DNA from: a virus
Lineage: Duplodnaviria; Caudoviricetes
Length of the DNA stretch: 64,000 nucleotides
Virus record (IMG/VR): IMGVR_UViG_3300032007_000023
Span: 64,001 to 128,000 of that record
Strand: one strand, 5' to 3'
Every line of letters starts with the position of its first letter. Positions within the stretch are counted from its first letter, which is position 1. Shown here in pieces: positions 1 to 64,000 of this stretch. A program made the position numbers and the translations under genes. The notes under the pieces were generated by a model, which worked only from the letters and a program-made list of their open reading frames with translations, was not told the origin of the DNA and did no database searches.

Positions 1-855
1 ACAATAAGAACAAGAGAATCAGATAAGAAAGAACTCGTAAAGGCTGTAAAGTATGCTGAAAAGCTTGGCTTTATTACAGCTGATCACCCGCGCCATCAGC
101 CCAGTGTAAAAATTGTCACTGGTTCTGATATAAAAGTAATCACGCCTATTCATTTCGAAATAGGTGCTGATCGCCTGGTTGATATGTATCATCAGGTTAA
201 AACACTTGGCCTTACAGGCAGAATCTGTCTTAAGGCTTTAGTTGATGCATGGAGTGCATTAACGAAATCACAGGCAGACGATCTGAGAAATTGCTGCTGG
301 GTTTCCAGTTACTCAGCAACAGATCTGTTGACCTTCTTCTATGGCTGGTGTATCAATCAGATAGAAAAGCAACAGATTCAGATATCGTCACAGATATCAA
401 AGTCCACAGCAAGGAATCTTTGGTATTCCTTAGGCGGTTATAAAGGACTTAAAACATTCTTTGCCGATGGACTGGAAATAACTTTAGTAGAATTCAGGCG
501 CATAAGACGTCTTGAAGAAAAGTTAGAAGTTGCAAAGGATATCATCATTGATAATCCTGAGCTCAAAGGTGTTGAAACATACACCGAATTTAACCCATGT
601 CTCACTTGCAAAAACTGCAAGGTGGACAAATACGGATGCAGAATCTGTAAGAATTATCTTATAGATATTCCGGAGACCATGACAGTTAAAGAGGTAAATA
701 AGATTTATCCTTCCGCAGCTGTTATAAATTGCGGTAAATTAAAATCACAGTTTGTATTCCACAATCTTGGCGACTGCCAATTCCGCCAAGAGCGTATTGG
801 CTGCAAGTCCAAGAAGTGTGAAACATCAATAATCAAATATTGTATAAATAATTAA
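1..855 (+). CDS. hypothetical protein, 5'-truncated, Cys-rich C-terminus (possible Zn binding)
   Basis: Frame 1 is open from base 1 into ORF 184..855; contains CLTCKNC and CRIC. Confidence 0.6.
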   Translation, partial: TIRTRESDKKELVKAVKYAEKLGFITADHPRHQPSVKIVTGSDIKVITPIHFEIGADRLVDMYHQVKTLGLTGRICLKALVDAWSALTKSQADDLRNCCWVSSYSATDLLTFFYGWCINQIEKQQIQISSQISKSTARNLWYSLGGYKGLKTFFADGLEITLVEFRRIRRLEEKLEVAKDIIIDNPELKGVETYTEFNPCLTCKNCKVDKYGCRICKNYLIDIPETMTVKEVNKIYPSAAVINCGKLKSQFVFHNLGDCQFRQERIGCKSKKCETSIIKYCINN

Positions 856-956
856 CGAAATGGGATGTACCCAACACGGAGATCACGGACAAGTGGTAGC
901 GTGTTGGGCAGACTATCGTAGGCAAGATAGGTATCAAACATCAGAAAAGAAAAGAA

Positions 957-996
957 GAATTTACGGGGGCGTACAAGCCCCTACGAATTCTTTTTT
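957..996 (+). terminator. intrinsic terminator (GGGGC...GCCCC hairpin plus U tract)
   Basis: gaatttacgggggc-gtacaa-gcccctacgaattc followed by tttttt. Confidence 0.75.
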
Positions 997-1053
997 GTCT
1001 TTTAAAAGGTATCGAACGCTTTCATAAATGCTAATATGAAAGGAGTTGTTTTT

Positions 1054-1245
1054 ATGGCAAGAGATGCTAAACAACCTGTCACTTTTGATCTTACAGATAA
1101 TGATCAAGTTGCATTAGTACCATGGGAGTTCATTGTTGATAAGTTTGATACAATACTCTCTGGTGTAGTTTCAAATCTCGGTTCCATAGAAAGAGATCTC
1201 GGTAGAATAGAAACTAAGATTGATGAATGGATTTCTGAGCAATAA
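1054..1245 (+). CDS. small hypothetical protein with coiled-coil C-terminus
   Basis: ORF 1036..1245; AAGGAG SD favours the ATG at 1054. Confidence 0.6.
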   Translation: MARDAKQPVTFDLTDNDQVALVPWEFIVDKFDTILSGVVSNLGSIERDLGRIETKIDEWISEQ

Positions 1246-1270
1246 ATTTATAAGAAGGAGGTAAATCCAC

Positions 1271-1723
1271 ATGGCTGATCAGATGAATCAGATGGAAGAA
1301 ATATTCCAAAGTTTAAATGATGTTATAACAGCATTGGCAAGACGCGTCAATAGCCTTGCTAATAAAGTTGAACAACTCGAACACGGAGGCGGTGGTGGTG
1401 GAAATGCTACCGTAGAAGACTATGAGAGTGGTAAACTTTATAAAAGAAATACATTACTTGTTGACACAGCTACAGAAACACTGTATCGTGTTTCTTGCCA
1501 AACAGAATATACTTCTGTTTCGGTTGAATCCGATAGAATAGCTGGTAATCTTAAACTCATTGGTTTCGAATCTCAAGTTATTACTATTAACCACGAACCA
1601 TCACAGGCAGAACTCGATATGTTGCCAGAAGATTCACTTGTTGCTATATACTCAACATCTGCAAACAGATATATTCCTGTTATAAATGGAGACAATCCTA
1701 TCCAAGGTGATAATAATGGTTAA
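1271..1723 (+). CDS. tail-associated protein: coiled coil, Gly linker, possible CBM5/12-like module
   Basis: AAGGAGG SD; heptad N-terminus, GGGGGG linker, DYESGKLYKRNTLLV...LYRV pattern. Confidence 0.5.
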   Translation: MADQMNQMEEIFQSLNDVITALARRVNSLANKVEQLEHGGGGGGNATVEDYESGKLYKRNTLLVDTATETLYRVSCQTEYTSVSVESDRIAGNLKLIGFESQVITINHEPSQAELDMLPEDSLVAIYSTSANRYIPVINGDNPIQGDNNG

Positions 1724-1754
1724 TCTTATTTTTTGTAAAGAGGAGGTGATATAG

Positions 1755-4700
1755 ATGAGTGATATCTACGTTTACAAAGGAAAACTTTGGAAACCCGCAT
1801 TCACATTTAACTACACTGGATCACCACAAAAGATCACATTGGAACCAGGAGAATATCTTTTTGTGTGTAATGGTGCCAATGGCGGACTGTGTGCTGATTC
1901 TCCTTATGTAAATGAAGCACCCCATGGTGGAACATCATATGGTATTCTTGATCTTAAGAAGACATCAGATTTCTATGCCGTTGTCGGCGGAAATGGTGGT
2001 GACGGTTCAAAACTATCAGTTGGTACCGGTGGATATAATGGAGGTGCAAACGGTGGTGAAGGATATACTGGGTATTCTCATGGTGCTGGTGGTGGTGGCG
2101 CTACTGATATAAGACTCATTAATCCAAATGAAGCAGAGCCTGCTTCTGTTGTGTTAAAAAGATATGGGGTTCCTGATGAATATCAACCAGTTGAATATAT
2201 CGAATCATCGTACACGGGTCATCAATGGATAGATACACAATATATCCATGCAGCAAATACAAAAATCAAATTTGATATATTTACTACATTAGCCGGAGAT
2301 CATTATGATTTTGAGACACCTTTTGGTGCTCGAAATAATAGTGTGAGTTATAATGCATATTATATGTTTACGACGAACGTTGGTCAAAAACAAGTTGTTT
2401 ATGGAAGAACTGGTCAAGAAGCAATTAACAACGAATTTCCTTATGATGAGAAAATTCATGTAGAAGTATATCTCGCTGACATGAATATATATGACGAAAC
2501 CGGGACAACATTACGTACCACTATACACAATACTGGCACAATAAACAATGGTGTATGTAGTATGACATTATTCAATCTGAATATTGCTAATAGTAAAAAA
2601 ACATCTCTTTATGGTAACCAAACAGGATTCGTTGGTAAAATGTATAATTTCGGTATATATGAAGATGACGAACTCAAACATTATTTTGTTCCTGTGAGAA
2701 GGAAATCAGAAACATACGAATTCGATCTTGATATAACAGATATCGAACAAGGTACTGTCAGTAGTTCTGGTGATGACAGTTCATCAACCCGAATCAGAAC
2801 AAAGAGTTTTTACAGGGCTGATTGTTTTAAGGGTACACTCACATATGAAGCGTATGATATAAATGATAATCCACTTCAGTTATGTATTTCTGAATATAAC
2901 ATAGCAGACAAATCATCATCATATTTGATTGAGGATGGAGATTGGATTTCTGCGGGGTCATCTTATACATTCACAAGTCAATATACATCATACATCAGAT
3001 TTATATTTAAATACCCATCAGGTTCGTCTTTGAATCCATCCAAAATCAAATCATGTCATATAACAATATCAGATTGCCATTATGGAATGTTTGATGTAAT
3101 AGATCAATCATTCCATGCTAATAAATCTATGACCGAAAATTTCACATGTGGTGAAGATATAGAATTTGAAGATATCGTTGAGACAATAGAAACAGACACA
3201 TCCACATTATCCAGAATAATCGTTGCTGGTGGTGCTGGAGGTACTGCGGCACAAAAAGGACAGGATGTCGGTATTCCATCATATTTTGGTATAGGCGGTG
3301 GAGCCGTAGGCGGTGCTGTTGCATCCAATGCACAAGATACCAACAATGCAAAATATGCAGACCAAATATCTGGATATAAATTCGGTTCTGGTATGGTACC
3401 TGTCCCCAAAACAGAAATCCGAAACTGGGGTGCTGAAGGCGCCGGTGGTGGAGGAGGAGGCTGGTACGGTGGATATGCATCAGCCGCATCTGTCATGGAA
3501 AATTCTTGTTGTAATGGCGGTGGTGGTTCTGGATATGTTTTAACAGAAGAATCATATAAGCCTGAATGGTATGAAGAATATATCAGTAATGAATATTATT
3601 TTACATATCCATGTATGACAGGAGGTACTTCTGACAACCCATCAGTTATAATATGCAAACGAAGAAGCAGTTACAATACCGGAGATAAACTCATTTTCCC
3701 GTGTATCGGTGATTATGAACAATGCACCCTTGACATCGGTAATTATCTGATAAAATGTTGGGGTGGTGATGGTGGTCCTCGATATGCTATATCATCAACA
3801 CCTCGTGGTGGATATGCTGAAGGAAGATTAAGTTTAAAAGAACCGACACAAATATTTGTGAATGTCGGTGGTTCTGGAATAAGATCCACTTTCGATTACC
3901 AAAGTTCTTTAATGTGTACACCATCTCTTATTTTTAATGGCGGTGGTCCTGCACCGGAGTTAAACGACATAAGATCGTCCTTTGGTGGAGGTGGTACTGA
4001 TGTAAGATTATTACAAAATACCTTTTATCATCGTTTAATTGTTGCCGGTGGAGCTGGAGGACATGGTGCTGGAGAAACCGCCAATAATAGTTTCGGTGGA
4101 GCAGGTGGTGGTCTCTCGGGTGGTAATGGAGCAGGATCATACGGTAGTGTTCCAGGACCAGGAACACAAACATCATCACCACAAGGATCTGACGTTGGTG
4201 GCGGTTTCGGTTATGGAGGAACTGGATCAACACGAGGCGGTGCTGGTTTTGGTGGATCAGGTGGCGGAGGCTGGTATGGTGGTTCTGGCTGTTATCCTGA
4301 CAAATATACTGATGATGACCGTGGTGGTGCAGGTGGTTCTGGATATGTTTTAACAGAAGATTCATATAAACCCGACGGATATATGTTAGGTGAAAAGTAT
4401 TACCTGACAGACACGTTACTTGTTACGGGAGACACATCACATCGTTATGGACAATCCAAGGTAGAAATCATCGTTGAAGAAGTGCATAACCAAAAGATGT
4501 TGTGTTATGATGAGGAAGGTACTAAGACTTTTAATACAGAAACACAATCTTGGGAATTCATTTCAAATACACCACCAACTAGTGATGATTTAAATACATA
4601 CGGTGTTTATCTTGTTAATTCCGATGAAGGATTATTGGATAATTATTCAATATATATTTATGATACCGGAGGTAGTGGTATCAACGATTGTTCCTTTAAT

Positions 4701-6257
4701 GTAATACCTACAAAACAGACTATACTTGTTGATGAAAAAACAAATAATTTTGTTACGGATTTAATATTAGACGGTGATGTTGATGAAGAAACTGTTGATA
4801 TATCATTGACAAGTACACGTAAATATATCGATAATGAATCATATGTTGAATTGATAATGAATGTGGATATCAAGGATATTCCAAAGATAGACACAAAAAT
4901 CTATGCTGTATACGCATTCACCAAAGGTATTATGAATCACGATCCTACACCACATCCTAAGCCAAAGACTCTGGAACATATAGATCTATTGTCTGTTGGT
5001 ATTGGTAATAGAATGCCATATAGGTATAAATCATATCTGGGTGGATTTATATCTGATGGACAAGAAGCAATAACATCAATAAATTCATCTATTTCATATG
5101 AACACAACAGAAATGTTTATTCTGCAATATTATGTAATGATAAGATAGTTAGGTTTACAAAATTAAATCTTCTAACGAACACATCAACTATCATACGTGA
5201 TGTTTCCAAGGCTGTCTTAGGAAATGCATATTACGGTGGATTTGTTGTTGATGATAATTTCATGTATTTAACATCTTCTAATGAAGATAATAGAATATGG
5301 AAAATACCGTTAGATCCAACTGACCAGAATATCGAAACTATTGCAACACCCGACTCTAATAAAGCTATAGTATGTTATGGAAAAATAGATTGGTATGACG
5401 ATCACACAATTGTTATGTGTCACCGTCGTAGAGGTATATGGTTATATGATACAATTAAAAATAAATGGACCGAAAAACCTCAGGGAGAAAATACAAATGA
5501 TATTCGTGGCGATTTCGCAATTGGTGATAAATATCTAATATCAACATATTATGATTCATCGAAGTCTGTATGGATTGTTGATGTCGAAAATAATCAATGG
5601 TATGATATGACAAAAACATATTATACATTTCCAAACAATGAAATCAAGATTGTTTGTTATGGTGATGGCAAATTTTATTTTGCACAAAAGTCATACATAT
5701 ATGTCATGGATGAAGAAAATATCAAGAATCATTTGGAATCTGGTGTTGAAGTAAATGTAAAACGAATAGCGGCATCATACGGATCATCAATACCCAGGAC
5801 AATAAGCTATGTCAATGGATTATTGTATATAACATTGAGGAGTTCCAATCTGTTATATATCTATGATATTAAAACAGATACCTTTAGATCCACACTACTG
5901 GAGTTCACACAATTATGGGACTATCCATATCGTGCGGGTTATCATATACCAACAACGGTTGATGGCGGCTATTTCTTTATTGCCGATTTACGATTATTCG
6001 TAATAAATCTCGGTGACTATGCAAAATATAACATGGGATACAAATTTAATCAAATTCAATATATAATGAATATTGATAATATCGATAAATTTACATACGA
6101 TGATAGATTTGTTTCATTCCATGATTCATATATTTTGATTCATGCTGGAGATATTATCAAACCGGCAATTAGAATTGACGAAAATGTATACCGTGTTGAT
6201 ATTAGTAAAACCGAGTATAACAAACTCATTAGTTTTACTACAAACATTAGTGATTAA
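1755..6257 (+). CDS. tail fibre / receptor-binding protein: two glycine-rich domains, LamG-like insert, C-terminal beta-propeller-like region
   Basis: AGGAGGTG SD; duplicated GGGxTDxRL...RxIVAGGAGG...GGGGWYGG...GGxGSGYVLTExSYKP; YQPVEYIESS..QWIDT motif; aromatic beta-rich C-terminus. Confidence 0.75.
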   Translation: MSDIYVYKGKLWKPAFTFNYTGSPQKITLEPGEYLFVCNGANGGLCADSPYVNEAPHGGTSYGILDLKKTSDFYAVVGGNGGDGSKLSVGTGGYNGGANGGEGYTGYSHGAGGGGATDIRLINPNEAEPASVVLKRYGVPDEYQPVEYIESSYTGHQWIDTQYIHAANTKIKFDIFTTLAGDHYDFETPFGARNNSVSYNAYYMFTTNVGQKQVVYGRTGQEAINNEFPYDEKIHVEVYLADMNIYDETGTTLRTTIHNTGTINNGVCSMTLFNLNIANSKKTSLYGNQTGFVGKMYNFGIYEDDELKHYFVPVRRKSETYEFDLDITDIEQGTVSSSGDDSSSTRIRTKSFYRADCFKGTLTYEAYDINDNPLQLCISEYNIADKSSSYLIEDGDWISAGSSYTFTSQYTSYIRFIFKYPSGSSLNPSKIKSCHITISDCHYGMFDVIDQSFHANKSMTENFTCGEDIEFEDIVETIETDTSTLSRIIVAGGAGGTAAQKGQDVGIPSYFGIGGGAVGGAVASNAQDTNNAKYADQISGYKFGSGMVPVPKTEIRNWGAEGAGGGGGGWYGGYASAASVMENSCCNGGGGSGYVLTEESYKPEWYEEYISNEYYFTYPCMTGGTSDNPSVIICKRRSSYNTGDKLIFPCIGDYEQCTLDIGNYLIKCWGGDGGPRYAISSTPRGGYAEGRLSLKEPTQIFVNVGGSGIRSTFDYQSSLMCTPSLIFNGGGPAPELNDIRSSFGGGGTDVRLLQNTFYHRLIVAGGAGGHGAGETANNSFGGAGGGLSGGNGAGSYGSVPGPGTQTSSPQGSDVGGGFGYGGTGSTRGGAGFGGSGGGGWYGGSGCYPDKYTDDDRGGAGGSGYVLTEDSYKPDGYMLGEKYYLTDTLLVTGDTSHRYGQSKVEIIVEEVHNQKMLCYDEEGTKTFNTETQSWEFISNTPPTSDDLNTYGVYLVNSDEGLLDNYSIYIYDTGGSGINDCSFNVIPTKQTILVDEKTNNFVTDLILDGDVDEETVDISLTSTRKYIDNESYVELIMNVDIKDIPKIDTKIYAVYAFTKGIMNHDPTPHPKPKTLEHIDLLSVGIGNRMPYRYKSYLGGFISDGQEAITSINSSISYEHNRNVYSAILCNDKIVRFTKLNLLTNTSTIIRDVSKAVLGNAYYGGFVVDDNFMYLTSSNEDNRIWKIPLDPTDQNIETIATPDSNKAIVCYGKIDWYDDHTIVMCHRRRGIWLYDTIKNKWTEKPQGENTNDIRGDFAIGDKYLISTYYDSSKSVWIVDVENNQWYDMTKTYYTFPNNEIKIVCYGDGKFYFAQKSYIYVMDEENIKNHLESGVEVNVKRIAASYGSSIPRTISYVNGLLYITLRSSNLLYIYDIKTDTFRSTLLEFTQLWDYPYRAGYHIPTTVDGGYFFIADLRLFVINLGDYAKYNMGYKFNQIQYIMNIDNIDKFTYDDRFVSFHDSYILIHAGDIIKPAIRIDENVYRVDISKTEYNKLISFTTNISD

Positions 6258-6282
6258 TAAAACAATAATGGAGGATGATATA

Positions 6283-9090
6283 ATGAGACAGTACGATGAA
6301 ACATTCGAACGTGCAATGAAATTCGTTAAAAATTCTCAAGATATGCATCCGGGTATATCCAATATCTATGTATTTACATCAGTTGATAAAGATGGAAATA
6401 TTGTAGATGAAAAGTATGGAATGAATCTTATGACAAATAATGGATTCAAGGCCATCTATCAGGATAATGAAACATTCGCTGCGTCAGATACAATACATCT
6501 CTATGTCGGATCAGGTGTTAGTACTAATCCGGGAATAAGAGTTGAAGATACAAGTCTTGAAGTTCCCTGTTTTAATGGTCTTGCTGCCACTAATTCAGAT
6601 ACTACAAAAAACTTTTCGTATCCATTGTATTATGCCGTAAGTGATCAACCGAATCAGGGTTTAATAACCCTGATTTCTCGGTTCTTGAAATGTTATTATC
6701 CAGAAAATATAACAGGATTCCCGGACCAGACTCGAATCGACGAGTATGGTATTGGTAAAGCTTGGAATAACATATGGACACATTCTCACACTTATAATCT
6801 TAAGGGAGAACGAGCATCTGTTTTCAAGACACCAAGCACACGTCTTGAGATATCCGTTTATATGTGTCTTTCTATAAATGAAAGCGTGATAGTAAATGGA
6901 TGGGCTAACGATAGATATACAATGATAACTACAAATGCTATCATGTATCATCGTATGTTTGAATCATATCTCAAGACATATAAAAGAGATGATATCGTTT
7001 ATACGAGAAAAACGTATGATTATAATGATGGATATCATAATATCAATAATACAGGCGGTACATATGAAAATTCAACCGTATTACCACCGGTGACATTAAC
7101 AGACGGATCAAATCCAGAATCTGCGTATATAGATGGATTTATATATCAAACTGATGGATTTATTATCGTTGAACCACAATATCTCGATGTACCGGAAAAT
7201 GTTAATTTAACAAACTTCTATTCAAAAACACCATATGAATATTCGGGATTCAGTGATAAGTTTGGAACGTATCCAAGAAATAGTTCCGGTAATGTTGATG
7301 CTTCTTCATATTCAAAAGCACAATGGCCTCCGTTTACACGTTTAAGATCTGCAGCTGCATATTTATTTGATTGGAAGACACAGGAATGGGATAATCCATT
7401 AAGTGTTTATAATCCAAACAATCGAGTTTATTCAGACACTCCGGGTCAGACTAACTGTGGTTTACCGTTAACATATTATGGAAACGGAACATATATCACT
7501 GGATATGTTCATCAGAATATCGATACATCAGATCCAATAGTTGCAATCTTGGGTAATACGATCAGTATCACCTTATATGCAGCAAATAAATACTGGGATA
7601 AGCAAACATGGATACCGATAACAAACAAGAAAAACATTCCTGTCGAAGCAAGGAATTGTCGGTATTGGATAACCGATGACAACACCAGTGCTAACAAACT
7701 CATATTCCAAAGAGAATCTGACGTTTTCCAATTATTGGAAAAAGGTGGCACTACTCCTGCTGATAATGGTTTTGTCACATATGACGGATTTGCAATTGAA
7801 AAGGGTGTTCAGTCTCAATGTGATGGAAACGGTTGGTATATGAAGAATAATAAGCTTTATACGCCAATAAATCAAGCAACATATACAATTGGTAATTCAA
7901 CCGAAACAGAATCATTTACTTATGGAAAATATATAGTAACCTTTAATTCTGTTAATAACAAAATTATCGTTACTGATGTTTCTAATGCAACTACATCTGA
8001 TCCTATACCAGCTCCAACAGAAATAACAATCGATTGGGGTTCTGGTAATAATGTCAATTCATATACCGGTTGTTATATAACAGAAACAGGAACGGGTATA
8101 ATATGCATGCAGTCAATTACATCTGGAGTCGAAGCGTGTGCAATTATTGACATGCGTGATTCATCCGGTGTGACAGTTACTGTTAAACCATGGAAATTAG
8201 CATGTGCTATTTGGGGTACAAATAAACTCGCATATATTCCATCATCAACTCAGGAAATCCATATATATAATATACAGAGCCAGTCTGATGACGGAAGTAC
8301 TATTCCTTTTCCTTCAACAATATCAAATATACCATTCATGTTTGGTCATACCAAATATGTGTGGTTTACAGATGGATCAACATATTCATATTATGTTGAT
8401 ATCACATCCGTTGATAGAACACCGGTTGGTTATGATAATAATATCTTATATACATCTAATCTTCATCAAGTCAAAATCACAAATGTTGATGATGTGTTTA
8501 TTGTATATAAAAAGAATGAAGCCAGTAAAAATAATGTGAAGAATGCTCATTATATAACATTATCAAATCCGGGCCATCCAATATCAATGACCGATTTTGA
8601 ACTCAATGTTGATGATCTGGGTACAAGAATAGATTTCATATTAAGATATGTACAAAAATATTCATCCGGTAATACACAACATGGTGCTCTGGCACTTATC
8701 ATAACGAGACATTATTCATACAGATCATCTGTAGGTGCACAAAATCAAGTTATTGATTTCGGTCAATACTTATCAACAGGCAATGTTGTAAGATGGACTG
8801 ATTTTAGGACTAACGGATCTGGAATAATTCTCTATGGCGAGAATGTAATATGGGACACACATATCAAAAGTCCATTGATAAATTGGCTGCCAATAAAGCT
8901 TGTTGGTACGACCGATACAATAGGTGCTTTAAATAAAATAAAAAGCATTACAAACAAGCAATATATCATATCATACACAAATCGTCCTTCATGGGGAGAT
9001 GGTTCATCTAACTCAAAGGGTATACCTCCTGGAAAACCATTGGCTGTAACTGATGGAACGGGCGATATTATCGGTTGGACAGATTTGTGA
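6283..9090 (+). CDS. tail/baseplate-associated structural protein (paralog of 9117..12149)
   Basis: GGAGG SD before the ATG at 6283 (ORF track starts at 6142); collinear similarity to the next gene. Confidence 0.65.
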   Translation: MRQYDETFERAMKFVKNSQDMHPGISNIYVFTSVDKDGNIVDEKYGMNLMTNNGFKAIYQDNETFAASDTIHLYVGSGVSTNPGIRVEDTSLEVPCFNGLAATNSDTTKNFSYPLYYAVSDQPNQGLITLISRFLKCYYPENITGFPDQTRIDEYGIGKAWNNIWTHSHTYNLKGERASVFKTPSTRLEISVYMCLSINESVIVNGWANDRYTMITTNAIMYHRMFESYLKTYKRDDIVYTRKTYDYNDGYHNINNTGGTYENSTVLPPVTLTDGSNPESAYIDGFIYQTDGFIIVEPQYLDVPENVNLTNFYSKTPYEYSGFSDKFGTYPRNSSGNVDASSYSKAQWPPFTRLRSAAAYLFDWKTQEWDNPLSVYNPNNRVYSDTPGQTNCGLPLTYYGNGTYITGYVHQNIDTSDPIVAILGNTISITLYAANKYWDKQTWIPITNKKNIPVEARNCRYWITDDNTSANKLIFQRESDVFQLLEKGGTTPADNGFVTYDGFAIEKGVQSQCDGNGWYMKNNKLYTPINQATYTIGNSTETESFTYGKYIVTFNSVNNKIIVTDVSNATTSDPIPAPTEITIDWGSGNNVNSYTGCYITETGTGIICMQSITSGVEACAIIDMRDSSGVTVTVKPWKLACAIWGTNKLAYIPSSTQEIHIYNIQSQSDDGSTIPFPSTISNIPFMFGHTKYVWFTDGSTYSYYVDITSVDRTPVGYDNNILYTSNLHQVKITNVDDVFIVYKKNEASKNNVKNAHYITLSNPGHPISMTDFELNVDDLGTRIDFILRYVQKYSSGNTQHGALALIITRHYSYRSSVGAQNQVIDFGQYLSTGNVVRWTDFRTNGSGIILYGENVIWDTHIKSPLINWLPIKLVGTTDTIGALNKIKSITNKQYIISYTNRPSWGDGSSNSKGIPPGKPLAVTDGTGDIIGWTDL

Positions 9091-9116
9091 TAATGAAAAT
9101 GTAAGAGGTGATATAA

Positions 9117-12100
9117 ATGAATGAATATCCAAAAATATTAGAAACATTCAAAAAGAATTGTCCTACTGCAAAATTTTCAAATCTGTATGTATGTGAATCA
9201 GTTGATATGGATGGCAATGTTATTGAAACAAAAATTGGTAAAAACATTGTCACAAATTATGGTTTACCAACTGCTGTTGATGGTATTATATATAGCAACA
9301 CACATATGGCTCTTGGCAATGGATATGCTATATCTGATCCTGATAACATTGATCCTTCTGAATCAGCATTAAAAGCATATTTTTCCGACCTCGGTTTTAG
9401 TTCTAATCATAGAGATAAAAGTGTGACTACATATCCAATCGAATATGATTCACAGACACATCTGATGACACAATCAGTTCGTGGCGGTTCTTATATGTGG
9501 GATTATACAGCAGGTAATAATGGGACATATGAAGCAACTGAATTTGGCATAAACTATTATGAGACATATAATAATAAAAATATGCTGGTTCATGCAAGAG
9601 TCTATGATGAAAATGGTAACCTTTCGAGTATAACAAAAAGACCAAATACTCGTTTATATATTACTTCCTTTTTCACATATGCTGTTAATATTGATTTAAT
9701 AAATCAATTATATCAACAGAAAATATATTTTATGTGTTCACCATTAATTGCTACCAACGATGCAATGGGAAAATCTTATAGTACGATGTATGCAATCCCA
9801 CTTTCTTCTGGCTATATGTATCAGGTCAGTACTCAGGACGCACCAGGTATAACAAAAAACTGGGAACGAATAACAACTGATGACGGTAGGTCATTACTTT
9901 CTCGCACTGTTGATACTGGACAAAGTTATTACTTTAACTCATTATTTTTCGAAAATAACAGATGGTACTGTACGGGATTTTATTATGGTGAAGCCGGTGA
10001 TGTATACCGTTCATATTGGTCGAGTTTTCTAAATGAAACAACTCTTGTTGAAAATAACAGAAGAATTATTTTTTCATATAACGAACTTCCATCAACGGGT
10101 TATGATACTATAAAAAATATAGAATCAAAATTCGTCGCTGTTAATAATTCTCATGAATTTACCCAATCAGGTACTGTTAATCAGACTGAAAATATTTTGT
10201 CATTGAAGTATAATTTTGGATCATGTAATCAAGACGACAGTGATAGAAATTATTATGGTAGAATACCTTGTTCCCAATTTGATATTTCTTCATTAATGAT
10301 GTATAACTATGACACACATGCATGGGATATTCCCGTTGGTCATATTAATGCACCTTTAACAAGATATAATAATTCACATTGGAAATTTGGATTAGAATTA
10401 AAAGTCACATATGGTGGTGTAGCCAAGTATGTGTGTATATTTACGAATCCATATACCCAGTATACTATTACGGGATTCGAAAACACTGGAATTAGTATTG
10501 TTGCAACAGATGAGTATTGGGACACGACAACATGGAATGTTATACCAAATTTAGCAGATATTCCTTCTGAATTGAGAAATAAAAGATATTATATCATAAC
10601 AGATGGTGAACACCAGGCATTGAGACCAAAATACGATATAACAACAAGACCAATACATCGTATAACACCGCCTATCGAACCATATGAAATGACAGCAAAT
10701 GGTTGTCCACTTAACAAAGAACCATCCCAGCTGCATTATGGTAGCATTCAGAGTTCCTCGATAACGAACATACTTTTTAATCCAATATCATCTGATAAAT
10801 ATTCGTATTTCTTTACATCGGCAGATCTTGTTTATTATGATATTGAAAATAAAGAACTGAAGGCATCATATCCCTTGGTATTTGATAATGATACGTACCC
10901 ACATGGTCTATTCAGATACAAGACAGAACAAGAAGATCGAATAATTGCCGCAAAAATTTATCGTTCGTCACCATATTCAAATCCATCAGGTTCAGCCATC
11001 GATAACGGGGCTTCGGTATTAACAAACGAATTTAGAATATGGACAGTTGGTGATTATGATGTTGAACCGACAGCGGTTGATATAAAACTCGAATGGTCCA
11101 TACCATTTACCGACGGAATTAATAACCCAAATATCATATCATTCTCTGATATTGGATACATGTGTATTCAGCGTCATAGTGAAATTAATGAAGGAGCATT
11201 CATTGATGTGTATAATGGTACACAACATATAATTTCATCAAACTGTGATAAGTTGTGGGCATTAAACAGAACATCACATTGTGTATATCAAGACCTTGAT
11301 GCAACAACAGGTACTAATTATGTATTTAATGTATATGACATGGAAACCAAACAGGTCATAGATACATTCTCAATTAATACCGGTGTTACATATACTATAC
11401 ACGGAGTTGTCGGTTGGCGGAATTATATATACATACAAACCGCTGATACCGCACAAAAAATAGTATTCATGTATGATACAATCAAACATGAATTAACAAC
11501 AACAACTCTTGATATGGATAAAAGACTTGATAATGACAAATTCAATCAACAGTATTCCTGGATGACAACAAACATTTATTCTACTGATGATATATTAATT
11601 ATTGGAGGATATAGTAATAAATACAACAACGGTTACATCGGACTTCTTCCTGTAATTAAATATACCGATCCAACACATACAATGGATTTGTCAGAATCTT
11701 ACTATGGCGATGTGTTTAGAAGAACACGAATAGATCAAACGCAAATAAAACGTTGTAAAAATGGACACGCTTTAATTCTACTCAACAGACAACCTGGTTC
11801 ACCTGCCGTAACGCATGTGATTAACCTTGGTGAAGTTTTTGATGAGGGTATAAAACGATATCCATCAGACCAGCTGTATCTACAAACAACGGATGGATAC
11901 AAAGATTGGCCTTGTATAGATGGTTGTGCCATGTTATATAAGGATGGAATAATTCTTGTATCTGCTACAGAGAATTCTGCATTACGAAATAAGATATTCT
12001 ATATACCCATCGAATGTATGTCGACTTTTAAAATCACAGGAACTACGGATAATATTAATGCATATAACAATCCCGTCAGATTTTCTGGGTTGAATATATC

Positions 12101-12149
12101 ACATAAAATGACTAATGATCTTAACCGTATAATCAACGGTGATACCTAA
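9117..12149 (+). CDS. tail/baseplate-associated structural protein (paralog of 6283..9090)
   Basis: GAGGTG SD; shared SNxYVxxSVDxDGN, YWDxxTW and KxxGTTDxI blocks. Confidence 0.65.
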   Translation: MNEYPKILETFKKNCPTAKFSNLYVCESVDMDGNVIETKIGKNIVTNYGLPTAVDGIIYSNTHMALGNGYAISDPDNIDPSESALKAYFSDLGFSSNHRDKSVTTYPIEYDSQTHLMTQSVRGGSYMWDYTAGNNGTYEATEFGINYYETYNNKNMLVHARVYDENGNLSSITKRPNTRLYITSFFTYAVNIDLINQLYQQKIYFMCSPLIATNDAMGKSYSTMYAIPLSSGYMYQVSTQDAPGITKNWERITTDDGRSLLSRTVDTGQSYYFNSLFFENNRWYCTGFYYGEAGDVYRSYWSSFLNETTLVENNRRIIFSYNELPSTGYDTIKNIESKFVAVNNSHEFTQSGTVNQTENILSLKYNFGSCNQDDSDRNYYGRIPCSQFDISSLMMYNYDTHAWDIPVGHINAPLTRYNNSHWKFGLELKVTYGGVAKYVCIFTNPYTQYTITGFENTGISIVATDEYWDTTTWNVIPNLADIPSELRNKRYYIITDGEHQALRPKYDITTRPIHRITPPIEPYEMTANGCPLNKEPSQLHYGSIQSSSITNILFNPISSDKYSYFFTSADLVYYDIENKELKASYPLVFDNDTYPHGLFRYKTEQEDRIIAAKIYRSSPYSNPSGSAIDNGASVLTNEFRIWTVGDYDVEPTAVDIKLEWSIPFTDGINNPNIISFSDIGYMCIQRHSEINEGAFIDVYNGTQHIISSNCDKLWALNRTSHCVYQDLDATTGTNYVFNVYDMETKQVIDTFSINTGVTYTIHGVVGWRNYIYIQTADTAQKIVFMYDTIKHELTTTTLDMDKRLDNDKFNQQYSWMTTNIYSTDDILIIGGYSNKYNNGYIGLLPVIKYTDPTHTMDLSESYYGDVFRRTRIDQTQIKRCKNGHALILLNRQPGSPAVTHVINLGEVFDEGIKRYPSDQLYLQTTDGYKDWPCIDGCAMLYKDGIILVSATENSALRNKIFYIPIECMSTFKITGTTDNINAYNNPVRFSGLNISHKMTNDLNRIINGDT

Positions 12150-12177
12150 TTAGATATGAAGTGTGTGGTGATATATC

Positions 12178-12711
12178 ATGGCTAATATATTTCAATCTAA
12201 AGAGGTTTTAAAAAAGACAAGGAATGCTCGTGGTGAGGCGGTAATAGTACCTGTATATGGAATGTATGTAACAGGTGAATATAAACCTCCGTATTATAAT
12301 AATAACAATGGTGTGTTTATAAATTCAATAAGCACAACAAAAGCAACAGTTGCTGACTTTACCGAAGATTCAGTAGATGTTAAAGACCCTTTTGCATGTG
12401 GTCTTGCTTCTGCTGAATTCAATATAGACTGGAATATTCAACTGTACGAGTCCGAAACAGCCCCAGATCAATACGTGGGCTTTTCATGTGGTATATGTAA
12501 TGCATCATTTGATATAAACTTTTCTATCGAAGAATATGAACGTGATTATTACGATCAACCACCGACATTTTCATGCGGAATATGTACACTCGGTATATCA
12601 GTAGCTGATTCGATAATACCAGTTCCAACAATTATTGCTGATCAAACACCTGAGTCATTGTTGTTATTAACAAGCATTCAAACAACGAAAGCAACTATAT
12701 CTGATGTATAA
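12178..12711 (+). CDS. hypothetical tail-cluster protein with three F(A/S)CG repeats
   Basis: GGTG SD; repeats visible in the translation. Confidence 0.6.
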   Translation: MANIFQSKEVLKKTRNARGEAVIVPVYGMYVTGEYKPPYYNNNNGVFINSISTTKATVADFTEDSVDVKDPFACGLASAEFNIDWNIQLYESETAPDQYVGFSCGICNASFDINFSIEEYERDYYDQPPTFSCGICTLGISVADSIIPVPTIIADQTPESLLLLTSIQTTKATISDV

Positions 12712-12720
12712 CGTGTAAAA

Positions 12721-12749
12721 TATTACGGGGGCATATTGCCCCCGTAATA
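12721..12749. terminator. bidirectional terminator between convergent genes
   Basis: tattacgggggca-tat-tgcccccgtaata, perfect 13-bp stem. Confidence 0.8.
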
Positions 12750-12756
12750 AACTTAT

Positions 12757-15700
12757 TTATTTTACGATATTGATTACGATGTTATCATCATCCATAACAA
12801 ACATTTCAGGAGTATATCTTTCAAGCTCAGATTTACCTCTGCTATCTTTGATCATATCTTCAAATGTTTTCCATTTACGAATGATTGCCTGTGTGTTGGC
12901 ATCCATATAGTTACCACCACGACCCTTATCGTTTGTATACCAACCTTTGAACTTCATCCATGCAACATTATCATGTGCTTCCATCTGTTGTATTACATGA
13001 GATATGTAGATATTATTATCCATACTGATCTCGTCGACAGGGGTGTGTACACTTGTTATACGATTGAAATATGATTTAACAATCAATCTCAATTCGTTAA
13101 TAGTGTTTGTTGCAAGAGCTTGGTTATAAAGTTTAACATCAAACTCGAGTTGGATATTCAAATCAGGCCAATATGCTCTATCGTCATCAGGATCAAGATT
13201 TACATTCAAATCAGATGAATATGAATGAGGTCTACCGTATGTTGCAATGAGTTTGCAATCAAGGTAATTGTTTCCTTCAAGACGTTTAAAGATAACTGGT
13301 TCGATTGCTTTGTGAACCTGAGTAAATGATGCAACAAAGTTTTCGAATCTATCAGAATTCATTAATGAATACTGAACAAATGGAACGAGTTGAATCGTGA
13401 GATGTCCGTTGATATTGACTGGTTCAAATGCATCATTTACATTTGCTTGATATGCACTGAATGTGTGATATATAAGATTCCAGTCGAGATGCTGTTTGAT
13501 ATCAACATAGTAGTTTGTATATGCACTATCCCAGTTAGAAGGTTCTTCTGTAAGTAATATATAATTACCATGAGAATCCTTGGTATAATATTTACCCTCT
13601 TCCCATTCAGGAGCTATGTCGCCTGTTATTGGTACGATTTCAGGATCATCATTGTCATAATGAATTATTGTATCCAATATGTCAGTGAGTTGACCGAACC
13701 ATTCGGGAATTCCATAGTCTTCCATGCATTTGCTGTACGAATTAAAGTAATCTTCTAATATTGCTTTATCAGAAACACATGCTGTCTGGAATGTAACAAA
13801 AGGATCATCAGGATCAACAGTACCTATGTACTGATTATATGCATAATCTGTGAGATAATACATGTTGAATGGTTGATCCTCATTATAGTCTGCAAATGCC
13901 ATCATATTCTTATACAGATCTATCTGTTCTTGTGATGGAACTGATGTATCACCAAATTCAACAACACTTCTCATTTCCTTTAATTCCTGAACCAGATCAA
14001 CGTCATCTAACATGAACTCATCTATGACTCTGAAACCAGTGAAGTCATCACCGAGTTCAATTTCTGAGTCTCTGTTGGGGTCATCTGATCTAACAAGTAT
14101 GGTTAACTTGATTTGAGGATCTGTTGCACTGATGCTTACAACATTACCATTTACAGCCTTCCATGAACCACCACCATTTTCAGATGATGCAATATCAATA
14201 CGATTATCAATATCAAGTAATTCTGTCAATGGATACATTGTTGCTTCGAACTTATATGAACCATCATCTTCAAGAGATACAGGTTGCATTTCGATACGTC
14301 CGGTTTCAGAACCATTGACGATTGAATGCATAAGAACACGAAGATTATTAAGCTTAAGAGGAAGCTGTTCTGAATAAACATAGAACATTGCTTCACCTTT
14401 ATCGAGTGCTGAGAAAGGTATTCTGTAATATGCTATAGCTCCACTCTCTGGTGCAGGCTTCATATCAGCATAAAGAATAATTGATGTAGAACCAAGTTGA
14501 TTGAGATCAAATACATATCTTCCTGGTTCAGATTGTTCTTCACTCCATTCATATGGAATGTAAACATTAGCAGCATTGGATATGGTATAAGTAACCTGTC
14601 TCTCAGATGAAGTATGTGTTTCTTCATCTTCGACTGCATAATATACGTTGATGTATACTGCAGAAGCATAACTCTTGCCAATCTTAATAAGCTGGCTTTC
14701 ACCATACTTTGTGAGTTCTGTTTTTGATGCTTCACCAACGACGAGTTTTGTTATCGTACCACGTGGAGCATTTTCAGAAAGACGCATCTCATAATAATTC
14801 TGAGTCTCGACTCTCTTGAATGTTATGAGATCTTCGGTAGTCAGTTTAGGAAACAGACCAATCTCAGTATCACCAGACACAGGAATATCTTGACGACTTG
14901 AACTGTTGTTACCCCATACTTCATCAGTACCATAAAGAATCATTCCAGGAATTCTTACAGGAGTTCTTTTCTTGTCAGGTGTAGAAGTATTTCCTTCTTC
15001 AATCCATATGTCACCAGAGAATGTCCACATATTATCATTCGTTCTATCCTTGGAAGTAACGCAGAAATACGTCTCCTTAGGATCGAATGGTAAGAAACCA
15101 TCGTCTTCATCAAGAGGAAGAAGTGGTATTGCTTCAGCATACATGTCCAAAGGTTTCTTGAAATAATTCCACAATACTGATTCAAAAGCAGGAGCAACCG
15201 CATTAACACGTAAATACTCAACAAGACTTTGACCATTATTCATTCCAGGTATATTAGGAAGAATATATGATGTGATGGTATAATGATCATCCTTATATGT
15301 TCTCATGATATTTGTAATGATTGGGTATGCATGATAGATATAAGAAATATCCTCGGTATTATTATCAACAGCAGCTGCAGAATTTGTCTTGTTTATTTTT
15401 GTTGCAGTAACATATTCGTTTACCCATGGATTGAAATATCCAATTGCAAACGGATCCTTCTGAATTCTTATACCAAAAGGATTTGCAAAAACAAACTTAT
15501 CTGCTATACTTGCTAATGTTGATGCAGTTTCAACAGTAACACCATTTCCTTTTGTATACGGAGTAACAGTATAAAGATGCTGATGATCCTTGTAGTTTGT
15601 TGTATATACCCAGATCCAACCTGGAGGAATTATAATCTCATTGTTGGAAACTGTGTTGTTATTGTTATTATACAATACCTCATATGGAATTTCAGCATGA

Positions 15701-16977
15701 AGTGTATTTGTCCTGTAGATGTAATCATCATTATCTGTCAAGGCAATATAACCACTCCAGATTCTACCCCATGGATCATCACGTCTCTTGAAGAAGTATG
15801 GATACAATATATTCTTGAAATAGAATGTATTGAACCACTCATCAATATCATGATCAGTTGATAAAACATTGGCAGTATTATATGCCTCAATAGTTTCTCT
15901 ACGAGTTGTTTCAACAGTACCAATGTCAGCACCACCAAGACAACCAGAAATGATGAATGCAGCTTTCATTACATTAGCATTATTAGAATATCTATTAGCT
16001 GCTGTAATTACACCAGGCTGTTCTTCATTTTTGTAGCTAGGAGCATTTGCTGCTTTACCATGACATGTGTAGATGGTTATTTCAAATGAAGAGTTTGTTT
16101 CAGGTACGAAATAACGATTACCGTTTAATTGCCACATGAAACGTATTGTCTGTGGATTGTCCATTATGTAGTGAACATATGGATTATTGTCAGTAACAGT
16201 ATCATGTATTGCAAGTATGTGATCTCTTGGTAATATTGATTCATTACCTTTACTATCGATATACTTTACATCGAATCCTGCAATATGATTTTCACACATA
16301 ATCACAGTATCTTCATTAGGTATACCATTCGTTGTATTATTTACAACAGTATGAACCTGACGTTCATATTCATTTGCCTGAATCAATAAACATAACCAAA
16401 CATCAGTAACACGATATGTGATGTAAACATTCTTGTTTGTTGCACATACATTTGCATCATTTCTATTAATATACTGAATATTCCATGCGGGAATAGATGC
16501 TTCAATACTTGATGTTGATATATCCTTATACTGGATAAGAATATCATAATCAAGAGAATACACAAATCCTTCAGGAAGATTAAACTTGGTATTCTTATCA
16601 AGAATGAATTCGTATAATCCATTATCTGCATTGAATACCGCGTTATCATAGATATCCTGAATCTTAAGTTCCAATAAGAAATTTGTTGATGCAGGTGTTG
16701 CAAATGAATAACCGATGTTGAATATTGCGGCTTCGGCATATATAGAATCCGGAAGAACCGCTTTTGTTATAAATGATTCATTGAAGTAGAATGACGATGT
16801 GAAACCGAGCTGTTCTGTTATCTGTGAAATATACTCACTGACAAGAGAGAAGAAACCTGTATTCAAAACATTCAATGGAATGTCATGAAATACTCTCGGT
16901 GCAAGCTCATCAAACATAAACTTTTTTATCTGACTATCATCAGAATAATTGTTAAGTAAGATTGATTCATCAGCCAT
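12757..16977 (-). CDS. baseplate wedge-like structural protein (T4 gp6 / baseplate-J-like)
   Basis: AGGAGG SD; N-terminal ESFITKAVLPDSIYAEAAIF; YTCHGKAAN and GGAD...ETTRR motifs resembling gp6/J-family wedge proteins; 1406 aa. Confidence 0.65.
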   Translation of the reverse strand: MADESILLNNYSDDSQIKKFMFDELAPRVFHDIPLNVLNTGFFSLVSEYISQITEQLGFTSSFYFNESFITKAVLPDSIYAEAAIFNIGYSFATPASTNFLLELKIQDIYDNAVFNADNGLYEFILDKNTKFNLPEGFVYSLDYDILIQYKDISTSSIEASIPAWNIQYINRNDANVCATNKNVYITYRVTDVWLCLLIQANEYERQVHTVVNNTTNGIPNEDTVIMCENHIAGFDVKYIDSKGNESILPRDHILAIHDTVTDNNPYVHYIMDNPQTIRFMWQLNGNRYFVPETNSSFEITIYTCHGKAANAPSYKNEEQPGVITAANRYSNNANVMKAAFIISGCLGGADIGTVETTRRETIEAYNTANVLSTDHDIDEWFNTFYFKNILYPYFFKRRDDPWGRIWSGYIALTDNDDYIYRTNTLHAEIPYEVLYNNNNNTVSNNEIIIPPGWIWVYTTNYKDHQHLYTVTPYTKGNGVTVETASTLASIADKFVFANPFGIRIQKDPFAIGYFNPWVNEYVTATKINKTNSAAAVDNNTEDISYIYHAYPIITNIMRTYKDDHYTITSYILPNIPGMNNGQSLVEYLRVNAVAPAFESVLWNYFKKPLDMYAEAIPLLPLDEDDGFLPFDPKETYFCVTSKDRTNDNMWTFSGDIWIEEGNTSTPDKKRTPVRIPGMILYGTDEVWGNNSSSRQDIPVSGDTEIGLFPKLTTEDLITFKRVETQNYYEMRLSENAPRGTITKLVVGEASKTELTKYGESQLIKIGKSYASAVYINVYYAVEDEETHTSSERQVTYTISNAANVYIPYEWSEEQSEPGRYVFDLNQLGSTSIILYADMKPAPESGAIAYYRIPFSALDKGEAMFYVYSEQLPLKLNNLRVLMHSIVNGSETGRIEMQPVSLEDDGSYKFEATMYPLTELLDIDNRIDIASSENGGGSWKAVNGNVVSISATDPQIKLTILVRSDDPNRDSEIELGDDFTGFRVIDEFMLDDVDLVQELKEMRSVVEFGDTSVPSQEQIDLYKNMMAFADYNEDQPFNMYYLTDYAYNQYIGTVDPDDPFVTFQTACVSDKAILEDYFNSYSKCMEDYGIPEWFGQLTDILDTIIHYDNDDPEIVPITGDIAPEWEEGKYYTKDSHGNYILLTEEPSNWDSAYTNYYVDIKQHLDWNLIYHTFSAYQANVNDAFEPVNINGHLTIQLVPFVQYSLMNSDRFENFVASFTQVHKAIEPVIFKRLEGNNYLDCKLIATYGRPHSYSSDLNVNLDPDDDRAYWPDLNIQLEFDVKLYNQALATNTINELRLIVKSYFNRITSVHTPVDEISMDNNIYISHVIQQMEAHDNVAWMKFKGWYTNDKGRGGNYMDANTQAIIRKWKTFEDMIKDSRGKSELERYTPEMFVMDDDNIVINIVK

Positions 16978-17119
16978 TTTTCAAAACCTCCTGTTATTGT
17001 ATTAAATATGTTATTGAACCTCGAGGTAAGTTCTACCGTATAAGGTTAAAACATACATTATGGTTTGGTCGGGAATCATCGACAATCCATAATAATTTTA
17101 TGAAAAGGAGATGTTAATT

Positions 17120-20100
17120 ATGGCTGAAGATAGGGTTCAACTTAAACAAGAAGAAATCGTTGGTAACGAAGTTGTTCTCAGCGATATAAACCCTAAGTCA
17201 AATACCAAGTCAATAGATGACCCCACGACAGGTGCTTCATTGGATAAGACTCTTGAAAGAATGTGGCAATCAATAAACAACAAACTTTCACGTATTGTCA
17301 ATAGTGTTAATGGTCGTACTGGTGTTGTCGTTCTTGATTCATCTGATGTCGGACTTGGTAATGTCGATAACGTTTCATTCGCCGATATCAAGCAATGGGT
17401 TATAACAAGAACTGCCCAGGAATTTGGTTTCAAGAGACTTGCATTATTCAATTCTCTTCGTGAACTTGATGATACTATAAACCATGAATGGTTACATGAT
17501 GAGGTGTATGCAAATAAACCCTTCTATTCACATCATGGTTATAAATCAAATGGTGTAATGGATAACCGTGGTTACATAGGTTACATCTATTACGATTCAT
17601 CTGTTAATAAGCTTAAGCATACTGAGATGGTTCTTGACACTATCGGTTCTGCTGATAATTCTATTATATATAATGAGCAAGGACATCAGAATGGTGAAAC
17701 TCGTGACTATAGTGAAAGCGGTCGTATAGGTGTAAACATCTGGACATATGAAGATGCTCTTGAGGTATATAATAATATATCCTCTGAAAATAAGGCTGAC
17801 TCGGGTCTTCGTATAAACAAAGACAATATCGCACCTAAACTTTATTTCTTTGATGGAGTATATGGTGATGGTGCTACTTCACGGGATCCAAATGCGTTAC
17901 TTTACTATGCTGCTAAGGATATCGAACAGGATAAACCAAATGCTGTTGATATTTATATCGATGGAACCAAGATAGAATATAATAGATCAAACAGTCTTGG
18001 ACAGAATCTGTACAATAATACGAATTACATCAAGCAATCATTCAAAGTAAATGATCTCATTCTTTGTAATTTCAATGATGAGAATTATCTCCAGCCGGTT
18101 GATGCTAGTCATGCTAATGATAGGGTGCTCAATATTGAAATGAATCCATTGCTTATGCTTAAGAGACCTTGTATTGGTCAGGTTACAAAAGCACCGACAG
18201 CACAAGATCCTTCGGTTAATTATGAGATTAGATTCTATTCAATAAGACAGAATATATATCGCGGTCTCAAATATGATACTATACATACTAATGATTCAGA
18301 CTATCCTAATGGGGCTTTAAGTGTTGATCTGCTTACAACAACCACTATCAAAAAAGGAGATGATCTGATTTATGTGACAACAGTACCAAATCAGAAATTC
18401 GTCAACTTAAGTGGTATGAATGCAATGCGTCCATATAATCCGAAATATCAGCATACAAATAATGGTGCTGGTGGTAAACGAACATTCAGAACCATATTGC
18501 CAACAGGTGTTATTACTGATATCTATCAGGATGATACAACTGGCTTACCTAATGAAGAAGGTTCAATGTTTATCTTACCAAACTATTCATTGTGTGTAAT
18601 TCCATATACAGCACATGTTGAACAAAACAATCAGCTTGTAAGTAACTGGCCTATGTCTGCTCCTCCTATACCCAATGAACCAAATTGGGATTATGGAAAT
18701 AATGATACCACCTTATTGGGTATTAACCTTGTTAAAGGTGTAAATAAATCATCTTCTGATACTCGTCCTGGTTTTGTAACAAACCTTTCTGGATTAAGGA
18801 TAGATGATGAGGTAGACCCAATAACTGGTAAATGGCTTGGTATTGGTGATAATTCCGGTATATCAATACAAAACCATTCAGGTGGTTTATCAGTAAATGT
18901 GGGTAGTTTCCTTGAAATAGGTAGCTCTGACGCATCATATGCAAAGAATAGATCGGATATTTTCTTCTATGAGGAAGGTAAGGTTAATGTTCGTATTGAT
19001 AAGATGCGAGGTTTACATGAATCATATGATAATAAACTTTCTGTAAATATATCAGAGAATACAGCGCCAAAGGATCATGATGCGAACCATCTCTCTGGTG
19101 GTTTGAAATTTACTGATGACTATGGTGACGAAGCTACACCACAATATGGTGTTCTCTCCGTGAATACCGGAGGAAATGCAAGAGGTTTATCAATAAAGAA
19201 TAATACTCCTTGTGATGTAAAATATAATATAGCAGGTAATCCTATACATGTCATCAATGAAAGTAATGTATTAGGTGTTCAGCTGTATGATTTAACAAGA
19301 GAAATATCTCAAACCACATCAGAAACAATAACACCTTCCGGTCTTGAAATAAAGTATGGAATCTTTGAAGAAGACATTGTTCCATTACTTCCGAACAGTA
19401 ATGTTTATTCTAAAAAAGTATGGAACACTGTATTTGATCTGGATTATGAACTCAATTTGGATCCAGCACAATATCCAAATCGAACACCATTCAAAGATAA
19501 TGAAGTATATATTGCAGCAGGTTCAAGGTGGATAGTTAGTACATCAGAACTTGTTTATCATCCCTACGTTGTATTCTATTCTGACAAAGATCAGTATGAT
19601 CAAGTTCTCGATTCAATAAGATCGGATCCTACCATATGGCCTGAATCAAAACAATGTCATGTACTTATTGAAGATTCATCAGATCCGGATGTATATACCA
19701 TAACCGGAAAAGCATATGGTGATATTATTAATTTACATTTACCAGATACTGATTTCAATGGAAGAATATTTGCAGATGATGCATCTTTTGTAAGACGTAT
19801 GACAGCTATCATGTCAAGTGCCTTACCATCAATCTATGTTAAAAAAGATGCAACAACCGGTGGTATTGAAGGATTCTATAGTGATCCTGAAAAAACAACT
19901 CCGTTTGTCATTCCATCTACTGCGGTTGAAGGTGATCTTTTTACCACTATGAACTATGTTGAGGAGTTTAATATTCCTGGTAATAGTGAATTATTATATG
20001 AAATACTTTATGAATGTTATAAACCTCAGGGATCTGATAATCTTGAATTGCGTGTGTATAAACCATCTGGTTTAGGAGATCAAGCACCAGATCCATGGAC

Positions 20101-20881
20101 AGAGTCTTCATTCATTGAGATGCTTCGTAGATCAGATGCAGATCAGAATGGTAGAATTACTACTGTTGATTCAACATGGATTCTCTCTTTTTATGCAGAG
20201 TTACAAAATGAATATCGTGGTATGTCATTGACAGATGCATGGATTGCATTTTTGGATGCTCACGGAAAGACTGTCAGTGATGATCCTATTATAACAATAT
20301 TCAGTTGTAAATATGAAAAGGGTGTTCGTATAAAATATGATGAATCGCGTGGTATAACGTATTCACCTATATTGATCGAAGGATCATTAATTGATGGAAC
20401 CGATAGATCTGATTATGATATTAATACACTTAGGGCTAATGCAAAACATGATGCTATCAGTATTAAAATCGCAGATCCTTCTTCAGGTGTTTTGACATTC
20501 GACAAATATATTTGTGGAGGTCTTAGGTTTGGCACAAATGGATATCTCGGTGTGCGTATAAATAATTCAAACAAATATAATGCAGCATTACCATCAAAGA
20601 ATAATGGAACACAGAGTGATGATCTCTCCATAGGAACCCGTGGTCTTCATATATATGACAAGAATATTCTCGGTATTCAGTTAACTAATGACGGCAGAAT
20701 CGATAATGGTGAGTTATATTTTGATGAAGACGGTAATCTTCGTATATCTAAAGCATTTAATCCGGGAAAAGAAAACATGACAATTTCAGGAAAATTGAAT
20801 GGAGTAACAACAAATGTTTCTTATAATGGATCTGAAGATGTTACAATAACACTTGGTCCTGGATTGTGTTTTAGTGAATGA
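17120..20881 (+). CDS. tail fibre/spike protein with beta-spiral-like repeats and a split dockerin-like domain
   Basis: AAGGAG SD; VNSVNGRTGVVVLDSSDVGLGNVDN tail-fibre repeat; GLx repeats; two EF-hand-like dockerin repeats. Confidence 0.75.
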   Translation: MAEDRVQLKQEEIVGNEVVLSDINPKSNTKSIDDPTTGASLDKTLERMWQSINNKLSRIVNSVNGRTGVVVLDSSDVGLGNVDNVSFADIKQWVITRTAQEFGFKRLALFNSLRELDDTINHEWLHDEVYANKPFYSHHGYKSNGVMDNRGYIGYIYYDSSVNKLKHTEMVLDTIGSADNSIIYNEQGHQNGETRDYSESGRIGVNIWTYEDALEVYNNISSENKADSGLRINKDNIAPKLYFFDGVYGDGATSRDPNALLYYAAKDIEQDKPNAVDIYIDGTKIEYNRSNSLGQNLYNNTNYIKQSFKVNDLILCNFNDENYLQPVDASHANDRVLNIEMNPLLMLKRPCIGQVTKAPTAQDPSVNYEIRFYSIRQNIYRGLKYDTIHTNDSDYPNGALSVDLLTTTTIKKGDDLIYVTTVPNQKFVNLSGMNAMRPYNPKYQHTNNGAGGKRTFRTILPTGVITDIYQDDTTGLPNEEGSMFILPNYSLCVIPYTAHVEQNNQLVSNWPMSAPPIPNEPNWDYGNNDTTLLGINLVKGVNKSSSDTRPGFVTNLSGLRIDDEVDPITGKWLGIGDNSGISIQNHSGGLSVNVGSFLEIGSSDASYAKNRSDIFFYEEGKVNVRIDKMRGLHESYDNKLSVNISENTAPKDHDANHLSGGLKFTDDYGDEATPQYGVLSVNTGGNARGLSIKNNTPCDVKYNIAGNPIHVINESNVLGVQLYDLTREISQTTSETITPSGLEIKYGIFEEDIVPLLPNSNVYSKKVWNTVFDLDYELNLDPAQYPNRTPFKDNEVYIAAGSRWIVSTSELVYHPYVVFYSDKDQYDQVLDSIRSDPTIWPESKQCHVLIEDSSDPDVYTITGKAYGDIINLHLPDTDFNGRIFADDASFVRRMTAIMSSALPSIYVKKDATTGGIEGFYSDPEKTTPFVIPSTAVEGDLFTTMNYVEEFNIPGNSELLYEILYECYKPQGSDNLELRVYKPSGLGDQAPDPWTESSFIEMLRRSDADQNGRITTVDSTWILSFYAELQNEYRGMSLTDAWIAFLDAHGKTVSDDPIITIFSCKYEKGVRIKYDESRGITYSPILIEGSLIDGTDRSDYDINTLRANAKHDAISIKIADPSSGVLTFDKYICGGLRFGTNGYLGVRINNSNKYNAALPSKNNGTQSDDLSIGTRGLHIYDKNILGIQLTNDGRIDNGELYFDEDGNLRISKAFNPGKENMTISGKLNGVTTNVSYNGSEDVTITLGPGLCFSE

Positions 20882-20899
20882 GAAAGGAGATTTTGTTAA

Positions 20900-21412
20900 A
20901 TGAGTAATATTAAAATCACTCTTGCTCTTGATAATTCACTTGAATATGGTAATAAGGGTACAGGTCCATTACGAATAAAAGCATCAAAACTTGACGAAGG
21001 TACTTCGCGTGCTAATACATTAGAATTTAAATCTGATGGATTATATGCTCAAGCAAAGCCAGGAGACCCCGGTTCTACAGGAACCGGGTATCCTGACAGA
21101 TATGAATCATATAATGGAATAAAGTCCGGTGTCACAACACCGCATTCAGATGATTCATACCCGCGGAGAATCGTTGCAGATTGTTTTATTCATCGAGTCT
21201 TTACTGGAGTATGGAGAAATAATACTGTTGAAGATCTTGACGTACGAGATTTCGATAGAATATATCCTGGGGATCTCGTGCGATACAAAAATACAGTAGA
21301 CAATAAATGGGTGTATCATGTAATCACTGCAGTTGATAATACCGATCAACATATTCTTGAATTATCTCGAGTAATAGCATTTATTCCTTTTACAGAAACA
21401 GAGGTTAATTGA
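20900..21412 (+). CDS. small fibre-like protein (MSxNIK family)
   Basis: AAGGAG SD; N-terminus shared with the next two genes. Confidence 0.6.
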   Translation: MSNIKITLALDNSLEYGNKGTGPLRIKASKLDEGTSRANTLEFKSDGLYAQAKPGDPGSTGTGYPDRYESYNGIKSGVTTPHSDDSYPRRIVADCFIHRVFTGVWRNNTVEDLDVRDFDRIYPGDLVRYKNTVDNKWVYHVITAVDNTDQHILELSRVIAFIPFTETEVN

Positions 21413-21429
21413 TTTAGGTGGTGTGATGA

Positions 21430-21837
21430 ATGAGTAAAAATATAAAATTAACAATAGACGCATTACCAACATCTTCAACGGGACTCGGGTTTGATGATAA
21501 TAAATTAGTAGTTAAAATATCAAAGACTGCTAATAACGGACTGAGTATTGTTAATGGAAAGCTTGTTGCTACAAAAGCACCTGATGGTACACCAGGTGGT
21601 GGAACAATGAATCTTCCTGGTAATGCAATTGGTCCGACAACAGCATCAAGCACTACAGCTCTTGGTACAGTGGGTTTAAATAAAACGGTATCAAGAAAAC
21701 AAAAGGCAGGTAGTAATCAAAGTCAATTTGTAAAAGATTCTGATGGTCCTGTAATGACAAAAGTGTCAAACGGTTCATTGGTCTCTAATAAATCCATTGC
21801 ATCATACATGATTCGTTATAATCAAGAAAACCCATAA
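21430..21837 (+). CDS. small fibre-like protein (MSxNIK family)
   Basis: AGGTGG SD; GLGFDDNKLVV and GLSIVNGKLV repeats. Confidence 0.6.
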   Translation: MSKNIKLTIDALPTSSTGLGFDDNKLVVKISKTANNGLSIVNGKLVATKAPDGTPGGGTMNLPGNAIGPTTASSTTALGTVGLNKTVSRKQKAGSNQSQFVKDSDGPVMTKVSNGSLVSNKSIASYMIRYNQENP

Positions 21838-21864
21838 ATATAAATGCGAGGTGATATATGAATC

Positions 21865-22596
21865 ATGAGTAAAAATATTAAAATCAATTTGGATCTTGGC
21901 GACGGTTTAAAAACCGAAAATGATAAATTATGTGTTGATTTTGAACCCAACTCATATATCCGATTAGATACTGATTCTGGTATCCCAGGACATAACGGTT
22001 TACACGTATCTAATTTAAATGGTGAAGATGGAGCTGGTGGTAGATCAACCTGTGACAATTGGACACTCGTTCCTGGTAATGGTGTAAAAATACCAAAGGT
22101 TTGGAGTGACCAAATAACAAATTTCTTGGACGTAAGTAGAGATGTCATAACCTGTATATTTAGTATGGGTTTATATAGAATATCCAATAGGAGAACATCT
22201 TCTCCACAATACACTTCTAATGTCAAAGATGTTAGAGCTATGTGTAATGAAATTGATGCTCCAAGTAGATATTGTTCGGGTACATATTATAGACCATGGA
22301 TTGGTGATATAATTCAGCTCGTTGAATATCCAAGTCTGAGGTATGATACAGGAAAAGGTGACTATTCCGGACAGAATTTCTGGTGTGAATCATTACGTCG
22401 TGAAGGTCTGGATAAAGATAATAACCGTCAGAAAACCAGAGTAATGTTCGTCATAACAAGTATAGAATATGGTGGTTCTGATGGAGCATGGATAAACAGT
22501 TTATCTTTACAATGTATATATTCTAAAGACGTTGGCACATATGTTGTAGGAAATACATACACAGGAAGTTATGATTTTTCTGCACCTTACGTTTAA
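21865..22596 (+). CDS. small fibre-like protein (MSxNIK family)
   Basis: GAGGTG SD; LGDGLKTENDKLCV. Confidence 0.6.
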   Translation: MSKNIKINLDLGDGLKTENDKLCVDFEPNSYIRLDTDSGIPGHNGLHVSNLNGEDGAGGRSTCDNWTLVPGNGVKIPKVWSDQITNFLDVSRDVITCIFSMGLYRISNRRTSSPQYTSNVKDVRAMCNEIDAPSRYCSGTYYRPWIGDIIQLVEYPSLRYDTGKGDYSGQNFWCESLRREGLDKDNNRQKTRVMFVITSIEYGGSDGAWINSLSLQCIYSKDVGTYVVGNTYTGSYDFSAPYV

Positions 22597-22623
22597 TCAT
22601 CATATAAGTAGGAGGTTAATAGA

Positions 22624-23964
22624 ATGGATAAAATAAACCTTAAAGATCAGCTCTCTTTTGCTGATGATTCTAATATGAAACATGGTCTCAGAGGTCATGT
22701 TAAAATAGAGCTTGAAAATACCGAAACAAAAGAAAGGAAATTCTGGTATGAAGATGATAATATCATACCAATATCAGGTTACCAATGGATTCTGATGAAG
22801 ATGTTCGGTTTACATCTTGACTCTGTTCATGACCCTAATGTGAAATACGAAGAGATTGGTAAAGATACATCTCTTGTTATCCCGGATCTCAATGAAGTTG
22901 GTCAACTCGGTATCGGCAGAGACCCTCAGGATACTCGTGAAGGATATGGATATACCCCAATGGATGACGACATATCATCGAATCATTTCATCCAGGGATT
23001 CCTCGTTGGTAATGGTGGTGCCGCTGAAGATGTTATAACAACTAAGAATACAGATTATTCTTATACAAATCTTCGTTCTCCTATACCGTTCCAGCAGGTA
23101 TCTGCTATCGAGGGACTTGATTCTTCTATGGCTGGAAAATACCTTGGCGTATTCCGTCAGTCATCAACAGATCAGAAATCTTATTTCATAAAGAAATTTG
23201 ATTCAAGAGCTCATATCTATCACAACTGGTGGAGAGACGGTCAGCGTTGGGATTACCTCGATCCTGTTGTTCCATCCGAACTTGGTCCTGGCAGAAATGG
23301 TGATAACAATGTTACTCCTAAGACAAACAGAATTGAGACATATGCAGAGGTAGAAATGTCTATCGATGTTAAGAACGGTGACTGCATGGGTTACTTTGCT
23401 CATTCTGGTAATAATGAAACTGCAAAGATCAATGAGCTCGGTCTTGTTGCATTTGATACTGTTCCCGGTGAAAGATCTACTGTAGAGCAGTTATACAATA
23501 CTCTTATCAAGAGAATGATAACTATCATCTTTGATGAAGATCGTGGTGAATATGCTGGTGAAGAAGTTGTATCTCTTGCAGGCGACATATCCACAGTACT
23601 TCAAGAAAATCTTATCTATGAAAAGGGTCAGACCAATATCAATAATTTCATAGATAACGTTGTAAATGTTCTTGCTAATGCATCTCCTGCTGATATTGAT
23701 TATACTGCAATGCAGGTAGAATTATGTCGTGTTGATGAACATGATAATCCTACTAATATCGGTGTTCAGGCATATTACAATCAGAATCATGTATTCCAAT
23801 ACTTCACAGACAAGTTCCTTGATTATCTTGCTGGAGAAGAGTTCTCAGCTCTCACAACCGACGAAGCTCAGAGAATTAAGCTTGTAACATATTACACCTT
23901 TAATTCTATACCTCTTCAGGAAAACTGGAAGGTTCTTATTTCATATAGAATTTATGCTAACTGA
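22624..23964 (+). CDS. baseplate / tail-fibre attachment structural protein
   Basis: GGAGG SD; LRGHVKIELEN..DNII, VGNGG and INELGL motifs resembling fibre-attachment domains. Confidence 0.55.
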   Translation: MDKINLKDQLSFADDSNMKHGLRGHVKIELENTETKERKFWYEDDNIIPISGYQWILMKMFGLHLDSVHDPNVKYEEIGKDTSLVIPDLNEVGQLGIGRDPQDTREGYGYTPMDDDISSNHFIQGFLVGNGGAAEDVITTKNTDYSYTNLRSPIPFQQVSAIEGLDSSMAGKYLGVFRQSSTDQKSYFIKKFDSRAHIYHNWWRDGQRWDYLDPVVPSELGPGRNGDNNVTPKTNRIETYAEVEMSIDVKNGDCMGYFAHSGNNETAKINELGLVAFDTVPGERSTVEQLYNTLIKRMITIIFDEDRGEYAGEEVVSLAGDISTVLQENLIYEKGQTNINNFIDNVVNVLANASPADIDYTAMQVELCRVDEHDNPTNIGVQAYYNQNHVFQYFTDKFLDYLAGEEFSALTTDEAQRIKLVTYYTFNSIPLQENWKVLISYRIYAN

Positions 23965-23981
23965 TGAAGAGGTGTTTAACT

Positions 23982-26297
23982 ATGGAAAATACACAGTTAT
24001 TATCTATGATAGACTGTATTACTGAACGGCAGGAAATGGCCGAATTAGAAGTGGCCATTTCCATAGTTGAACAGTGTGTCAAGATGTGGGAAATTGATGA
24101 TCTTCATCGTGGTGATTCTCTTGATGATTTCGCCATATTCCAAGAAGGACAGCTACTTGATGATGCAACTGGAGCTGGTAAACAGGAATCATTGATTAAG
24201 AAAGCAATGCTTCTTCTTCCTCGTTTACTCGGTGCTATAATAAAAGCAATCAAGATGAAGTTGACAGTCAAGGCATCTGTCAAAGAAACATCTCCACGAA
24301 GTGCTTTCCTTAAATATGGAGAAGTTACAACAGAAAGTCTGTCTAAGAAAGAAATCGAAAAGATCAAAAAACAAAAGAAAGATAGTCCTGTATATAAAGC
24401 TATTCTTGGTGTTGGTTGTGCTAGCATTGCTATAGCTGGTGCTGGATTTGCATTCAGAATATCAGACTATTCAGAAGCAGTCGAATTCAAGGATGATGTA
24501 TCGTTTACTATATCCGAAGACCTTAAGGGTATTCGTGTTGTATTCCCATTCTATAAGATCGAAGCTATTAAGAATTTCAATGTCAAGTTTGACGGAATTC
24601 ATCAATCACTTAAAACAGATTTCTTTGGTAATATTGATCAGCTCATGAATCTTATGAAGACTATTGTCACAAACCAGGCTCGTGTATCTGAACGTGACTT
24701 TGCAGATCCGCCGGCATGGACTGCTTATTATCAAAATGAGATAAGAGGTGAATTTAATAAGTTCGCTGATAATCTCGAAAAGATAAAGAATATTCTTGGC
24801 GAGCATAAGATCAATAGCAATACTGTTGCTATTGGTAAAACTCAAGTCAAAGAATTCGTCAAGAAAGTTGAAGAGCTCACAAAGAAGCTCCCAAATGATC
24901 TCGAACTCATTGAGAAGTTTAATGATAAGCTCATCAAGGTATACGATATTCTTGCAAACCCTTCGCTTCACACAAAGCGTGAGATAAAAAAGGCTAACAA
25001 ACTTACATTCAAGCCTATATTCAGTAAAGATGAAATCAATATCTATAAGCTTGATACATCTGAATTATCTGCAGCTATTAAACTCTTTAATGAGTTTGCT
25101 GCTGATAATAAGGGTGAAACTTATGCTGGAATGCTTAAAGCTGCAAAAACATCATCTAAGTTTGCACAAGGTGTAAAGCACATAGAGAATCAATTCAACT
25201 GTTCTATTGATTATACCATATATGGAAAGGGTGGAGCTACCGCCACATATAAAAATAAACCGGGTGATATGAAGGTTACTTTCAATAAGCAACGTGGTTT
25301 TGATCTCGGTGGTGCTAGACTTAATATATTTCTTGATCCAGCCTATTCAGATTCAAAGGCTGGTTCATCCGGTGTTATGGGTCAAATGTTTTGTAGCATA
25401 ATATGCCATGAGATATTCCATAATATAGCAATGCTTGTTCATGTGTATAACACAAAAACTGGTGATGCTATCAGTAAGATCTTTACTAATGTTTATATTG
25501 GTTATGAGAAACTAAAGTCTCTGATTCTTTATATAATGACAGGATATGCGATTTCTCTCGGAGTACAAGGTGTTGACGATATTACTACTCAGAAACGTCT
25601 TGCTTTTGTAATAGAGAATTTTGAAGATAAACAGAAGATGCAGGATTTCATGAATAAGATTACGACTGATTCAGACAAGGATCTTATTGAACCTATAAAT
25701 GTTGATAATGGTGATTCTTCAAAAGCAGCCGTATTCATATCTAAAATACCTAATTTCATGGCCAGTCCTGAATTCAAGACTGTTTGCTCTGCTATAATCG
25801 CGATCATGTATAGATATAACTTCAAGCTCGGTGGTATGTTTGCTATATCTGCATTATTCATGTCTATCTACGGATTAACAGATGTTAAGATGGAGAAGAC
25901 TAACGAAGAAACAATGTGTGATATGTGTGCTGCTATATACAAGCTTCCTGTATACCTTGCAGATGTAAGTTCACAGCGTAAGAATAAAACTGCACGTGAT
26001 ATGTCTACACACGGTAGATTTGATGTACATAGTGCAACATTCGATAGACAGACCGTTTCACTCGGTCTTGCTAAGGAAATGCTTAATTCTGGTGAACAAC
26101 TCGATCCTGATGTTAAGAAGTATCTTGAATTCATCGTTAAGGAAAACGCAGGAAATCAGTATGTTGAAAGGAAGTTCACCAAGAAGCAGATGAAGAAGTC
26201 TGCTCCTGCATTTACTGAAAATATTAACAGAGCTATCACAAACTTTGTTAAGGATCATAATATAACTCTCACAGATGATGAAGGAGATACTACATAA
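23982..26297 (+). CDS. putative head cargo protein with a zincin (HEIFH) metalloprotease domain and hydrophobic segments
   Basis: GAGGTG SD before the ATG at 23982; HEIFH at 25407-25421, EETMCD, VHSATFDR; paralog of 58297..59925. Confidence 0.65.
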   Translation: MENTQLLSMIDCITERQEMAELEVAISIVEQCVKMWEIDDLHRGDSLDDFAIFQEGQLLDDATGAGKQESLIKKAMLLLPRLLGAIIKAIKMKLTVKASVKETSPRSAFLKYGEVTTESLSKKEIEKIKKQKKDSPVYKAILGVGCASIAIAGAGFAFRISDYSEAVEFKDDVSFTISEDLKGIRVVFPFYKIEAIKNFNVKFDGIHQSLKTDFFGNIDQLMNLMKTIVTNQARVSERDFADPPAWTAYYQNEIRGEFNKFADNLEKIKNILGEHKINSNTVAIGKTQVKEFVKKVEELTKKLPNDLELIEKFNDKLIKVYDILANPSLHTKREIKKANKLTFKPIFSKDEINIYKLDTSELSAAIKLFNEFAADNKGETYAGMLKAAKTSSKFAQGVKHIENQFNCSIDYTIYGKGGATATYKNKPGDMKVTFNKQRGFDLGGARLNIFLDPAYSDSKAGSSGVMGQMFCSIICHEIFHNIAMLVHVYNTKTGDAISKIFTNVYIGYEKLKSLILYIMTGYAISLGVQGVDDITTQKRLAFVIENFEDKQKMQDFMNKITTDSDKDLIEPINVDNGDSSKAAVFISKIPNFMASPEFKTVCSAIIAIMYRYNFKLGGMFAISALFMSIYGLTDVKMEKTNEETMCDMCAAIYKLPVYLADVSSQRKNKTARDMSTHGRFDVHSATFDRQTVSLGLAKEMLNSGEQLDPDVKKYLEFIVKENAGNQYVERKFTKKQMKKSAPAFTENINRAITNFVKDHNITLTDDEGDTT

Positions 26298-26866
26298 TGG
26301 ATATAAATCAGAAAAACGTTGAGCAAATGCTCCATGATGTTTCTGGTAATATTCAAGCAAAAGTCTCAGATATACTTGGTGTCTTTTCAGGTATTAAATG
26401 GAACAAGGTATCGTTTACAATTCCAACGGTACCTGTTCCATCACATCGTCCTCGTCTTTGTGGTTACCGGGTCTATGTACCCGGTGCTGCAAAGAACCAA
26501 TCTTTTTTCAACAGAAATGTTTTACCTAAACTCAATGGTTTATTCATAACCACTCCTTGTAAAATGAAGGTAGATATCTTTTGTAAAACTCCAACGTCTT
26601 TTACTAAGACACAACAGATACTTGCCGAAATGAAGGTTATTCGTCCATGGGGGAATACTGGTGATGTTGATAACTTTGCAAAAGCCGTAATGGATCAAAT
26701 GATGCCAAACGAAAAAAGAGGACATGTGGGTATATTACGAGATGATTGTCTTGTAACAGATCTTGATGTAAAAAAATATTATTCTCGTACTCCGAGATAC
26801 GAGGTTACGATTACTTATATGGAAGAATTACCAGATAACGTCAAGAAGACTATGCGATTGGATTAA
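26297..26866 (+). CDS. rusA: RusA-family Holliday junction resolvase
   Basis: PVPSHRPR start motif, GDVDNFAKAVMD and GILRDDCLV catalytic motifs, C-terminal PRYEVTI. Confidence 0.85.
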   Translation: MDINQKNVEQMLHDVSGNIQAKVSDILGVFSGIKWNKVSFTIPTVPVPSHRPRLCGYRVYVPGAAKNQSFFNRNVLPKLNGLFITTPCKMKVDIFCKTPTSFTKTQQILAEMKVIRPWGNTGDVDNFAKAVMDQMMPNEKRGHVGILRDDCLVTDLDVKKYYSRTPRYEVTITYMEELPDNVKKTMRLD

Positions 26867-26964
26867 TGGGGTATAATGAGTAACGACTGCTTGATAATTG
26901 AATCCCATACGAATAAGTATTATTCTCGTACTCCGAGATACGAGGTTACGATTACTTATATGGA
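26777..26964 (+). repeat. 47-bp perfect direct repeat (26777-26823 and 26918-26964) inside a 141-bp-period duplication of the rusA 3' end
   Basis: tattattctcgtactccgagatacgaggttacgattacttatatgga occurs twice. Confidence 0.95.
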
Positions 26965-27013
26965 TTCTGTACCAGAGTCTGTCGCTAAAGTAATGCGACT
27001 TGATGACAAATAA
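26870..27013 (+). pseudogene. diverged second copy of the rusA C-terminal coding segment
   Basis: Translates GIMSNDCLIIESHTNKYYSRTPRYEVTITYMDSVPESVAKVMRLDDK*, in frame with rusA. Confidence 0.8.
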
Positions 27014-27040
27014 TAAATATTACAAGGAGGCTTAATAAAT

Positions 27041-29044
27041 ATGGCAAAAAATGATGATGTTTTGAGCCGCTTTGCGTCTGCCGGTGATAATGCTGTGGGT
27101 CTCATTAACAGGGTTGATGATGCTACTGCTAAATTTCAGCCCGGGATGCGCAGAGGATCAATTGTAAAAAGCGCTCAGGGTAACGTATTTGAGTTCCCTG
27201 TATTTATATCTAACTCTATTCCGTTAGATTATGCAACTGCAACGACATCACTTCTTGAGCAGATTTATGCTGCATATACTCAGATGGCTATATCAATAAA
27301 TCCCGTTGTTGATGCTGCATCTGTTAAGAATGGTCTTCAGTTTGCTGACTTTAAGACTAAGACAAACAAGTATCTCGAGTACACAGATACATCATATCAG
27401 CATGATGCATGTCATGCTGTCTACCAGGAAGATGGAACTCAGTTTGAATTCAATATGCTTTCTATTGAAGATGCTGATGCCCGTCTTATCAATGAAGCTG
27501 TTGATCATCAGCCACTTTCCGAATTTGATCACTTCTTCCAGGAGGCTGTTGGTGACAATCCTGATGACTATACCGCATCATATCCAATGCCAGTTGTTGA
27601 TAATCATGGTAATATTGAGACCCCTCTGCAGTTCCAGCCAGATCCCAATAATCCCAACGGGGTTAGATATGTAACATTGGCAGAACTCAATAGAGAAATA
27701 AATAGTGATCCTACTGTCACATTTAATTTCACAGGAAGACGTGATGAACCACAGCTCAATGGTTATATAAATTGGGTAAATAGTAATCATCTCACAAGAC
27801 CATCAACAGCGGAGATGAACAACTCTCCTTCTGCTAGCGGTGATGTAACATATGATGATGGTCATGGTAACAGACGTACAATATCAGCACAAGAATTAGA
27901 GGCTGCAAATAGAGCATATGCTTTACAAAGAGCTACTACAGCAACAAGAGCAAATGCTGATATTCAGTATACTGATGGTCGTGGTAGAACAGAAACGATT
28001 ACACCTGATCAACTGGAAGCTGCTAATAGAGCATATAGTATTGCACAGGCTGATGTAGCGAGAAGAAATGCAGAAAAAGCTAATTCGAACTATTACAGAG
28101 GTGCTGACGCTATCAGTACTGGTGCAAAAACTGCATCTGATGTACTCGGTGCTGTTAATACGGGTGCTAATGCTGTTGCTAATGTTGCTACACTTCCTGA
28201 CCAGATCAAACAGGCTAAATATAAGACCAAGATCGATAAGGACCGCTTAGATCATCTTGATGAAGATAGAGCTCTCAAAAAGACAGAAGTATATGGTAAG
28301 ATGAAGACTTCTGATATACACTACATCGATGATAGTAAGTGTCAGAAGCTCAATACTATGAAACCTCTGTTGATGAGTGTTACTATCAACATGCTTAACA
28401 AGGATGATTCACTCCAGCCTATCAACTACATCATTGGTGTTAAGACACATATGCGTGTAATTCCTGCATCTATTCTTCCTGAGGTTGCAAGATATCCTCT
28501 TAAGGAAATGGATAAAATTTCTCGTAAGGTTAAGTGGCGTGCTGGTGAACTCAAGTTCCTGAAGGATCTTGTATTCCGTATCAATGAAAAGAAACAGACT
28601 GCTGCTGATTCTCGTGATCCTAACAGAAAATGGTATCGTCGTCTTTATGAACTTGCACATATGAAGGGTGATGCTCCAACAGAAGCAGTTGTTCAGGGCA
28701 AGTCTATCTTCGGTGCATTCATTCGTGATAAACAGGGTAAGGGTAAGCTTAAGAATGGTCTTATTCCTAATGCTTCAATTATCATGTCACAGAATGATGT
28801 TGATAATATCAAGAACCAGACAGATATAGATCTTCTCAAGGCATCTAATGCTAAGAAGTTCTGTGGTGAACTCTTCCTCATCTCTCTCATCATTGTTGAT
28901 ATCGATGCTGAATCAATTAAGATTCTTCTTCCTGATCAGAACAATGATTACGATGTACATTCTCTTGCTGCCGTTCAAAAGCAGTTGGCTACTCTTGATA
29001 CATCAGGAACCAAGACAAGAGATATGTTCAAATTACTCGGCTAA
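27041..29044 (+). CDS. putative virion structural (head) protein with an internal 39-aa-period repeat
   Basis: AAGGAGG SD; FFQEA motif; high-expression codon usage outside the central insert. Confidence 0.6.
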   Translation: MAKNDDVLSRFASAGDNAVGLINRVDDATAKFQPGMRRGSIVKSAQGNVFEFPVFISNSIPLDYATATTSLLEQIYAAYTQMAISINPVVDAASVKNGLQFADFKTKTNKYLEYTDTSYQHDACHAVYQEDGTQFEFNMLSIEDADARLINEAVDHQPLSEFDHFFQEAVGDNPDDYTASYPMPVVDNHGNIETPLQFQPDPNNPNGVRYVTLAELNREINSDPTVTFNFTGRRDEPQLNGYINWVNSNHLTRPSTAEMNNSPSASGDVTYDDGHGNRRTISAQELEAANRAYALQRATTATRANADIQYTDGRGRTETITPDQLEAANRAYSIAQADVARRNAEKANSNYYRGADAISTGAKTASDVLGAVNTGANAVANVATLPDQIKQAKYKTKIDKDRLDHLDEDRALKKTEVYGKMKTSDIHYIDDSKCQKLNTMKPLLMSVTINMLNKDDSLQPINYIIGVKTHMRVIPASILPEVARYPLKEMDKISRKVKWRAGELKFLKDLVFRINEKKQTAADSRDPNRKWYRRLYELAHMKGDAPTEAVVQGKSIFGAFIRDKQGKGKLKNGLIPNASIIMSQNDVDNIKNQTDIDLLKASNAKKFCGELFLISLIIVDIDAESIKILLPDQNNDYDVHSLAAVQKQLATLDTSGTKTRDMFKLLG

Positions 29045-29064
29045 TAAGGAGGTTAGTATAAGAT

Positions 29065-30078
29065 ATGTTATTCGATAAAAAGAAAAAGGATGCCAAAGAA
29101 GAGAGTATCAATGATGTGTATATCGAAAAGATACTCGGTGATCTTAAGGATGTCTATACTAATAAAAGTACCGATGAATATAAGAGTAAAGGTGACATAA
29201 CAAAGTCTCCAAACTATGAAAACATCGAGTACCAGCTTGCTCAGCTTTCAACCATTAAGGGTTATCCGGAGAATGATATTAAGGCTCTCAAGGGATGCTT
29301 TAATGTACTTCACAGACCCGCTTTCAAAAAGCAGGTTACAGAATACATGGCTAAACCTAATGAGAAAAACATAGTTTTTGCTATGGCATATTCAGTGGGT
29401 TACAGACTCCTTATAGGCGAACTTGCCCGGGTTATTGCTTCATCTGAGGCAACTGATAAGGGCTTCGTATATAAAGAGGGAAAAATAACCAAAGAAAAAG
29501 ACTACATGCCTATGATAAGAAAGTTTGCTGACGATATCGATAAGAAACTCGATAAGGCAGTTCTCCAGGCTCATAAGTATGTAACACCAGTTCAGGAAGC
29601 TGCTACACTTAAAGCTATAGGTGTTGCTGCTGATATGGTTGTTGGAACCGTTGAAGGTGTATTCAAGGTTATCAACGGAATCTTCCGTGGTGCTGCTTCT
29701 CTTAATCCGATCTCTCTCATAAGTGCTATATTGACAAGATCTTATGATAAGAAGGTTGAAGAGTATGAGAAGATCTCCAAGGAATATGAGATAGCCAAGA
29801 AAGCATATGATGACTATAAGAAGATTCCTGAAGCTCAGCGTAAAAAACGTATCGAGCATAACTATACAAAGATGATCGAGAAGTACAATATTAAGATGAA
29901 TAATCTTAAAGCTAAGATCGATCATTATGATCTCAGATCTCAGAATGATGCAAAGGATAATAAAAAAGAATCCGAAAAGAAGAAGACTGAGACAAAAACA
30001 ACGTCAACATCTACCACAGCAAAAAAGACTGATGGTAAAAAAGATGATGACAAGGGTAAAGATGATTTCGATTTTTAA
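29065..30078 (+). CDS. putative virion structural protein, Lys-rich
   Basis: AAGGAGG SD; PVQEA motif. Confidence 0.55.
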   Translation: MLFDKKKKDAKEESINDVYIEKILGDLKDVYTNKSTDEYKSKGDITKSPNYENIEYQLAQLSTIKGYPENDIKALKGCFNVLHRPAFKKQVTEYMAKPNEKNIVFAMAYSVGYRLLIGELARVIASSEATDKGFVYKEGKITKEKDYMPMIRKFADDIDKKLDKAVLQAHKYVTPVQEAATLKAIGVAADMVVGTVEGVFKVINGIFRGAASLNPISLISAILTRSYDKKVEEYEKISKEYEIAKKAYDDYKKIPEAQRKKRIEHNYTKMIEKYNIKMNNLKAKIDHYDLRSQNDAKDNKKESEKKKTETKTTSTSTTAKKTDGKKDDDKGKDDFDF

Positions 30079-30087
30079 ACAAAAAAG

Positions 30088-30112
30088 AATCCGGGGTTAT
30101 ACCCCGGATTCC
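30088..30112. terminator. bidirectional terminator
   Basis: gaatccgggg-ttata-ccccggattc, flanked by A and T tracts, between convergent genes. Confidence 0.8.
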
Positions 30113-30122
30113 TCTTTCTTCT

Positions 30123-30377
30123 TTAGCCGTTATCTGTTGCGGCATTCGCAGCGTTCTCGGGCTGCTGTGCGTTCTGCTGATCAATATTCTCCTGCTCTCC
30201 CATTGCCTTAAGCACTCTGTTGATTCTGATCTTGTTGATCGGATATGCAACAATGCTTGCTGCAAGGGAAATGCCTGAAGCGATGTAGCATGTTCCTGTG
30301 AATACGGGATGCTTGCGCTCGAACTTAGTTACCTTTCTTGTGATGCGCTTACATGTCTTCTTATAAGTATTAGCCAT
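30123..30377 (-). CDS. small protein with one hydrophobic segment
   Basis: GAGGAGG SD; basic N-terminus, hydrophobic VFTGTCYIASGISLAASIVAYPI. Confidence 0.7.
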   Translation of the reverse strand: MANTYKKTCKRITRKVTKFERKHPVFTGTCYIASGISLAASIVAYPINKIRINRVLKAMGEQENIDQQNAQQPENAANAATDNG

Positions 30378-30473
30378 ATGGGCCTCCTCTCGTGGGTTTG
30401 TCAGGTTATTCCTTCCTGTATTTTTATTTCAGAAGTCAAGAGGTGAAAGGGTCACCTTTCTTTTCTTCTTCAC

Positions 30474-30490
30474 AGTAATAATATATATAC
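30474..30490 (-). promoter_or_regulatory. candidate phage early promoter (TATATATTATTAC)
   Basis: Minus strand reads gtatatatattattact; a similar motif lies at 31264; resembles the phiKZ early consensus TATATTAC. Confidence 0.45.
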
Positions 30491-30597
30491 GAAAAACATA
30501 AATAATAGGAATTTTAGGTGGTGTTTCTGGGTAGCATAGAAAAGTTGAGGATTAAGAATACTTATACATATATAATTTTATCGGAAGGAGGGATATT

Positions 30598-31008
30598 GTG
30601 AATATTGAAAACATATTACCCTTGATAACTTATATATGTACATATTACTACGATTCGTATTATAATAAAATATTAAATCATGGCGTTAACATACCAGATA
30701 AAATCGTTCCTGCATTAATGAATAGGATATATTCAGATTATGTTAAAACATATGAAACTGAATATGTTCATGACATTTGTATTTTCCCAGGAAATCTGGT
30801 ATATAATAAGACATATGTTTTAGATGAACAATGTCCATCCATAGAAGATATAATTCAAGATATAGATTACTTCATGGATAATTATGATTTTTATAGTGAA
30901 AATATAATACCTATAAATGTAATAAATATAAGTGATCTACCATTTGACAATGGTATCACATATACAAATGAATGGATAAAGCAATTCATTGATGTGTATA
31001 GATTTTAA
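30598..31008 (+). CDS. hypothetical protein, very AT-rich
   Basis: AAGGAGG SD with GTG start. Confidence 0.55.
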   Translation: MNIENILPLITYICTYYYDSYYNKILNHGVNIPDKIVPALMNRIYSDYVKTYETEYVHDICIFPGNLVYNKTYVLDEQCPSIEDIIQDIDYFMDNYDFYSENIIPINVINISDLPFDNGITYTNEWIKQFIDVYRF

Positions 31009-31049
31009 ACGAAAGGATGTCACTACAACGAAAGGAGTGTATTCTTATA

Positions 31050-31247
31050 ATGGGAACTTATTCGATAGAAATATTCGATCATAATAATAAGAAGATTGGT
31101 GAATTACCAACAGCAACATCTTCTGAGATTCTCCAGTTTATAAATAAAGGATTTATCGTTATAGATAGAATGACTGGTAATCGAATGACCGAATCTTCTA
31201 TTACTTCAACCATAGGTGTATCAGATGGTCTTATTAATGTAGGCTAA
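31050..31247 (+). CDS. small hypothetical protein
   Basis: AAGGAG SD favours the ATG at 31050. Confidence 0.55.
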   Translation: MGTYSIEIFDHNNKKIGELPTATSSEILQFINKGFIVIDRMTGNRMTESSITSTIGVSDGLINVG

Positions 31248-31263
31248 TTTTGTAAATATGATA

Positions 31264-31276
31264 CACATATTATTAC
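31264..31276 (+). promoter_or_regulatory. candidate phage early promoter (CACATATTATTAC)
   Basis: Same core as the 30474-30490 motif, upstream of gene 31338. Confidence 0.4.
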
Positions 31277-31337
31277 AACGATTATGGTCTAGATAATTGG
31301 CCATAATAATAAATTTATTTATCAGGAGGAATTATCA

Positions 31338-31763
31338 ATGGCAACTAACAAACCCTTTTCATTCGCTGCTCTTGCTAATTACGGCAACAGCACAGCAGCT
31401 CCCGCTACTAACTTCCAGAAGGCTTTCGTACAGGATGCAAAGAAGTTCGTAGCAAAGTGTGGTTATCCTGGAAAGGATGAGATCGGCATCATGGATGAGA
31501 AGACACCTGATGTAACAAACACAGTGTCTGCAATTCCTGAGTTCGTGTCAGGCTTTATGCATGATGAACAGAGAGCTTTCGATCTTCCTGCACCCGATAA
31601 GAACACTGCTCCTGCAACAATCAAGGTTGAACATGTTGAGGAGAAGAAGTCCGAGGGTATCCAGGCAATGGGTCCTAACAAGGGACAGAAGTGGACTTCT
31701 GTTGTGGCAGCTCATGATGAACCTAAGATCAAGGTTAAGCGTGACGCTTTCAAGAAGAAGTAA
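31338..31763 (+). CDS. highly expressed small protein, possibly HU-like DNA-binding
   Basis: AGGAGG SD, strong codon bias; C-terminus weakly resembles the HU beta-arm. Confidence 0.45.
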   Translation: MATNKPFSFAALANYGNSTAAPATNFQKAFVQDAKKFVAKCGYPGKDEIGIMDEKTPDVTNTVSAIPEFVSGFMHDEQRAFDLPAPDKNTAPATIKVEHVEEKKSEGIQAMGPNKGQKWTSVVAAHDEPKIKVKRDAFKKK

Positions 31764-31779
31764 TTAATCAAAGAAACAT

Positions 31780-31811
31780 TAACAGGGGATTCGTCCCCTG
31801 TTATTTGTTTT
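31780..31811 (+). terminator. intrinsic terminator
   Basis: taacagggga-ttcg-tcccctgtta followed by a T-rich tract. Confidence 0.85.
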
Positions 31812-31841
31812 TATAATTTTATGTAGAAAGGACTGATAAAC

Positions 31842-32897
31842 ATGAGTGATCTAATGTACAATCCCCATCCGGTAGATATTGTTGAAGATAGGTTCGCACC
31901 TATAGAGAAACGTCAACGTGACTTAACTAAGATGCTTCTTGCTAAAGATGGTCTCTTATTGAAATTCATAACTAATCCAACGAATGACGAAATAGCTATA
32001 GCTGTTAAACAAAATGGTGACGCAATAAAGTTCGTATCCAAAGAAAAACACACAGATGATTTGATGTGGGAAGCTATTAGAAGTAATCCTCATTCTATAT
32101 GGTATATGGATAAGAACAAACTAAAGACTCAATTATATATAACGGCTGTGACCACACCTTATACGGGTAATGATCATCCCGTGCATTTACTAAAAACACA
32201 GGATAAGATGGCACCATATCTTGCATTCATTTCACATAATCCACATAATTTCCGAGATATCATAGATGATATAAGAGGACTTGAATTTGAACATTTGATA
32301 TGGAAATATGCTATTTCCAATTGGCAATATTCATTCAATGATGTTTTTGAGACCAAAATTATGTGTCCTATAGAGATACAAGCAAAAATAGTCGATGAAG
32401 TTGTTCGTAGGAATCCTCAACTTCTCGAGATTTTTGACAAATCATTCTGGACAGAAGAACGTGTAAAGAATTATGTCATTTCAAATCCAGTACATGTGCA
32501 TACTGTGTGGGGTCATATCGATATGTCTACAGGCGATTTATATAGATTAGCATTTGACAACTGTAAAGATTCATGGGACGTGATGAGTGTTCTCAATGTT
32601 TATCCGTGCTATGATAAGGAAAGAACAACCGATGAGATGGTGAAAGTCCTTGAAAGTAAACGATGGGATGATATAATAAATCGAGGCATATTCTCTGTAT
32701 TTGCTGAAACAAGAGAAAATGCAGAGTATATAATCGATAGATTCGCGTTCGAAGAGTTAGCTGATAAAGTAAAAGATTATCGACTCAAGGCGATAATTGA
32801 ATTATTACCATTCTTCAAGCGTATCAAATATAAGCATAAGCTCAAGAAATATGTCAAAAATAAAAAGGAGGAAAATAAAAATGAGCAGACTGTTTGA
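31842..32897 (+). CDS. DUF4116-like helical repeat protein
   Basis: KDGLLLKFI..AVKQNGDAIKFV..EAIRSNPHSIWYM repeats. Confidence 0.65.
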   Translation: MSDLMYNPHPVDIVEDRFAPIEKRQRDLTKMLLAKDGLLLKFITNPTNDEIAIAVKQNGDAIKFVSKEKHTDDLMWEAIRSNPHSIWYMDKNKLKTQLYITAVTTPYTGNDHPVHLLKTQDKMAPYLAFISHNPHNFRDIIDDIRGLEFEHLIWKYAISNWQYSFNDVFETKIMCPIEIQAKIVDEVVRRNPQLLEIFDKSFWTEERVKNYVISNPVHVHTVWGHIDMSTGDLYRLAFDNCKDSWDVMSVLNVYPCYDKERTTDEMVKVLESKRWDDIINRGIFSVFAETRENAEYIIDRFAFEELADKVKDYRLKAIIELLPFFKRIKYKHKLKKYVKNKKEENKNEQTV

Positions 32898-33441
32898 TTT
32901 ATTAAGTGAAGACACTAAAAAGGCAAAGGAATATTTGACAAATCCGTCGAAGGAGGAAACATTAGCTGCTGTAAAAGAAATCGAAAAAGAGTATGAGACA
33001 CATAAAGCTGTGGAAACACCCGTTCCTTCTGATGCAAAAACTCCGTATGGATCAACACCTAAATATCTTGAAGGAATAGACATCGATAGACTTGTTCATG
33101 GTGATCCTACCATTCCACTTCTTAAGAAACAGAAATGGGAAGAAGCAAAGAAGTACGGATATGAGTTCACCGAAATACCTAGTGGTGATTTACTTGAAAA
33201 TGAATATACAGAGATCACACAGCTTGTTGAACTCCGTCGTCTTGTAAAGAAGATCATATTCCAGTACAGGACTGATGATGAGATCTATAAGACTGGTAAG
33301 AAGTTTGTAATGTTACTCAAACAGGAAATCAATAAAAAATGTACTGTTTATGATAACAGATCATTTGGTATGAAAGAAGAAGATATTACAATTATAAAGA
33401 GGGGTGATAAAGATGGAAGAATCGACGGCATTGAGGATTGA
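32881..33441 (+). CDS. hypothetical protein
   Basis: AAGGAGG SD before the ATG at 32881. Confidence 0.65.
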   Translation: MSRLFDLLSEDTKKAKEYLTNPSKEETLAAVKEIEKEYETHKAVETPVPSDAKTPYGSTPKYLEGIDIDRLVHGDPTIPLLKKQKWEEAKKYGYEFTEIPSGDLLENEYTEITQLVELRRLVKKIIFQYRTDDEIYKTGKKFVMLLKQEINKKCTVYDNRSFGMKEEDITIIKRGDKDGRIDGIED

Positions 33442-33592
33442 AGATGAGCTTCATAACATCAATCTCAATTTGATGGAGCTTATAGAAGTTATTAAAAAGA
33501 AACAAGAAACACCTAAGCATTCTTCTTCTATTTCTATCGGTTGTATCAGAACCGATTATGGTACTACTGGTGGACCGATGAGTACAAAATAA
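33413..33592 (+). CDS. small hypothetical protein
   Basis: GAGGGGTG SD before the ATG at 33413. Confidence 0.5.
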   Translation: MEESTALRIEDELHNINLNLMELIEVIKKKQETPKHSSSISIGCIRTDYGTTGGPMSTK

Positions 33593-33596
33593 ATTA

Positions 33597-33618
33597 TACG
33601 GGGGCAATTGCCCCCGTA
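33597..33618. terminator. bidirectional terminator
   Basis: Perfect palindrome tacgggggcaattgcccccgta between convergent genes, followed by a T tract. Confidence 0.8.
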
Positions 33619-33630
33619 CATTATTTTTTT

Positions 33631-36600
33631 TTAATTTCCCATCGCAAGTCTTAATACTTGATCTGGGATATTGTCATTGTCAAACAGATCTGGATCATAT
33701 CCATCTGTTGATGGAGGTATTGGAGTTGTATCTGTTGGGTCCACTTTCTTAATGAGCTCTTCTAATAACTCTTCAACACGCCGTGCGCGTACATTGAAAG
33801 TCATCTTACTCATCTTATCTAATATATCTATATTGCGTGATGTATCAGATACGATTGTGTATTTAGTTACTGTCTGACCACTTGTTGTACCAAGTTCCTC
33901 ATCAGTAAACTTAGACAGATCAACATCTGGTATATCAGTAGACACATTATCATTTGCAGCCTGAGTTAATGTATCATACCAGAAGTCACCGCTACCATAA
34001 ACCGTGGTGATTTTCTTACTTGTATCATCTGGCATGTATGGACCAGCACTAGTATACATCGTTTTATTTTTCGCATTTGTAAATCCACCGCGATGTTGAC
34101 CCTGGTTGGAATTTCCATTAGAACCAGAAGGATTATAGTTATTAAAGTATGTCAATGGGTTTATCTGAGATCCATCGCTCGATGAACCAGTAAACTTATC
34201 AGCCTTATTGATGTTATAATGCAAATGGGCACCACCTGATGAACCCGTATCACCGACATAACCAAGGAGTTGTCCTGGTTCGATTTTATCTCCTTTACTA
34301 ACGAGAGGATCATCTCTCATATGCATATACCAGTGTAAGTATCCCGCATCATCAAGCCATCTTACATTGTTACCACAACCGCCATTTGAACCATCCTTCG
34401 GTCTTGCACCACCTTGAACCTGATCAACAGTACCACTACATGTAGCATGTGCTTCTTGACCTTCAGTTGCACCTGATGACCACCAGAGATCAATACCGCC
34501 ATGTCCACCACCGCTTGATCCTTCACCTTTAGAGTTAGGGTTATCACGTTTACCAAACCAGTTCTCAGCACCTGATACAACAGTACCATTAGTGGTCTTA
34601 CCAAAGAATTCATGAAGAGGTGAATTTCCAGAAGGAACGCCAGAAATATTTGTCTCTGTTATTGTTGGTATACCATAATCAGCAAGAGCAACACCACCGT
34701 CAGAAACAAAGTAACCATCACCAAGAGCATGATTTGTCATTGATGATATGAATCTACCAACAATGCTGTTACTATCCGTATCAGATTTAACCGTAGTAGA
34801 TGCAGGCACAACGTGATTCTCCATCTCACTATAGATAGCTTGAGCATTGTTACGTCTTGTATCAATACCACCATTTCTACCAAGCATTGTTGATGATGGG
34901 TTCCTATTACCCTTACCGCCACCAGCTTCGTATTGAGTCATCCATACATCAGCAGCCTTAACAACATCATCCTTACCATAACTATTGAGATCATCGAGAA
35001 TCCAGCTATAGTTACCTGTAAGCTCTTGTTTGATAAGTCCGAGCTGAGTAGAAAGATCTCTCCAGTCGGTACCATTCTCCTTTGAATAATCCATAAGAAG
35101 TTGACCACGACCACCGGTCCATTGTGCAAGACCAAAACCAGGGTAGTAGTGACCATCGTTACTCTTATAACCACTCTCAGAAATACCAACGCCCGATCTA
35201 TAGTACATTGGGAAGAGCTTGTCCGTTGTATATGCATCCATCGTTGAATTATCCTTCGTTGCATTCTTTACTGTATCAGCATCAAATGCATAGTAGCCTT
35301 CGAGTGTTCCTGGAGATAATCCTGATTCGGCTTGGAATACACCCATTACACCAGCAGCAGCTTTCTTAGAAAGACCAATGCTGTTAACGAGGAAGTTGAA
35401 TATCTGTTCTTTCTCGGTACCACCTGTGAGTTCTTCGTTACCACCTTCTTGGAATTTCCAATATGTCAACGGGTTTACATAACCATCGTCACCAGTATTA
35501 CCATATGGACCCATCTTGGTTACAATATAACGAAGTAATTCATTATTGGAATTACCTCTTTCACCAGTATCACCAGTATCACCAACATGACCTATGAGCT
35601 GACCGGGTTCGAGATTAGCACCTTCTTTGATCTTATTATCAATATCAGCAAGATGTAAGTACCAATGGTACATACCAGCTTCGTCACGCCACTTAACGTG
35701 ATTTCCAAGACCACCATTAGGATCTTTTCCACCATGTTTACCACCAGTACCAACGTATGTTATTGTACCGCCAGTGATAGCATGAGCTTCAGGTTTGCCT
35801 TCCTTAGATGTGCTTTGAGTGAATGATATTGCAATACCCTCATGTGGATCACCTTGTGAACCAACACCTTCCTTTGATACAGGAGCATCAGTATGTTCAA
35901 ACCATCCACCGTTAAGTGTAGAAGCATTAATAACGCTTTTACCAGATGTCTTTGCAAAGAAGTCGTGTACAGGAGATTTACCAGATGACACGCCTTCGAT
36001 TTGAGGTTCTGTATATTCAATAGGAGAATAAGGAGCCATGATAGCACCCTTATCTGATTCAAACGCTTCCTCAGCATCTGCTTCGGCTTCAATTTGATCA
36101 CTACTAAGAGAACCATATTGTTTCTTAGCAGTTTCAAATCCTTCTTGAACTTCATCAGCGCCTGCAGCAAGCAATTTACCGAATTCACCCATCTTGTCAG
36201 CATACTGCTGAGCTCCGAGTTGGACAATGTATGAAGCACCTTCGGACTCAAACTTTTTATTTATACGAGCCTCATAGTCCTCATCAGATTCTCCTTCTTC
36301 CTTAGGATATTTCTCCTTAAGTTTAGCCATAGCTTGTTCTTGGAGAGCAGTATATTCTTCTTCAGAAAGTTTCTGTTTGATTGTTTCTGCATTCTGTTTA
36401 TCTTTAGCAGCAGAACGTTCTTTATTGATCTTATCTTCCTTAGAAGGTCCTTGGAACATTCCAGTGAATTGTGATGTGAGTTTCTTAAGACTCTCGAACA
36501 TGTTTGTTGTTTCTTCATCAAATCCGTACTCCTCATATTCATTATCACCAGAACCATAGAGTCCCAGTTTAGAATTAAGAGCAAAGTTAGACGCAGATTG

Positions 36601-39600
36601 ACGTTCAACCCTTCCTGACATAGGATTGGAAACGTATACTCCACCATTCTTATCAGTACCAACCACGTTAACGTAGTGATTATTACCAGGCTTTGTACCA
36701 AATCCTGCACCAGATCCAAGTACTGTGATTGGGTTTGAAGGAGATGCATTCTTAAGTGATGTTGTAGTTACACCACCAGGACGCATATTCATACCCATTG
36801 CATTACCCATAGAAACCATAGATCCAGCGGATGAACCTCTTCTCGGATCATACATACCAGAACCCATCATAGCAGATGCGAGGGTTCTTGGATCTGCTTT
36901 ACCACCACTACGACGGTTATATGCATCAGCCAATGCAACAGGACCACATCCATGTTCGGACATATTCATATATCCGCCATATGAATGCTGATTCATTGTT
37001 GTATTACCAGAGCCATAAGTATATGACCAGTTGTTTGTGATGTTGTTTGTATTGGTTGTGTTAACATCACCACTACCCATATCATATCCAAGTTTTGCTT
37101 CTGGTATATCATAACTTGATTCAGGTTCACTTGTATCTTCTTCCTCATCAGCAGGAGAAATAATACTCTTAGCCAGAGAAACAAGACCATTGATACCTTC
37201 CTTCATTTGTTCAACACCAGCAGATATCATTGACTTAGAAGAATCAAGCATTCCATCCGCTGTACTTTCAACACTCTTACCAAGTTTCTTCAAAGGTCTA
37301 CCAACTAACGGAACCTTACCAAGTACGCCAAGTATGGAACCAAAGATCTTAAGTTCTGCACCGAGTAATCCTATGATAATACCCATACCTATTTGAAGTG
37401 CACCAGACATGATCTTCATTGTGTATCCGATACCTTCAATGATTGGCGACAAGAAGTCAAGTGTTAAGAGTATAGGCATCATTATAACATCAAGCAAGAT
37501 GTTAATGAGATCAAGTATAGGATTGAGGATATCCATTATTGCTTCCATAATAGGATTAATTACATCAACGAGTGTTTTTACTATAACAACAATTGACTCA
37601 GCTATAGCAGTAACAGCACCCTTGAGTGCTTCTATCATAGGAGTGAGAGCTTCAAGTATCTCTCCGAAAGCATCATTTAACGGTTCAAGACCCTCTGTAA
37701 GAATTCCCATTACAGCATCCTTGATAGCTTGAAGTCCTTCCATACCCATTACGATAGAAAGAACGAGTTCACCAATACCCATTAAGGCTTGTGTGAAACC
37801 ACCGAATATTTTACCAAGATCTCCTAAAGCACCGAGACCACCAGCTGCTCCACCAGCAGCACCGGCTGCACTAGCACCTTCAGCCGCGGCGGCTCCTTCT
37901 GCTGCGCCTTCAGCAGCAACTGCTCCTGTTGCAGCTAATGATGTACCACCTGTTGCTAAAGCCGCACCAGCTGTCACGAGTGTGTCTGTCATATCAGCAC
38001 CACCGGTATCAACAGGAAGTGGTGTTCCATCATCTGATTCAGCTTCCTTTACATCCTTATGGAATACATCTACACTTTTCAGGATTTTGCCAAGGAAGTC
38101 ACAGATCGATACGAAAGGAGTTTTCTTAGCTTCGTTTACAGGCTCGGTCATTACATCAGTAAGATCACCGAGTCGTTCAGTAGTATATGATTCATGACGA
38201 GCTTTTTCGTTTTGTTTCTTTTGACGAGCTTTCTTTGCATCATCAAAACCTTTCATAAAGCCTTGACCAAAACGAGTACTTCTGAAAGCCGTACCAGCAC
38301 GCTTTAAGATACCGGGTTTCTTTTCATCGCCAGAATCATCTTTATTCTTTTTGAACTTATTTACAATTTTGGAGATACCTTCAGTGGTTTTGGTGAAAAT
38401 TCCACTGAACATTTTAGCTCCCAATTTATAGAAGCCTTTGAGACCATTGACTGCAAGCTTTGTTACACCGACAACACCTTTGACCATAGTGATCATAGGT
38501 TTCATCAAAGGTTTGATTATACCGGAATCACGTATAGGTTTTCCGTTTTCATCCTTGATAACTTCACCATTTTCATCTCGACGCTTTGCACCAAAGAAAC
38601 CTTCACCCATTGATTTAAGACCAAATACAATGTCAGTGACACCCTTTGTAGCAAGCCTACCAACGAATTTGGCTATCTTACCAAGAACAGAACCAACCTT
38701 CTTGAAACCACCGCCGACAACATCAATTATTTCTTTGAACTTGTCGCCGATAGAACCAAATGGACTGCTTTGTGCATCTTCTTCACCAACAGGTGATTCT
38801 TGTAGAACAGATCCAATGTCAGGAGTTTCACCAGCTTCTATAGCTGCTTGACCTTTTTCACGCTTGGCTTTTATTTCTTGTATCTTATTAATACATTTAA
38901 CCTGATGATTCAATGCTTGTCTTAATTGCTTATTTTCGATACAAGTAATTATTTCCTTTGCACCATCAAGGTCATCACTCTTTATACATTGAATAGCAAG
39001 CTCAACACCGACACGATCGTCAGCGTCTTCAACTTGTTCTGGTGTCAATGTAAAGTTATCGACAGCGTCTTGTGCACCTTTAAGAATCTTTTCATCTTTA
39101 TTATATATAGCATTATTAGCAAGACGAGATCCGGTGTTCTTAAGATTCTGGAAGCGTTCGTTACCAGATAATTTACCACTTATCTTATCACGAATCTTAC
39201 CACCAGTTTCTTTTATTGTATCGATAGCAGAGTGAGCCTTTTCTGAAATATTTGCTTTAGCAGCATCATAACGACTATCGTATTTAATACTACCAGGTAT
39301 TGCTTCAGAAACTTTTTGACGAAGGTTATGTGTTTCACCGGTTATTTCACCTTTAGCCTTGTCAATTAATTCACGACCTTTACCGCCTTCTTTGAAAAAG
39401 CCCTTAAAGTCACCATTGATGAATTTTGCTCCTAAATCTCTCATTGATGCGGCACCTAACATACCCAGCATGTTAGATAAGAATCCACCACCAGCGGACT
39501 TTACGGCACCGGCAATACCTTCACCACCAGCAAGACCACTTATGGTTTGCTGTATACCATCCGTAACAGCCTTCTTGAATATCTTTTCATCAGAACCACC

Positions 39601-41448
39601 AGAAGACATAGCGGCTCCTATGAGAGCACCGAACTTACCATCAGATATCTGTTGCTTAACAGACTGACGACCGAGATCGTAGTCTTCAAACATCCAAGAA
39701 GGATTTTTCTGACTGAGGACCTTTACATTGATACCTCTATTGAGTATACCAAAGATACCTCTTATGAAGTCTCCTTGTGAATGTTTTCCATCAAGATAAA
39801 AGGTATCATCTCTTTTTATTTTAAGAGACGCATCATCTGTTGTTGCTTGTGGTTTAGGAGTATTATCAGTCTTTATATCAGGCTTACCATTAGGAGCATT
39901 CGTTTTAACAAACTGAGAAGCAAACATATCATATGTTATTACACCAGCTTGAATTGCTTCAGGTTTACCTGACTTGGCGAATGACTCGGCTGAACTCATC
40001 ATATTCTTGAGAGAACTGTTAACATTCTGAACAAACTTTGCAGAATTCATCATACCAGATGAAAGCTGAAGTACGATAGATTGACAAAGACTTGACCAGT
40101 ATTGAGGATCATTCTTAACAAGACACAATGTCTTTACCGCACTCATTATGTACGGTGTCATATCACCTTTAAGATCTGATGCAGATAATGTTTTTCCTTT
40201 GTCATAAAGGTGCATTACTATTACACCAGTAAGAGCTTGTGATGCAGTATCTATATCAGCAACATTAAGCTTATCACCAAGGATCTTCTTAGCAGATATT
40301 GTTATTCCCTTACTGGCTGTGTCGCTTAAACCCGTTGATGCAAAAGCATTCTTTGTTACTTCATCAAACTTGTTCTTCCGTGCACCCTTAACAAGTCTAC
40401 CACGTTGATCAACATGATAGCTTTCACCAGATAATGCTTCATTAATCTTACTAAGATATTCAGGAATGATATTAACGATAGACATTCTTGTCATTCCATC
40501 AAATAAAGCTTTCTTGGTGTTGTATGTATTAGCAGCTATAGTGCTATAATCCTTATTACCTTCAAACTGAGTAAGGTCACCAAATAAAGTCTTGAAACCA
40601 GAGCTCTTTATTAAGTTTCCTAAACCGGTCTGTATAGCAGTACCAACGGCTTCATTGAACTTCTTACCCATGTCATCGATAGAATTACCACCGAGAACAT
40701 CAAGCTTCTTTCCAGTACCAAATCCCATTAAGAATTTAGCAACATCGACAGGTCCACCACCATTGGTCAGCATCTGTGCAAATATAGAAGCAGTCTGTAT
40801 AGCACTATTGTTAGAAGCATTCTGCTTTGCTTGGTCGAAGATTCTCTTTAGTGAAAGATTACCTGTAGAATCATATATACCTGATTTATCTTCTGCCTTA
40901 GACTCTTCAATTTCAACTGTTTGAAGTTTAATGAGCTTATCTAATCTATCACTAATACCAATCAATGACTTGTTGATATTGTTCATTGATGTAATCATTT
41001 CAGATGTTCTATTATTAAGAACAGAAACAATTTCAGCAGTATTAGCAACGGATTGTTCTGCTTGACGACGACCAATCTTAATCATAGCATTGGTTTGCTT
41101 TTCGGTAATATTGGTCATTGATTCGAGTGTAAGACCGCTAGTAGTTTTTTCTCCATCAAGCTTTGGCTCTTCGTTTGAATCTATCTTAAAACCCGCATCA
41201 AAATCATCACCAGAGGAAGCATCATAAGAATTTTCTTCATTATAGAACCAATCCGATATCTTCTTTGTGATGTTAGTCGCTTTGAGTTTCGCAAAAGTAT
41301 CAGAAGCATCAGTTGTAGATTTGACTATTGAGTTCTTAACATCTTTAGCATCATTAATAAATGATGTAAGATTAGAAGTATAGTCTTGTCCGATTTCTTT
41401 CGTAGCTTGTCCAAGTATTTCCAAACTACGAGAAACCAATTTATTCAT
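33631..41448 (-). CDS. tape-measure-like tail protein with C39-like peptidase, two M23 domains and a phage tail lysozyme domain
   Basis: AAGGAGG SD; long helical/amphipathic region; GCGPVALA...NHYV (C39); AAAGVMGVFQAES...GFGLAQWT (tail lysozyme); HGGID...HM...GAHLH (M23). Confidence 0.85.
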   Translation of the reverse strand: MNKLVSRSLEILGQATKEIGQDYTSNLTSFINDAKDVKNSIVKSTTDASDTFAKLKATNITKKISDWFYNEENSYDASSGDDFDAGFKIDSNEEPKLDGEKTTSGLTLESMTNITEKQTNAMIKIGRRQAEQSVANTAEIVSVLNNRTSEMITSMNNINKSLIGISDRLDKLIKLQTVEIEESKAEDKSGIYDSTGNLSLKRIFDQAKQNASNNSAIQTASIFAQMLTNGGGPVDVAKFLMGFGTGKKLDVLGGNSIDDMGKKFNEAVGTAIQTGLGNLIKSSGFKTLFGDLTQFEGNKDYSTIAANTYNTKKALFDGMTRMSIVNIIPEYLSKINEALSGESYHVDQRGRLVKGARKNKFDEVTKNAFASTGLSDTASKGITISAKKILGDKLNVADIDTASQALTGVIVMHLYDKGKTLSASDLKGDMTPYIMSAVKTLCLVKNDPQYWSSLCQSIVLQLSSGMMNSAKFVQNVNSSLKNMMSSAESFAKSGKPEAIQAGVITYDMFASQFVKTNAPNGKPDIKTDNTPKPQATTDDASLKIKRDDTFYLDGKHSQGDFIRGIFGILNRGINVKVLSQKNPSWMFEDYDLGRQSVKQQISDGKFGALIGAAMSSGGSDEKIFKKAVTDGIQQTISGLAGGEGIAGAVKSAGGGFLSNMLGMLGAASMRDLGAKFINGDFKGFFKEGGKGRELIDKAKGEITGETHNLRQKVSEAIPGSIKYDSRYDAAKANISEKAHSAIDTIKETGGKIRDKISGKLSGNERFQNLKNTGSRLANNAIYNKDEKILKGAQDAVDNFTLTPEQVEDADDRVGVELAIQCIKSDDLDGAKEIITCIENKQLRQALNHQVKCINKIQEIKAKREKGQAAIEAGETPDIGSVLQESPVGEEDAQSSPFGSIGDKFKEIIDVVGGGFKKVGSVLGKIAKFVGRLATKGVTDIVFGLKSMGEGFFGAKRRDENGEVIKDENGKPIRDSGIIKPLMKPMITMVKGVVGVTKLAVNGLKGFYKLGAKMFSGIFTKTTEGISKIVNKFKKNKDDSGDEKKPGILKRAGTAFRSTRFGQGFMKGFDDAKKARQKKQNEKARHESYTTERLGDLTDVMTEPVNEAKKTPFVSICDFLGKILKSVDVFHKDVKEAESDDGTPLPVDTGGADMTDTLVTAGAALATGGTSLAATGAVAAEGAAEGAAAAEGASAAGAAGGAAGGLGALGDLGKIFGGFTQALMGIGELVLSIVMGMEGLQAIKDAVMGILTEGLEPLNDAFGEILEALTPMIEALKGAVTAIAESIVVIVKTLVDVINPIMEAIMDILNPILDLINILLDVIMMPILLTLDFLSPIIEGIGYTMKIMSGALQIGMGIIIGLLGAELKIFGSILGVLGKVPLVGRPLKKLGKSVESTADGMLDSSKSMISAGVEQMKEGINGLVSLAKSIISPADEEEDTSEPESSYDIPEAKLGYDMGSGDVNTTNTNNITNNWSYTYGSGNTTMNQHSYGGYMNMSEHGCGPVALADAYNRRSGGKADPRTLASAMMGSGMYDPRRGSSAGSMVSMGNAMGMNMRPGGVTTTSLKNASPSNPITVLGSGAGFGTKPGNNHYVNVVGTDKNGGVYVSNPMSGRVERQSASNFALNSKLGLYGSGDNEYEEYGFDEETTNMFESLKKLTSQFTGMFQGPSKEDKINKERSAAKDKQNAETIKQKLSEEEYTALQEQAMAKLKEKYPKEEGESDEDYEARINKKFESEGASYIVQLGAQQYADKMGEFGKLLAAGADEVQEGFETAKKQYGSLSSDQIEAEADAEEAFESDKGAIMAPYSPIEYTEPQIEGVSSGKSPVHDFFAKTSGKSVINASTLNGGWFEHTDAPVSKEGVGSQGDPHEGIAISFTQSTSKEGKPEAHAITGGTITYVGTGGKHGGKDPNGGLGNHVKWRDEAGMYHWYLHLADIDNKIKEGANLEPGQLIGHVGDTGDTGERGNSNNELLRYIVTKMGPYGNTGDDGYVNPLTYWKFQEGGNEELTGGTEKEQIFNFLVNSIGLSKKAAAGVMGVFQAESGLSPGTLEGYYAFDADTVKNATKDNSTMDAYTTDKLFPMYYRSGVGISESGYKSNDGHYYPGFGLAQWTGGRGQLLMDYSKENGTDWRDLSTQLGLIKQELTGNYSWILDDLNSYGKDDVVKAADVWMTQYEAGGGKGNRNPSSTMLGRNGGIDTRRNNAQAIYSEMENHVVPASTTVKSDTDSNSIVGRFISSMTNHALGDGYFVSDGGVALADYGIPTITETNISGVPSGNSPLHEFFGKTTNGTVVSGAENWFGKRDNPNSKGEGSSGGGHGGIDLWWSSGATEGQEAHATCSGTVDQVQGGARPKDGSNGGCGNNVRWLDDAGYLHWYMHMRDDPLVSKGDKIEPGQLLGYVGDTGSSGGAHLHYNINKADKFTGSSSDGSQINPLTYFNNYNPSGSNGNSNQGQHRGGFTNAKNKTMYTSAGPYMPDDTSKKITTVYGSGDFWYDTLTQAANDNVSTDIPDVDLSKFTDEELGTTSGQTVTKYTIVSDTSRNIDILDKMSKMTFNVRARRVEELLEELIKKVDPTDTTPIPPSTDGYDPDLFDNDNIPDQVLRLAMGN

Positions 41449-41487
41449 TCAACACCCACCTCCTTTGTAGTATGGATGATAAAATAA

Positions 41488-41518
41488 AGAATGGGCACAT
41501 TATGTGCCCATTCTCTTT
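41488..41518. terminator. hairpin, possible terminator
   Basis: agaatgggcaca-tta-tgtgcccattct. Confidence 0.65.
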
Positions 41519-41522
41519 AATA

Positions 41523-42284
41523 TTAAAAGAATTGGACTAAGTCTTCGACTTCATCAAGGTGAAAACGTTCTTTAGCATTTTTGATCCAATCTTTTTGTTT
41601 GTCTTCAGCACCAGACCATTCACCTATTTTGGTTTGTATTTCTTTAAATGCAGAACCAACATTCTCCATATTTTTAAGGTTGTTGTAAAGTGTTCTTTGA
41701 ACATCGAGTGTTGCTAATTCAACAAATGACAGATATGCTGTATCAGGAATAGTTTCCAATGATAATTCATGAACACATTTTACAGTAAACTTTATAGCAC
41801 ACTTATCTGGAAAATTAAACAGTTGAATTCTGTTATGTCCAAGATATTTTGATGTTGGTTGTTGTGCAGTTATTCCGGCATATTTGTTAATAGCGGCACC
41901 TGTTTGTGTGGCATTAACTATGTCTTGAGAATAATAAGATCCGAATCCAATGAACGGAGTACCAACAGTGAATGCATTCGTCATAGCTTCTTCAGTTTGG
42001 TATTGTGAAGAGCATGCCTCTGCTTTTGCCGTTTTTACCTTGGTACGAGTTGCTTCAGGTGGAAGTATGTATATATCCATCTTTTTTGTAAATTCACTTG
42101 GTGAAAGAAGATCTTCTTTCTGTCCATAACATGTTCTCACATATGGTTTTATGTCAGACCATTCGCGAACAGTCATTTTCAAAATCTCTTGAATAACATT
42201 TTCAACAGGCATTTTATATGGTAATGCAATATTGTTTAAACCCTGAGAGAATTTAATATCATTAATGACGTCGGTTATATTCAT
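41523..42284 (-). CDS. putative virion structural protein (possible neck/head-tail connector)
   Basis: AGGTGG SD; position between capsid and tape-measure genes; function inferred from context only. Confidence 0.45.
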   Translation of the reverse strand: MNITDVINDIKFSQGLNNIALPYKMPVENVIQEILKMTVREWSDIKPYVRTCYGQKEDLLSPSEFTKKMDIYILPPEATRTKVKTAKAEACSSQYQTEEAMTNAFTVGTPFIGFGSYYSQDIVNATQTGAAINKYAGITAQQPTSKYLGHNRIQLFNFPDKCAIKFTVKCVHELSLETIPDTAYLSFVELATLDVQRTLYNNLKNMENVGSAFKEIQTKIGEWSGAEDKQKDWIKNAKERFHLDEVEDLVQFF

Positions 42285-42299
42285 AACATAACCACCACC

Positions 42300-42875
42300 T
42301 TATCTGGGGATGTATTTATGCATAACGGGTGCGTTCTTATTTGCATATGCAGAACGAGTTGATTCATCAAGATGGTATGCAAAGAACTTAGAATTTGATG
42401 TTGATAACCAAAGATATATCTTCATATCATCACGACAAACTTTAGCCAACTTCTTATACTGATTATTCGTTAAACGAATAAGAGAATTGAGTTCTGCAGA
42501 TATAGATTTATCCTTCAGATAATTCTCAATTATTGACTGAAGCTCTTTTGTCTTCTTGAGATAGGAAACATTGATGTCTTTAAACTGTTCAAGATGAATC
42601 TTCTTACGATACTTCTTATCGGTAAACATCTTGTCATAGAAGTTCTGGGAGATCTTAAGAACCTTTCCCTCATACTTCTTATCATCCTTAGCTTCATATT
42701 CTTTATAACCATCGATGAATTCTATCATCTGATCAAGGATCATATCATAGTTTAATATGTCATACTGAGTCTTGTAAATATCTTTTGCATTAACAAAACT
42801 CTTAGCAACATCCTCAAACAGATTCTTATTGTTAGAGACACATTTACGGGTCTCGAGTTCTTTTGATGAGATCAT
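42300..42875 (-). CDS. hypothetical protein
   Basis: AGGAGG SD; 191-aa ORF. Confidence 0.65.
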   Translation of the reverse strand: MISSKELETRKCVSNNKNLFEDVAKSFVNAKDIYKTQYDILNYDMILDQMIEFIDGYKEYEAKDDKKYEGKVLKISQNFYDKMFTDKKYRKKIHLEQFKDINVSYLKKTKELQSIIENYLKDKSISAELNSLIRLTNNQYKKLAKVCRDDMKIYLWLSTSNSKFFAYHLDESTRSAYANKNAPVMHKYIPR

Positions 42876-42890
42876 TATGTTATCCCTCCT

Positions 42891-44576
42891 TTATACTGCT
42901 GATCCAGGATAGTTTACACGCCATATCTGTTCAGATCTGTTGATAGGACGTATACGAAGTATCTGGGTTAAAAGTTTCTCAAGATCACTCTTCATTTGAG
43001 TGAGATACTGTTTATTGTGAGGAACAATGTAACGAGCGTCCTGAGTATCAAGTACGGTGAGATAGAAATCAACAAGTTCTATCTTGGAACATGTATAACC
43101 AGCAAGCATAGCCTGATCATTAGCTGAACGAATATCGTTCATTTCACAAGTTATGTATGCTACAACATCTCGACCAATTGGTTTAAGCTTCTTGGGTTTC
43201 TTTGATAAGAAACCTTCCTGATGCATTTTTGGATTTGAATTAACGATAGCCTTTGTCTGTGCTGACATGGGCATTGGAGTAGTATTTACATTTCCCTTAG
43301 CGTCAGTACTCTCAGTTGGTGAATCAGTTGTAGCACCTGTTGCAGGAGAACATGCTTCTTCAGTAATGTCTCCACCATCGTCACCGGTATCAGCACCAGT
43401 ATCATCCGATCCGCCATCATCAACCATTTCATCTTCTTCTTGAATTGGTTTTGTTCCAAATACAGAATCTTCTGTTCCTTTATCTCGTTGCTCTGTGATT
43501 TCTGGATGTTTCTTTTCAAGCTTATCTAAATAATTAAGAAAATTTTCAACTTCATGTTTTGCCTTTTTATTGTTACGAGCTCTTTCAACATCAACTTCTT
43601 CTTGAATTGGTTTCAGATCACTTTCTGCGGGTATAGGTGTTTTATTCATTGCACCACTTACCATAGCAGCCATGTCTTCTGTATCTTCCTGAACAGTATC
43701 TATATCACCACATTCTTCAACAGATTCATCATCGTCATCATCAATGTCTTTTATGACAGCTTCTTCATCATCATTATCAGAGGATTCGTTATCTTCAGAC
43801 TCGTCGTCATCATTATCAGAATCATCGCTGTCTGTATCATCAGAGTCATCATCATTGTCACCATCCTCTTCATCAGATTCGGTTTCGTCATTTTCAGGTG
43901 TAGGATCTGATTCAATTGCGTCCATATCATAATCATCATATGAATCAACTGTATCATCATTGGTTACAACATCCTCGGGTTTTGTTTCAACGATATCGTC
44001 TACCTCATTATCAAGTTCAGTAAGACTTTTACCCATTTCAGGATTATAGAAGTCTTCCTTATCCTTCTCGAGATAATTATCAACGACATCATTTGTATTA
44101 GGACACTTCTCTTTATCACAGAGATCATGAACAAAGTTAACACCATTTGTTCTATCAGCATCAGATACATCAAATGAGCCATTATCATCCATCCTACCGA
44201 TTACAATAGCAATCATAGGTTTAAGCTGTTTAGGAGTATCTTTACCAGAGTTAACCATTGCATCATATGGTATAGATGTTCTTTCGATCATAGTTGCATT
44301 TCGGTCAATCTCATCTGCATCATCAAAGATAGTTCCATTTGCAATTGCTTGAGCAACATGTCCCTCTTGTACTGTATCAATATCCTTAGGACAAAGAACT
44401 CTTGTATTTCCATCATTGTCCTTATAGACACGAACACCAGTACCAGCATACTCTTTCACTATTATGTCACCTTTATCAGGATGAGCAATGTGAGTATACT
44501 CGGTAATGACATCGTACTTCTTCTGCTCAATCAATGCTTTTACAATATTAAGCCGAGTACTATTCATTATAAACAC
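42891..44576 (-). CDS. highly acidic head/scaffold-like protein
   Basis: D/E-rich tract; several xQE motifs (TVQEG, TVQED, PIQEE twice, MHQEG). Confidence 0.55.
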   Translation of the reverse strand: MFIMNSTRLNIVKALIEQKKYDVITEYTHIAHPDKGDIIVKEYAGTGVRVYKDNDGNTRVLCPKDIDTVQEGHVAQAIANGTIFDDADEIDRNATMIERTSIPYDAMVNSGKDTPKQLKPMIAIVIGRMDDNGSFDVSDADRTNGVNFVHDLCDKEKCPNTNDVVDNYLEKDKEDFYNPEMGKSLTELDNEVDDIVETKPEDVVTNDDTVDSYDDYDMDAIESDPTPENDETESDEEDGDNDDDSDDTDSDDSDNDDDESEDNESSDNDDEEAVIKDIDDDDDESVEECGDIDTVQEDTEDMAAMVSGAMNKTPIPAESDLKPIQEEVDVERARNNKKAKHEVENFLNYLDKLEKKHPEITEQRDKGTEDSVFGTKPIQEEDEMVDDGGSDDTGADTGDDGGDITEEACSPATGATTDSPTESTDAKGNVNTTPMPMSAQTKAIVNSNPKMHQEGFLSKKPKKLKPIGRDVVAYITCEMNDIRSANDQAMLAGYTCSKIELVDFYLTVLDTQDARYIVPHNKQYLTQMKSDLEKLLTQILRIRPINRSEQIWRVNYPGSAV

Positions 44577-44618
44577 ACATCCAATCTTTAATAAATTTTA
44601 TTTTAGGAGGTTTTACCT

Positions 44619-45185
44619 ATGCTTGAAAACTTTACTTACACTGATTGGTTAGTGATCATTCTTGTATCACTATTCATATCAGCAATCGTTCTCATCCCGT
44701 TCTCTATTCTTTTTAAACTGAAACACAGAATGGATGAATTATCTCGTATGATGTATGTCCTTATTAAAAAGGATGAACATTATAACAATTCACATGATGA
44801 TATCAAACGAGCATTAACAGTTATCAATGGTAACATAGGATCGTTATCCAGCAGTACCGACCAGGTCATCCAAGAATTAAATGGTGTTTCATCATCTACC
44901 ATGCAAGCATTAAATGAATTAAAGGTAGTATCAAATACACCTGGATTACCAACACCAAATATTTCAAAGATGATGAGAGAAACAATACTGGAGAATATAA
45001 ACATTGAGGTATTGTTATCTAAGGGAATGAAAATCCCTAATAAAAAGTCCACGGATCATATTATAGAAAATACAATAGCAACATATCCGAACGTAGACAA
45101 AGAATATACGATCAAATTATGTTTAGCAATGATCGAAAACTTTGCACTTAATTTTGCTGAAGGAAGATCTAATGAATTAAAGTAA
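44619..45185 (+). CDS. membrane-anchored coiled-coil protein
   Basis: AGGAGG SD; N-terminal TM segment WLVIILVSLFISAIVLIPFSILF. Confidence 0.7.
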   Translation: MLENFTYTDWLVIILVSLFISAIVLIPFSILFKLKHRMDELSRMMYVLIKKDEHYNNSHDDIKRALTVINGNIGSLSSSTDQVIQELNGVSSSTMQALNELKVVSNTPGLPTPNISKMMRETILENINIEVLLSKGMKIPNKKSTDHIIENTIATYPNVDKEYTIKLCLAMIENFALNFAEGRSNELK

Positions 45186-45231
45186 AATGGTATTTCGATG
45201 GGGGCGATTGCCCCCATCTAATTTACCATTT
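45186..45231. terminator. bidirectional terminator downstream of the capsid gene
   Basis: gatgggggc-gatt-gcccccatc core, extended by aatggta/taccatt. Confidence 0.8.
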
Positions 45232-45268
45232 ATTTGAATTATTACAGTCTTATGCTGTAGGCTTTTTA

Positions 45269-47473
45269 TCAGCCGTTAGTACCCTGTCCGCCAGCACCAT
45301 CAGCAGTCATTGTCTCAGGTGTGAATACACCAGCCTTGTTATCAGGAACAAGAACAGTGTTCTTGCAGATAACACGACCCTGGATACCCTGGATAGAGAT
45401 AGTCTTGTACTGAGCAGAAGTTGTGATAAGAACAGCCTGACCGCCAGGATTGTTGATATCAGCATAGCCAGCATTCTCAGGTGAATTTGTGAGGTGACGA
45501 GCGAAACGGAGGTGCTTGTATGAGATGTGGAACTTATCCATCGGATAAGCAACGATCTTGAAGAAGTACTCTCTTGACTCATCGCCAGGATTTGCACCTT
45601 CCTGATATGCAGGAATATTGATGTAAGCATCAACACGGTTAGAAGCTACAACACGGATCGGGAGATCGGAATCTGTGAGGATACCGAATGAGTGATTCAT
45701 CTGAACACCACCGATTTCAGTTGACTTCTTAACAGTCCATGTTACGAACTTATTGAGGAGACGGCATGCCTTGGGGTTAGCATAGATAACGAAGCCAAGG
45801 TTCTCGAGCTTACCACGATCACAGAGCTCGTAGATAACGCTGTTGATAGCGTTGTGGATTATGTTAGTCCTGAACTCCCAAGGATCGCCTGCGAAGTTAG
45901 GAACTGTAGCCTTAGGATCAAGGTCAGCATACTCAGTATGAGTATAGCTCTCAAGAGACCATACATCAGACTCATATCCGTTGTACTTATCGAACTCTTC
46001 ATCGAGGAACTCAAGGATTGACTCATCCTCGAACATTTCCTGATTAACAACGAGCTCCTGAACGAGTCTGTTGTAGAGGTTGAAGTTGAGAGAAGCGTTA
46101 GCCTCAGCAAAGTCTTCAACTGTGAATGGAAGCTGGAATCTGCAACCATCAGAGATCTGGAACTTTCTGATCTCAGGATACTCACGGAAGCCGATTGTTC
46201 TGAGGTTTGTTTCATTAGAGATGTGACCTGATACATAGAGACCCTTAATAACGCCGCATGAAGAAGCAGTAAGAGTACCCTTAACGAAGTCTACACGACC
46301 AGAGAGCATATCAGAGATATGAACAATCTCGCCTGTAGGAAGATTTGTAGTAGGATCTACAACAGGGAGTCTGAGGTCCTCAGTGATACCACCGTTGATG
46401 AAGTTACCGCCGTTCTGGATCTCGATTGCGATACCAGCACCAGGAAGCTTAACCTTCTTAAGTGGTGTTACCTGAGTCTTCTCATAGTAAGTATTCTTAG
46501 CATAAACATCAGTAGATGTTACGCCAGCATATACGGGAGCAGCACCTTGCTCAGCAGTATTCTTGAAATACTTTGTAGAAGGTGTTGCATCAGCCGGCCA
46601 GTCTTCGGGAGCATTGTCAGCTGTAAGAAGAACATACTTATCAGTTGCCTCACCGTCGATAGCAACGTACTGAATGTTGAAGTCATATGAAAGACGAGTT
46701 CTCAGAGTCTTCTGAGGAGCGAACTCACCGGGTTCGTATGCAGTGCCGTCATCCTTGAGAAGGTGATCGAACATGTCATATTTCTTATTTGTAGCAGAAT
46801 AGATATCAGAGAGAAGGATAGGATCCTTATCATTGATCTTAATACCCTTACCAGCATTCCAGAGCTTCTTCCATGTAGGAGTTCCGTCTGCTTCTTTCTG
46901 CCAGTATACCTTAGGTACTTCGTACTCTTCACCAGTCTGGTTGTTTACGAGGTACTTGATGAAGATTCTCTGCTCGATGTTTGTAGATGAAGCGGTCTGT
47001 ACAGGTATGATATCCTTACCGAGGAATCTGATGTACTGCTTAATGAGTGCAGGGAAGTCGAGAGTAGCGAGAGGGAGGTATGTAGAAGTATTATAAGACT
47101 CCTGTACCAGGAAGCTCTGTACTGAAGAATCCCAAGCGTTCTCAAGCTGCTCAGCAACTGACTCAAGGTGAATCTTCTCACCAGGATCACTTGTCTGCTC
47201 TGCAGCCTCACGAAGCTCACCACAGATAGGATCGAGCATGAGAGTCTTATACTCCTGCATGATCTCCGGGTTATCCATCATCTTCTTAGCATCCTTCATT
47301 ACGTTGATGCCAGAATAAGTGTGTGCGAGCTGATTTACGGTATCTTTGAAATTATTATCGAATCCGTCACGAAGAGTATCAAGTTCCGCATCAGATGAGT
47401 TGTTAATCATGTTCATCTGCTCTTGGAACCAGCTGTCGTGCTGGCCGACTGTCATTGATCTGCTGTAAGCCAT
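45269..47473 (-). CDS. major capsid protein precursor
   Basis: GAAGGAG SD before the ATG at 47473; strongest codon bias in the window; FPALIKQY..KDIIPVQT resembles T4 gp23-type capsids; N-terminal region ending at LVQE/SYN. Confidence 0.8.
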   Translation of the reverse strand: MAYSRSMTVGQHDSWFQEQMNMINNSSDAELDTLRDGFDNNFKDTVNQLAHTYSGINVMKDAKKMMDNPEIMQEYKTLMLDPICGELREAAEQTSDPGEKIHLESVAEQLENAWDSSVQSFLVQESYNTSTYLPLATLDFPALIKQYIRFLGKDIIPVQTASSTNIEQRIFIKYLVNNQTGEEYEVPKVYWQKEADGTPTWKKLWNAGKGIKINDKDPILLSDIYSATNKKYDMFDHLLKDDGTAYEPGEFAPQKTLRTRLSYDFNIQYVAIDGEATDKYVLLTADNAPEDWPADATPSTKYFKNTAEQGAAPVYAGVTSTDVYAKNTYYEKTQVTPLKKVKLPGAGIAIEIQNGGNFINGGITEDLRLPVVDPTTNLPTGEIVHISDMLSGRVDFVKGTLTASSCGVIKGLYVSGHISNETNLRTIGFREYPEIRKFQISDGCRFQLPFTVEDFAEANASLNFNLYNRLVQELVVNQEMFEDESILEFLDEEFDKYNGYESDVWSLESYTHTEYADLDPKATVPNFAGDPWEFRTNIIHNAINSVIYELCDRGKLENLGFVIYANPKACRLLNKFVTWTVKKSTEIGGVQMNHSFGILTDSDLPIRVVASNRVDAYINIPAYQEGANPGDESREYFFKIVAYPMDKFHISYKHLRFARHLTNSPENAGYADINNPGGQAVLITTSAQYKTISIQGIQGRVICKNTVLVPDNKAGVFTPETMTADGAGGQGTNG

Positions 47474-47525
47474 GAATAAAACACTCCTTCTTAGTTTTAA
47501 ATTTTGAAAGTGAAACACTTTTCAA

Positions 47526-48137
47526 TCATTGCTTATTTTTTATCTTTTTAAGATTTGTATCAATTCGATTAAGTAGAAGAACGTATAAGCTATCCAGCTT
47601 CTGATAGAAGAGTTGATTCTCTCCGTAACCAGAATCTACGAAATCATTGATAACATACTTTTGCCCTTTTTCAAGAGCATCTTTGAGTTGGTTGACTAAT
47701 TCGTCATTGCTTTTTACAACGTCGTATGGCAGCAAAGGAACAAGTTCTTTCAGATTACCAAGTATTTCCTCAATCTCAGAATTACGATCTTTCATTCTGT
47801 TATAAAGTTGCTGATTGAGAATGTTGTTGGCTTTGTCAGAAAGTTTAGTATCTTCTTTATCTGCTTCCTCTTCGTTGTTTTCGCCGCTTGAATCGCCACC
47901 ACTCATGTCATCACCGCCACCCATGTCATCTCCGCCGAATTCTGGCATATCCATGCCACCAGCGTCATCCATCGGGGGTGGTTCGCCGAGATCGCCACCA
48001 CCTGAATTATCAGTAGCAGGAGGGGCAATGTCTTCGGAAGGTGTATCTGCTACTTCAGCAGATCCAGCATCGAATGGTTGAAGTTCATCTCCTTCAGCCT
48101 CCATGACTGTAAAAAATAAACTCTTTGGCATTGTCAA
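47526..48137 (-). CDS. acidic scaffold/prohead-core-like protein
   Basis: AAGGAGG SD; D/G/M-rich disordered N-half, helical C-half; immediately upstream of the capsid gene. Confidence 0.5.
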   Translation of the reverse strand: MTMPKSLFFTVMEAEGDELQPFDAGSAEVADTPSEDIAPPATDNSGGGDLGEPPPMDDAGGMDMPEFGGDDMGGGDDMSGGDSSGENNEEEADKEDTKLSDKANNILNQQLYNRMKDRNSEIEEILGNLKELVPLLPYDVVKSNDELVNQLKDALEKGQKYVINDFVDSGYGENQLFYQKLDSLYVLLLNRIDTNLKKIKNKQ

Positions 48138-48149
48138 CCCTCCTTTCTA

Positions 48150-51100
48150 TTAATAAGAATCCCAGTATTTAGAAGGTGTGCTTCTCGCAGGAGCATCGAT
48201 CAGATTCTGTTCGAGCTTCTTCTTCAGACGCATATACTCATATTTCTCTTTACGAGCTTCAGGTGTATTTATTCCTTCAAGGTCTTTGATCTTTTCATCA
48301 ACAACCTTGAGTTCAGCTTCAAGCTCATTTTGGAGCTCTTTCTTGATCCTATTACGATCAGCAAGTCTGAGACCTTCTACACCTGCAACTGTAAGACCGA
48401 GATATGGTTGTATAGAGAATGCCACACTCACCAAGCCTAACTTGACAGCAAGACGTGATGCTTTAAATACTGCAGAACGGTAGCTTTTGTTCTCGAGGAG
48501 TTCGGATTTAACATTGTCTTCATCTCGTTTGATCAGAGAATCAACGACTTTTGTGAGCCATTGTTTAATTCTGGTAACGGGTTTCAGGACAGCTTTACCG
48601 GTATTGGCAAATTTCTGTACACCATGTTTCGCTTTCTGTTGTTTAGGAAGCGTCTTACGGTCACGGTCCATTGCCTTAGTTAAAAGATCCTCCTTAGGAG
48701 GTTTAGCAGTCAATCCAGCTGATTGGGGCTCTTTGGATTCTAAGAACATAAACATCTCTTGAACTGTTTTACCAGAAGAGAGTTTTTGCTCCCCATCTTT
48801 CTTGGTGGGTGAATCCTTAGTATCATCAGAATCGTTGCTATTATTATTATTGTTAGAACCCTTGGTCTGAGTGGAATGACTACGATCACTATTATCAGTT
48901 TTTGACTTCTTCACATTACTCTTCTTGATAGATTTGTTTGATGAAGAATCTGTCTGATTGTCGTGAGAATTATCGTTGTCCGAATTGGACTTATTGTTTG
49001 AATTTGTGTTGGTGGTGTTAGTTGTCTTACCAGTTGAATGGTCATCATTGGTTGTAGTGTTGGTTGTAGTATTATTTGAGTCACGGTTGAAAGAATTTGT
49101 GTAGTTGTTTGTAATGTTTACAACAACCTTTCCTTCAGCCTTATCCTTATTAGGATTATTCTCAAAACCAGCACCAATCATATCACCAAGATTGTCACCA
49201 CCAGCAGAAAGCTTGGCATCGATAGAATCTGTGATTTCCGGTACAGGATTCTGTGGAACTCCTTCAGGTATTCCAGCAGGAGTAACAGTTGCTCCAACAG
49301 TATCAGTCATCTTGAAACGTGTCTTCATGTACTCAGGAATTTCACCGGTTTCCTGTTCCATGATAACTGCAAACGCATTAATATCTAATACAACTCCGTA
49401 TTCATTCACGTGTTTAGCGATATATTCTATACGTCTATTTTTTGCAGCACGCCATGCAGCAATATTTTCTTCAACAACTTCTATTGCTTCTTCTGCTTCC
49501 TCAACTGTTTCTCTATCTACAAGAAGTCTATCGATTTCTTCAAGTTTTTTGGTTATGTTATTAAGGAATTTCTTCTCTTCATCAGATGGGTTGTTTTTCC
49601 AGAGACTGTAGAATTTAGATTCAAGATCCTTGTATTCCTTTCTGAGTTTGGCTCTTTCTGGATCTGATTTATCCTTCTTTTTGCTTCTGTTTATTATGTC
49701 ATGATATACCTGTGCATTTTTTTTCAGTTCTTGTTCGCCTTCTTTATACATTCTCTCCAAAGACTTAATCGCGGATTTGGAAGATGTCTTCTTTGCGCCA
49801 TACTTATCCGCCATTAATTCCTCTGGTGCCCAATCATGATCATTATCCTTATCAGCGTCCGACGCAGTTTTCCATTTCTTATCAAGAAATTCCTGTGCCT
49901 TATTGAACTCCTCTTTGGAATCTTTATGATGTACATGAGCGACATCTACGGAATAAGTATCTCTAGTATCAGAATGATGACCATGTGCGATATGTCCTTC
50001 TTCATGACGCAAAGTAAATGCTGCATACCACGATTTTTGTTTCAGATCTTTTCTTCTCACATATATGACTGGTTTACCATCTTCGAAACACATACATGGG
50101 CCATCAATATCATTATTAATGATAAGCTTAGCTCTCATTTTTTCTTTACCATTAGGCATTGTTATATCAGTCAATATTGTATCAGTTTTTGGATCATAAT
50201 CAAATTTCTTGAGAGTTCTCTTCATATGAGTCTGCTTACTTTCCTGAAATACATATGCTTCAGTAACAGGTTTCTCACCAGATTCATCCTTTACGTTTGC
50301 AATAGCAGGACCATCAGCATCTTTAACAACTGCAGAATTTACAAATTCAAGATCACCCTTCATAGCAAGTATATCTTTAGCAAGTGAAGATATCTTTCTT
50401 ACACTATCTGCTTCTTTGATATTCTTTCCAACGAAAGGATTGATATTTATCTTTTTAACAGTTGCAAGCAACTCTTCTATCTTTTCACGAAGATTCTTAA
50501 GAGTGTTGATCTCCTGATCCTGAAGTTTACCACATGAACCAGTTTCACCACGAGTAACGTACTTCAATGCCTGTTTTACGTTAGACTTAGCTTCACCTTT
50601 GAAGGTATTGATACATGAATTGTTTGTCCACTGATTCTTCTTAGCGAGATCAGATATCTTCTGCATCTCAGTCATAAGAATATTGATAGCAGTACGGAGA
50701 CGTTCACGATTCTTTTCAGAAGTAGCTTCCTGGAATACGTATTCGGGATCTCCATCATACCAGCATTCGTTAACAAAGTCATCATTATCAATAATGAAGG
50801 AAAGCTTTGGTTTCAAAGCAACAATCTGTCTTGCTATGTCAGCAATCTTTCTTGTACGCTTTTGAGTTTTATCATTCTTCATGATATTTATCTCTTTGAG
50901 CCAGTTACGAGGATTTATCCAGAATAACTTAACATTTGCCCAAAGATCACCAGCAAGATCATTGAGGGTTCTGAGGGTTTGCATCTGTTCAGATGTAAAA
51001 CTACCTCTCTTACCCTTGAGAGCTTTCTTTGTAGAATGATAAACCTGTTTGATGTTTGAATGATTCTCTGATGATAATGTTGGACTTCCGGGTGCAATTC

Positions 51101-52796
51101 CTATGAGGAATCTTACCGGGTTTATAGTCTCTTTATAACGAGAACCAAAACTGTTTGCATTCCAACGATGCTGTTTATCCATCTTAACAATCTCTTCCAT
51201 GTTAGCCATCAAAGAGCATACACCCTGCTGGAAAGCATCTCTCTTTGAACGCATTGATTCCTGGACGAAATTGAATTGTTGAGAATTTATGTCATTGAAT
51301 GATTCACCAATGTATTCCTCAACAAGGAAAGGTGAAAGACCAGCATTGTACATCTTATCACCGATTGTATCGATTTCACACTCAACGATATGAGAGAACT
51401 GCTCACATGTCATCATATCTGATATAGACATATCACCAAGTTTGTTTAACTCATTAGCAACGTACTCGGATACAGTCTTTGTATCATCAACCTTATCTTC
51501 AGGAGATGGATCTGGAGCATCCTGATCATTGGTATATGTTTTAGCAGTGCGAGAGTTCTTATTGATCTTACCTCTGATTTCTTTAACGAACTGATCTTCG
51601 GTTCTCTCCTTCTTAACCGCATCAGGAGCATAGTTATAAACGATATCAAGATAGATTCTTGAGTCGAATATATTGAAAAGAGTCAGTAATGTATTATTAG
51701 AAATAGAAGCATCAGGATCATTAACAAGATTAAGCTTCAAGAAGTCTTCGATGAACTTGATCGTTCCTTCCTTATCAGACTTGAAAGTCGTAAAGATATC
51801 ATAGTTCTCGAAACGCTTTGCTCCATTATTCTGCTTTATAATAGAAGCATATGACTTCGTATAGTTTTCAGTATTGAACTTTCCGTTGAACTTCTTGGGA
51901 TTGTCAAATACCTTAACAAGAATAAATGGAACGATTGTATCACTGAGGTCTCTCATATTCTTCCAGAAATCACTCTTGAAGAATGTAGCAAGATCATCCG
52001 TTGAGTCACACTTACGAAGTCCAGCAACAAGATCATTTATAGTTTTCTCAAATTGATTTGATACTAACCACTTCTTTGTCTTTGTTGAATACTTCATGTG
52101 CTTCGGCTTTGTATCAGTGAAATAATTGATCTCAGCGGCTTCCTGTACTGAATCATCTACATAGATCTCATATCCCTGAAGAGGAGTTCTATTGATAATA
52201 CGCTCAGTCTGTTCACCAATATCAAGTGAATCAGGAAGCTCGATATGATCGTTCTTGAATATTCCTTCAACATAGAATCCTTCATCAAATATCTTTTCTT
52301 CAAGATCCAATTCAGGAATCTCATCAAGAGGAATAAACTTACCAAACTCATCAAGTACGTCAGCATACTGATCAGGTTTGGTAAAGATTTCGAAGGTATA
52401 AATACCATTCATGAACTTGATAAAATCCTGGAAGTTATCTGCGATAACCTGAAGGAGTTTGAAACCAACATATGCATCAATAGCATTGATCATCATTTCA
52501 TTATTTGAACTGATGATTGTTTCATATACTCCATCAACAGGATCTATCTTCTGAATGTTTTCATTGATCATCTCAATGATACCATTCATCTTTCCTTCGT
52601 CTTCAAGCCATGTTGGATCAACTGACTCAAGACGAGAAAGAATTCTTTCTACTGTTGCATCAAGTTCAAACTCTCCATCAAGAACGGGAAAGTTCTTTAC
52701 CTTGAAACCAGAAGAACAAAATTCATTCAGACTGTTTATGGCAGTCTGAATGTTTGTAAAGTATGCTTGTTTGATTATGATATTATTTTCACCCAT
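48150..52796 (-). CDS. large putative head protein with repeated helical domains, a zincin (HEEGH) domain and an N/S/T-rich tract
   Basis: HEEGH at 49992-50006 plus EELMADKYG; multiple xQE motifs; C-terminal hydrophobic segment. Confidence 0.6.
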   Translation of the reverse strand: MGENNIIIKQAYFTNIQTAINSLNEFCSSGFKVKNFPVLDGEFELDATVERILSRLESVDPTWLEDEGKMNGIIEMINENIQKIDPVDGVYETIISSNNEMMINAIDAYVGFKLLQVIADNFQDFIKFMNGIYTFEIFTKPDQYADVLDEFGKFIPLDEIPELDLEEKIFDEGFYVEGIFKNDHIELPDSLDIGEQTERIINRTPLQGYEIYVDDSVQEAAEINYFTDTKPKHMKYSTKTKKWLVSNQFEKTINDLVAGLRKCDSTDDLATFFKSDFWKNMRDLSDTIVPFILVKVFDNPKKFNGKFNTENYTKSYASIIKQNNGAKRFENYDIFTTFKSDKEGTIKFIEDFLKLNLVNDPDASISNNTLLTLFNIFDSRIYLDIVYNYAPDAVKKERTEDQFVKEIRGKINKNSRTAKTYTNDQDAPDPSPEDKVDDTKTVSEYVANELNKLGDMSISDMMTCEQFSHIVECEIDTIGDKMYNAGLSPFLVEEYIGESFNDINSQQFNFVQESMRSKRDAFQQGVCSLMANMEEIVKMDKQHRWNANSFGSRYKETINPVRFLIGIAPGSPTLSSENHSNIKQVYHSTKKALKGKRGSFTSEQMQTLRTLNDLAGDLWANVKLFWINPRNWLKEINIMKNDKTQKRTRKIADIARQIVALKPKLSFIIDNDDFVNECWYDGDPEYVFQEATSEKNRERLRTAINILMTEMQKISDLAKKNQWTNNSCINTFKGEAKSNVKQALKYVTRGETGSCGKLQDQEINTLKNLREKIEELLATVKKININPFVGKNIKEADSVRKISSLAKDILAMKGDLEFVNSAVVKDADGPAIANVKDESGEKPVTEAYVFQESKQTHMKRTLKKFDYDPKTDTILTDITMPNGKEKMRAKLIINNDIDGPCMCFEDGKPVIYVRRKDLKQKSWYAAFTLRHEEGHIAHGHHSDTRDTYSVDVAHVHHKDSKEEFNKAQEFLDKKWKTASDADKDNDHDWAPEELMADKYGAKKTSSKSAIKSLERMYKEGEQELKKNAQVYHDIINRSKKKDKSDPERAKLRKEYKDLESKFYSLWKNNPSDEEKKFLNNITKKLEEIDRLLVDRETVEEAEEAIEVVEENIAAWRAAKNRRIEYIAKHVNEYGVVLDINAFAVIMEQETGEIPEYMKTRFKMTDTVGATVTPAGIPEGVPQNPVPEITDSIDAKLSAGGDNLGDMIGAGFENNPNKDKAEGKVVVNITNNYTNSFNRDSNNTTTNTTTNDDHSTGKTTNTTNTNSNNKSNSDNDNSHDNQTDSSSNKSIKKSNVKKSKTDNSDRSHSTQTKGSNNNNNSNDSDDTKDSPTKKDGEQKLSSGKTVQEMFMFLESKEPQSAGLTAKPPKEDLLTKAMDRDRKTLPKQQKAKHGVQKFANTGKAVLKPVTRIKQWLTKVVDSLIKRDEDNVKSELLENKSYRSAVFKASRLAVKLGLVSVAFSIQPYLGLTVAGVEGLRLADRNRIKKELQNELEAELKVVDEKIKDLEGINTPEARKEKYEYMRLKKKLEQNLIDAPARSTPSKYWDSY

Positions 52797-52797
52797 A

Positions 52798-53643
52798 TTA
52801 GAAACCACCTTCCATGATTATAGAAAGTGCCTCTTTACGAATGTCACCTCTGAGCGGTATATGTATACGTGAAGTATCAGCCTGTTCAACAACTATTGAA
52901 CCATTCTGAATACCCATAATTTCATCTGTAGAGAACTGGAATGATTCACACACAACCTTCATTGTTTCATCCTGTTCACAGCAATAGTTTGCAAGTTCCT
53001 TAAGGAATACAACTGTTGACTCCTGATGAACCGAAGGAGTGATGTCTGCTTCTGCACCAGCATGAGATGGGAAATCAACCATGTCAAAAGTAATAACCTT
53101 TGACACTCTCATGTTAGGCTGGTTTATAGGAGCATTAGGAATCATGTTACCCAACAGACGTACTGAGAAACAAGGCACTGCACCATTATCAATGATTTCT
53201 GATGCAACAGCCTTACCGCAGTCTGTGCCGCCATGTGTGGAGATGTGTGCTCTGTAGCGATCTCCTTCGAGTCTTGGTCTTGCTATAAAGTGGGAAGTAA
53301 GTTTAGGATCAGGAATAGTCATTCTTATATCAGAATACTGCTGTCCTTTGATATCCGGATTTGGATGGTTCCATTCACCACGCCATTGATGACGACGGAG
53401 CAAATCGTTGATACGTTCATCGGATGCAATTACATTATCAATGTTATTTGCATCATAACGACGTCTCATACGATTGTACACATTGAATGTCATCAAAGTT
53501 GATTCAAACTCACAAATCGGAATACCCGTAACTTCAGACCTTCTCACTGTATATCCATTAACAGGAAGCTCCGAGGAGATTGGCGCCTCCTGAACAAAAC
53601 ACGCAGTCTCATACTTGTTTGTCTGAGTGCTCTTTAAAGGCAT
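52798..53643 (-). CDS. prohead (head maturation) serine protease, T4 gp21-like
   Basis: RGEWNHP (His), FSVR (Ser) and ITFDMVDFPSH motifs. Confidence 0.85.
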   Translation of the reverse strand: MPLKSTQTNKYETACFVQEAPISSELPVNGYTVRRSEVTGIPICEFESTLMTFNVYNRMRRRYDANNIDNVIASDERINDLLRRHQWRGEWNHPNPDIKGQQYSDIRMTIPDPKLTSHFIARPRLEGDRYRAHISTHGGTDCGKAVASEIIDNGAVPCFSVRLLGNMIPNAPINQPNMRVSKVITFDMVDFPSHAGAEADITPSVHQESTVVFLKELANYCCEQDETMKVVCESFQFSTDEIMGIQNGSIVVEQADTSRIHIPLRGDIRKEALSIIMEGGF

Positions 53644-53679
53644 ACAAATCTTCCTTTCATAAGTTATTTGTTAATATTA

Positions 53680-53703
53680 GGCGGCCCCATAGTGGGCCGC
53701 CCC
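53680..53703. terminator. GC-rich hairpin
   Basis: ggcggccc-catagt-gggccgcc. Confidence 0.6.
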
Positions 53704-53716
53704 ATAAGTTGCGATA

Positions 53717-55216
53717 TTATTTCCAGTAGTAACCAGAATGAGACTCAGTAACAACTTCTTCGTCATCACTGATTTCTTCTTCGGTTGATTCCCAGATATA
53801 TGTTCCGTCAGATTGTTTCTTGAATGAGCCGCCTAAGCCTGCACCAGGAATGATAGATCCTGTTTTTCTATTGACATTTTTTGTTGGCTGACCATCCTGG
53901 ATCTTAAGATCAGTTCCATTCTTATTTTTCAAGAATTCCTGAACCTGATCCAATGTATATTTTTTGCCATCGCCTTTTTGAGGTTCTGAAGATTCGGCTG
54001 TTGCTCCGGTTTCACCTTCACCAGAAGCCTCACCATTCTCTACAGCATCAGCAGCAGGAACAGTGTCTTCAGTGCCTTCGGCAGAACCTTCTGATGCGTC
54101 AGCACCTTCGCCCTCACCCTCAGTAGGAGTTTCGCCTTCAGGAGTTTCAGCAGCAGTCTGATTTTCACCACCAGCAGATTGCTCTACATCATCAGCAATC
54201 TTCTTTCTGAGGTGTAAGAAATCACAGATTTTTGCAAAGATCTTTGAAAGAAGTGCTGTTATCTTACCGATAACACCGATCTTCTTTGCATTCTCTCCGT
54301 CTTTCTTTATTTCCTCAGGAGTCATCTTCTCGATTTCTTCATCGGTATATTCAGGAATATTTTCCATCTTAGCCTTTTCAAGCACGGCTTTTGTTTCTGT
54401 TACTGCAGTAGCAACCTGAGCAGCATCATAAGTCTGTTCATCATTAGTAAAGAGACCCTTGAGCCTATCAATAACGGTTGTTAATGCGCCATTGATTTCA
54501 TCCGGATTCTTCTTAGCCTGGAGATAATTGAATAACATTACTATTCCATCGAGTATTTGTGGGGTTCCGATAACAGCAAGAGTTGTAGCAATACCACCCT
54601 TTTTGAAAGCAAATGTTACATTAGCTGCACCCACTGCGGTAATGCCTAAACCAGTAAGAAGACTCTTAATGCTTCCAGCATCCTCTATTATATCAGGAGC
54701 AATTTTTGCCAGAATAACAGCTGTTCCGATATCGGCAGCTATAAGACCAAGTGTTGATGCATTGGCCTTGATCCAGTTTTCATCTTTACCTGATATCTGT
54801 TCGATAACATTATTAGCTTTTTCAGAAACAGTCTCAGCAGCAGGAACAACCTTACCACTCCAGCATTTCTTAATGAAATTACCTATTGATTTAAAGACAT
54901 TCTTGATGAAGTTCCATATCTTAGAGAAGATATTCTGCTTCTTTTGTCCAAGACCTGCATCAACCTGTCCAGAAGGATTGCCCTGCTGAACAGCGGTACC
55001 TTCACCCTCTTTGTTTCCAGTAGCTTCTTCAGCTTCCTGATAGATAGAGAACATGTCAAGATCATTGCCATTGTAATTCTCAAGAATTACAGAGGCTTTA
55101 TCGACCTGATCAAGCAGAGACATGAGCACACCAAACTCTGATTCCTGAACTATTTCGTTCATTGAATCAATAGAGGCAAGAACCTCAGTACGTGTATTCA
55201 CATTCATTAGATTCAC
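53717..55216 (-). CDS. putative head cargo protein with the conserved N-terminal leader and hydrophobic helices
   Basis: Leader similar to those of 23982 and 58297, ending in IYQE; amphipathic NIFSKIWNFIKNVFK; acidic C-terminus. Confidence 0.55.
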   Translation of the reverse strand: MNLMNVNTRTEVLASIDSMNEIVQESEFGVLMSLLDQVDKASVILENYNGNDLDMFSIYQEAEEATGNKEGEGTAVQQGNPSGQVDAGLGQKKQNIFSKIWNFIKNVFKSIGNFIKKCWSGKVVPAAETVSEKANNVIEQISGKDENWIKANASTLGLIAADIGTAVILAKIAPDIIEDAGSIKSLLTGLGITAVGAANVTFAFKKGGIATTLAVIGTPQILDGIVMLFNYLQAKKNPDEINGALTTVIDRLKGLFTNDEQTYDAAQVATAVTETKAVLEKAKMENIPEYTDEEIEKMTPEEIKKDGENAKKIGVIGKITALLSKIFAKICDFLHLRKKIADDVEQSAGGENQTAAETPEGETPTEGEGEGADASEGSAEGTEDTVPAADAVENGEASGEGETGATAESSEPQKGDGKKYTLDQVQEFLKNKNGTDLKIQDGQPTKNVNRKTGSIIPGAGLGGSFKKQSDGTYIWESTEEEISDDEEVVTESHSGYYWK

Positions 55217-55255
55217 TTTCCTTTCATAAATAGAATATTAACATTTCGTATCTTA

Positions 55256-56452
55256 TTAAGACTTAACGTCATTGATACGATACATGATATACGTAGCAAT
55301 CAGACATATGTATGCTTTAACAATACTCTGATCGACTTTATACTTTTTAGACAGAGTTGAGATAATCGGTTTACCGGCAATTGCTCGGTCTATGGCAGTA
55401 GGAAGGTTGGTTATTCTGGATATATACTTTGTCGTATTAATATCCTCGATAGTGTTACCCTCTTTGACAATAAACACATAGAATATTGTGTCTATTATAT
55501 TACCAATATCATCAGAATGAATTTGTTGTGCGAAATCGTACAACGAATCAACTCTGACATTTTTCAAACGAGCAATGCCGATATACAGATTACCCTTGTC
55601 TTTGTACAACTGGTCTCCACCATTGATTCTTCTCACCAAACCTTGGCGTATCTTAATAGTGTTATTTGTTTCAAGATACTCATCAGATGAATTAACGTCA
55701 TCACCAATCAAGTTACCCTTATCCATGTTATCAAAATACTGATTCGCCAGCAAGCGTAGGTTCTGTTGGAATGACGTTCTGACACGATTCAAGAACTGGA
55801 CAAGAATCGTAGCAGACATGTTGAGATCCATCTTCGTTCTCCAGAAACCATAAGCAGTTTCTATTGTACCACCTATCCAGTTTATAACATTTTCCGATTT
55901 AACCAGATTCCAAGAATTATCAAGGTTAAGATAAACATAAGCCATGGTAGATTCAATTGGATGAGGTGGATGGAAGAAATGATTGAAGACGTTGTTGTAC
56001 ACTGAGAGACCCATTTGCTGTTTTGCTGAGTCTCTCAGTTGTCTATGCTGAATCATATCAGCATATACTAAAACGATTGAGTGAATGACATTGGTTGGAT
56101 TCTGCACAATCGTCTGGAAAGAAGTCTTGTCATTAACAGATTTGAGAATCTGTTTGATTGTTTCTTTAAATGTCTTTTGTTCGAAACCGAACATACGAAA
56201 GACATTATCAACATAAGCACGAGGGAATGATACAGGTTTGGTAGGAAATTCTTTTGACAACATCTCGGAATTAGCCTCAAGAAATTCATTACCATACTTG
56301 ATATATTCCGTTCTGCTTTTGGGATGTTCAAGTACAGATATAATCGGTTCGATTATTTGTGTACGAAGAGGAGTATTTTCGGGATCATGTATTGATGCCT
56401 CTACGAATATCGTAGCTTCCTCCTCGGTGAAAGCTTCCTGGAGGAAAAACAT
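55256..56452 (-). CDS. hypothetical protein, probably virion-associated
   Basis: AGGAGG SD; FLQEA near the N-terminus. Confidence 0.6.
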   Translation of the reverse strand: MFFLQEAFTEEEATIFVEASIHDPENTPLRTQIIEPIISVLEHPKSRTEYIKYGNEFLEANSEMLSKEFPTKPVSFPRAYVDNVFRMFGFEQKTFKETIKQILKSVNDKTSFQTIVQNPTNVIHSIVLVYADMIQHRQLRDSAKQQMGLSVYNNVFNHFFHPPHPIESTMAYVYLNLDNSWNLVKSENVINWIGGTIETAYGFWRTKMDLNMSATILVQFLNRVRTSFQQNLRLLANQYFDNMDKGNLIGDDVNSSDEYLETNNTIKIRQGLVRRINGGDQLYKDKGNLYIGIARLKNVRVDSLYDFAQQIHSDDIGNIIDTIFYVFIVKEGNTIEDINTTKYISRITNLPTAIDRAIAGKPIISTLSKKYKVDQSIVKAYICLIATYIMYRINDVKS

Positions 56453-56466
56453 ATAAATCCCTCCTA

Positions 56467-57033
56467 TTAGTCGTTGTTACGATTCTTCTTGTTCTTCTTC
56501 TTATTACGAGGTCTGAACTCTTTTTCCTCAGTAACAACTTCTTCTGCCTCTTCAGCAGCCTCAGCTACTTCCTCAACTTCATCAGCAGGATCATCAAGAT
56601 CTTCAGCAACTTCTTCAGTTACTTCCTCAACAACAGGAGCAGCAACTTCTACTGTTTCTTCAACAGCAACATCTTCTGTCTGAGCGAGGTCAACAGATAC
56701 AAGAACTGGTTCCTCAACCTTAGGCTCTTCAACAACAGGAGCAGGCTTAACCTCTTCCTTCTTCTTTGCTTTGGGAGCCTTCTTAGGCTCTTCCTTCTTA
56801 ACCTCAACAACCGGTGTTGCTTCTTCAGCAGCCTTCTTTGTTTCAGCAAGAGATGCTTCAAAAGCAGCATCAAGATTGGTACGAGTGATAAGACCTGTAC
56901 CTACACCAAATACTCTGAAATTCTTAAAGTTAAGAAGTCTTGAGATCTGGTCTCTACTGAGATCGATGTTGTATACAGGCGCAACACGATCAACTCCGGG
57001 TATACGACCCTTACCGTCAATATTTACTTTCAT
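56467..57033 (-). CDS. E/A/V/K-rich low-complexity protein
   Basis: AAGGAG SD; biased codons. Confidence 0.6.
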   Translation of the reverse strand: MKVNIDGKGRIPGVDRVAPVYNIDLSRDQISRLLNFKNFRVFGVGTGLITRTNLDAAFEASLAETKKAAEEATPVVEVKKEEPKKAPKAKKKEEVKPAPVVEEPKVEEPVLVSVDLAQTEDVAVEETVEVAAPVVEEVTEEVAEDLDDPADEVEEVAEAAEEAEEVVTEEKEFRPRNKKKNKKNRNND

Positions 57034-57066
57034 GATATAATTCTCCTTTACATATTAATTTGGATT

Positions 57067-57813
57067 TTAAGTTTTGTCAATGATACGTTTAACCTTCTCT
57101 ACGCTGTAATATGATTCAGATATAAGATCTGTTTTGATACCCATAGCCATGAAATACATATCAGCAGCAAGTAAAGTTGGTTTATCGTAAACATTTGTCT
57201 TTATATCAGACAACTTGACAGAACCATTTTCGGCGATTGCAGAGAGCATATTATCGTACTCTTTGACATTATCACCACGAGCACCTGAGATTTCTGATAA
57301 GATAACTTCTCCACCAACACCCGCGATAACTTCGTTTTCAATTCCAGTTGTTGTACCACCTTTAGATTCACCTTTAGCAGCACCTGTCATATCATCACGG
57401 TTATCATCGCTCAAAGCCAGACCTGTTTTCTTTGAAGCGAGTTGTTGGGTACGTTTGATGTTAAGCCATCCAACCAATACAGGCTGTTTCGTTCTTATGG
57501 GTCGGTTCGGATTACTTGAGACATGTGGAAGATACACATATTCAAATAATTTTATCTTGAGATAATCAGCAGCTTTCTCTACATTTTCAAATCTAAGAGT
57601 ACGTTTTCCGTCACCATATTCCTCAATGTCAAGACGGAAGTTGCTTTTCTCATCAGCTAAAAATGCTTCAATCCATTTAGTGAATTGATCATCATTCATG
57701 GATTCAAACATCTTACGATATTTATTTGCATTAATACCCGTAGGATCCATAAGCAGAAGAGTCTTTTTAACAGTATCTTCTATTTTCTTTCGTTTTGCAC
57801 TTATATCAGCCAA
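57067..57813 (-). CDS. phage multisubunit RNA polymerase, beta-like C-terminal subunit (probably virion RNAP)
   Basis: VLVGWLNIKRTQQLASKK...DDMTGAAKGESKGG...E...GVG...ILSE...RGDN...YFMAMGI parallels the RpoB C-terminus; stand-alone size as in phiKZ/AR9 split RNAPs. Confidence 0.7.
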   Translation of the reverse strand: MADISAKRKKIEDTVKKTLLLMDPTGINANKYRKMFESMNDDQFTKWIEAFLADEKSNFRLDIEEYGDGKRTLRFENVEKAADYLKIKLFEYVYLPHVSSNPNRPIRTKQPVLVGWLNIKRTQQLASKKTGLALSDDNRDDMTGAAKGESKGGTTTGIENEVIAGVGGEVILSEISGARGDNVKEYDNMLSAIAENGSVKLSDIKTNVYDKPTLLAADMYFMAMGIKTDLISESYYSVEKVKRIIDKT

Positions 57814-57827
57814 TTATATCACCTACC

Positions 57828-58307
57828 TCAAATTGCAACTTTTCTTACATATAATCTATTGAGCTTATCATAAGATATACCAATGATTACGTGTCCTGAT
57901 TCAGCACCATATCCAAGACGTTCATTACCAGTAATTTCAACAATCACAGCATCATGACCTTCATCGGTTTTATCAAGTTTTACTTCGATATCAAAACCAA
58001 CCATACCGATCATATTACACTGGTCATTTATCTTATCCAATATTGCAGTAGGAATATGTGGATCATCTGCATATTCAAATAAGTATGATTCAATATCAAT
58101 ACCTAATTCGGGTATTGATGGAAATTGACCAGGTTTCATAAAGAGTAATGTGAGTATAGTATTGATACCAAGATCGAAGGATGAGATGACTTTTGGTTTA
58201 CCCATTGAATCAGTATCTAATAAGACATCATAATTCAATGTCTGAAATGAACGAGGATACTTTCCTTTTATTTCATCAAGATAGATTCCATTTGTATCAA
58301 GAGCCAT
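57828..58307 (-). CDS. gp25-like baseplate wedge / sheath initiation protein
   Basis: ILTLLFMKPGQFPSIPELGIDIESYLFE matches the GPW_gp25 pattern; GGAGGTG SD. Confidence 0.75.
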   Translation of the reverse strand: MALDTNGIYLDEIKGKYPRSFQTLNYDVLLDTDSMGKPKVISSFDLGINTILTLLFMKPGQFPSIPELGIDIESYLFEYADDPHIPTAILDKINDQCNMIGMVGFDIEVKLDKTDEGHDAVIVEITGNERLGYGAESGHVIIGISYDKLNRLYVRKVAI

Positions 58308-59925
58308 TCTCGTCACCTCCATCTATGAAACTCTCCGTAACAGATACACCTGTTTTATTTACAAAATCATTCAATGTCTTTTGTAAATCTGCCGCTGCTT
58401 CAGGATTAAGTTTCTTTGCTTGACGTTTACTATGAGGATTATCGATAGTATCAATGCCCTCATGAAGATTTACAATGTATTCAAGATACTCTCTTTCTTC
58501 AGGCGTAAGTGTTTGACCTGATTCGAGTAATTGTTTTGCAACCTTGTATGATGTAACTTCTCTATCGAAATTCAATGGATGATCGTCCTTAAGATGTTTA
58601 TCGATCTTCTGATCTAATTCTCTCAAACGTTTCATCTTCTCTGCATTCTGTTGATTCAGTTTTATTTGACGATTGTATGAAGATAAGTGTATAGGCAATT
58701 TATACATACTCGCAAACAAATCACAGAAATATTCTTCCTGGAGTCTTGTTGATAAACCGAATAAAGAAAGCACTTTCTTTTTCAACATTGACAGAGACAT
58801 TACAGCCAAGCCAACAACACCGGCTACCCCAACAACAGCAGAGCCAAATGCAAATCCCAATCCAGCAAGAAGTATGCAACATGTTGCAGATACAACTCGT
58901 AATCCTCTTTTGAATATGACATAGTCTTTTACCATTTCCATACTCTTGATATACCTCTCAATTTCTTCATCGGTATTTGTTTGGTCTGTATTATGTTTGA
59001 TATCTTTTTCAAACTTCTTAACAGCACCCGGATTATCTTGGATTTGTGTTAAGACATACATTCTCTTCATAACGCGTTCTTCATCTATTGATTCATCCTT
59101 GATTGAGAATTTATCTTTGAAACGAGCTATGAAAGAAGATATTGTCGCTTTAGCTCCTTCGAATGATTTAGTATTATGGCATGCTCCTACAGTCTTCTGT
59201 ATATCATTATGAAGATTCTTGTTTCTGACACCAATCATATGAACTATGTTATGATATATCTCATGTAACAACACAGCTGTCAATGATTGACCAAAGAGTT
59301 TTCTGTTTGCAGGAACCAATCCCAATATCTGTTTCATATTGATATTGATCGTTATTGGTAATCCTCCAAGCTGGAAACCCTTTGCTTTAGATATTGTAAG
59401 CTTACCAACATCCTTTGGGAAATTAGAAAGCATTGTACCTGTTGCAGTACTGGTGCTTATATAGATCTTAAATTTACAATCGAATTGCTTTTGTAATTCC
59501 TGGAAACCTTTTTCCATGTTTCCACCTGGATCACGGAATTTCTTTTCGATTGCATTTATAAGCACGGGAGAATATTCAATCTCAGGAGCAAGTGTACTCT
59601 TGATGTTTAATTCACCACGTTCTTGTCTCTGTTTTACTTCATCGAAGTTTGTTTCTTCAAATGGGATTTCAGCATATGCTTCATTAAAAAATTTAATTGC
59701 TTGAATAATATGCTTATTTTCAAATTTGAATACATCCAACTCAGGAGAAGAACCAGGTTCTGCATATCCTTCCTGGAAGCATTGATATTTAGAAATGAGA
59801 TCAAGCTCTTGAGAAAACTCCATGATGTGTTGTTGTTTGATATACAACATATCAAGCTGATCAATGACTGCTTCGCTACTGATATCAACACATTCGTTTA
59901 TAACAGATAAATCCAATAGTAACAC
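58297..59925 (-). CDS. putative head cargo protein with a zincin (HEIYH) domain and a hydrophobic hairpin
   Basis: HEIYH at 59251-59265, EEYFCD, DHPLNFDR; paralog of 23982..26297. Confidence 0.7.
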   Translation of the reverse strand: MLLLDLSVINECVDISSEAVIDQLDMLYIKQQHIMEFSQELDLISKYQCFQEGYAEPGSSPELDVFKFENKHIIQAIKFFNEAYAEIPFEETNFDEVKQRQERGELNIKSTLAPEIEYSPVLINAIEKKFRDPGGNMEKGFQELQKQFDCKFKIYISTSTATGTMLSNFPKDVGKLTISKAKGFQLGGLPITININMKQILGLVPANRKLFGQSLTAVLLHEIYHNIVHMIGVRNKNLHNDIQKTVGACHNTKSFEGAKATISSFIARFKDKFSIKDESIDEERVMKRMYVLTQIQDNPGAVKKFEKDIKHNTDQTNTDEEIERYIKSMEMVKDYVIFKRGLRVVSATCCILLAGLGFAFGSAVVGVAGVVGLAVMSLSMLKKKVLSLFGLSTRLQEEYFCDLFASMYKLPIHLSSYNRQIKLNQQNAEKMKRLRELDQKIDKHLKDDHPLNFDREVTSYKVAKQLLESGQTLTPEEREYLEYIVNLHEGIDTIDNPHSKRQAKKLNPEAAADLQKTLNDFVNKTGVSVTESFIDGGDENGS

Positions 59926-59930
59926 CTCCT

Positions 59931-60683
59931 TTATTCAGGTCTATTTGTATCGGATTTAACATACACATTATCGAATTCTTCATAGTTTTTATCCACGATC
60001 TTAATATAATGAATACCTGTTTTCTGAGTTTCATATTTAAGACGTGCATCCTTTAAATGTTCGATTTCTCTTGAATGCTCCATACGAGGATGTGTATTAT
60101 CTGATTCCTTGATTTCTACTTCCAATGACAATGATGGAATATAGAAGTCGGGTATATAGAGATGGGTAGATCCATCTTTCCATTTATACCAATAATTATT
60201 TGGTGATGGACATATAACGTCATTCGGAGACCAGTCCAATGATTTAAGATGATTCAAGAAATCCTCTTCATAGGAACCAATGATTCTGAACTTATGATCC
60301 TGATCCCATACAAAGTCTCTTGCTTGTGCATGATTGAAAATCATCTTACGTTGCATATCAGCATCATTCAATAAATGAGGTACTCCATATTTATTAACCA
60401 TTCTGGTATTATGGAAATCATTTGCATATGCTGTCTTACAAGCATCAGAACAATATCTTTCGTATTTGAGCGTTTCTTTATTGAAGTGAACTGGATTCTT
60501 TTTACATTGAACACATAAACGTCCTGTGGGTTTTCCGGTCAATAATGAATAAGCCCATTCTAATGGTTCACAATCATCAGGTACCTGATCATTATGCATT
60601 CTCTGAATATGTTTACAGAATCTATGTTTGTCATTAAAAGACTTTGGACAAAAAGGACAACGAGTATTCCTCAATATTAACAC
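59931..60683 (-). CDS. C2H2 zinc finger plus TnsA-like PD-(D/E)XK nuclease
   Basis: CPFC...HIQRMH; CVQC...YCSDAC; YIPDFYIPSLSLEVEIK. Confidence 0.7.
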   Translation of the reverse strand: MLILRNTRCPFCPKSFNDKHRFCKHIQRMHNDQVPDDCEPLEWAYSLLTGKPTGRLCVQCKKNPVHFNKETLKYERYCSDACKTAYANDFHNTRMVNKYGVPHLLNDADMQRKMIFNHAQARDFVWDQDHKFRIIGSYEEDFLNHLKSLDWSPNDVICPSPNNYWYKWKDGSTHLYIPDFYIPSLSLEVEIKESDNTHPRMEHSREIEHLKDARLKYETQKTGIHYIKIVDKNYEEFDNVYVKSDTNRPE

Positions 60684-60824
60684 TCCTTCCTATTTAATAA
60701 GTATTTTAGCTTTCGGTTCCGATGATGGTATAGAAATCATCACAATATATAGAATGTTCGTAAACGGAATGATAATTCCCTACGGATAAAGGGTTTAAAT
60801 ATTTTAATGAAAAGGAGATTTGAC

Positions 60825-63314
60825 ATGGCTAACAAAAAGGGTTTAATTGTTGACTGTGAGAAAAAGCCTTCATTTGAATTCAGTGCTTCTTTCAAAAAAT
60901 CTTTTGATGCTTTGATAGATGCATATTCAAAGGCTTTAGCAAAACTCAATAAAGTGTCAACAGGAAAAGATTTTAAGTCAGCTTACGGCGTTTGTAGTTG
61001 TAGCTATAAGCTCAGATACATTACTCCAAACGATGTGTCAACCTATGTATCTAATCTTATCAAAGGACTTGAATCTGGATTATTCAAAGACAGAGTTGGT
61101 GATGTTGAACTGTTTACAGTTGCATCAGTAAAACGTTTCATCGAGGACAATGGTTGTCCTGCTTTCGAAGACTCAACTGCTATCGATGAAGCCAACAATT
61201 ACGTCAATCCAAAGGAACAAACACTCCATGATCTTGCATGCCTCTGTGAGAATGATATTGGAAACGTTGCTGTATACTCCAATGGAGAAATGGTAAAGAG
61301 ACTTGATCTCATGAAAGAGGATGTAGCTAAAATGAATGATATGCATTTTGCTGCAAATCTTAAGAAGATCGTAAATGCTATGCCTGATGTTCTTAAGAAG
61401 GGTGACTGCTGGATTCTTGGTAACAAAGCATACATGCTCACTTTTGAAACATTCCTTCAGGATTTCATTCTCTTCGTATGTACTATCAATATCATAGGAG
61501 TACTTCAGCTTATATCATATGCAACACCTGATGTTGAATATGATGTAAAGGAAGATGAAAAGACAAAGAAGGTTGTTACAGAGTGCTGTCTTATCAACAC
61601 AACAAACTACATGGCTCGTACAAAAATTCCTTTCAATTGCAATATGAGAGATGTAGTTCTTCAGGACGTTACACCTGACTTCAAGGATGTACATGATGCT
61701 ATGCATTTCATCATGAAAGATCCTCGTTCTCCTATAAGTGTGCTCGTAAACAAGTATGCTTCTAAGGAAGAAATCAGAGATCATATGGATGGTGATTTCA
61801 TTGGTAGAATGTTTATCGGTTCCAACTTCAAGGGTTGGTGTGGAGATTACTACAAGAAAGATGGTAAAATGACTGATTCTCCTCGTAATGTAGACAACTT
61901 CGATACTGATGTGGATTGGTTAGATACTATCGCTTTCGGTAATAATTATCTTGACGGAAACTATCGTCGTGATGCTGTCGGTAACAACAAAGTTCATCCT
62001 ATAATGAACACTCTCGATATGATCTATCGTATCTTTGGTAACTGTGAACTCAAGACAAATGAAGAGCTTGCAAATAACATGGTTCGTGTTGCTGGTACAA
62101 TGAGAAGTATCGTTCATGCTTACAGAGGGGGTGAGCCTATTGAAAATTATGATCTCACAAAGGACGTTCTTGCTGTTCTTGGAGAGATCTTTACCAGAAA
62201 CATGCTGAGGCTGTTCTATAACAACACTCGTACATTCACCTATGAGGATGATATGCCTGATGCTTGTGCACCCGGTTTTATATGTATGGAAGAATTCACC
62301 ATGGATGACGTCGATCTTTCATTCATAATGGAGAATGGTGAACAGCAACAGGGTCAACAGGGTCAGCAGCAAACCGCTGTTCAGCAGGGTAATGCTAAAT
62401 CTGGTGTTACATTCACAAACAAACAGGGTCAACAGGCAAGTCCTTCTGGCGGACCGATGAAGTTAATAACCAAGCTTCTTGATTGGATAAAGAATCAGCT
62501 TGCTAAGTTCTCAGGAAACTTTGCTAAGAGATATAAGGCATATTCTGATTATGTTCAGAAGAATGCTAAAACAAACGATGCTATCAAAGCTGCTATTGCT
62601 GCTGGTAACTTCATTCCTAACTTAACGAATATTCCTGCATATCAACTTAATAAAGAGCGTCATATCGGTATGCCAAAAGAAAAGATTATAAGTGAGCTTC
62701 TCGATCCATCAAAGGAATACAATGCTGCAAAGGGTACATTCCAGATACTTCTCAATGATAAAAATGATGTAATAAATGACATCATGTCTGCTCAGAATAA
62801 TGCACAGGGTGATGATAATGCTAAGGGTAAAGCTGGTATTGAAGTTACTCTGAATTATTTCTTGTATGGTAAGACCAAACCGGAAATGATCAATGGAAAG
62901 ATGACCGATACATTCTGGGATGAACTCGTAGATGAGCTCAAAAACTGTATTCCATTTGTTGATGAAGCAACTAAGGCATTTACTAAGACTTCTACTGATG
63001 CAGCTGAAGCAGTAAAGGCTAAAGCAATGGAAGCTCAGCAGAATAATAACAATGATCTGTCCGCAAGATGTGATCAGGTTTCTAAGTCTCTTGGAAACCT
63101 TGAAAATATTCAACGTTCTGTATTAATCGAGTATGGTACAAAGTTCTTCCAGGGCAGATATAATCTCTATAGAGATATCGTAAATGGATTCAATCAGCAG
63201 AATAATAATACTAATACAGATCAACCAGCACAGCCTGCACAGCCTGCGGAACCAGCTAATCAACCACCACAAAATGGTGATCAAGCCAACGCTGGTGGAA
63301 ATAATAATGTATAA
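60825..63314 (+). CDS. large putative virion protein with Q/N-rich linkers
   Basis: AAGGAG SD before the ATG at 60825; VTEC, CMEE and IMEN motifs. Confidence 0.6.
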   Translation: MANKKGLIVDCEKKPSFEFSASFKKSFDALIDAYSKALAKLNKVSTGKDFKSAYGVCSCSYKLRYITPNDVSTYVSNLIKGLESGLFKDRVGDVELFTVASVKRFIEDNGCPAFEDSTAIDEANNYVNPKEQTLHDLACLCENDIGNVAVYSNGEMVKRLDLMKEDVAKMNDMHFAANLKKIVNAMPDVLKKGDCWILGNKAYMLTFETFLQDFILFVCTINIIGVLQLISYATPDVEYDVKEDEKTKKVVTECCLINTTNYMARTKIPFNCNMRDVVLQDVTPDFKDVHDAMHFIMKDPRSPISVLVNKYASKEEIRDHMDGDFIGRMFIGSNFKGWCGDYYKKDGKMTDSPRNVDNFDTDVDWLDTIAFGNNYLDGNYRRDAVGNNKVHPIMNTLDMIYRIFGNCELKTNEELANNMVRVAGTMRSIVHAYRGGEPIENYDLTKDVLAVLGEIFTRNMLRLFYNNTRTFTYEDDMPDACAPGFICMEEFTMDDVDLSFIMENGEQQQGQQGQQQTAVQQGNAKSGVTFTNKQGQQASPSGGPMKLITKLLDWIKNQLAKFSGNFAKRYKAYSDYVQKNAKTNDAIKAAIAAGNFIPNLTNIPAYQLNKERHIGMPKEKIISELLDPSKEYNAAKGTFQILLNDKNDVINDIMSAQNNAQGDDNAKGKAGIEVTLNYFLYGKTKPEMINGKMTDTFWDELVDELKNCIPFVDEATKAFTKTSTDAAEAVKAKAMEAQQNNNNDLSARCDQVSKSLGNLENIQRSVLIEYGTKFFQGRYNLYRDIVNGFNQQNNNTNTDQPAQPAQPAEPANQPPQNGDQANAGGNNNV

Positions 63315-63330
63315 GAAGGAGGTATAATTT

Positions 63331-64000
63331 ATGCTTAAACACATTTCAGAAGCAGTACAGCCTATTGCGGCAACTCCTTCTGCACCCAAAGCACCTACAA
63401 TACCAAAGACACCAACACCTTCTACAAGCTCGGCCGGAAGCACACCAAGTGCTCCGGCTGGTAATGCCGCACCGAAGATAGATACTTCAGCGGTTAAAGC
63501 AAAAATAGAAAGTGCTGTATCAGAATCTGCTGATCTTATCACAGCACTTGAATGTGTTGGTGCAATGTATGGTATTCCCGCAACAAACATTATTGCAGAT
63601 CCAAATGCTACTGGTATAAAGATCAGCAATGACAATATCATTGCTCCTCCAGTACCAGCAAAGAATCAGGCTAAACCAATCATTCAGGCTGTCGGTGGTG
63701 TCCTTGATTACATTTCTCAGAGAATCGATGATAAGCTTAATGCTCATCAGCTTGACAATATTGAGCAAGGTCGTATCGAAGATTCTATAAAGAGAAATGC
63801 AAATCCTCAAAAGGGTAAAGTCATTGGAAGATATGAAGATGATGAGGGTGGAGAGATTCTGGCATATGATACAGGTCTTGTTGATATGCCTAACACTGAT
63901 GCTGCTCGTTCGAAAGTAGCCGAACTCAGAGCTTCTAATACTATTCCTACATTCGATCCATCTATTGGAAGTAAGAATCCTGGTGATGAATATTTCAATG
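63331..64000 (+). CDS. hypothetical protein, 3'-truncated, P/A/T/S-rich N-terminus
   Basis: AAGGAGG SD; reads MLKHISEAVQPIAATPSAPKAP... and appears to run off the window. Confidence 0.7.
   Translation, partial: MLKHISEAVQPIAATPSAPKAPTIPKTPTPSTSSAGSTPSAPAGNAAPKIDTSAVKAKIESAVSESADLITALECVGAMYGIPATNIIADPNATGIKISNDNIIAPPVPAKNQAKPIIQAVGGVLDYISQRIDDKLNAHQLDNIEQGRIEDSIKRNANPQKGKVIGRYEDDEGGEILAYDTGLVDMPNTDAARSKVAELRASNTIPTFDPSIGSKNPGDEYFN

Follow-up and report, generated by a model that had tools for sequence, protein, structure and literature searches.

Tail-fibre-like protein and its two loop-helix repeats

The window analysed here, a stretch of 64,000 nucleotides, comes from a phage record of 165,419 bases (61% complete) and carries the gene of a large tail-fibre-like protein, P0001, in which two loop-helix repeats are separated by an insert. 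The features of this gene are as follows.

17111..20881, + strand: gene of the tail-fibre-like protein P0001 (1256 aa), from the list of open reading frames and its translation
17279..17416, + strand: N-terminal conserved motif, aa 57–102, matched by PHROG tail-fibre/minor-tail families
19739..19819, + strand: dockerin-like repeat 1, aa 877–903, consisting of Leu-Pro, the 12-residue Ca loop DTDFNGRIFADD and the helix ASFVRRMTAIMSS; from profile matches
19820..20098, + strand: insert of about 93 aa, aa 904–996, located in the inter-repeat linker and assigned to no known family
20099..20209, + strand: repeat 2, aa 997–1033, with the entering helix TESSFIEMLRR, the Ca loop DADQNGRITTVD and the exit helix STWILSFYAELQ
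20210..20266, + strand: C-terminal helix of the module, aa 1034–1052, ending in SLTDAWIAFLDAHG; from hhalign, within a 43-column match

The probable true start of P0001 is the ATG at 17120, which has AAGGAG 9 nt upstream, and the homologue P0008 (46% identity over the whole protein) begins at the equivalent Met. The first-pass annotation, made from the sequence alone, had placed the repeats in a phage tail fibre. This context is partly supported by the position of the gene among large virion-type genes, with a virion structural protein and a major head protein among the neighbours, and by matches to phrog_8780, 13892, 23595, 35419 and others (E 1.8e-5 to 8e-3), although these matches cover aa 57–102 alone. 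P0001 is probably a tail-fibre-like virion protein of a jumbo phage of the cattle gut. Neither the DNA nor the protein of the fibre had a match among 50,697 phage records, Rfam gave no match in the window, and ARAGORN detected no tRNA there or anywhere else in the record.

Loop 1 occupies aa 879–890 (nt 19745–19780) and loop 2 aa 1009–1020 (nt 20135–20170). Both fit D-x-D-x-N-G-R-I-x-x-x-D, with the first Asp residues 130 aa apart and 118 residues between the loops, and the two EF-hand-like repeats that had been described about 130 aa apart in one protein are indeed present, with the quoted stretches after both loops. When the 165,419-base record was read in six frames, the pattern D.[DN].[DN]G.[IVLF]...[DE] matched two places only, both in P0001. 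Residue-shuffled six frames gave a mean of 0.05 matches to the loose EF-loop pattern, and shuffles of P0001 only gave at least two loop-pattern matches at P = 5e-5. As in dockerins, there are two 12-residue Ca loops with D or N at positions 1, 3, and 5 and Asp at position 12, each followed by a helix. In repeat 1 the entering helix is missing, and a predicted strand precedes the repeat instead.

The module is internal in P0001, about 200 aa before the C-terminus and away from the fibre tip. Its insert, which has no Pfam or PDB match and is beta-rich in low-confidence models only, has much the same length in each of the five family members, and its flanks PS...TE align with PSGLTPE, the linker found in unsplit phage dockerins. 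The loops and the insert are retained in P0005 and P0008, which are 31–35% identical to P0001 across the module. In both loops, D1, D/N3, D/N/S5, G6, and D12 are conserved in five proteins; the D1, D3, N5, G6, I8, and D12 of both P0001 loops are retained in P0002, P0003, P0005, and P0008. Loop positions 10–11, the classical cohesin-recognition positions of dockerins, are variable across the five proteins while the Ca ligands are fixed.

Comparison with phage and bacterial dockerins

The profile comparisons of both halves indicate that the module at aa ~877–1052 is probably homologous to dockerins. The repeat 1 profile (A5) aligned with a profile of phage tail dockerins (A9) at hhalign 92.2%, onto dockerin repeat 1, and the repeat 2 profile (A6) aligned at 94.4% over 43 columns, onto dockerin repeat 2 and its tail; the matches of both halves to verified dockerins are colinear. 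After removal of the insert, the module matched the phage tail dockerins at hhalign 97.9% with a score of 71.8 over 80 columns, compared with 33.5 ± 5.6 (maximum 44.5) for controls in which the non-loop columns were shuffled. Against R. flavefaciens dockerins, collected as the top PF00404 matches in three genomes and chosen without the loop motif, it reached 94.9% and a score of 42.6, which was attained by none of 40 shuffles (28.9 ± 3.6). About two thirds of the insert-removed score was contributed by the two Ca loops.

When the repeat 1 profile was compared with all PDB entries, dockerins came first, the best being 8ajy_B (ScaH dockerin; E 0.0077). Repeat 2 alone was weak against the dockerin sets chosen without the motif (5–19%), and an HMM of unselected ruminococcal repeats gave repeat 2 as its top match in the phage six-frame set (13.2 bits, E 0.0074). 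HMM and hhalign tests with motif-picked dockerins were discounted as circular for repeat 2, and the unselected sets were preferred.

The dockerin reading of the first-pass annotation held in the colinear homology of the halves and the PDB matches of repeat 1, but did not extend to membership of PF00404, for which P0001, whole or in pieces, gave no match at E <= 10 and the six-frame record gave none either. The best family member on PF00404 was P0008, with 20.8 bits (E 4.6e-4) at repeat 1 and a cut-off of 22.9. In the PDB, a phmmer search with the module had no match below E 0.5, and a search with aa 860–1062 against 1.84 billion representatives returned the protein's own family and short spurious matches alone. 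A deeper alignment was not possible because this exhaustive search returned only the family itself. Matches of aa 862–890 to InlB-repeat and PPC-repeat proteins were rejected as short and spurious. No relative turned up when IMG/VR was scanned with the alignment of the module, and an ESM Atlas feature search gave no usable match.

AlphaFold2 models of aa 835–1080 and aa 868–1058 reached pLDDT values of 38.4 and 45.3, too low for the fold to be relied on, with an alignment of five homologues, from which bacterial dockerins were kept out, as they would have built the answer into the input. Two-chain ESMFold2 prediction of the halves with two Ca gave an ipSAE of 0.50 against 0.23 for the best control; of the solved complexes, 58 of 80 passed the same mark, as did 2 of 110 mismatched pairs, and passes at 0.60 or below comprised just 7 of the 80 solved complexes and both of the passing mismatches. 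The runs shared at least 78% of contacts, with a partner pLDDT of at least 76. The ESMFold2 runs weakly suggest that the two halves pack together, and memory of solved dockerins may be the source of the pass.

By profile, the closest relatives of the module are unsplit dockerins in the tail tips of siphophages and Ruminococcus prophages. In viral contigs and a Ruminococcus prophage, PF00404-positive proteins (35–44 bits) are encoded with the tape measure or Dit gene on one side and Tal on the other (L160:8534-9244, L162:874-1488, L161:189-875, L164:1462-2109; at least 126 clusters). Like the P0001 module, they are encoded in a phage tail module and have a Pro-Asp start, PS..TE linker flanks and a C-terminal W..F[LM]..H helix; the C-terminal helix of P0001 aligns with their ...GW..FM..H tail. 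Unlike P0001, they are proteins of about 204–236 aa whose dockerin is unsplit, C-terminal and above the PF00404 threshold, and their phages are about 24–40 kb as opposed to a jumbo phage. Pro precedes the first Asp in all five proteins of the jumbo family, in 113 of 120 siphophage tail dockerins and in none of 92 bacterial first repeats, of which 91 have Gly at this place. The first-pass annotation had spoken of a captured dockerin. Capture from the host is too simple a picture, since the module resembles the tail dockerins of other phages (hhalign score 71.8) more than bacterial ones (42.6–45.3). A literature search found no paper describing these tail-tip dockerin proteins or dockerins on phage fibres.

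Concerning bacterial dockerins, the group-4 (type III) dockerins of R. flavefaciens, such as ScaH-Doc (PDB 8AJY), have a pair of Ca loops in which position 12 is Asp, as in P0001. The first loop opening D-x-D-F-N-G is common to ScaH-Doc-type dockerins and the phage module, as is the helix flavour DA[ST]..[IV]L..YA to group 4 and the module, and ScaH-Doc is the best PDB match both for repeat 1 and for the unsplit phage tail dockerins. The module differs from group 4 in being split by about 93 aa, in having Pro in place of Gly before the first Asp, in lacking the Gly-Arg recognition pair and internal symmetry, and in falling under the Pfam threshold. The ruminococcal character that had been assigned to the DAS / IL..YA flavour was borne out, since the degenerate motif, for which 80 loci in GTDB genomes were listed, was labelled Ruminococcus at 67 of them.

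Extra inter-repeat sequence, as in P0001, is also tolerated in group 1 of R. flavefaciens FD-1, which has the longest inter-repeat segments (37–45 aa, with length added by an insertion in subgroup 1b), compared with about 118 aa between the P0001 loops; the group 1 helices differ in flavour (VxIMQxxxNP, ALxIQKxxL) from those of P0001 (PMC2930009). P0001 departs from the compact form of dockerins (~60–100 aa with a short linker), its insert far exceeding any described dockerin linker.

Host, candidate partner and alternative explanations

The phage DNA recurs in bovine gut metagenomes (10 bovine-gut studies), strong Shine-Dalgarno sites (AAGGAGG) stand ahead of most phage genes, and the phage encodes NrdD; it is probably a jumbo phage of the cattle gut that infects an anaerobic, Gram-positive host. 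The phage lysin shares 75% identity with a lysin of the Ruminococcus genome G124 and at most 54% with those in 400 other genomes of the order, and cohesins were found in 150 of 161 Ruminococcus genomes. The cellulolytic Ruminococcus host named in the first-pass annotation is plausible from the gut source, the Shine-Dalgarno sites, the lysin and the cohesins, from which we infer that the host is probably a cellulosome-producing Ruminococcus. CRISPR-spacer-like matches between positions 17001–37000 of the window and 151 Ruminococcus genomes were short and AT-rich with 80–90% identity; they were judged to be due to chance and speak neither for nor against this host.

In the explanation proposed here, aa ~877–1052 would be a dockerin-derived module with a domain of about 93 residues inserted in the linker between the homologues of repeats 1 and 2. 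The halves would pack into one dockerin-like unit, Ca2+ would be loaded onto this unit outside the cell, and the loaded unit would dock into unoccupied cohesins of the host surface, so that the virion gains an initial, reversible grip on the cell or its cellulosome. ScaH-Doc is a group-4 dockerin whose partner is the cell-surface, cell-wall-anchored ScaE cohesin of R. flavefaciens (PMC5301203). Cell-wall-anchored cohesins of the ScaE type would be the most attractive candidate partner, because the nearest solved relative of the module is a group-4 dockerin. That the module binds cohesins and is used for adsorption is slightly less likely than not, and this putative function is put forward tentatively. 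The broader proposal is more tentative still: phages of cellulolytic Ruminococcus, from siphophages of about 35 kb to this jumbo phage, may adsorb through a virion dockerin held in host cohesins, possibly ScaE, with the cellulosome system as the receptor and the jumbo dockerin remodelled by linker insertion.

The principle would resemble that of other tail proteins, since Gram-positive siphophage tail tips carry grafted adhesion modules, namely evolved Dit and BppA-type carbohydrate-binding modules. In both cases an extra host-binding module on a tail protein would serve primary, reversible adsorption; the evolved Dit and BppA modules bind cell-wall saccharides, whereas the ligand proposed for P0001 is a host protein, cohesin.

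A rather unlikely alternative is that a descendant of a dockerin or EF-hand is now a structural Ca2+ site, which stiffens or triggers the fibre and binds no cohesin. Ca2+ stiffens or triggers several Gram-positive phage baseplates, and such a site would suit a module whose Ca ligands are its best conserved residues, whose loops supply most of the profile score, which lies inside the fibre and is split by a large domain, and which has neither the group-4 Gly-Arg recognition residues nor a PF00404 match. However, the similarity reaches the helices and the C-terminal helix, well above the shuffle controls, and positions 10–11 vary around fixed ligands, as in specificity-bearing dockerins. Moreover, the unsplit siphophage relatives are full Pfam dockerins, and no phage cohesin (PF00963) was found alongside them in five siphophage records, of which one is 99% complete; Ca sites alone would hardly account for this. 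The lack of a PF00963 match there and in the 165 kb of the jumbo record also speaks against a working dockerin with another partner, which we consider improbable: either a cohesin-like socket in the virion that holds the fibre or another protein, or shed cellulosomes on plant fibre, where a tethered phage would wait where hosts settle. A phage-encoded partner is possible because the record is only 61% complete and a socket could be encoded in the missing part, and cellulosomes attach to plant particles, but the closest solved relative binds a cohesin anchored in the cell wall.

It is very unlikely that the repeats are an unrelated EF-hand pair, with a dockerin likeness that arose by convergence of Ca loops and amphipathic helices, in a protein that is perhaps not a receptor-binding fibre. 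Repeat 2 is a full helix-loop-helix whose entering helix and loop align with EF-hand 2 of calmodulin (PF00036; TE....M....DAD.NG.I), calmodulins were its top PDB matches (E 3.5e-4), better than solved dockerins, and P0005 and P0008 had matches to EF-hand_1 of 12–13.6 bits, below the cut-off of 25.4; the fibre assignment is based on the 46-aa PHROG match and the gene neighbourhood. Nevertheless, all five proteins have Asp at position 12 of both loops, where EF-hands typically have Glu, the repeats stand 130 aa apart and not as an adjacent pair, and repeat 1, which lacks the entering helix, has dockerins as its PDB matches. That the two dockerin repeats and the C-terminal helix are matched colinearly, and that the Pro-Asp start is common with the phage dockerins, also argues against an unrelated pair.

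Implications for phages of cellulosome-producing bacteria

If the dockerin-like module binds cohesins, it would represent a mode of receptor recognition undescribed in the searchable literature, in which a phage exploits a high-affinity plug from the host's own surface-assembly system. Cohesin arrays are already in use for R. flavefaciens (PMC5301203). The phage proteins could also offer natural dockerin variants, including one that tolerates an insertion of about 90 aa, for designer-cellulosome and protein-assembly work. Further, phage predation would be linked to the display of cellulosomes by a rumen bacterium that is important for fibre degradation: the more scaffoldin a cell shows on its surface, the greater its exposure to the phage, and host range would be set partly by cohesin-dockerin specificity.

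The tail-fibre-like gene and its paired calcium loops

The window belongs to an IMG/VR record of 165,419 bases (36.6% G+C), which CheckV estimates to be 61% complete and in which no tRNA genes were found. The start codon of the gene for the tail-fibre-like protein P0001 is likely the ATG at 17120 (window 17111–17122; 1253 aa), 9 nt downstream of AAGGAG, rather than the longest-ORF start at 17111, based on the Shine-Dalgarno spacing and the homologues. The first-pass annotation had proposed two EF-hand-like motifs in this protein, and both were located exactly where it had placed them:

17111–20881, + strand: tail-fibre-like gene (P0001), ORF of 1256 aa
19745–19780, + strand: loop 1 (aa 879–890), DTDFNGRIFADD, followed by a helix-forming stretch
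20135–20170, + strand: loop 2 (aa 1009–1020), DADQNGRITTVD, followed by a helix-forming stretch

A loose EF-loop pattern matched these two sites only in all six frames of the whole record. Shuffling the six frames yielded 0.05 sites on average, and shuffles of P0001 alone produced at least two sites with P = 5e-5; therefore, the pair is not explained by chance.

The P0001 family is very small: when aa 860–1062 were searched exhaustively with phmmer against 1.84 billion representatives, only its own cluster and one other were returned, and word-based searches added the homologues P0002 (97%), P0003 (86%), P0008 (46% overall) and P0005 (a fragment). The P0008 contig, of up to 199 kb, has the same gene order, and all family members retained both loops with an insert of 82–93 aa between them.

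Three small genes lie immediately 3' of the fibre gene on the + strand (ORFs 20900–21412, 21430–21837 and 21865–22596), sharing an MS(K)NIK..L.LD-like leader and bearing short fibre-like repeats of the G-L...L.V type. Their order after the fibre gene is conserved in the relatives L001 and L003, and their products may serve as fibre adaptors or be paralogous mini-fibres. An 84-aa ORF at 30123–30377 (- strand), situated between plus-strand genes in a local G+C peak (43–45% vs. about 30% in the surroundings), carries a GAGGAGG site of its own and a single hydrophobic segment, and could encode a small membrane protein. The short AT-rich stretches at 30465–30516 and 31300–31345, with 80–90% identity over 35–50 nt to many Ruminococcus genomes, were rejected as spacers or RNA genes and judged to be low-complexity chance matches; Rfam finds nothing there.

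Relationship to bacterial and phage dockerins

Several results were unfavorable to the reading of the repeats as a cellulosome-type dockerin. The PF00404 search proposed in the first-pass annotation failed to recover one, giving no match at E <= 10 for P0001 or its pieces. The module spans about 175 aa with an inter-loop distance of 118 residues, and the longest inter-repeat segments described for R. flavefaciens FD-1 dockerins are 37–45 aa (PMC2930009). In P0008, repeat 1 scored 20.8 bits against PF00404 (cut-off 22.9) and repeat 2 scored 13.6 bits against EF-hand_1. Calmodulins were the top PDB matches of the repeat 2 profile (E 3.5e-4), since this repeat resembles a canonical EF-hand in its entering helix and loop (TE....M....DAD.NG.I).

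When the repeat 1 profile was compared with all 177,635 PDB sequences, the best match was the R. flavefaciens ScaH dockerin (8ajy_B, E 0.0077), followed by the dockerins 4fl4, 4uyp, 2mte, 1daq, 3ul4, 2y3n, 2ccl and 1ohz. For repeat 2, the DNA version of a degenerate motif, D.[DN].[DN]G.[IV]...D[AS][ST].IL.[FY]Y[AS], was scanned against one genome per species in 185,579 species and found in more than 120 places. These matches were ordinary two-repeat dockerins, and 67 of the 80 loci among the matches listed carried a Ruminococcus label, bearing out the ruminococcal flavour previously assigned to the DAS...ILSYYA-type helix. The ruminococcal-flavour two-repeat motif was also observed in L007, L027, L044 and L069, contigs labelled as Alistipes MAGs (Bacteroidota), which could be a real transfer or a binning error.

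As this motif was author-chosen, further tests were made independent of it. With an HMM built from the partner repeat of those dockerins, on which the motif had not selected, phage repeat 2 ranked first among 2,474 six-frame phage peptides (13.2 bits, E 0.0074), and repeat 1 reached only 1.9 bits. The insert-removed family module (aa 870–908 joined to 997–1062) was aligned by hhalign with 26 R. flavefaciens dockerins, the top PF00404 matches in three R. flavefaciens genomes, at 94.9% with a score of 42.6; shuffling all columns but the two loops gave 28.9 +/- 3.6, and none of 40 shuffles reached 42.6. Therefore, about two thirds of the signal comes from the loops, with a real remainder from the helices.

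The repeat 2 motif scan of IMG/VR matched five viral contigs. In L160, L161 and L162, the motif lies in proteins of 204–236 aa, the C-termini of which pass PF00404 with 34.8–44.2 bits. The tail dockerin genes are as follows:

L160:8534–9244, + strand: siphophage tail dockerin in the tail-tip module, between the tape-measure gene and the Prophage_tail (Tal) gene, adjoining both
L162:874–1488, + strand: siphophage tail dockerin, immediately 5' of the Tal gene
L161:189–875, + strand: siphophage tail dockerin, immediately 5' of the Tal gene
L164:1462–2109, + strand: tail dockerin gene, immediately before the Tal gene and two genes after a Dit-like gene

A 65%-identical copy in a prophage of an R. 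flavefaciens-genus genome is located between Dit-like and Tal-like genes. At 90% identity, this large, uncharacterised family falls into at least 126 clusters; PF00404 is present throughout, and every named member is called hypothetical. At its C-terminus, a 311-aa viral protein (L159:5115–6050, - strand) bears a single dockerin repeat (19.3 bits on PF00404, covering profile positions 2–19 only), a form reminiscent of the group-2 dockerins that are naturally truncated in R. flavefaciens.

Against the siphophage tail dockerin profile, repeat 1 (92.2%) aligned with dockerin repeat 1, and repeat 2 (94.4%, 43 columns) aligned with dockerin repeat 2 and the C-terminal helix; in these comparisons, the halves of the P0001 module behave as two halves of one dockerin. 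The insert-removed module reached 97.9% with a score of 71.8 over 80 columns, compared with 33.5 +/- 5.6 (maximum 44.5) in the shuffle control, and the insertion point corresponds to the PSGLTPE linker of the siphophage proteins. The residue before the first Asp is Pro in all five P0001-family proteins and in 113 of 120 siphophage proteins, and Gly in 91 of 92 bacterial first repeats; judged from these residues, the Pro-Asp start is a shared derived character linking the phage dockerins. Based on the half-by-half profile matches and the shared Pro, the P0001 module is probably a phage-lineage derivative of a dockerin that a domain insertion has split.

AlphaFold2 models of the module had pLDDT values of 38.4 and 45.3 (two runs, five sequences only). 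With the two halves as separate chains plus two Ca, ESMFold2 gave an ipSAE of 0.50 vs. 0.23 for the best control (tool verdict, "weak support"), with contact agreement of at least 78% between runs and partner pLDDT of at least 76. Among solved complexes, 58 of 80 passed the mark applied, as did two of 110 mismatched pairs, but the passes at 0.60 or under included only seven of the 80 solved complexes and both mismatches. This pass may reflect memory of solved dockerins.

Possible docking to cohesins

In the proposed mechanism, the fibre would display a calcium-loaded dockerin-like unit, which would plug into unoccupied host cohesins. As the nearest solved relative, the group-4 dockerin ScaH-Doc, has nanomolar affinity for the ScaE cohesin anchored in the cell wall (PMC5301203), a cell-surface cohesin is an attractive target. 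In the phage module there is no Gly-Arg recognition pair of the group-4 type; therefore, its specificity is not readable from the sequence.

D1, D/N3, D/N/S5, G6 and D12 are conserved in both loops of all five P0001-family proteins. Loop positions 10–11, which in dockerins are the cohesin contacts, differ between the two subfamilies. We infer every step from "dockerin-like" to binding, and cohesin binding by the P0001 module is given slightly less than an even chance. The main rival explanation, that the module is a structural calcium site now binding nothing, is considered rather unlikely.

In the literature, we found no paper linking dockerins to phage tail proteins or naming cohesins as phage receptors; dockerin domains were mentioned on a putative archaeal virus contig in one paper (PMC13452462). 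No cohesin was found in the five viral records with the motif, including the 99%-complete L162 record. The unsplit tail-tip dockerin family may offer a clearer example of cohesin docking by phages.

Host and type of phage

Fibre-gene DNA was present in runs from 10 studies, labelled nearly all as bovine gut metagenome. AAGGAGG-type sites precede most genes, a pattern consistent with a host from Bacillota, not Bacteroidota. A lysin gene lies past the window end:

L169:6327–7703 (record 132327–133706), + strand: lysin with Amidase_2 and C-terminal repeats of about 60 aa

Its aa 1–184 share 75% identity with a protein of the Ruminococcus genome G124, and its C-terminal repeats share 42–60% identity with proteins encoded by R. 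flavefaciens 007c and by further genomes of this genus; when 400 other genomes of the order were sampled evenly, the best match was 54%. The likeness to the G124 protein is the best host clue. Cohesins (PF00963) were detected in 150 of 161 Ruminococcus genomes, G124 included.

The record encodes NrdD, gyrase (A and B), ThyX, GroEL (Cpn60), PolB, an RNA polymerase beta-type subunit and tubulin, with Pfam matches (regions L165–L171) including Tubulin/FtsZ (6.6e-9) and RNA_pol_Rpb2_6, and from these genes it is read as a jumbo phage of an anaerobe. Based on the bovine-gut DNA, the AAGGAGG sites, the gene content, the lysin and the cohesins, a cellulosome-bearing Ruminococcus is our best guess for the host, not a proof. 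The gene content further suggests a resemblance to nucleus-forming (phiKZ-type) jumbo phages, in an anaerobic, probably Gram-positive host, which would be unusual, if true.
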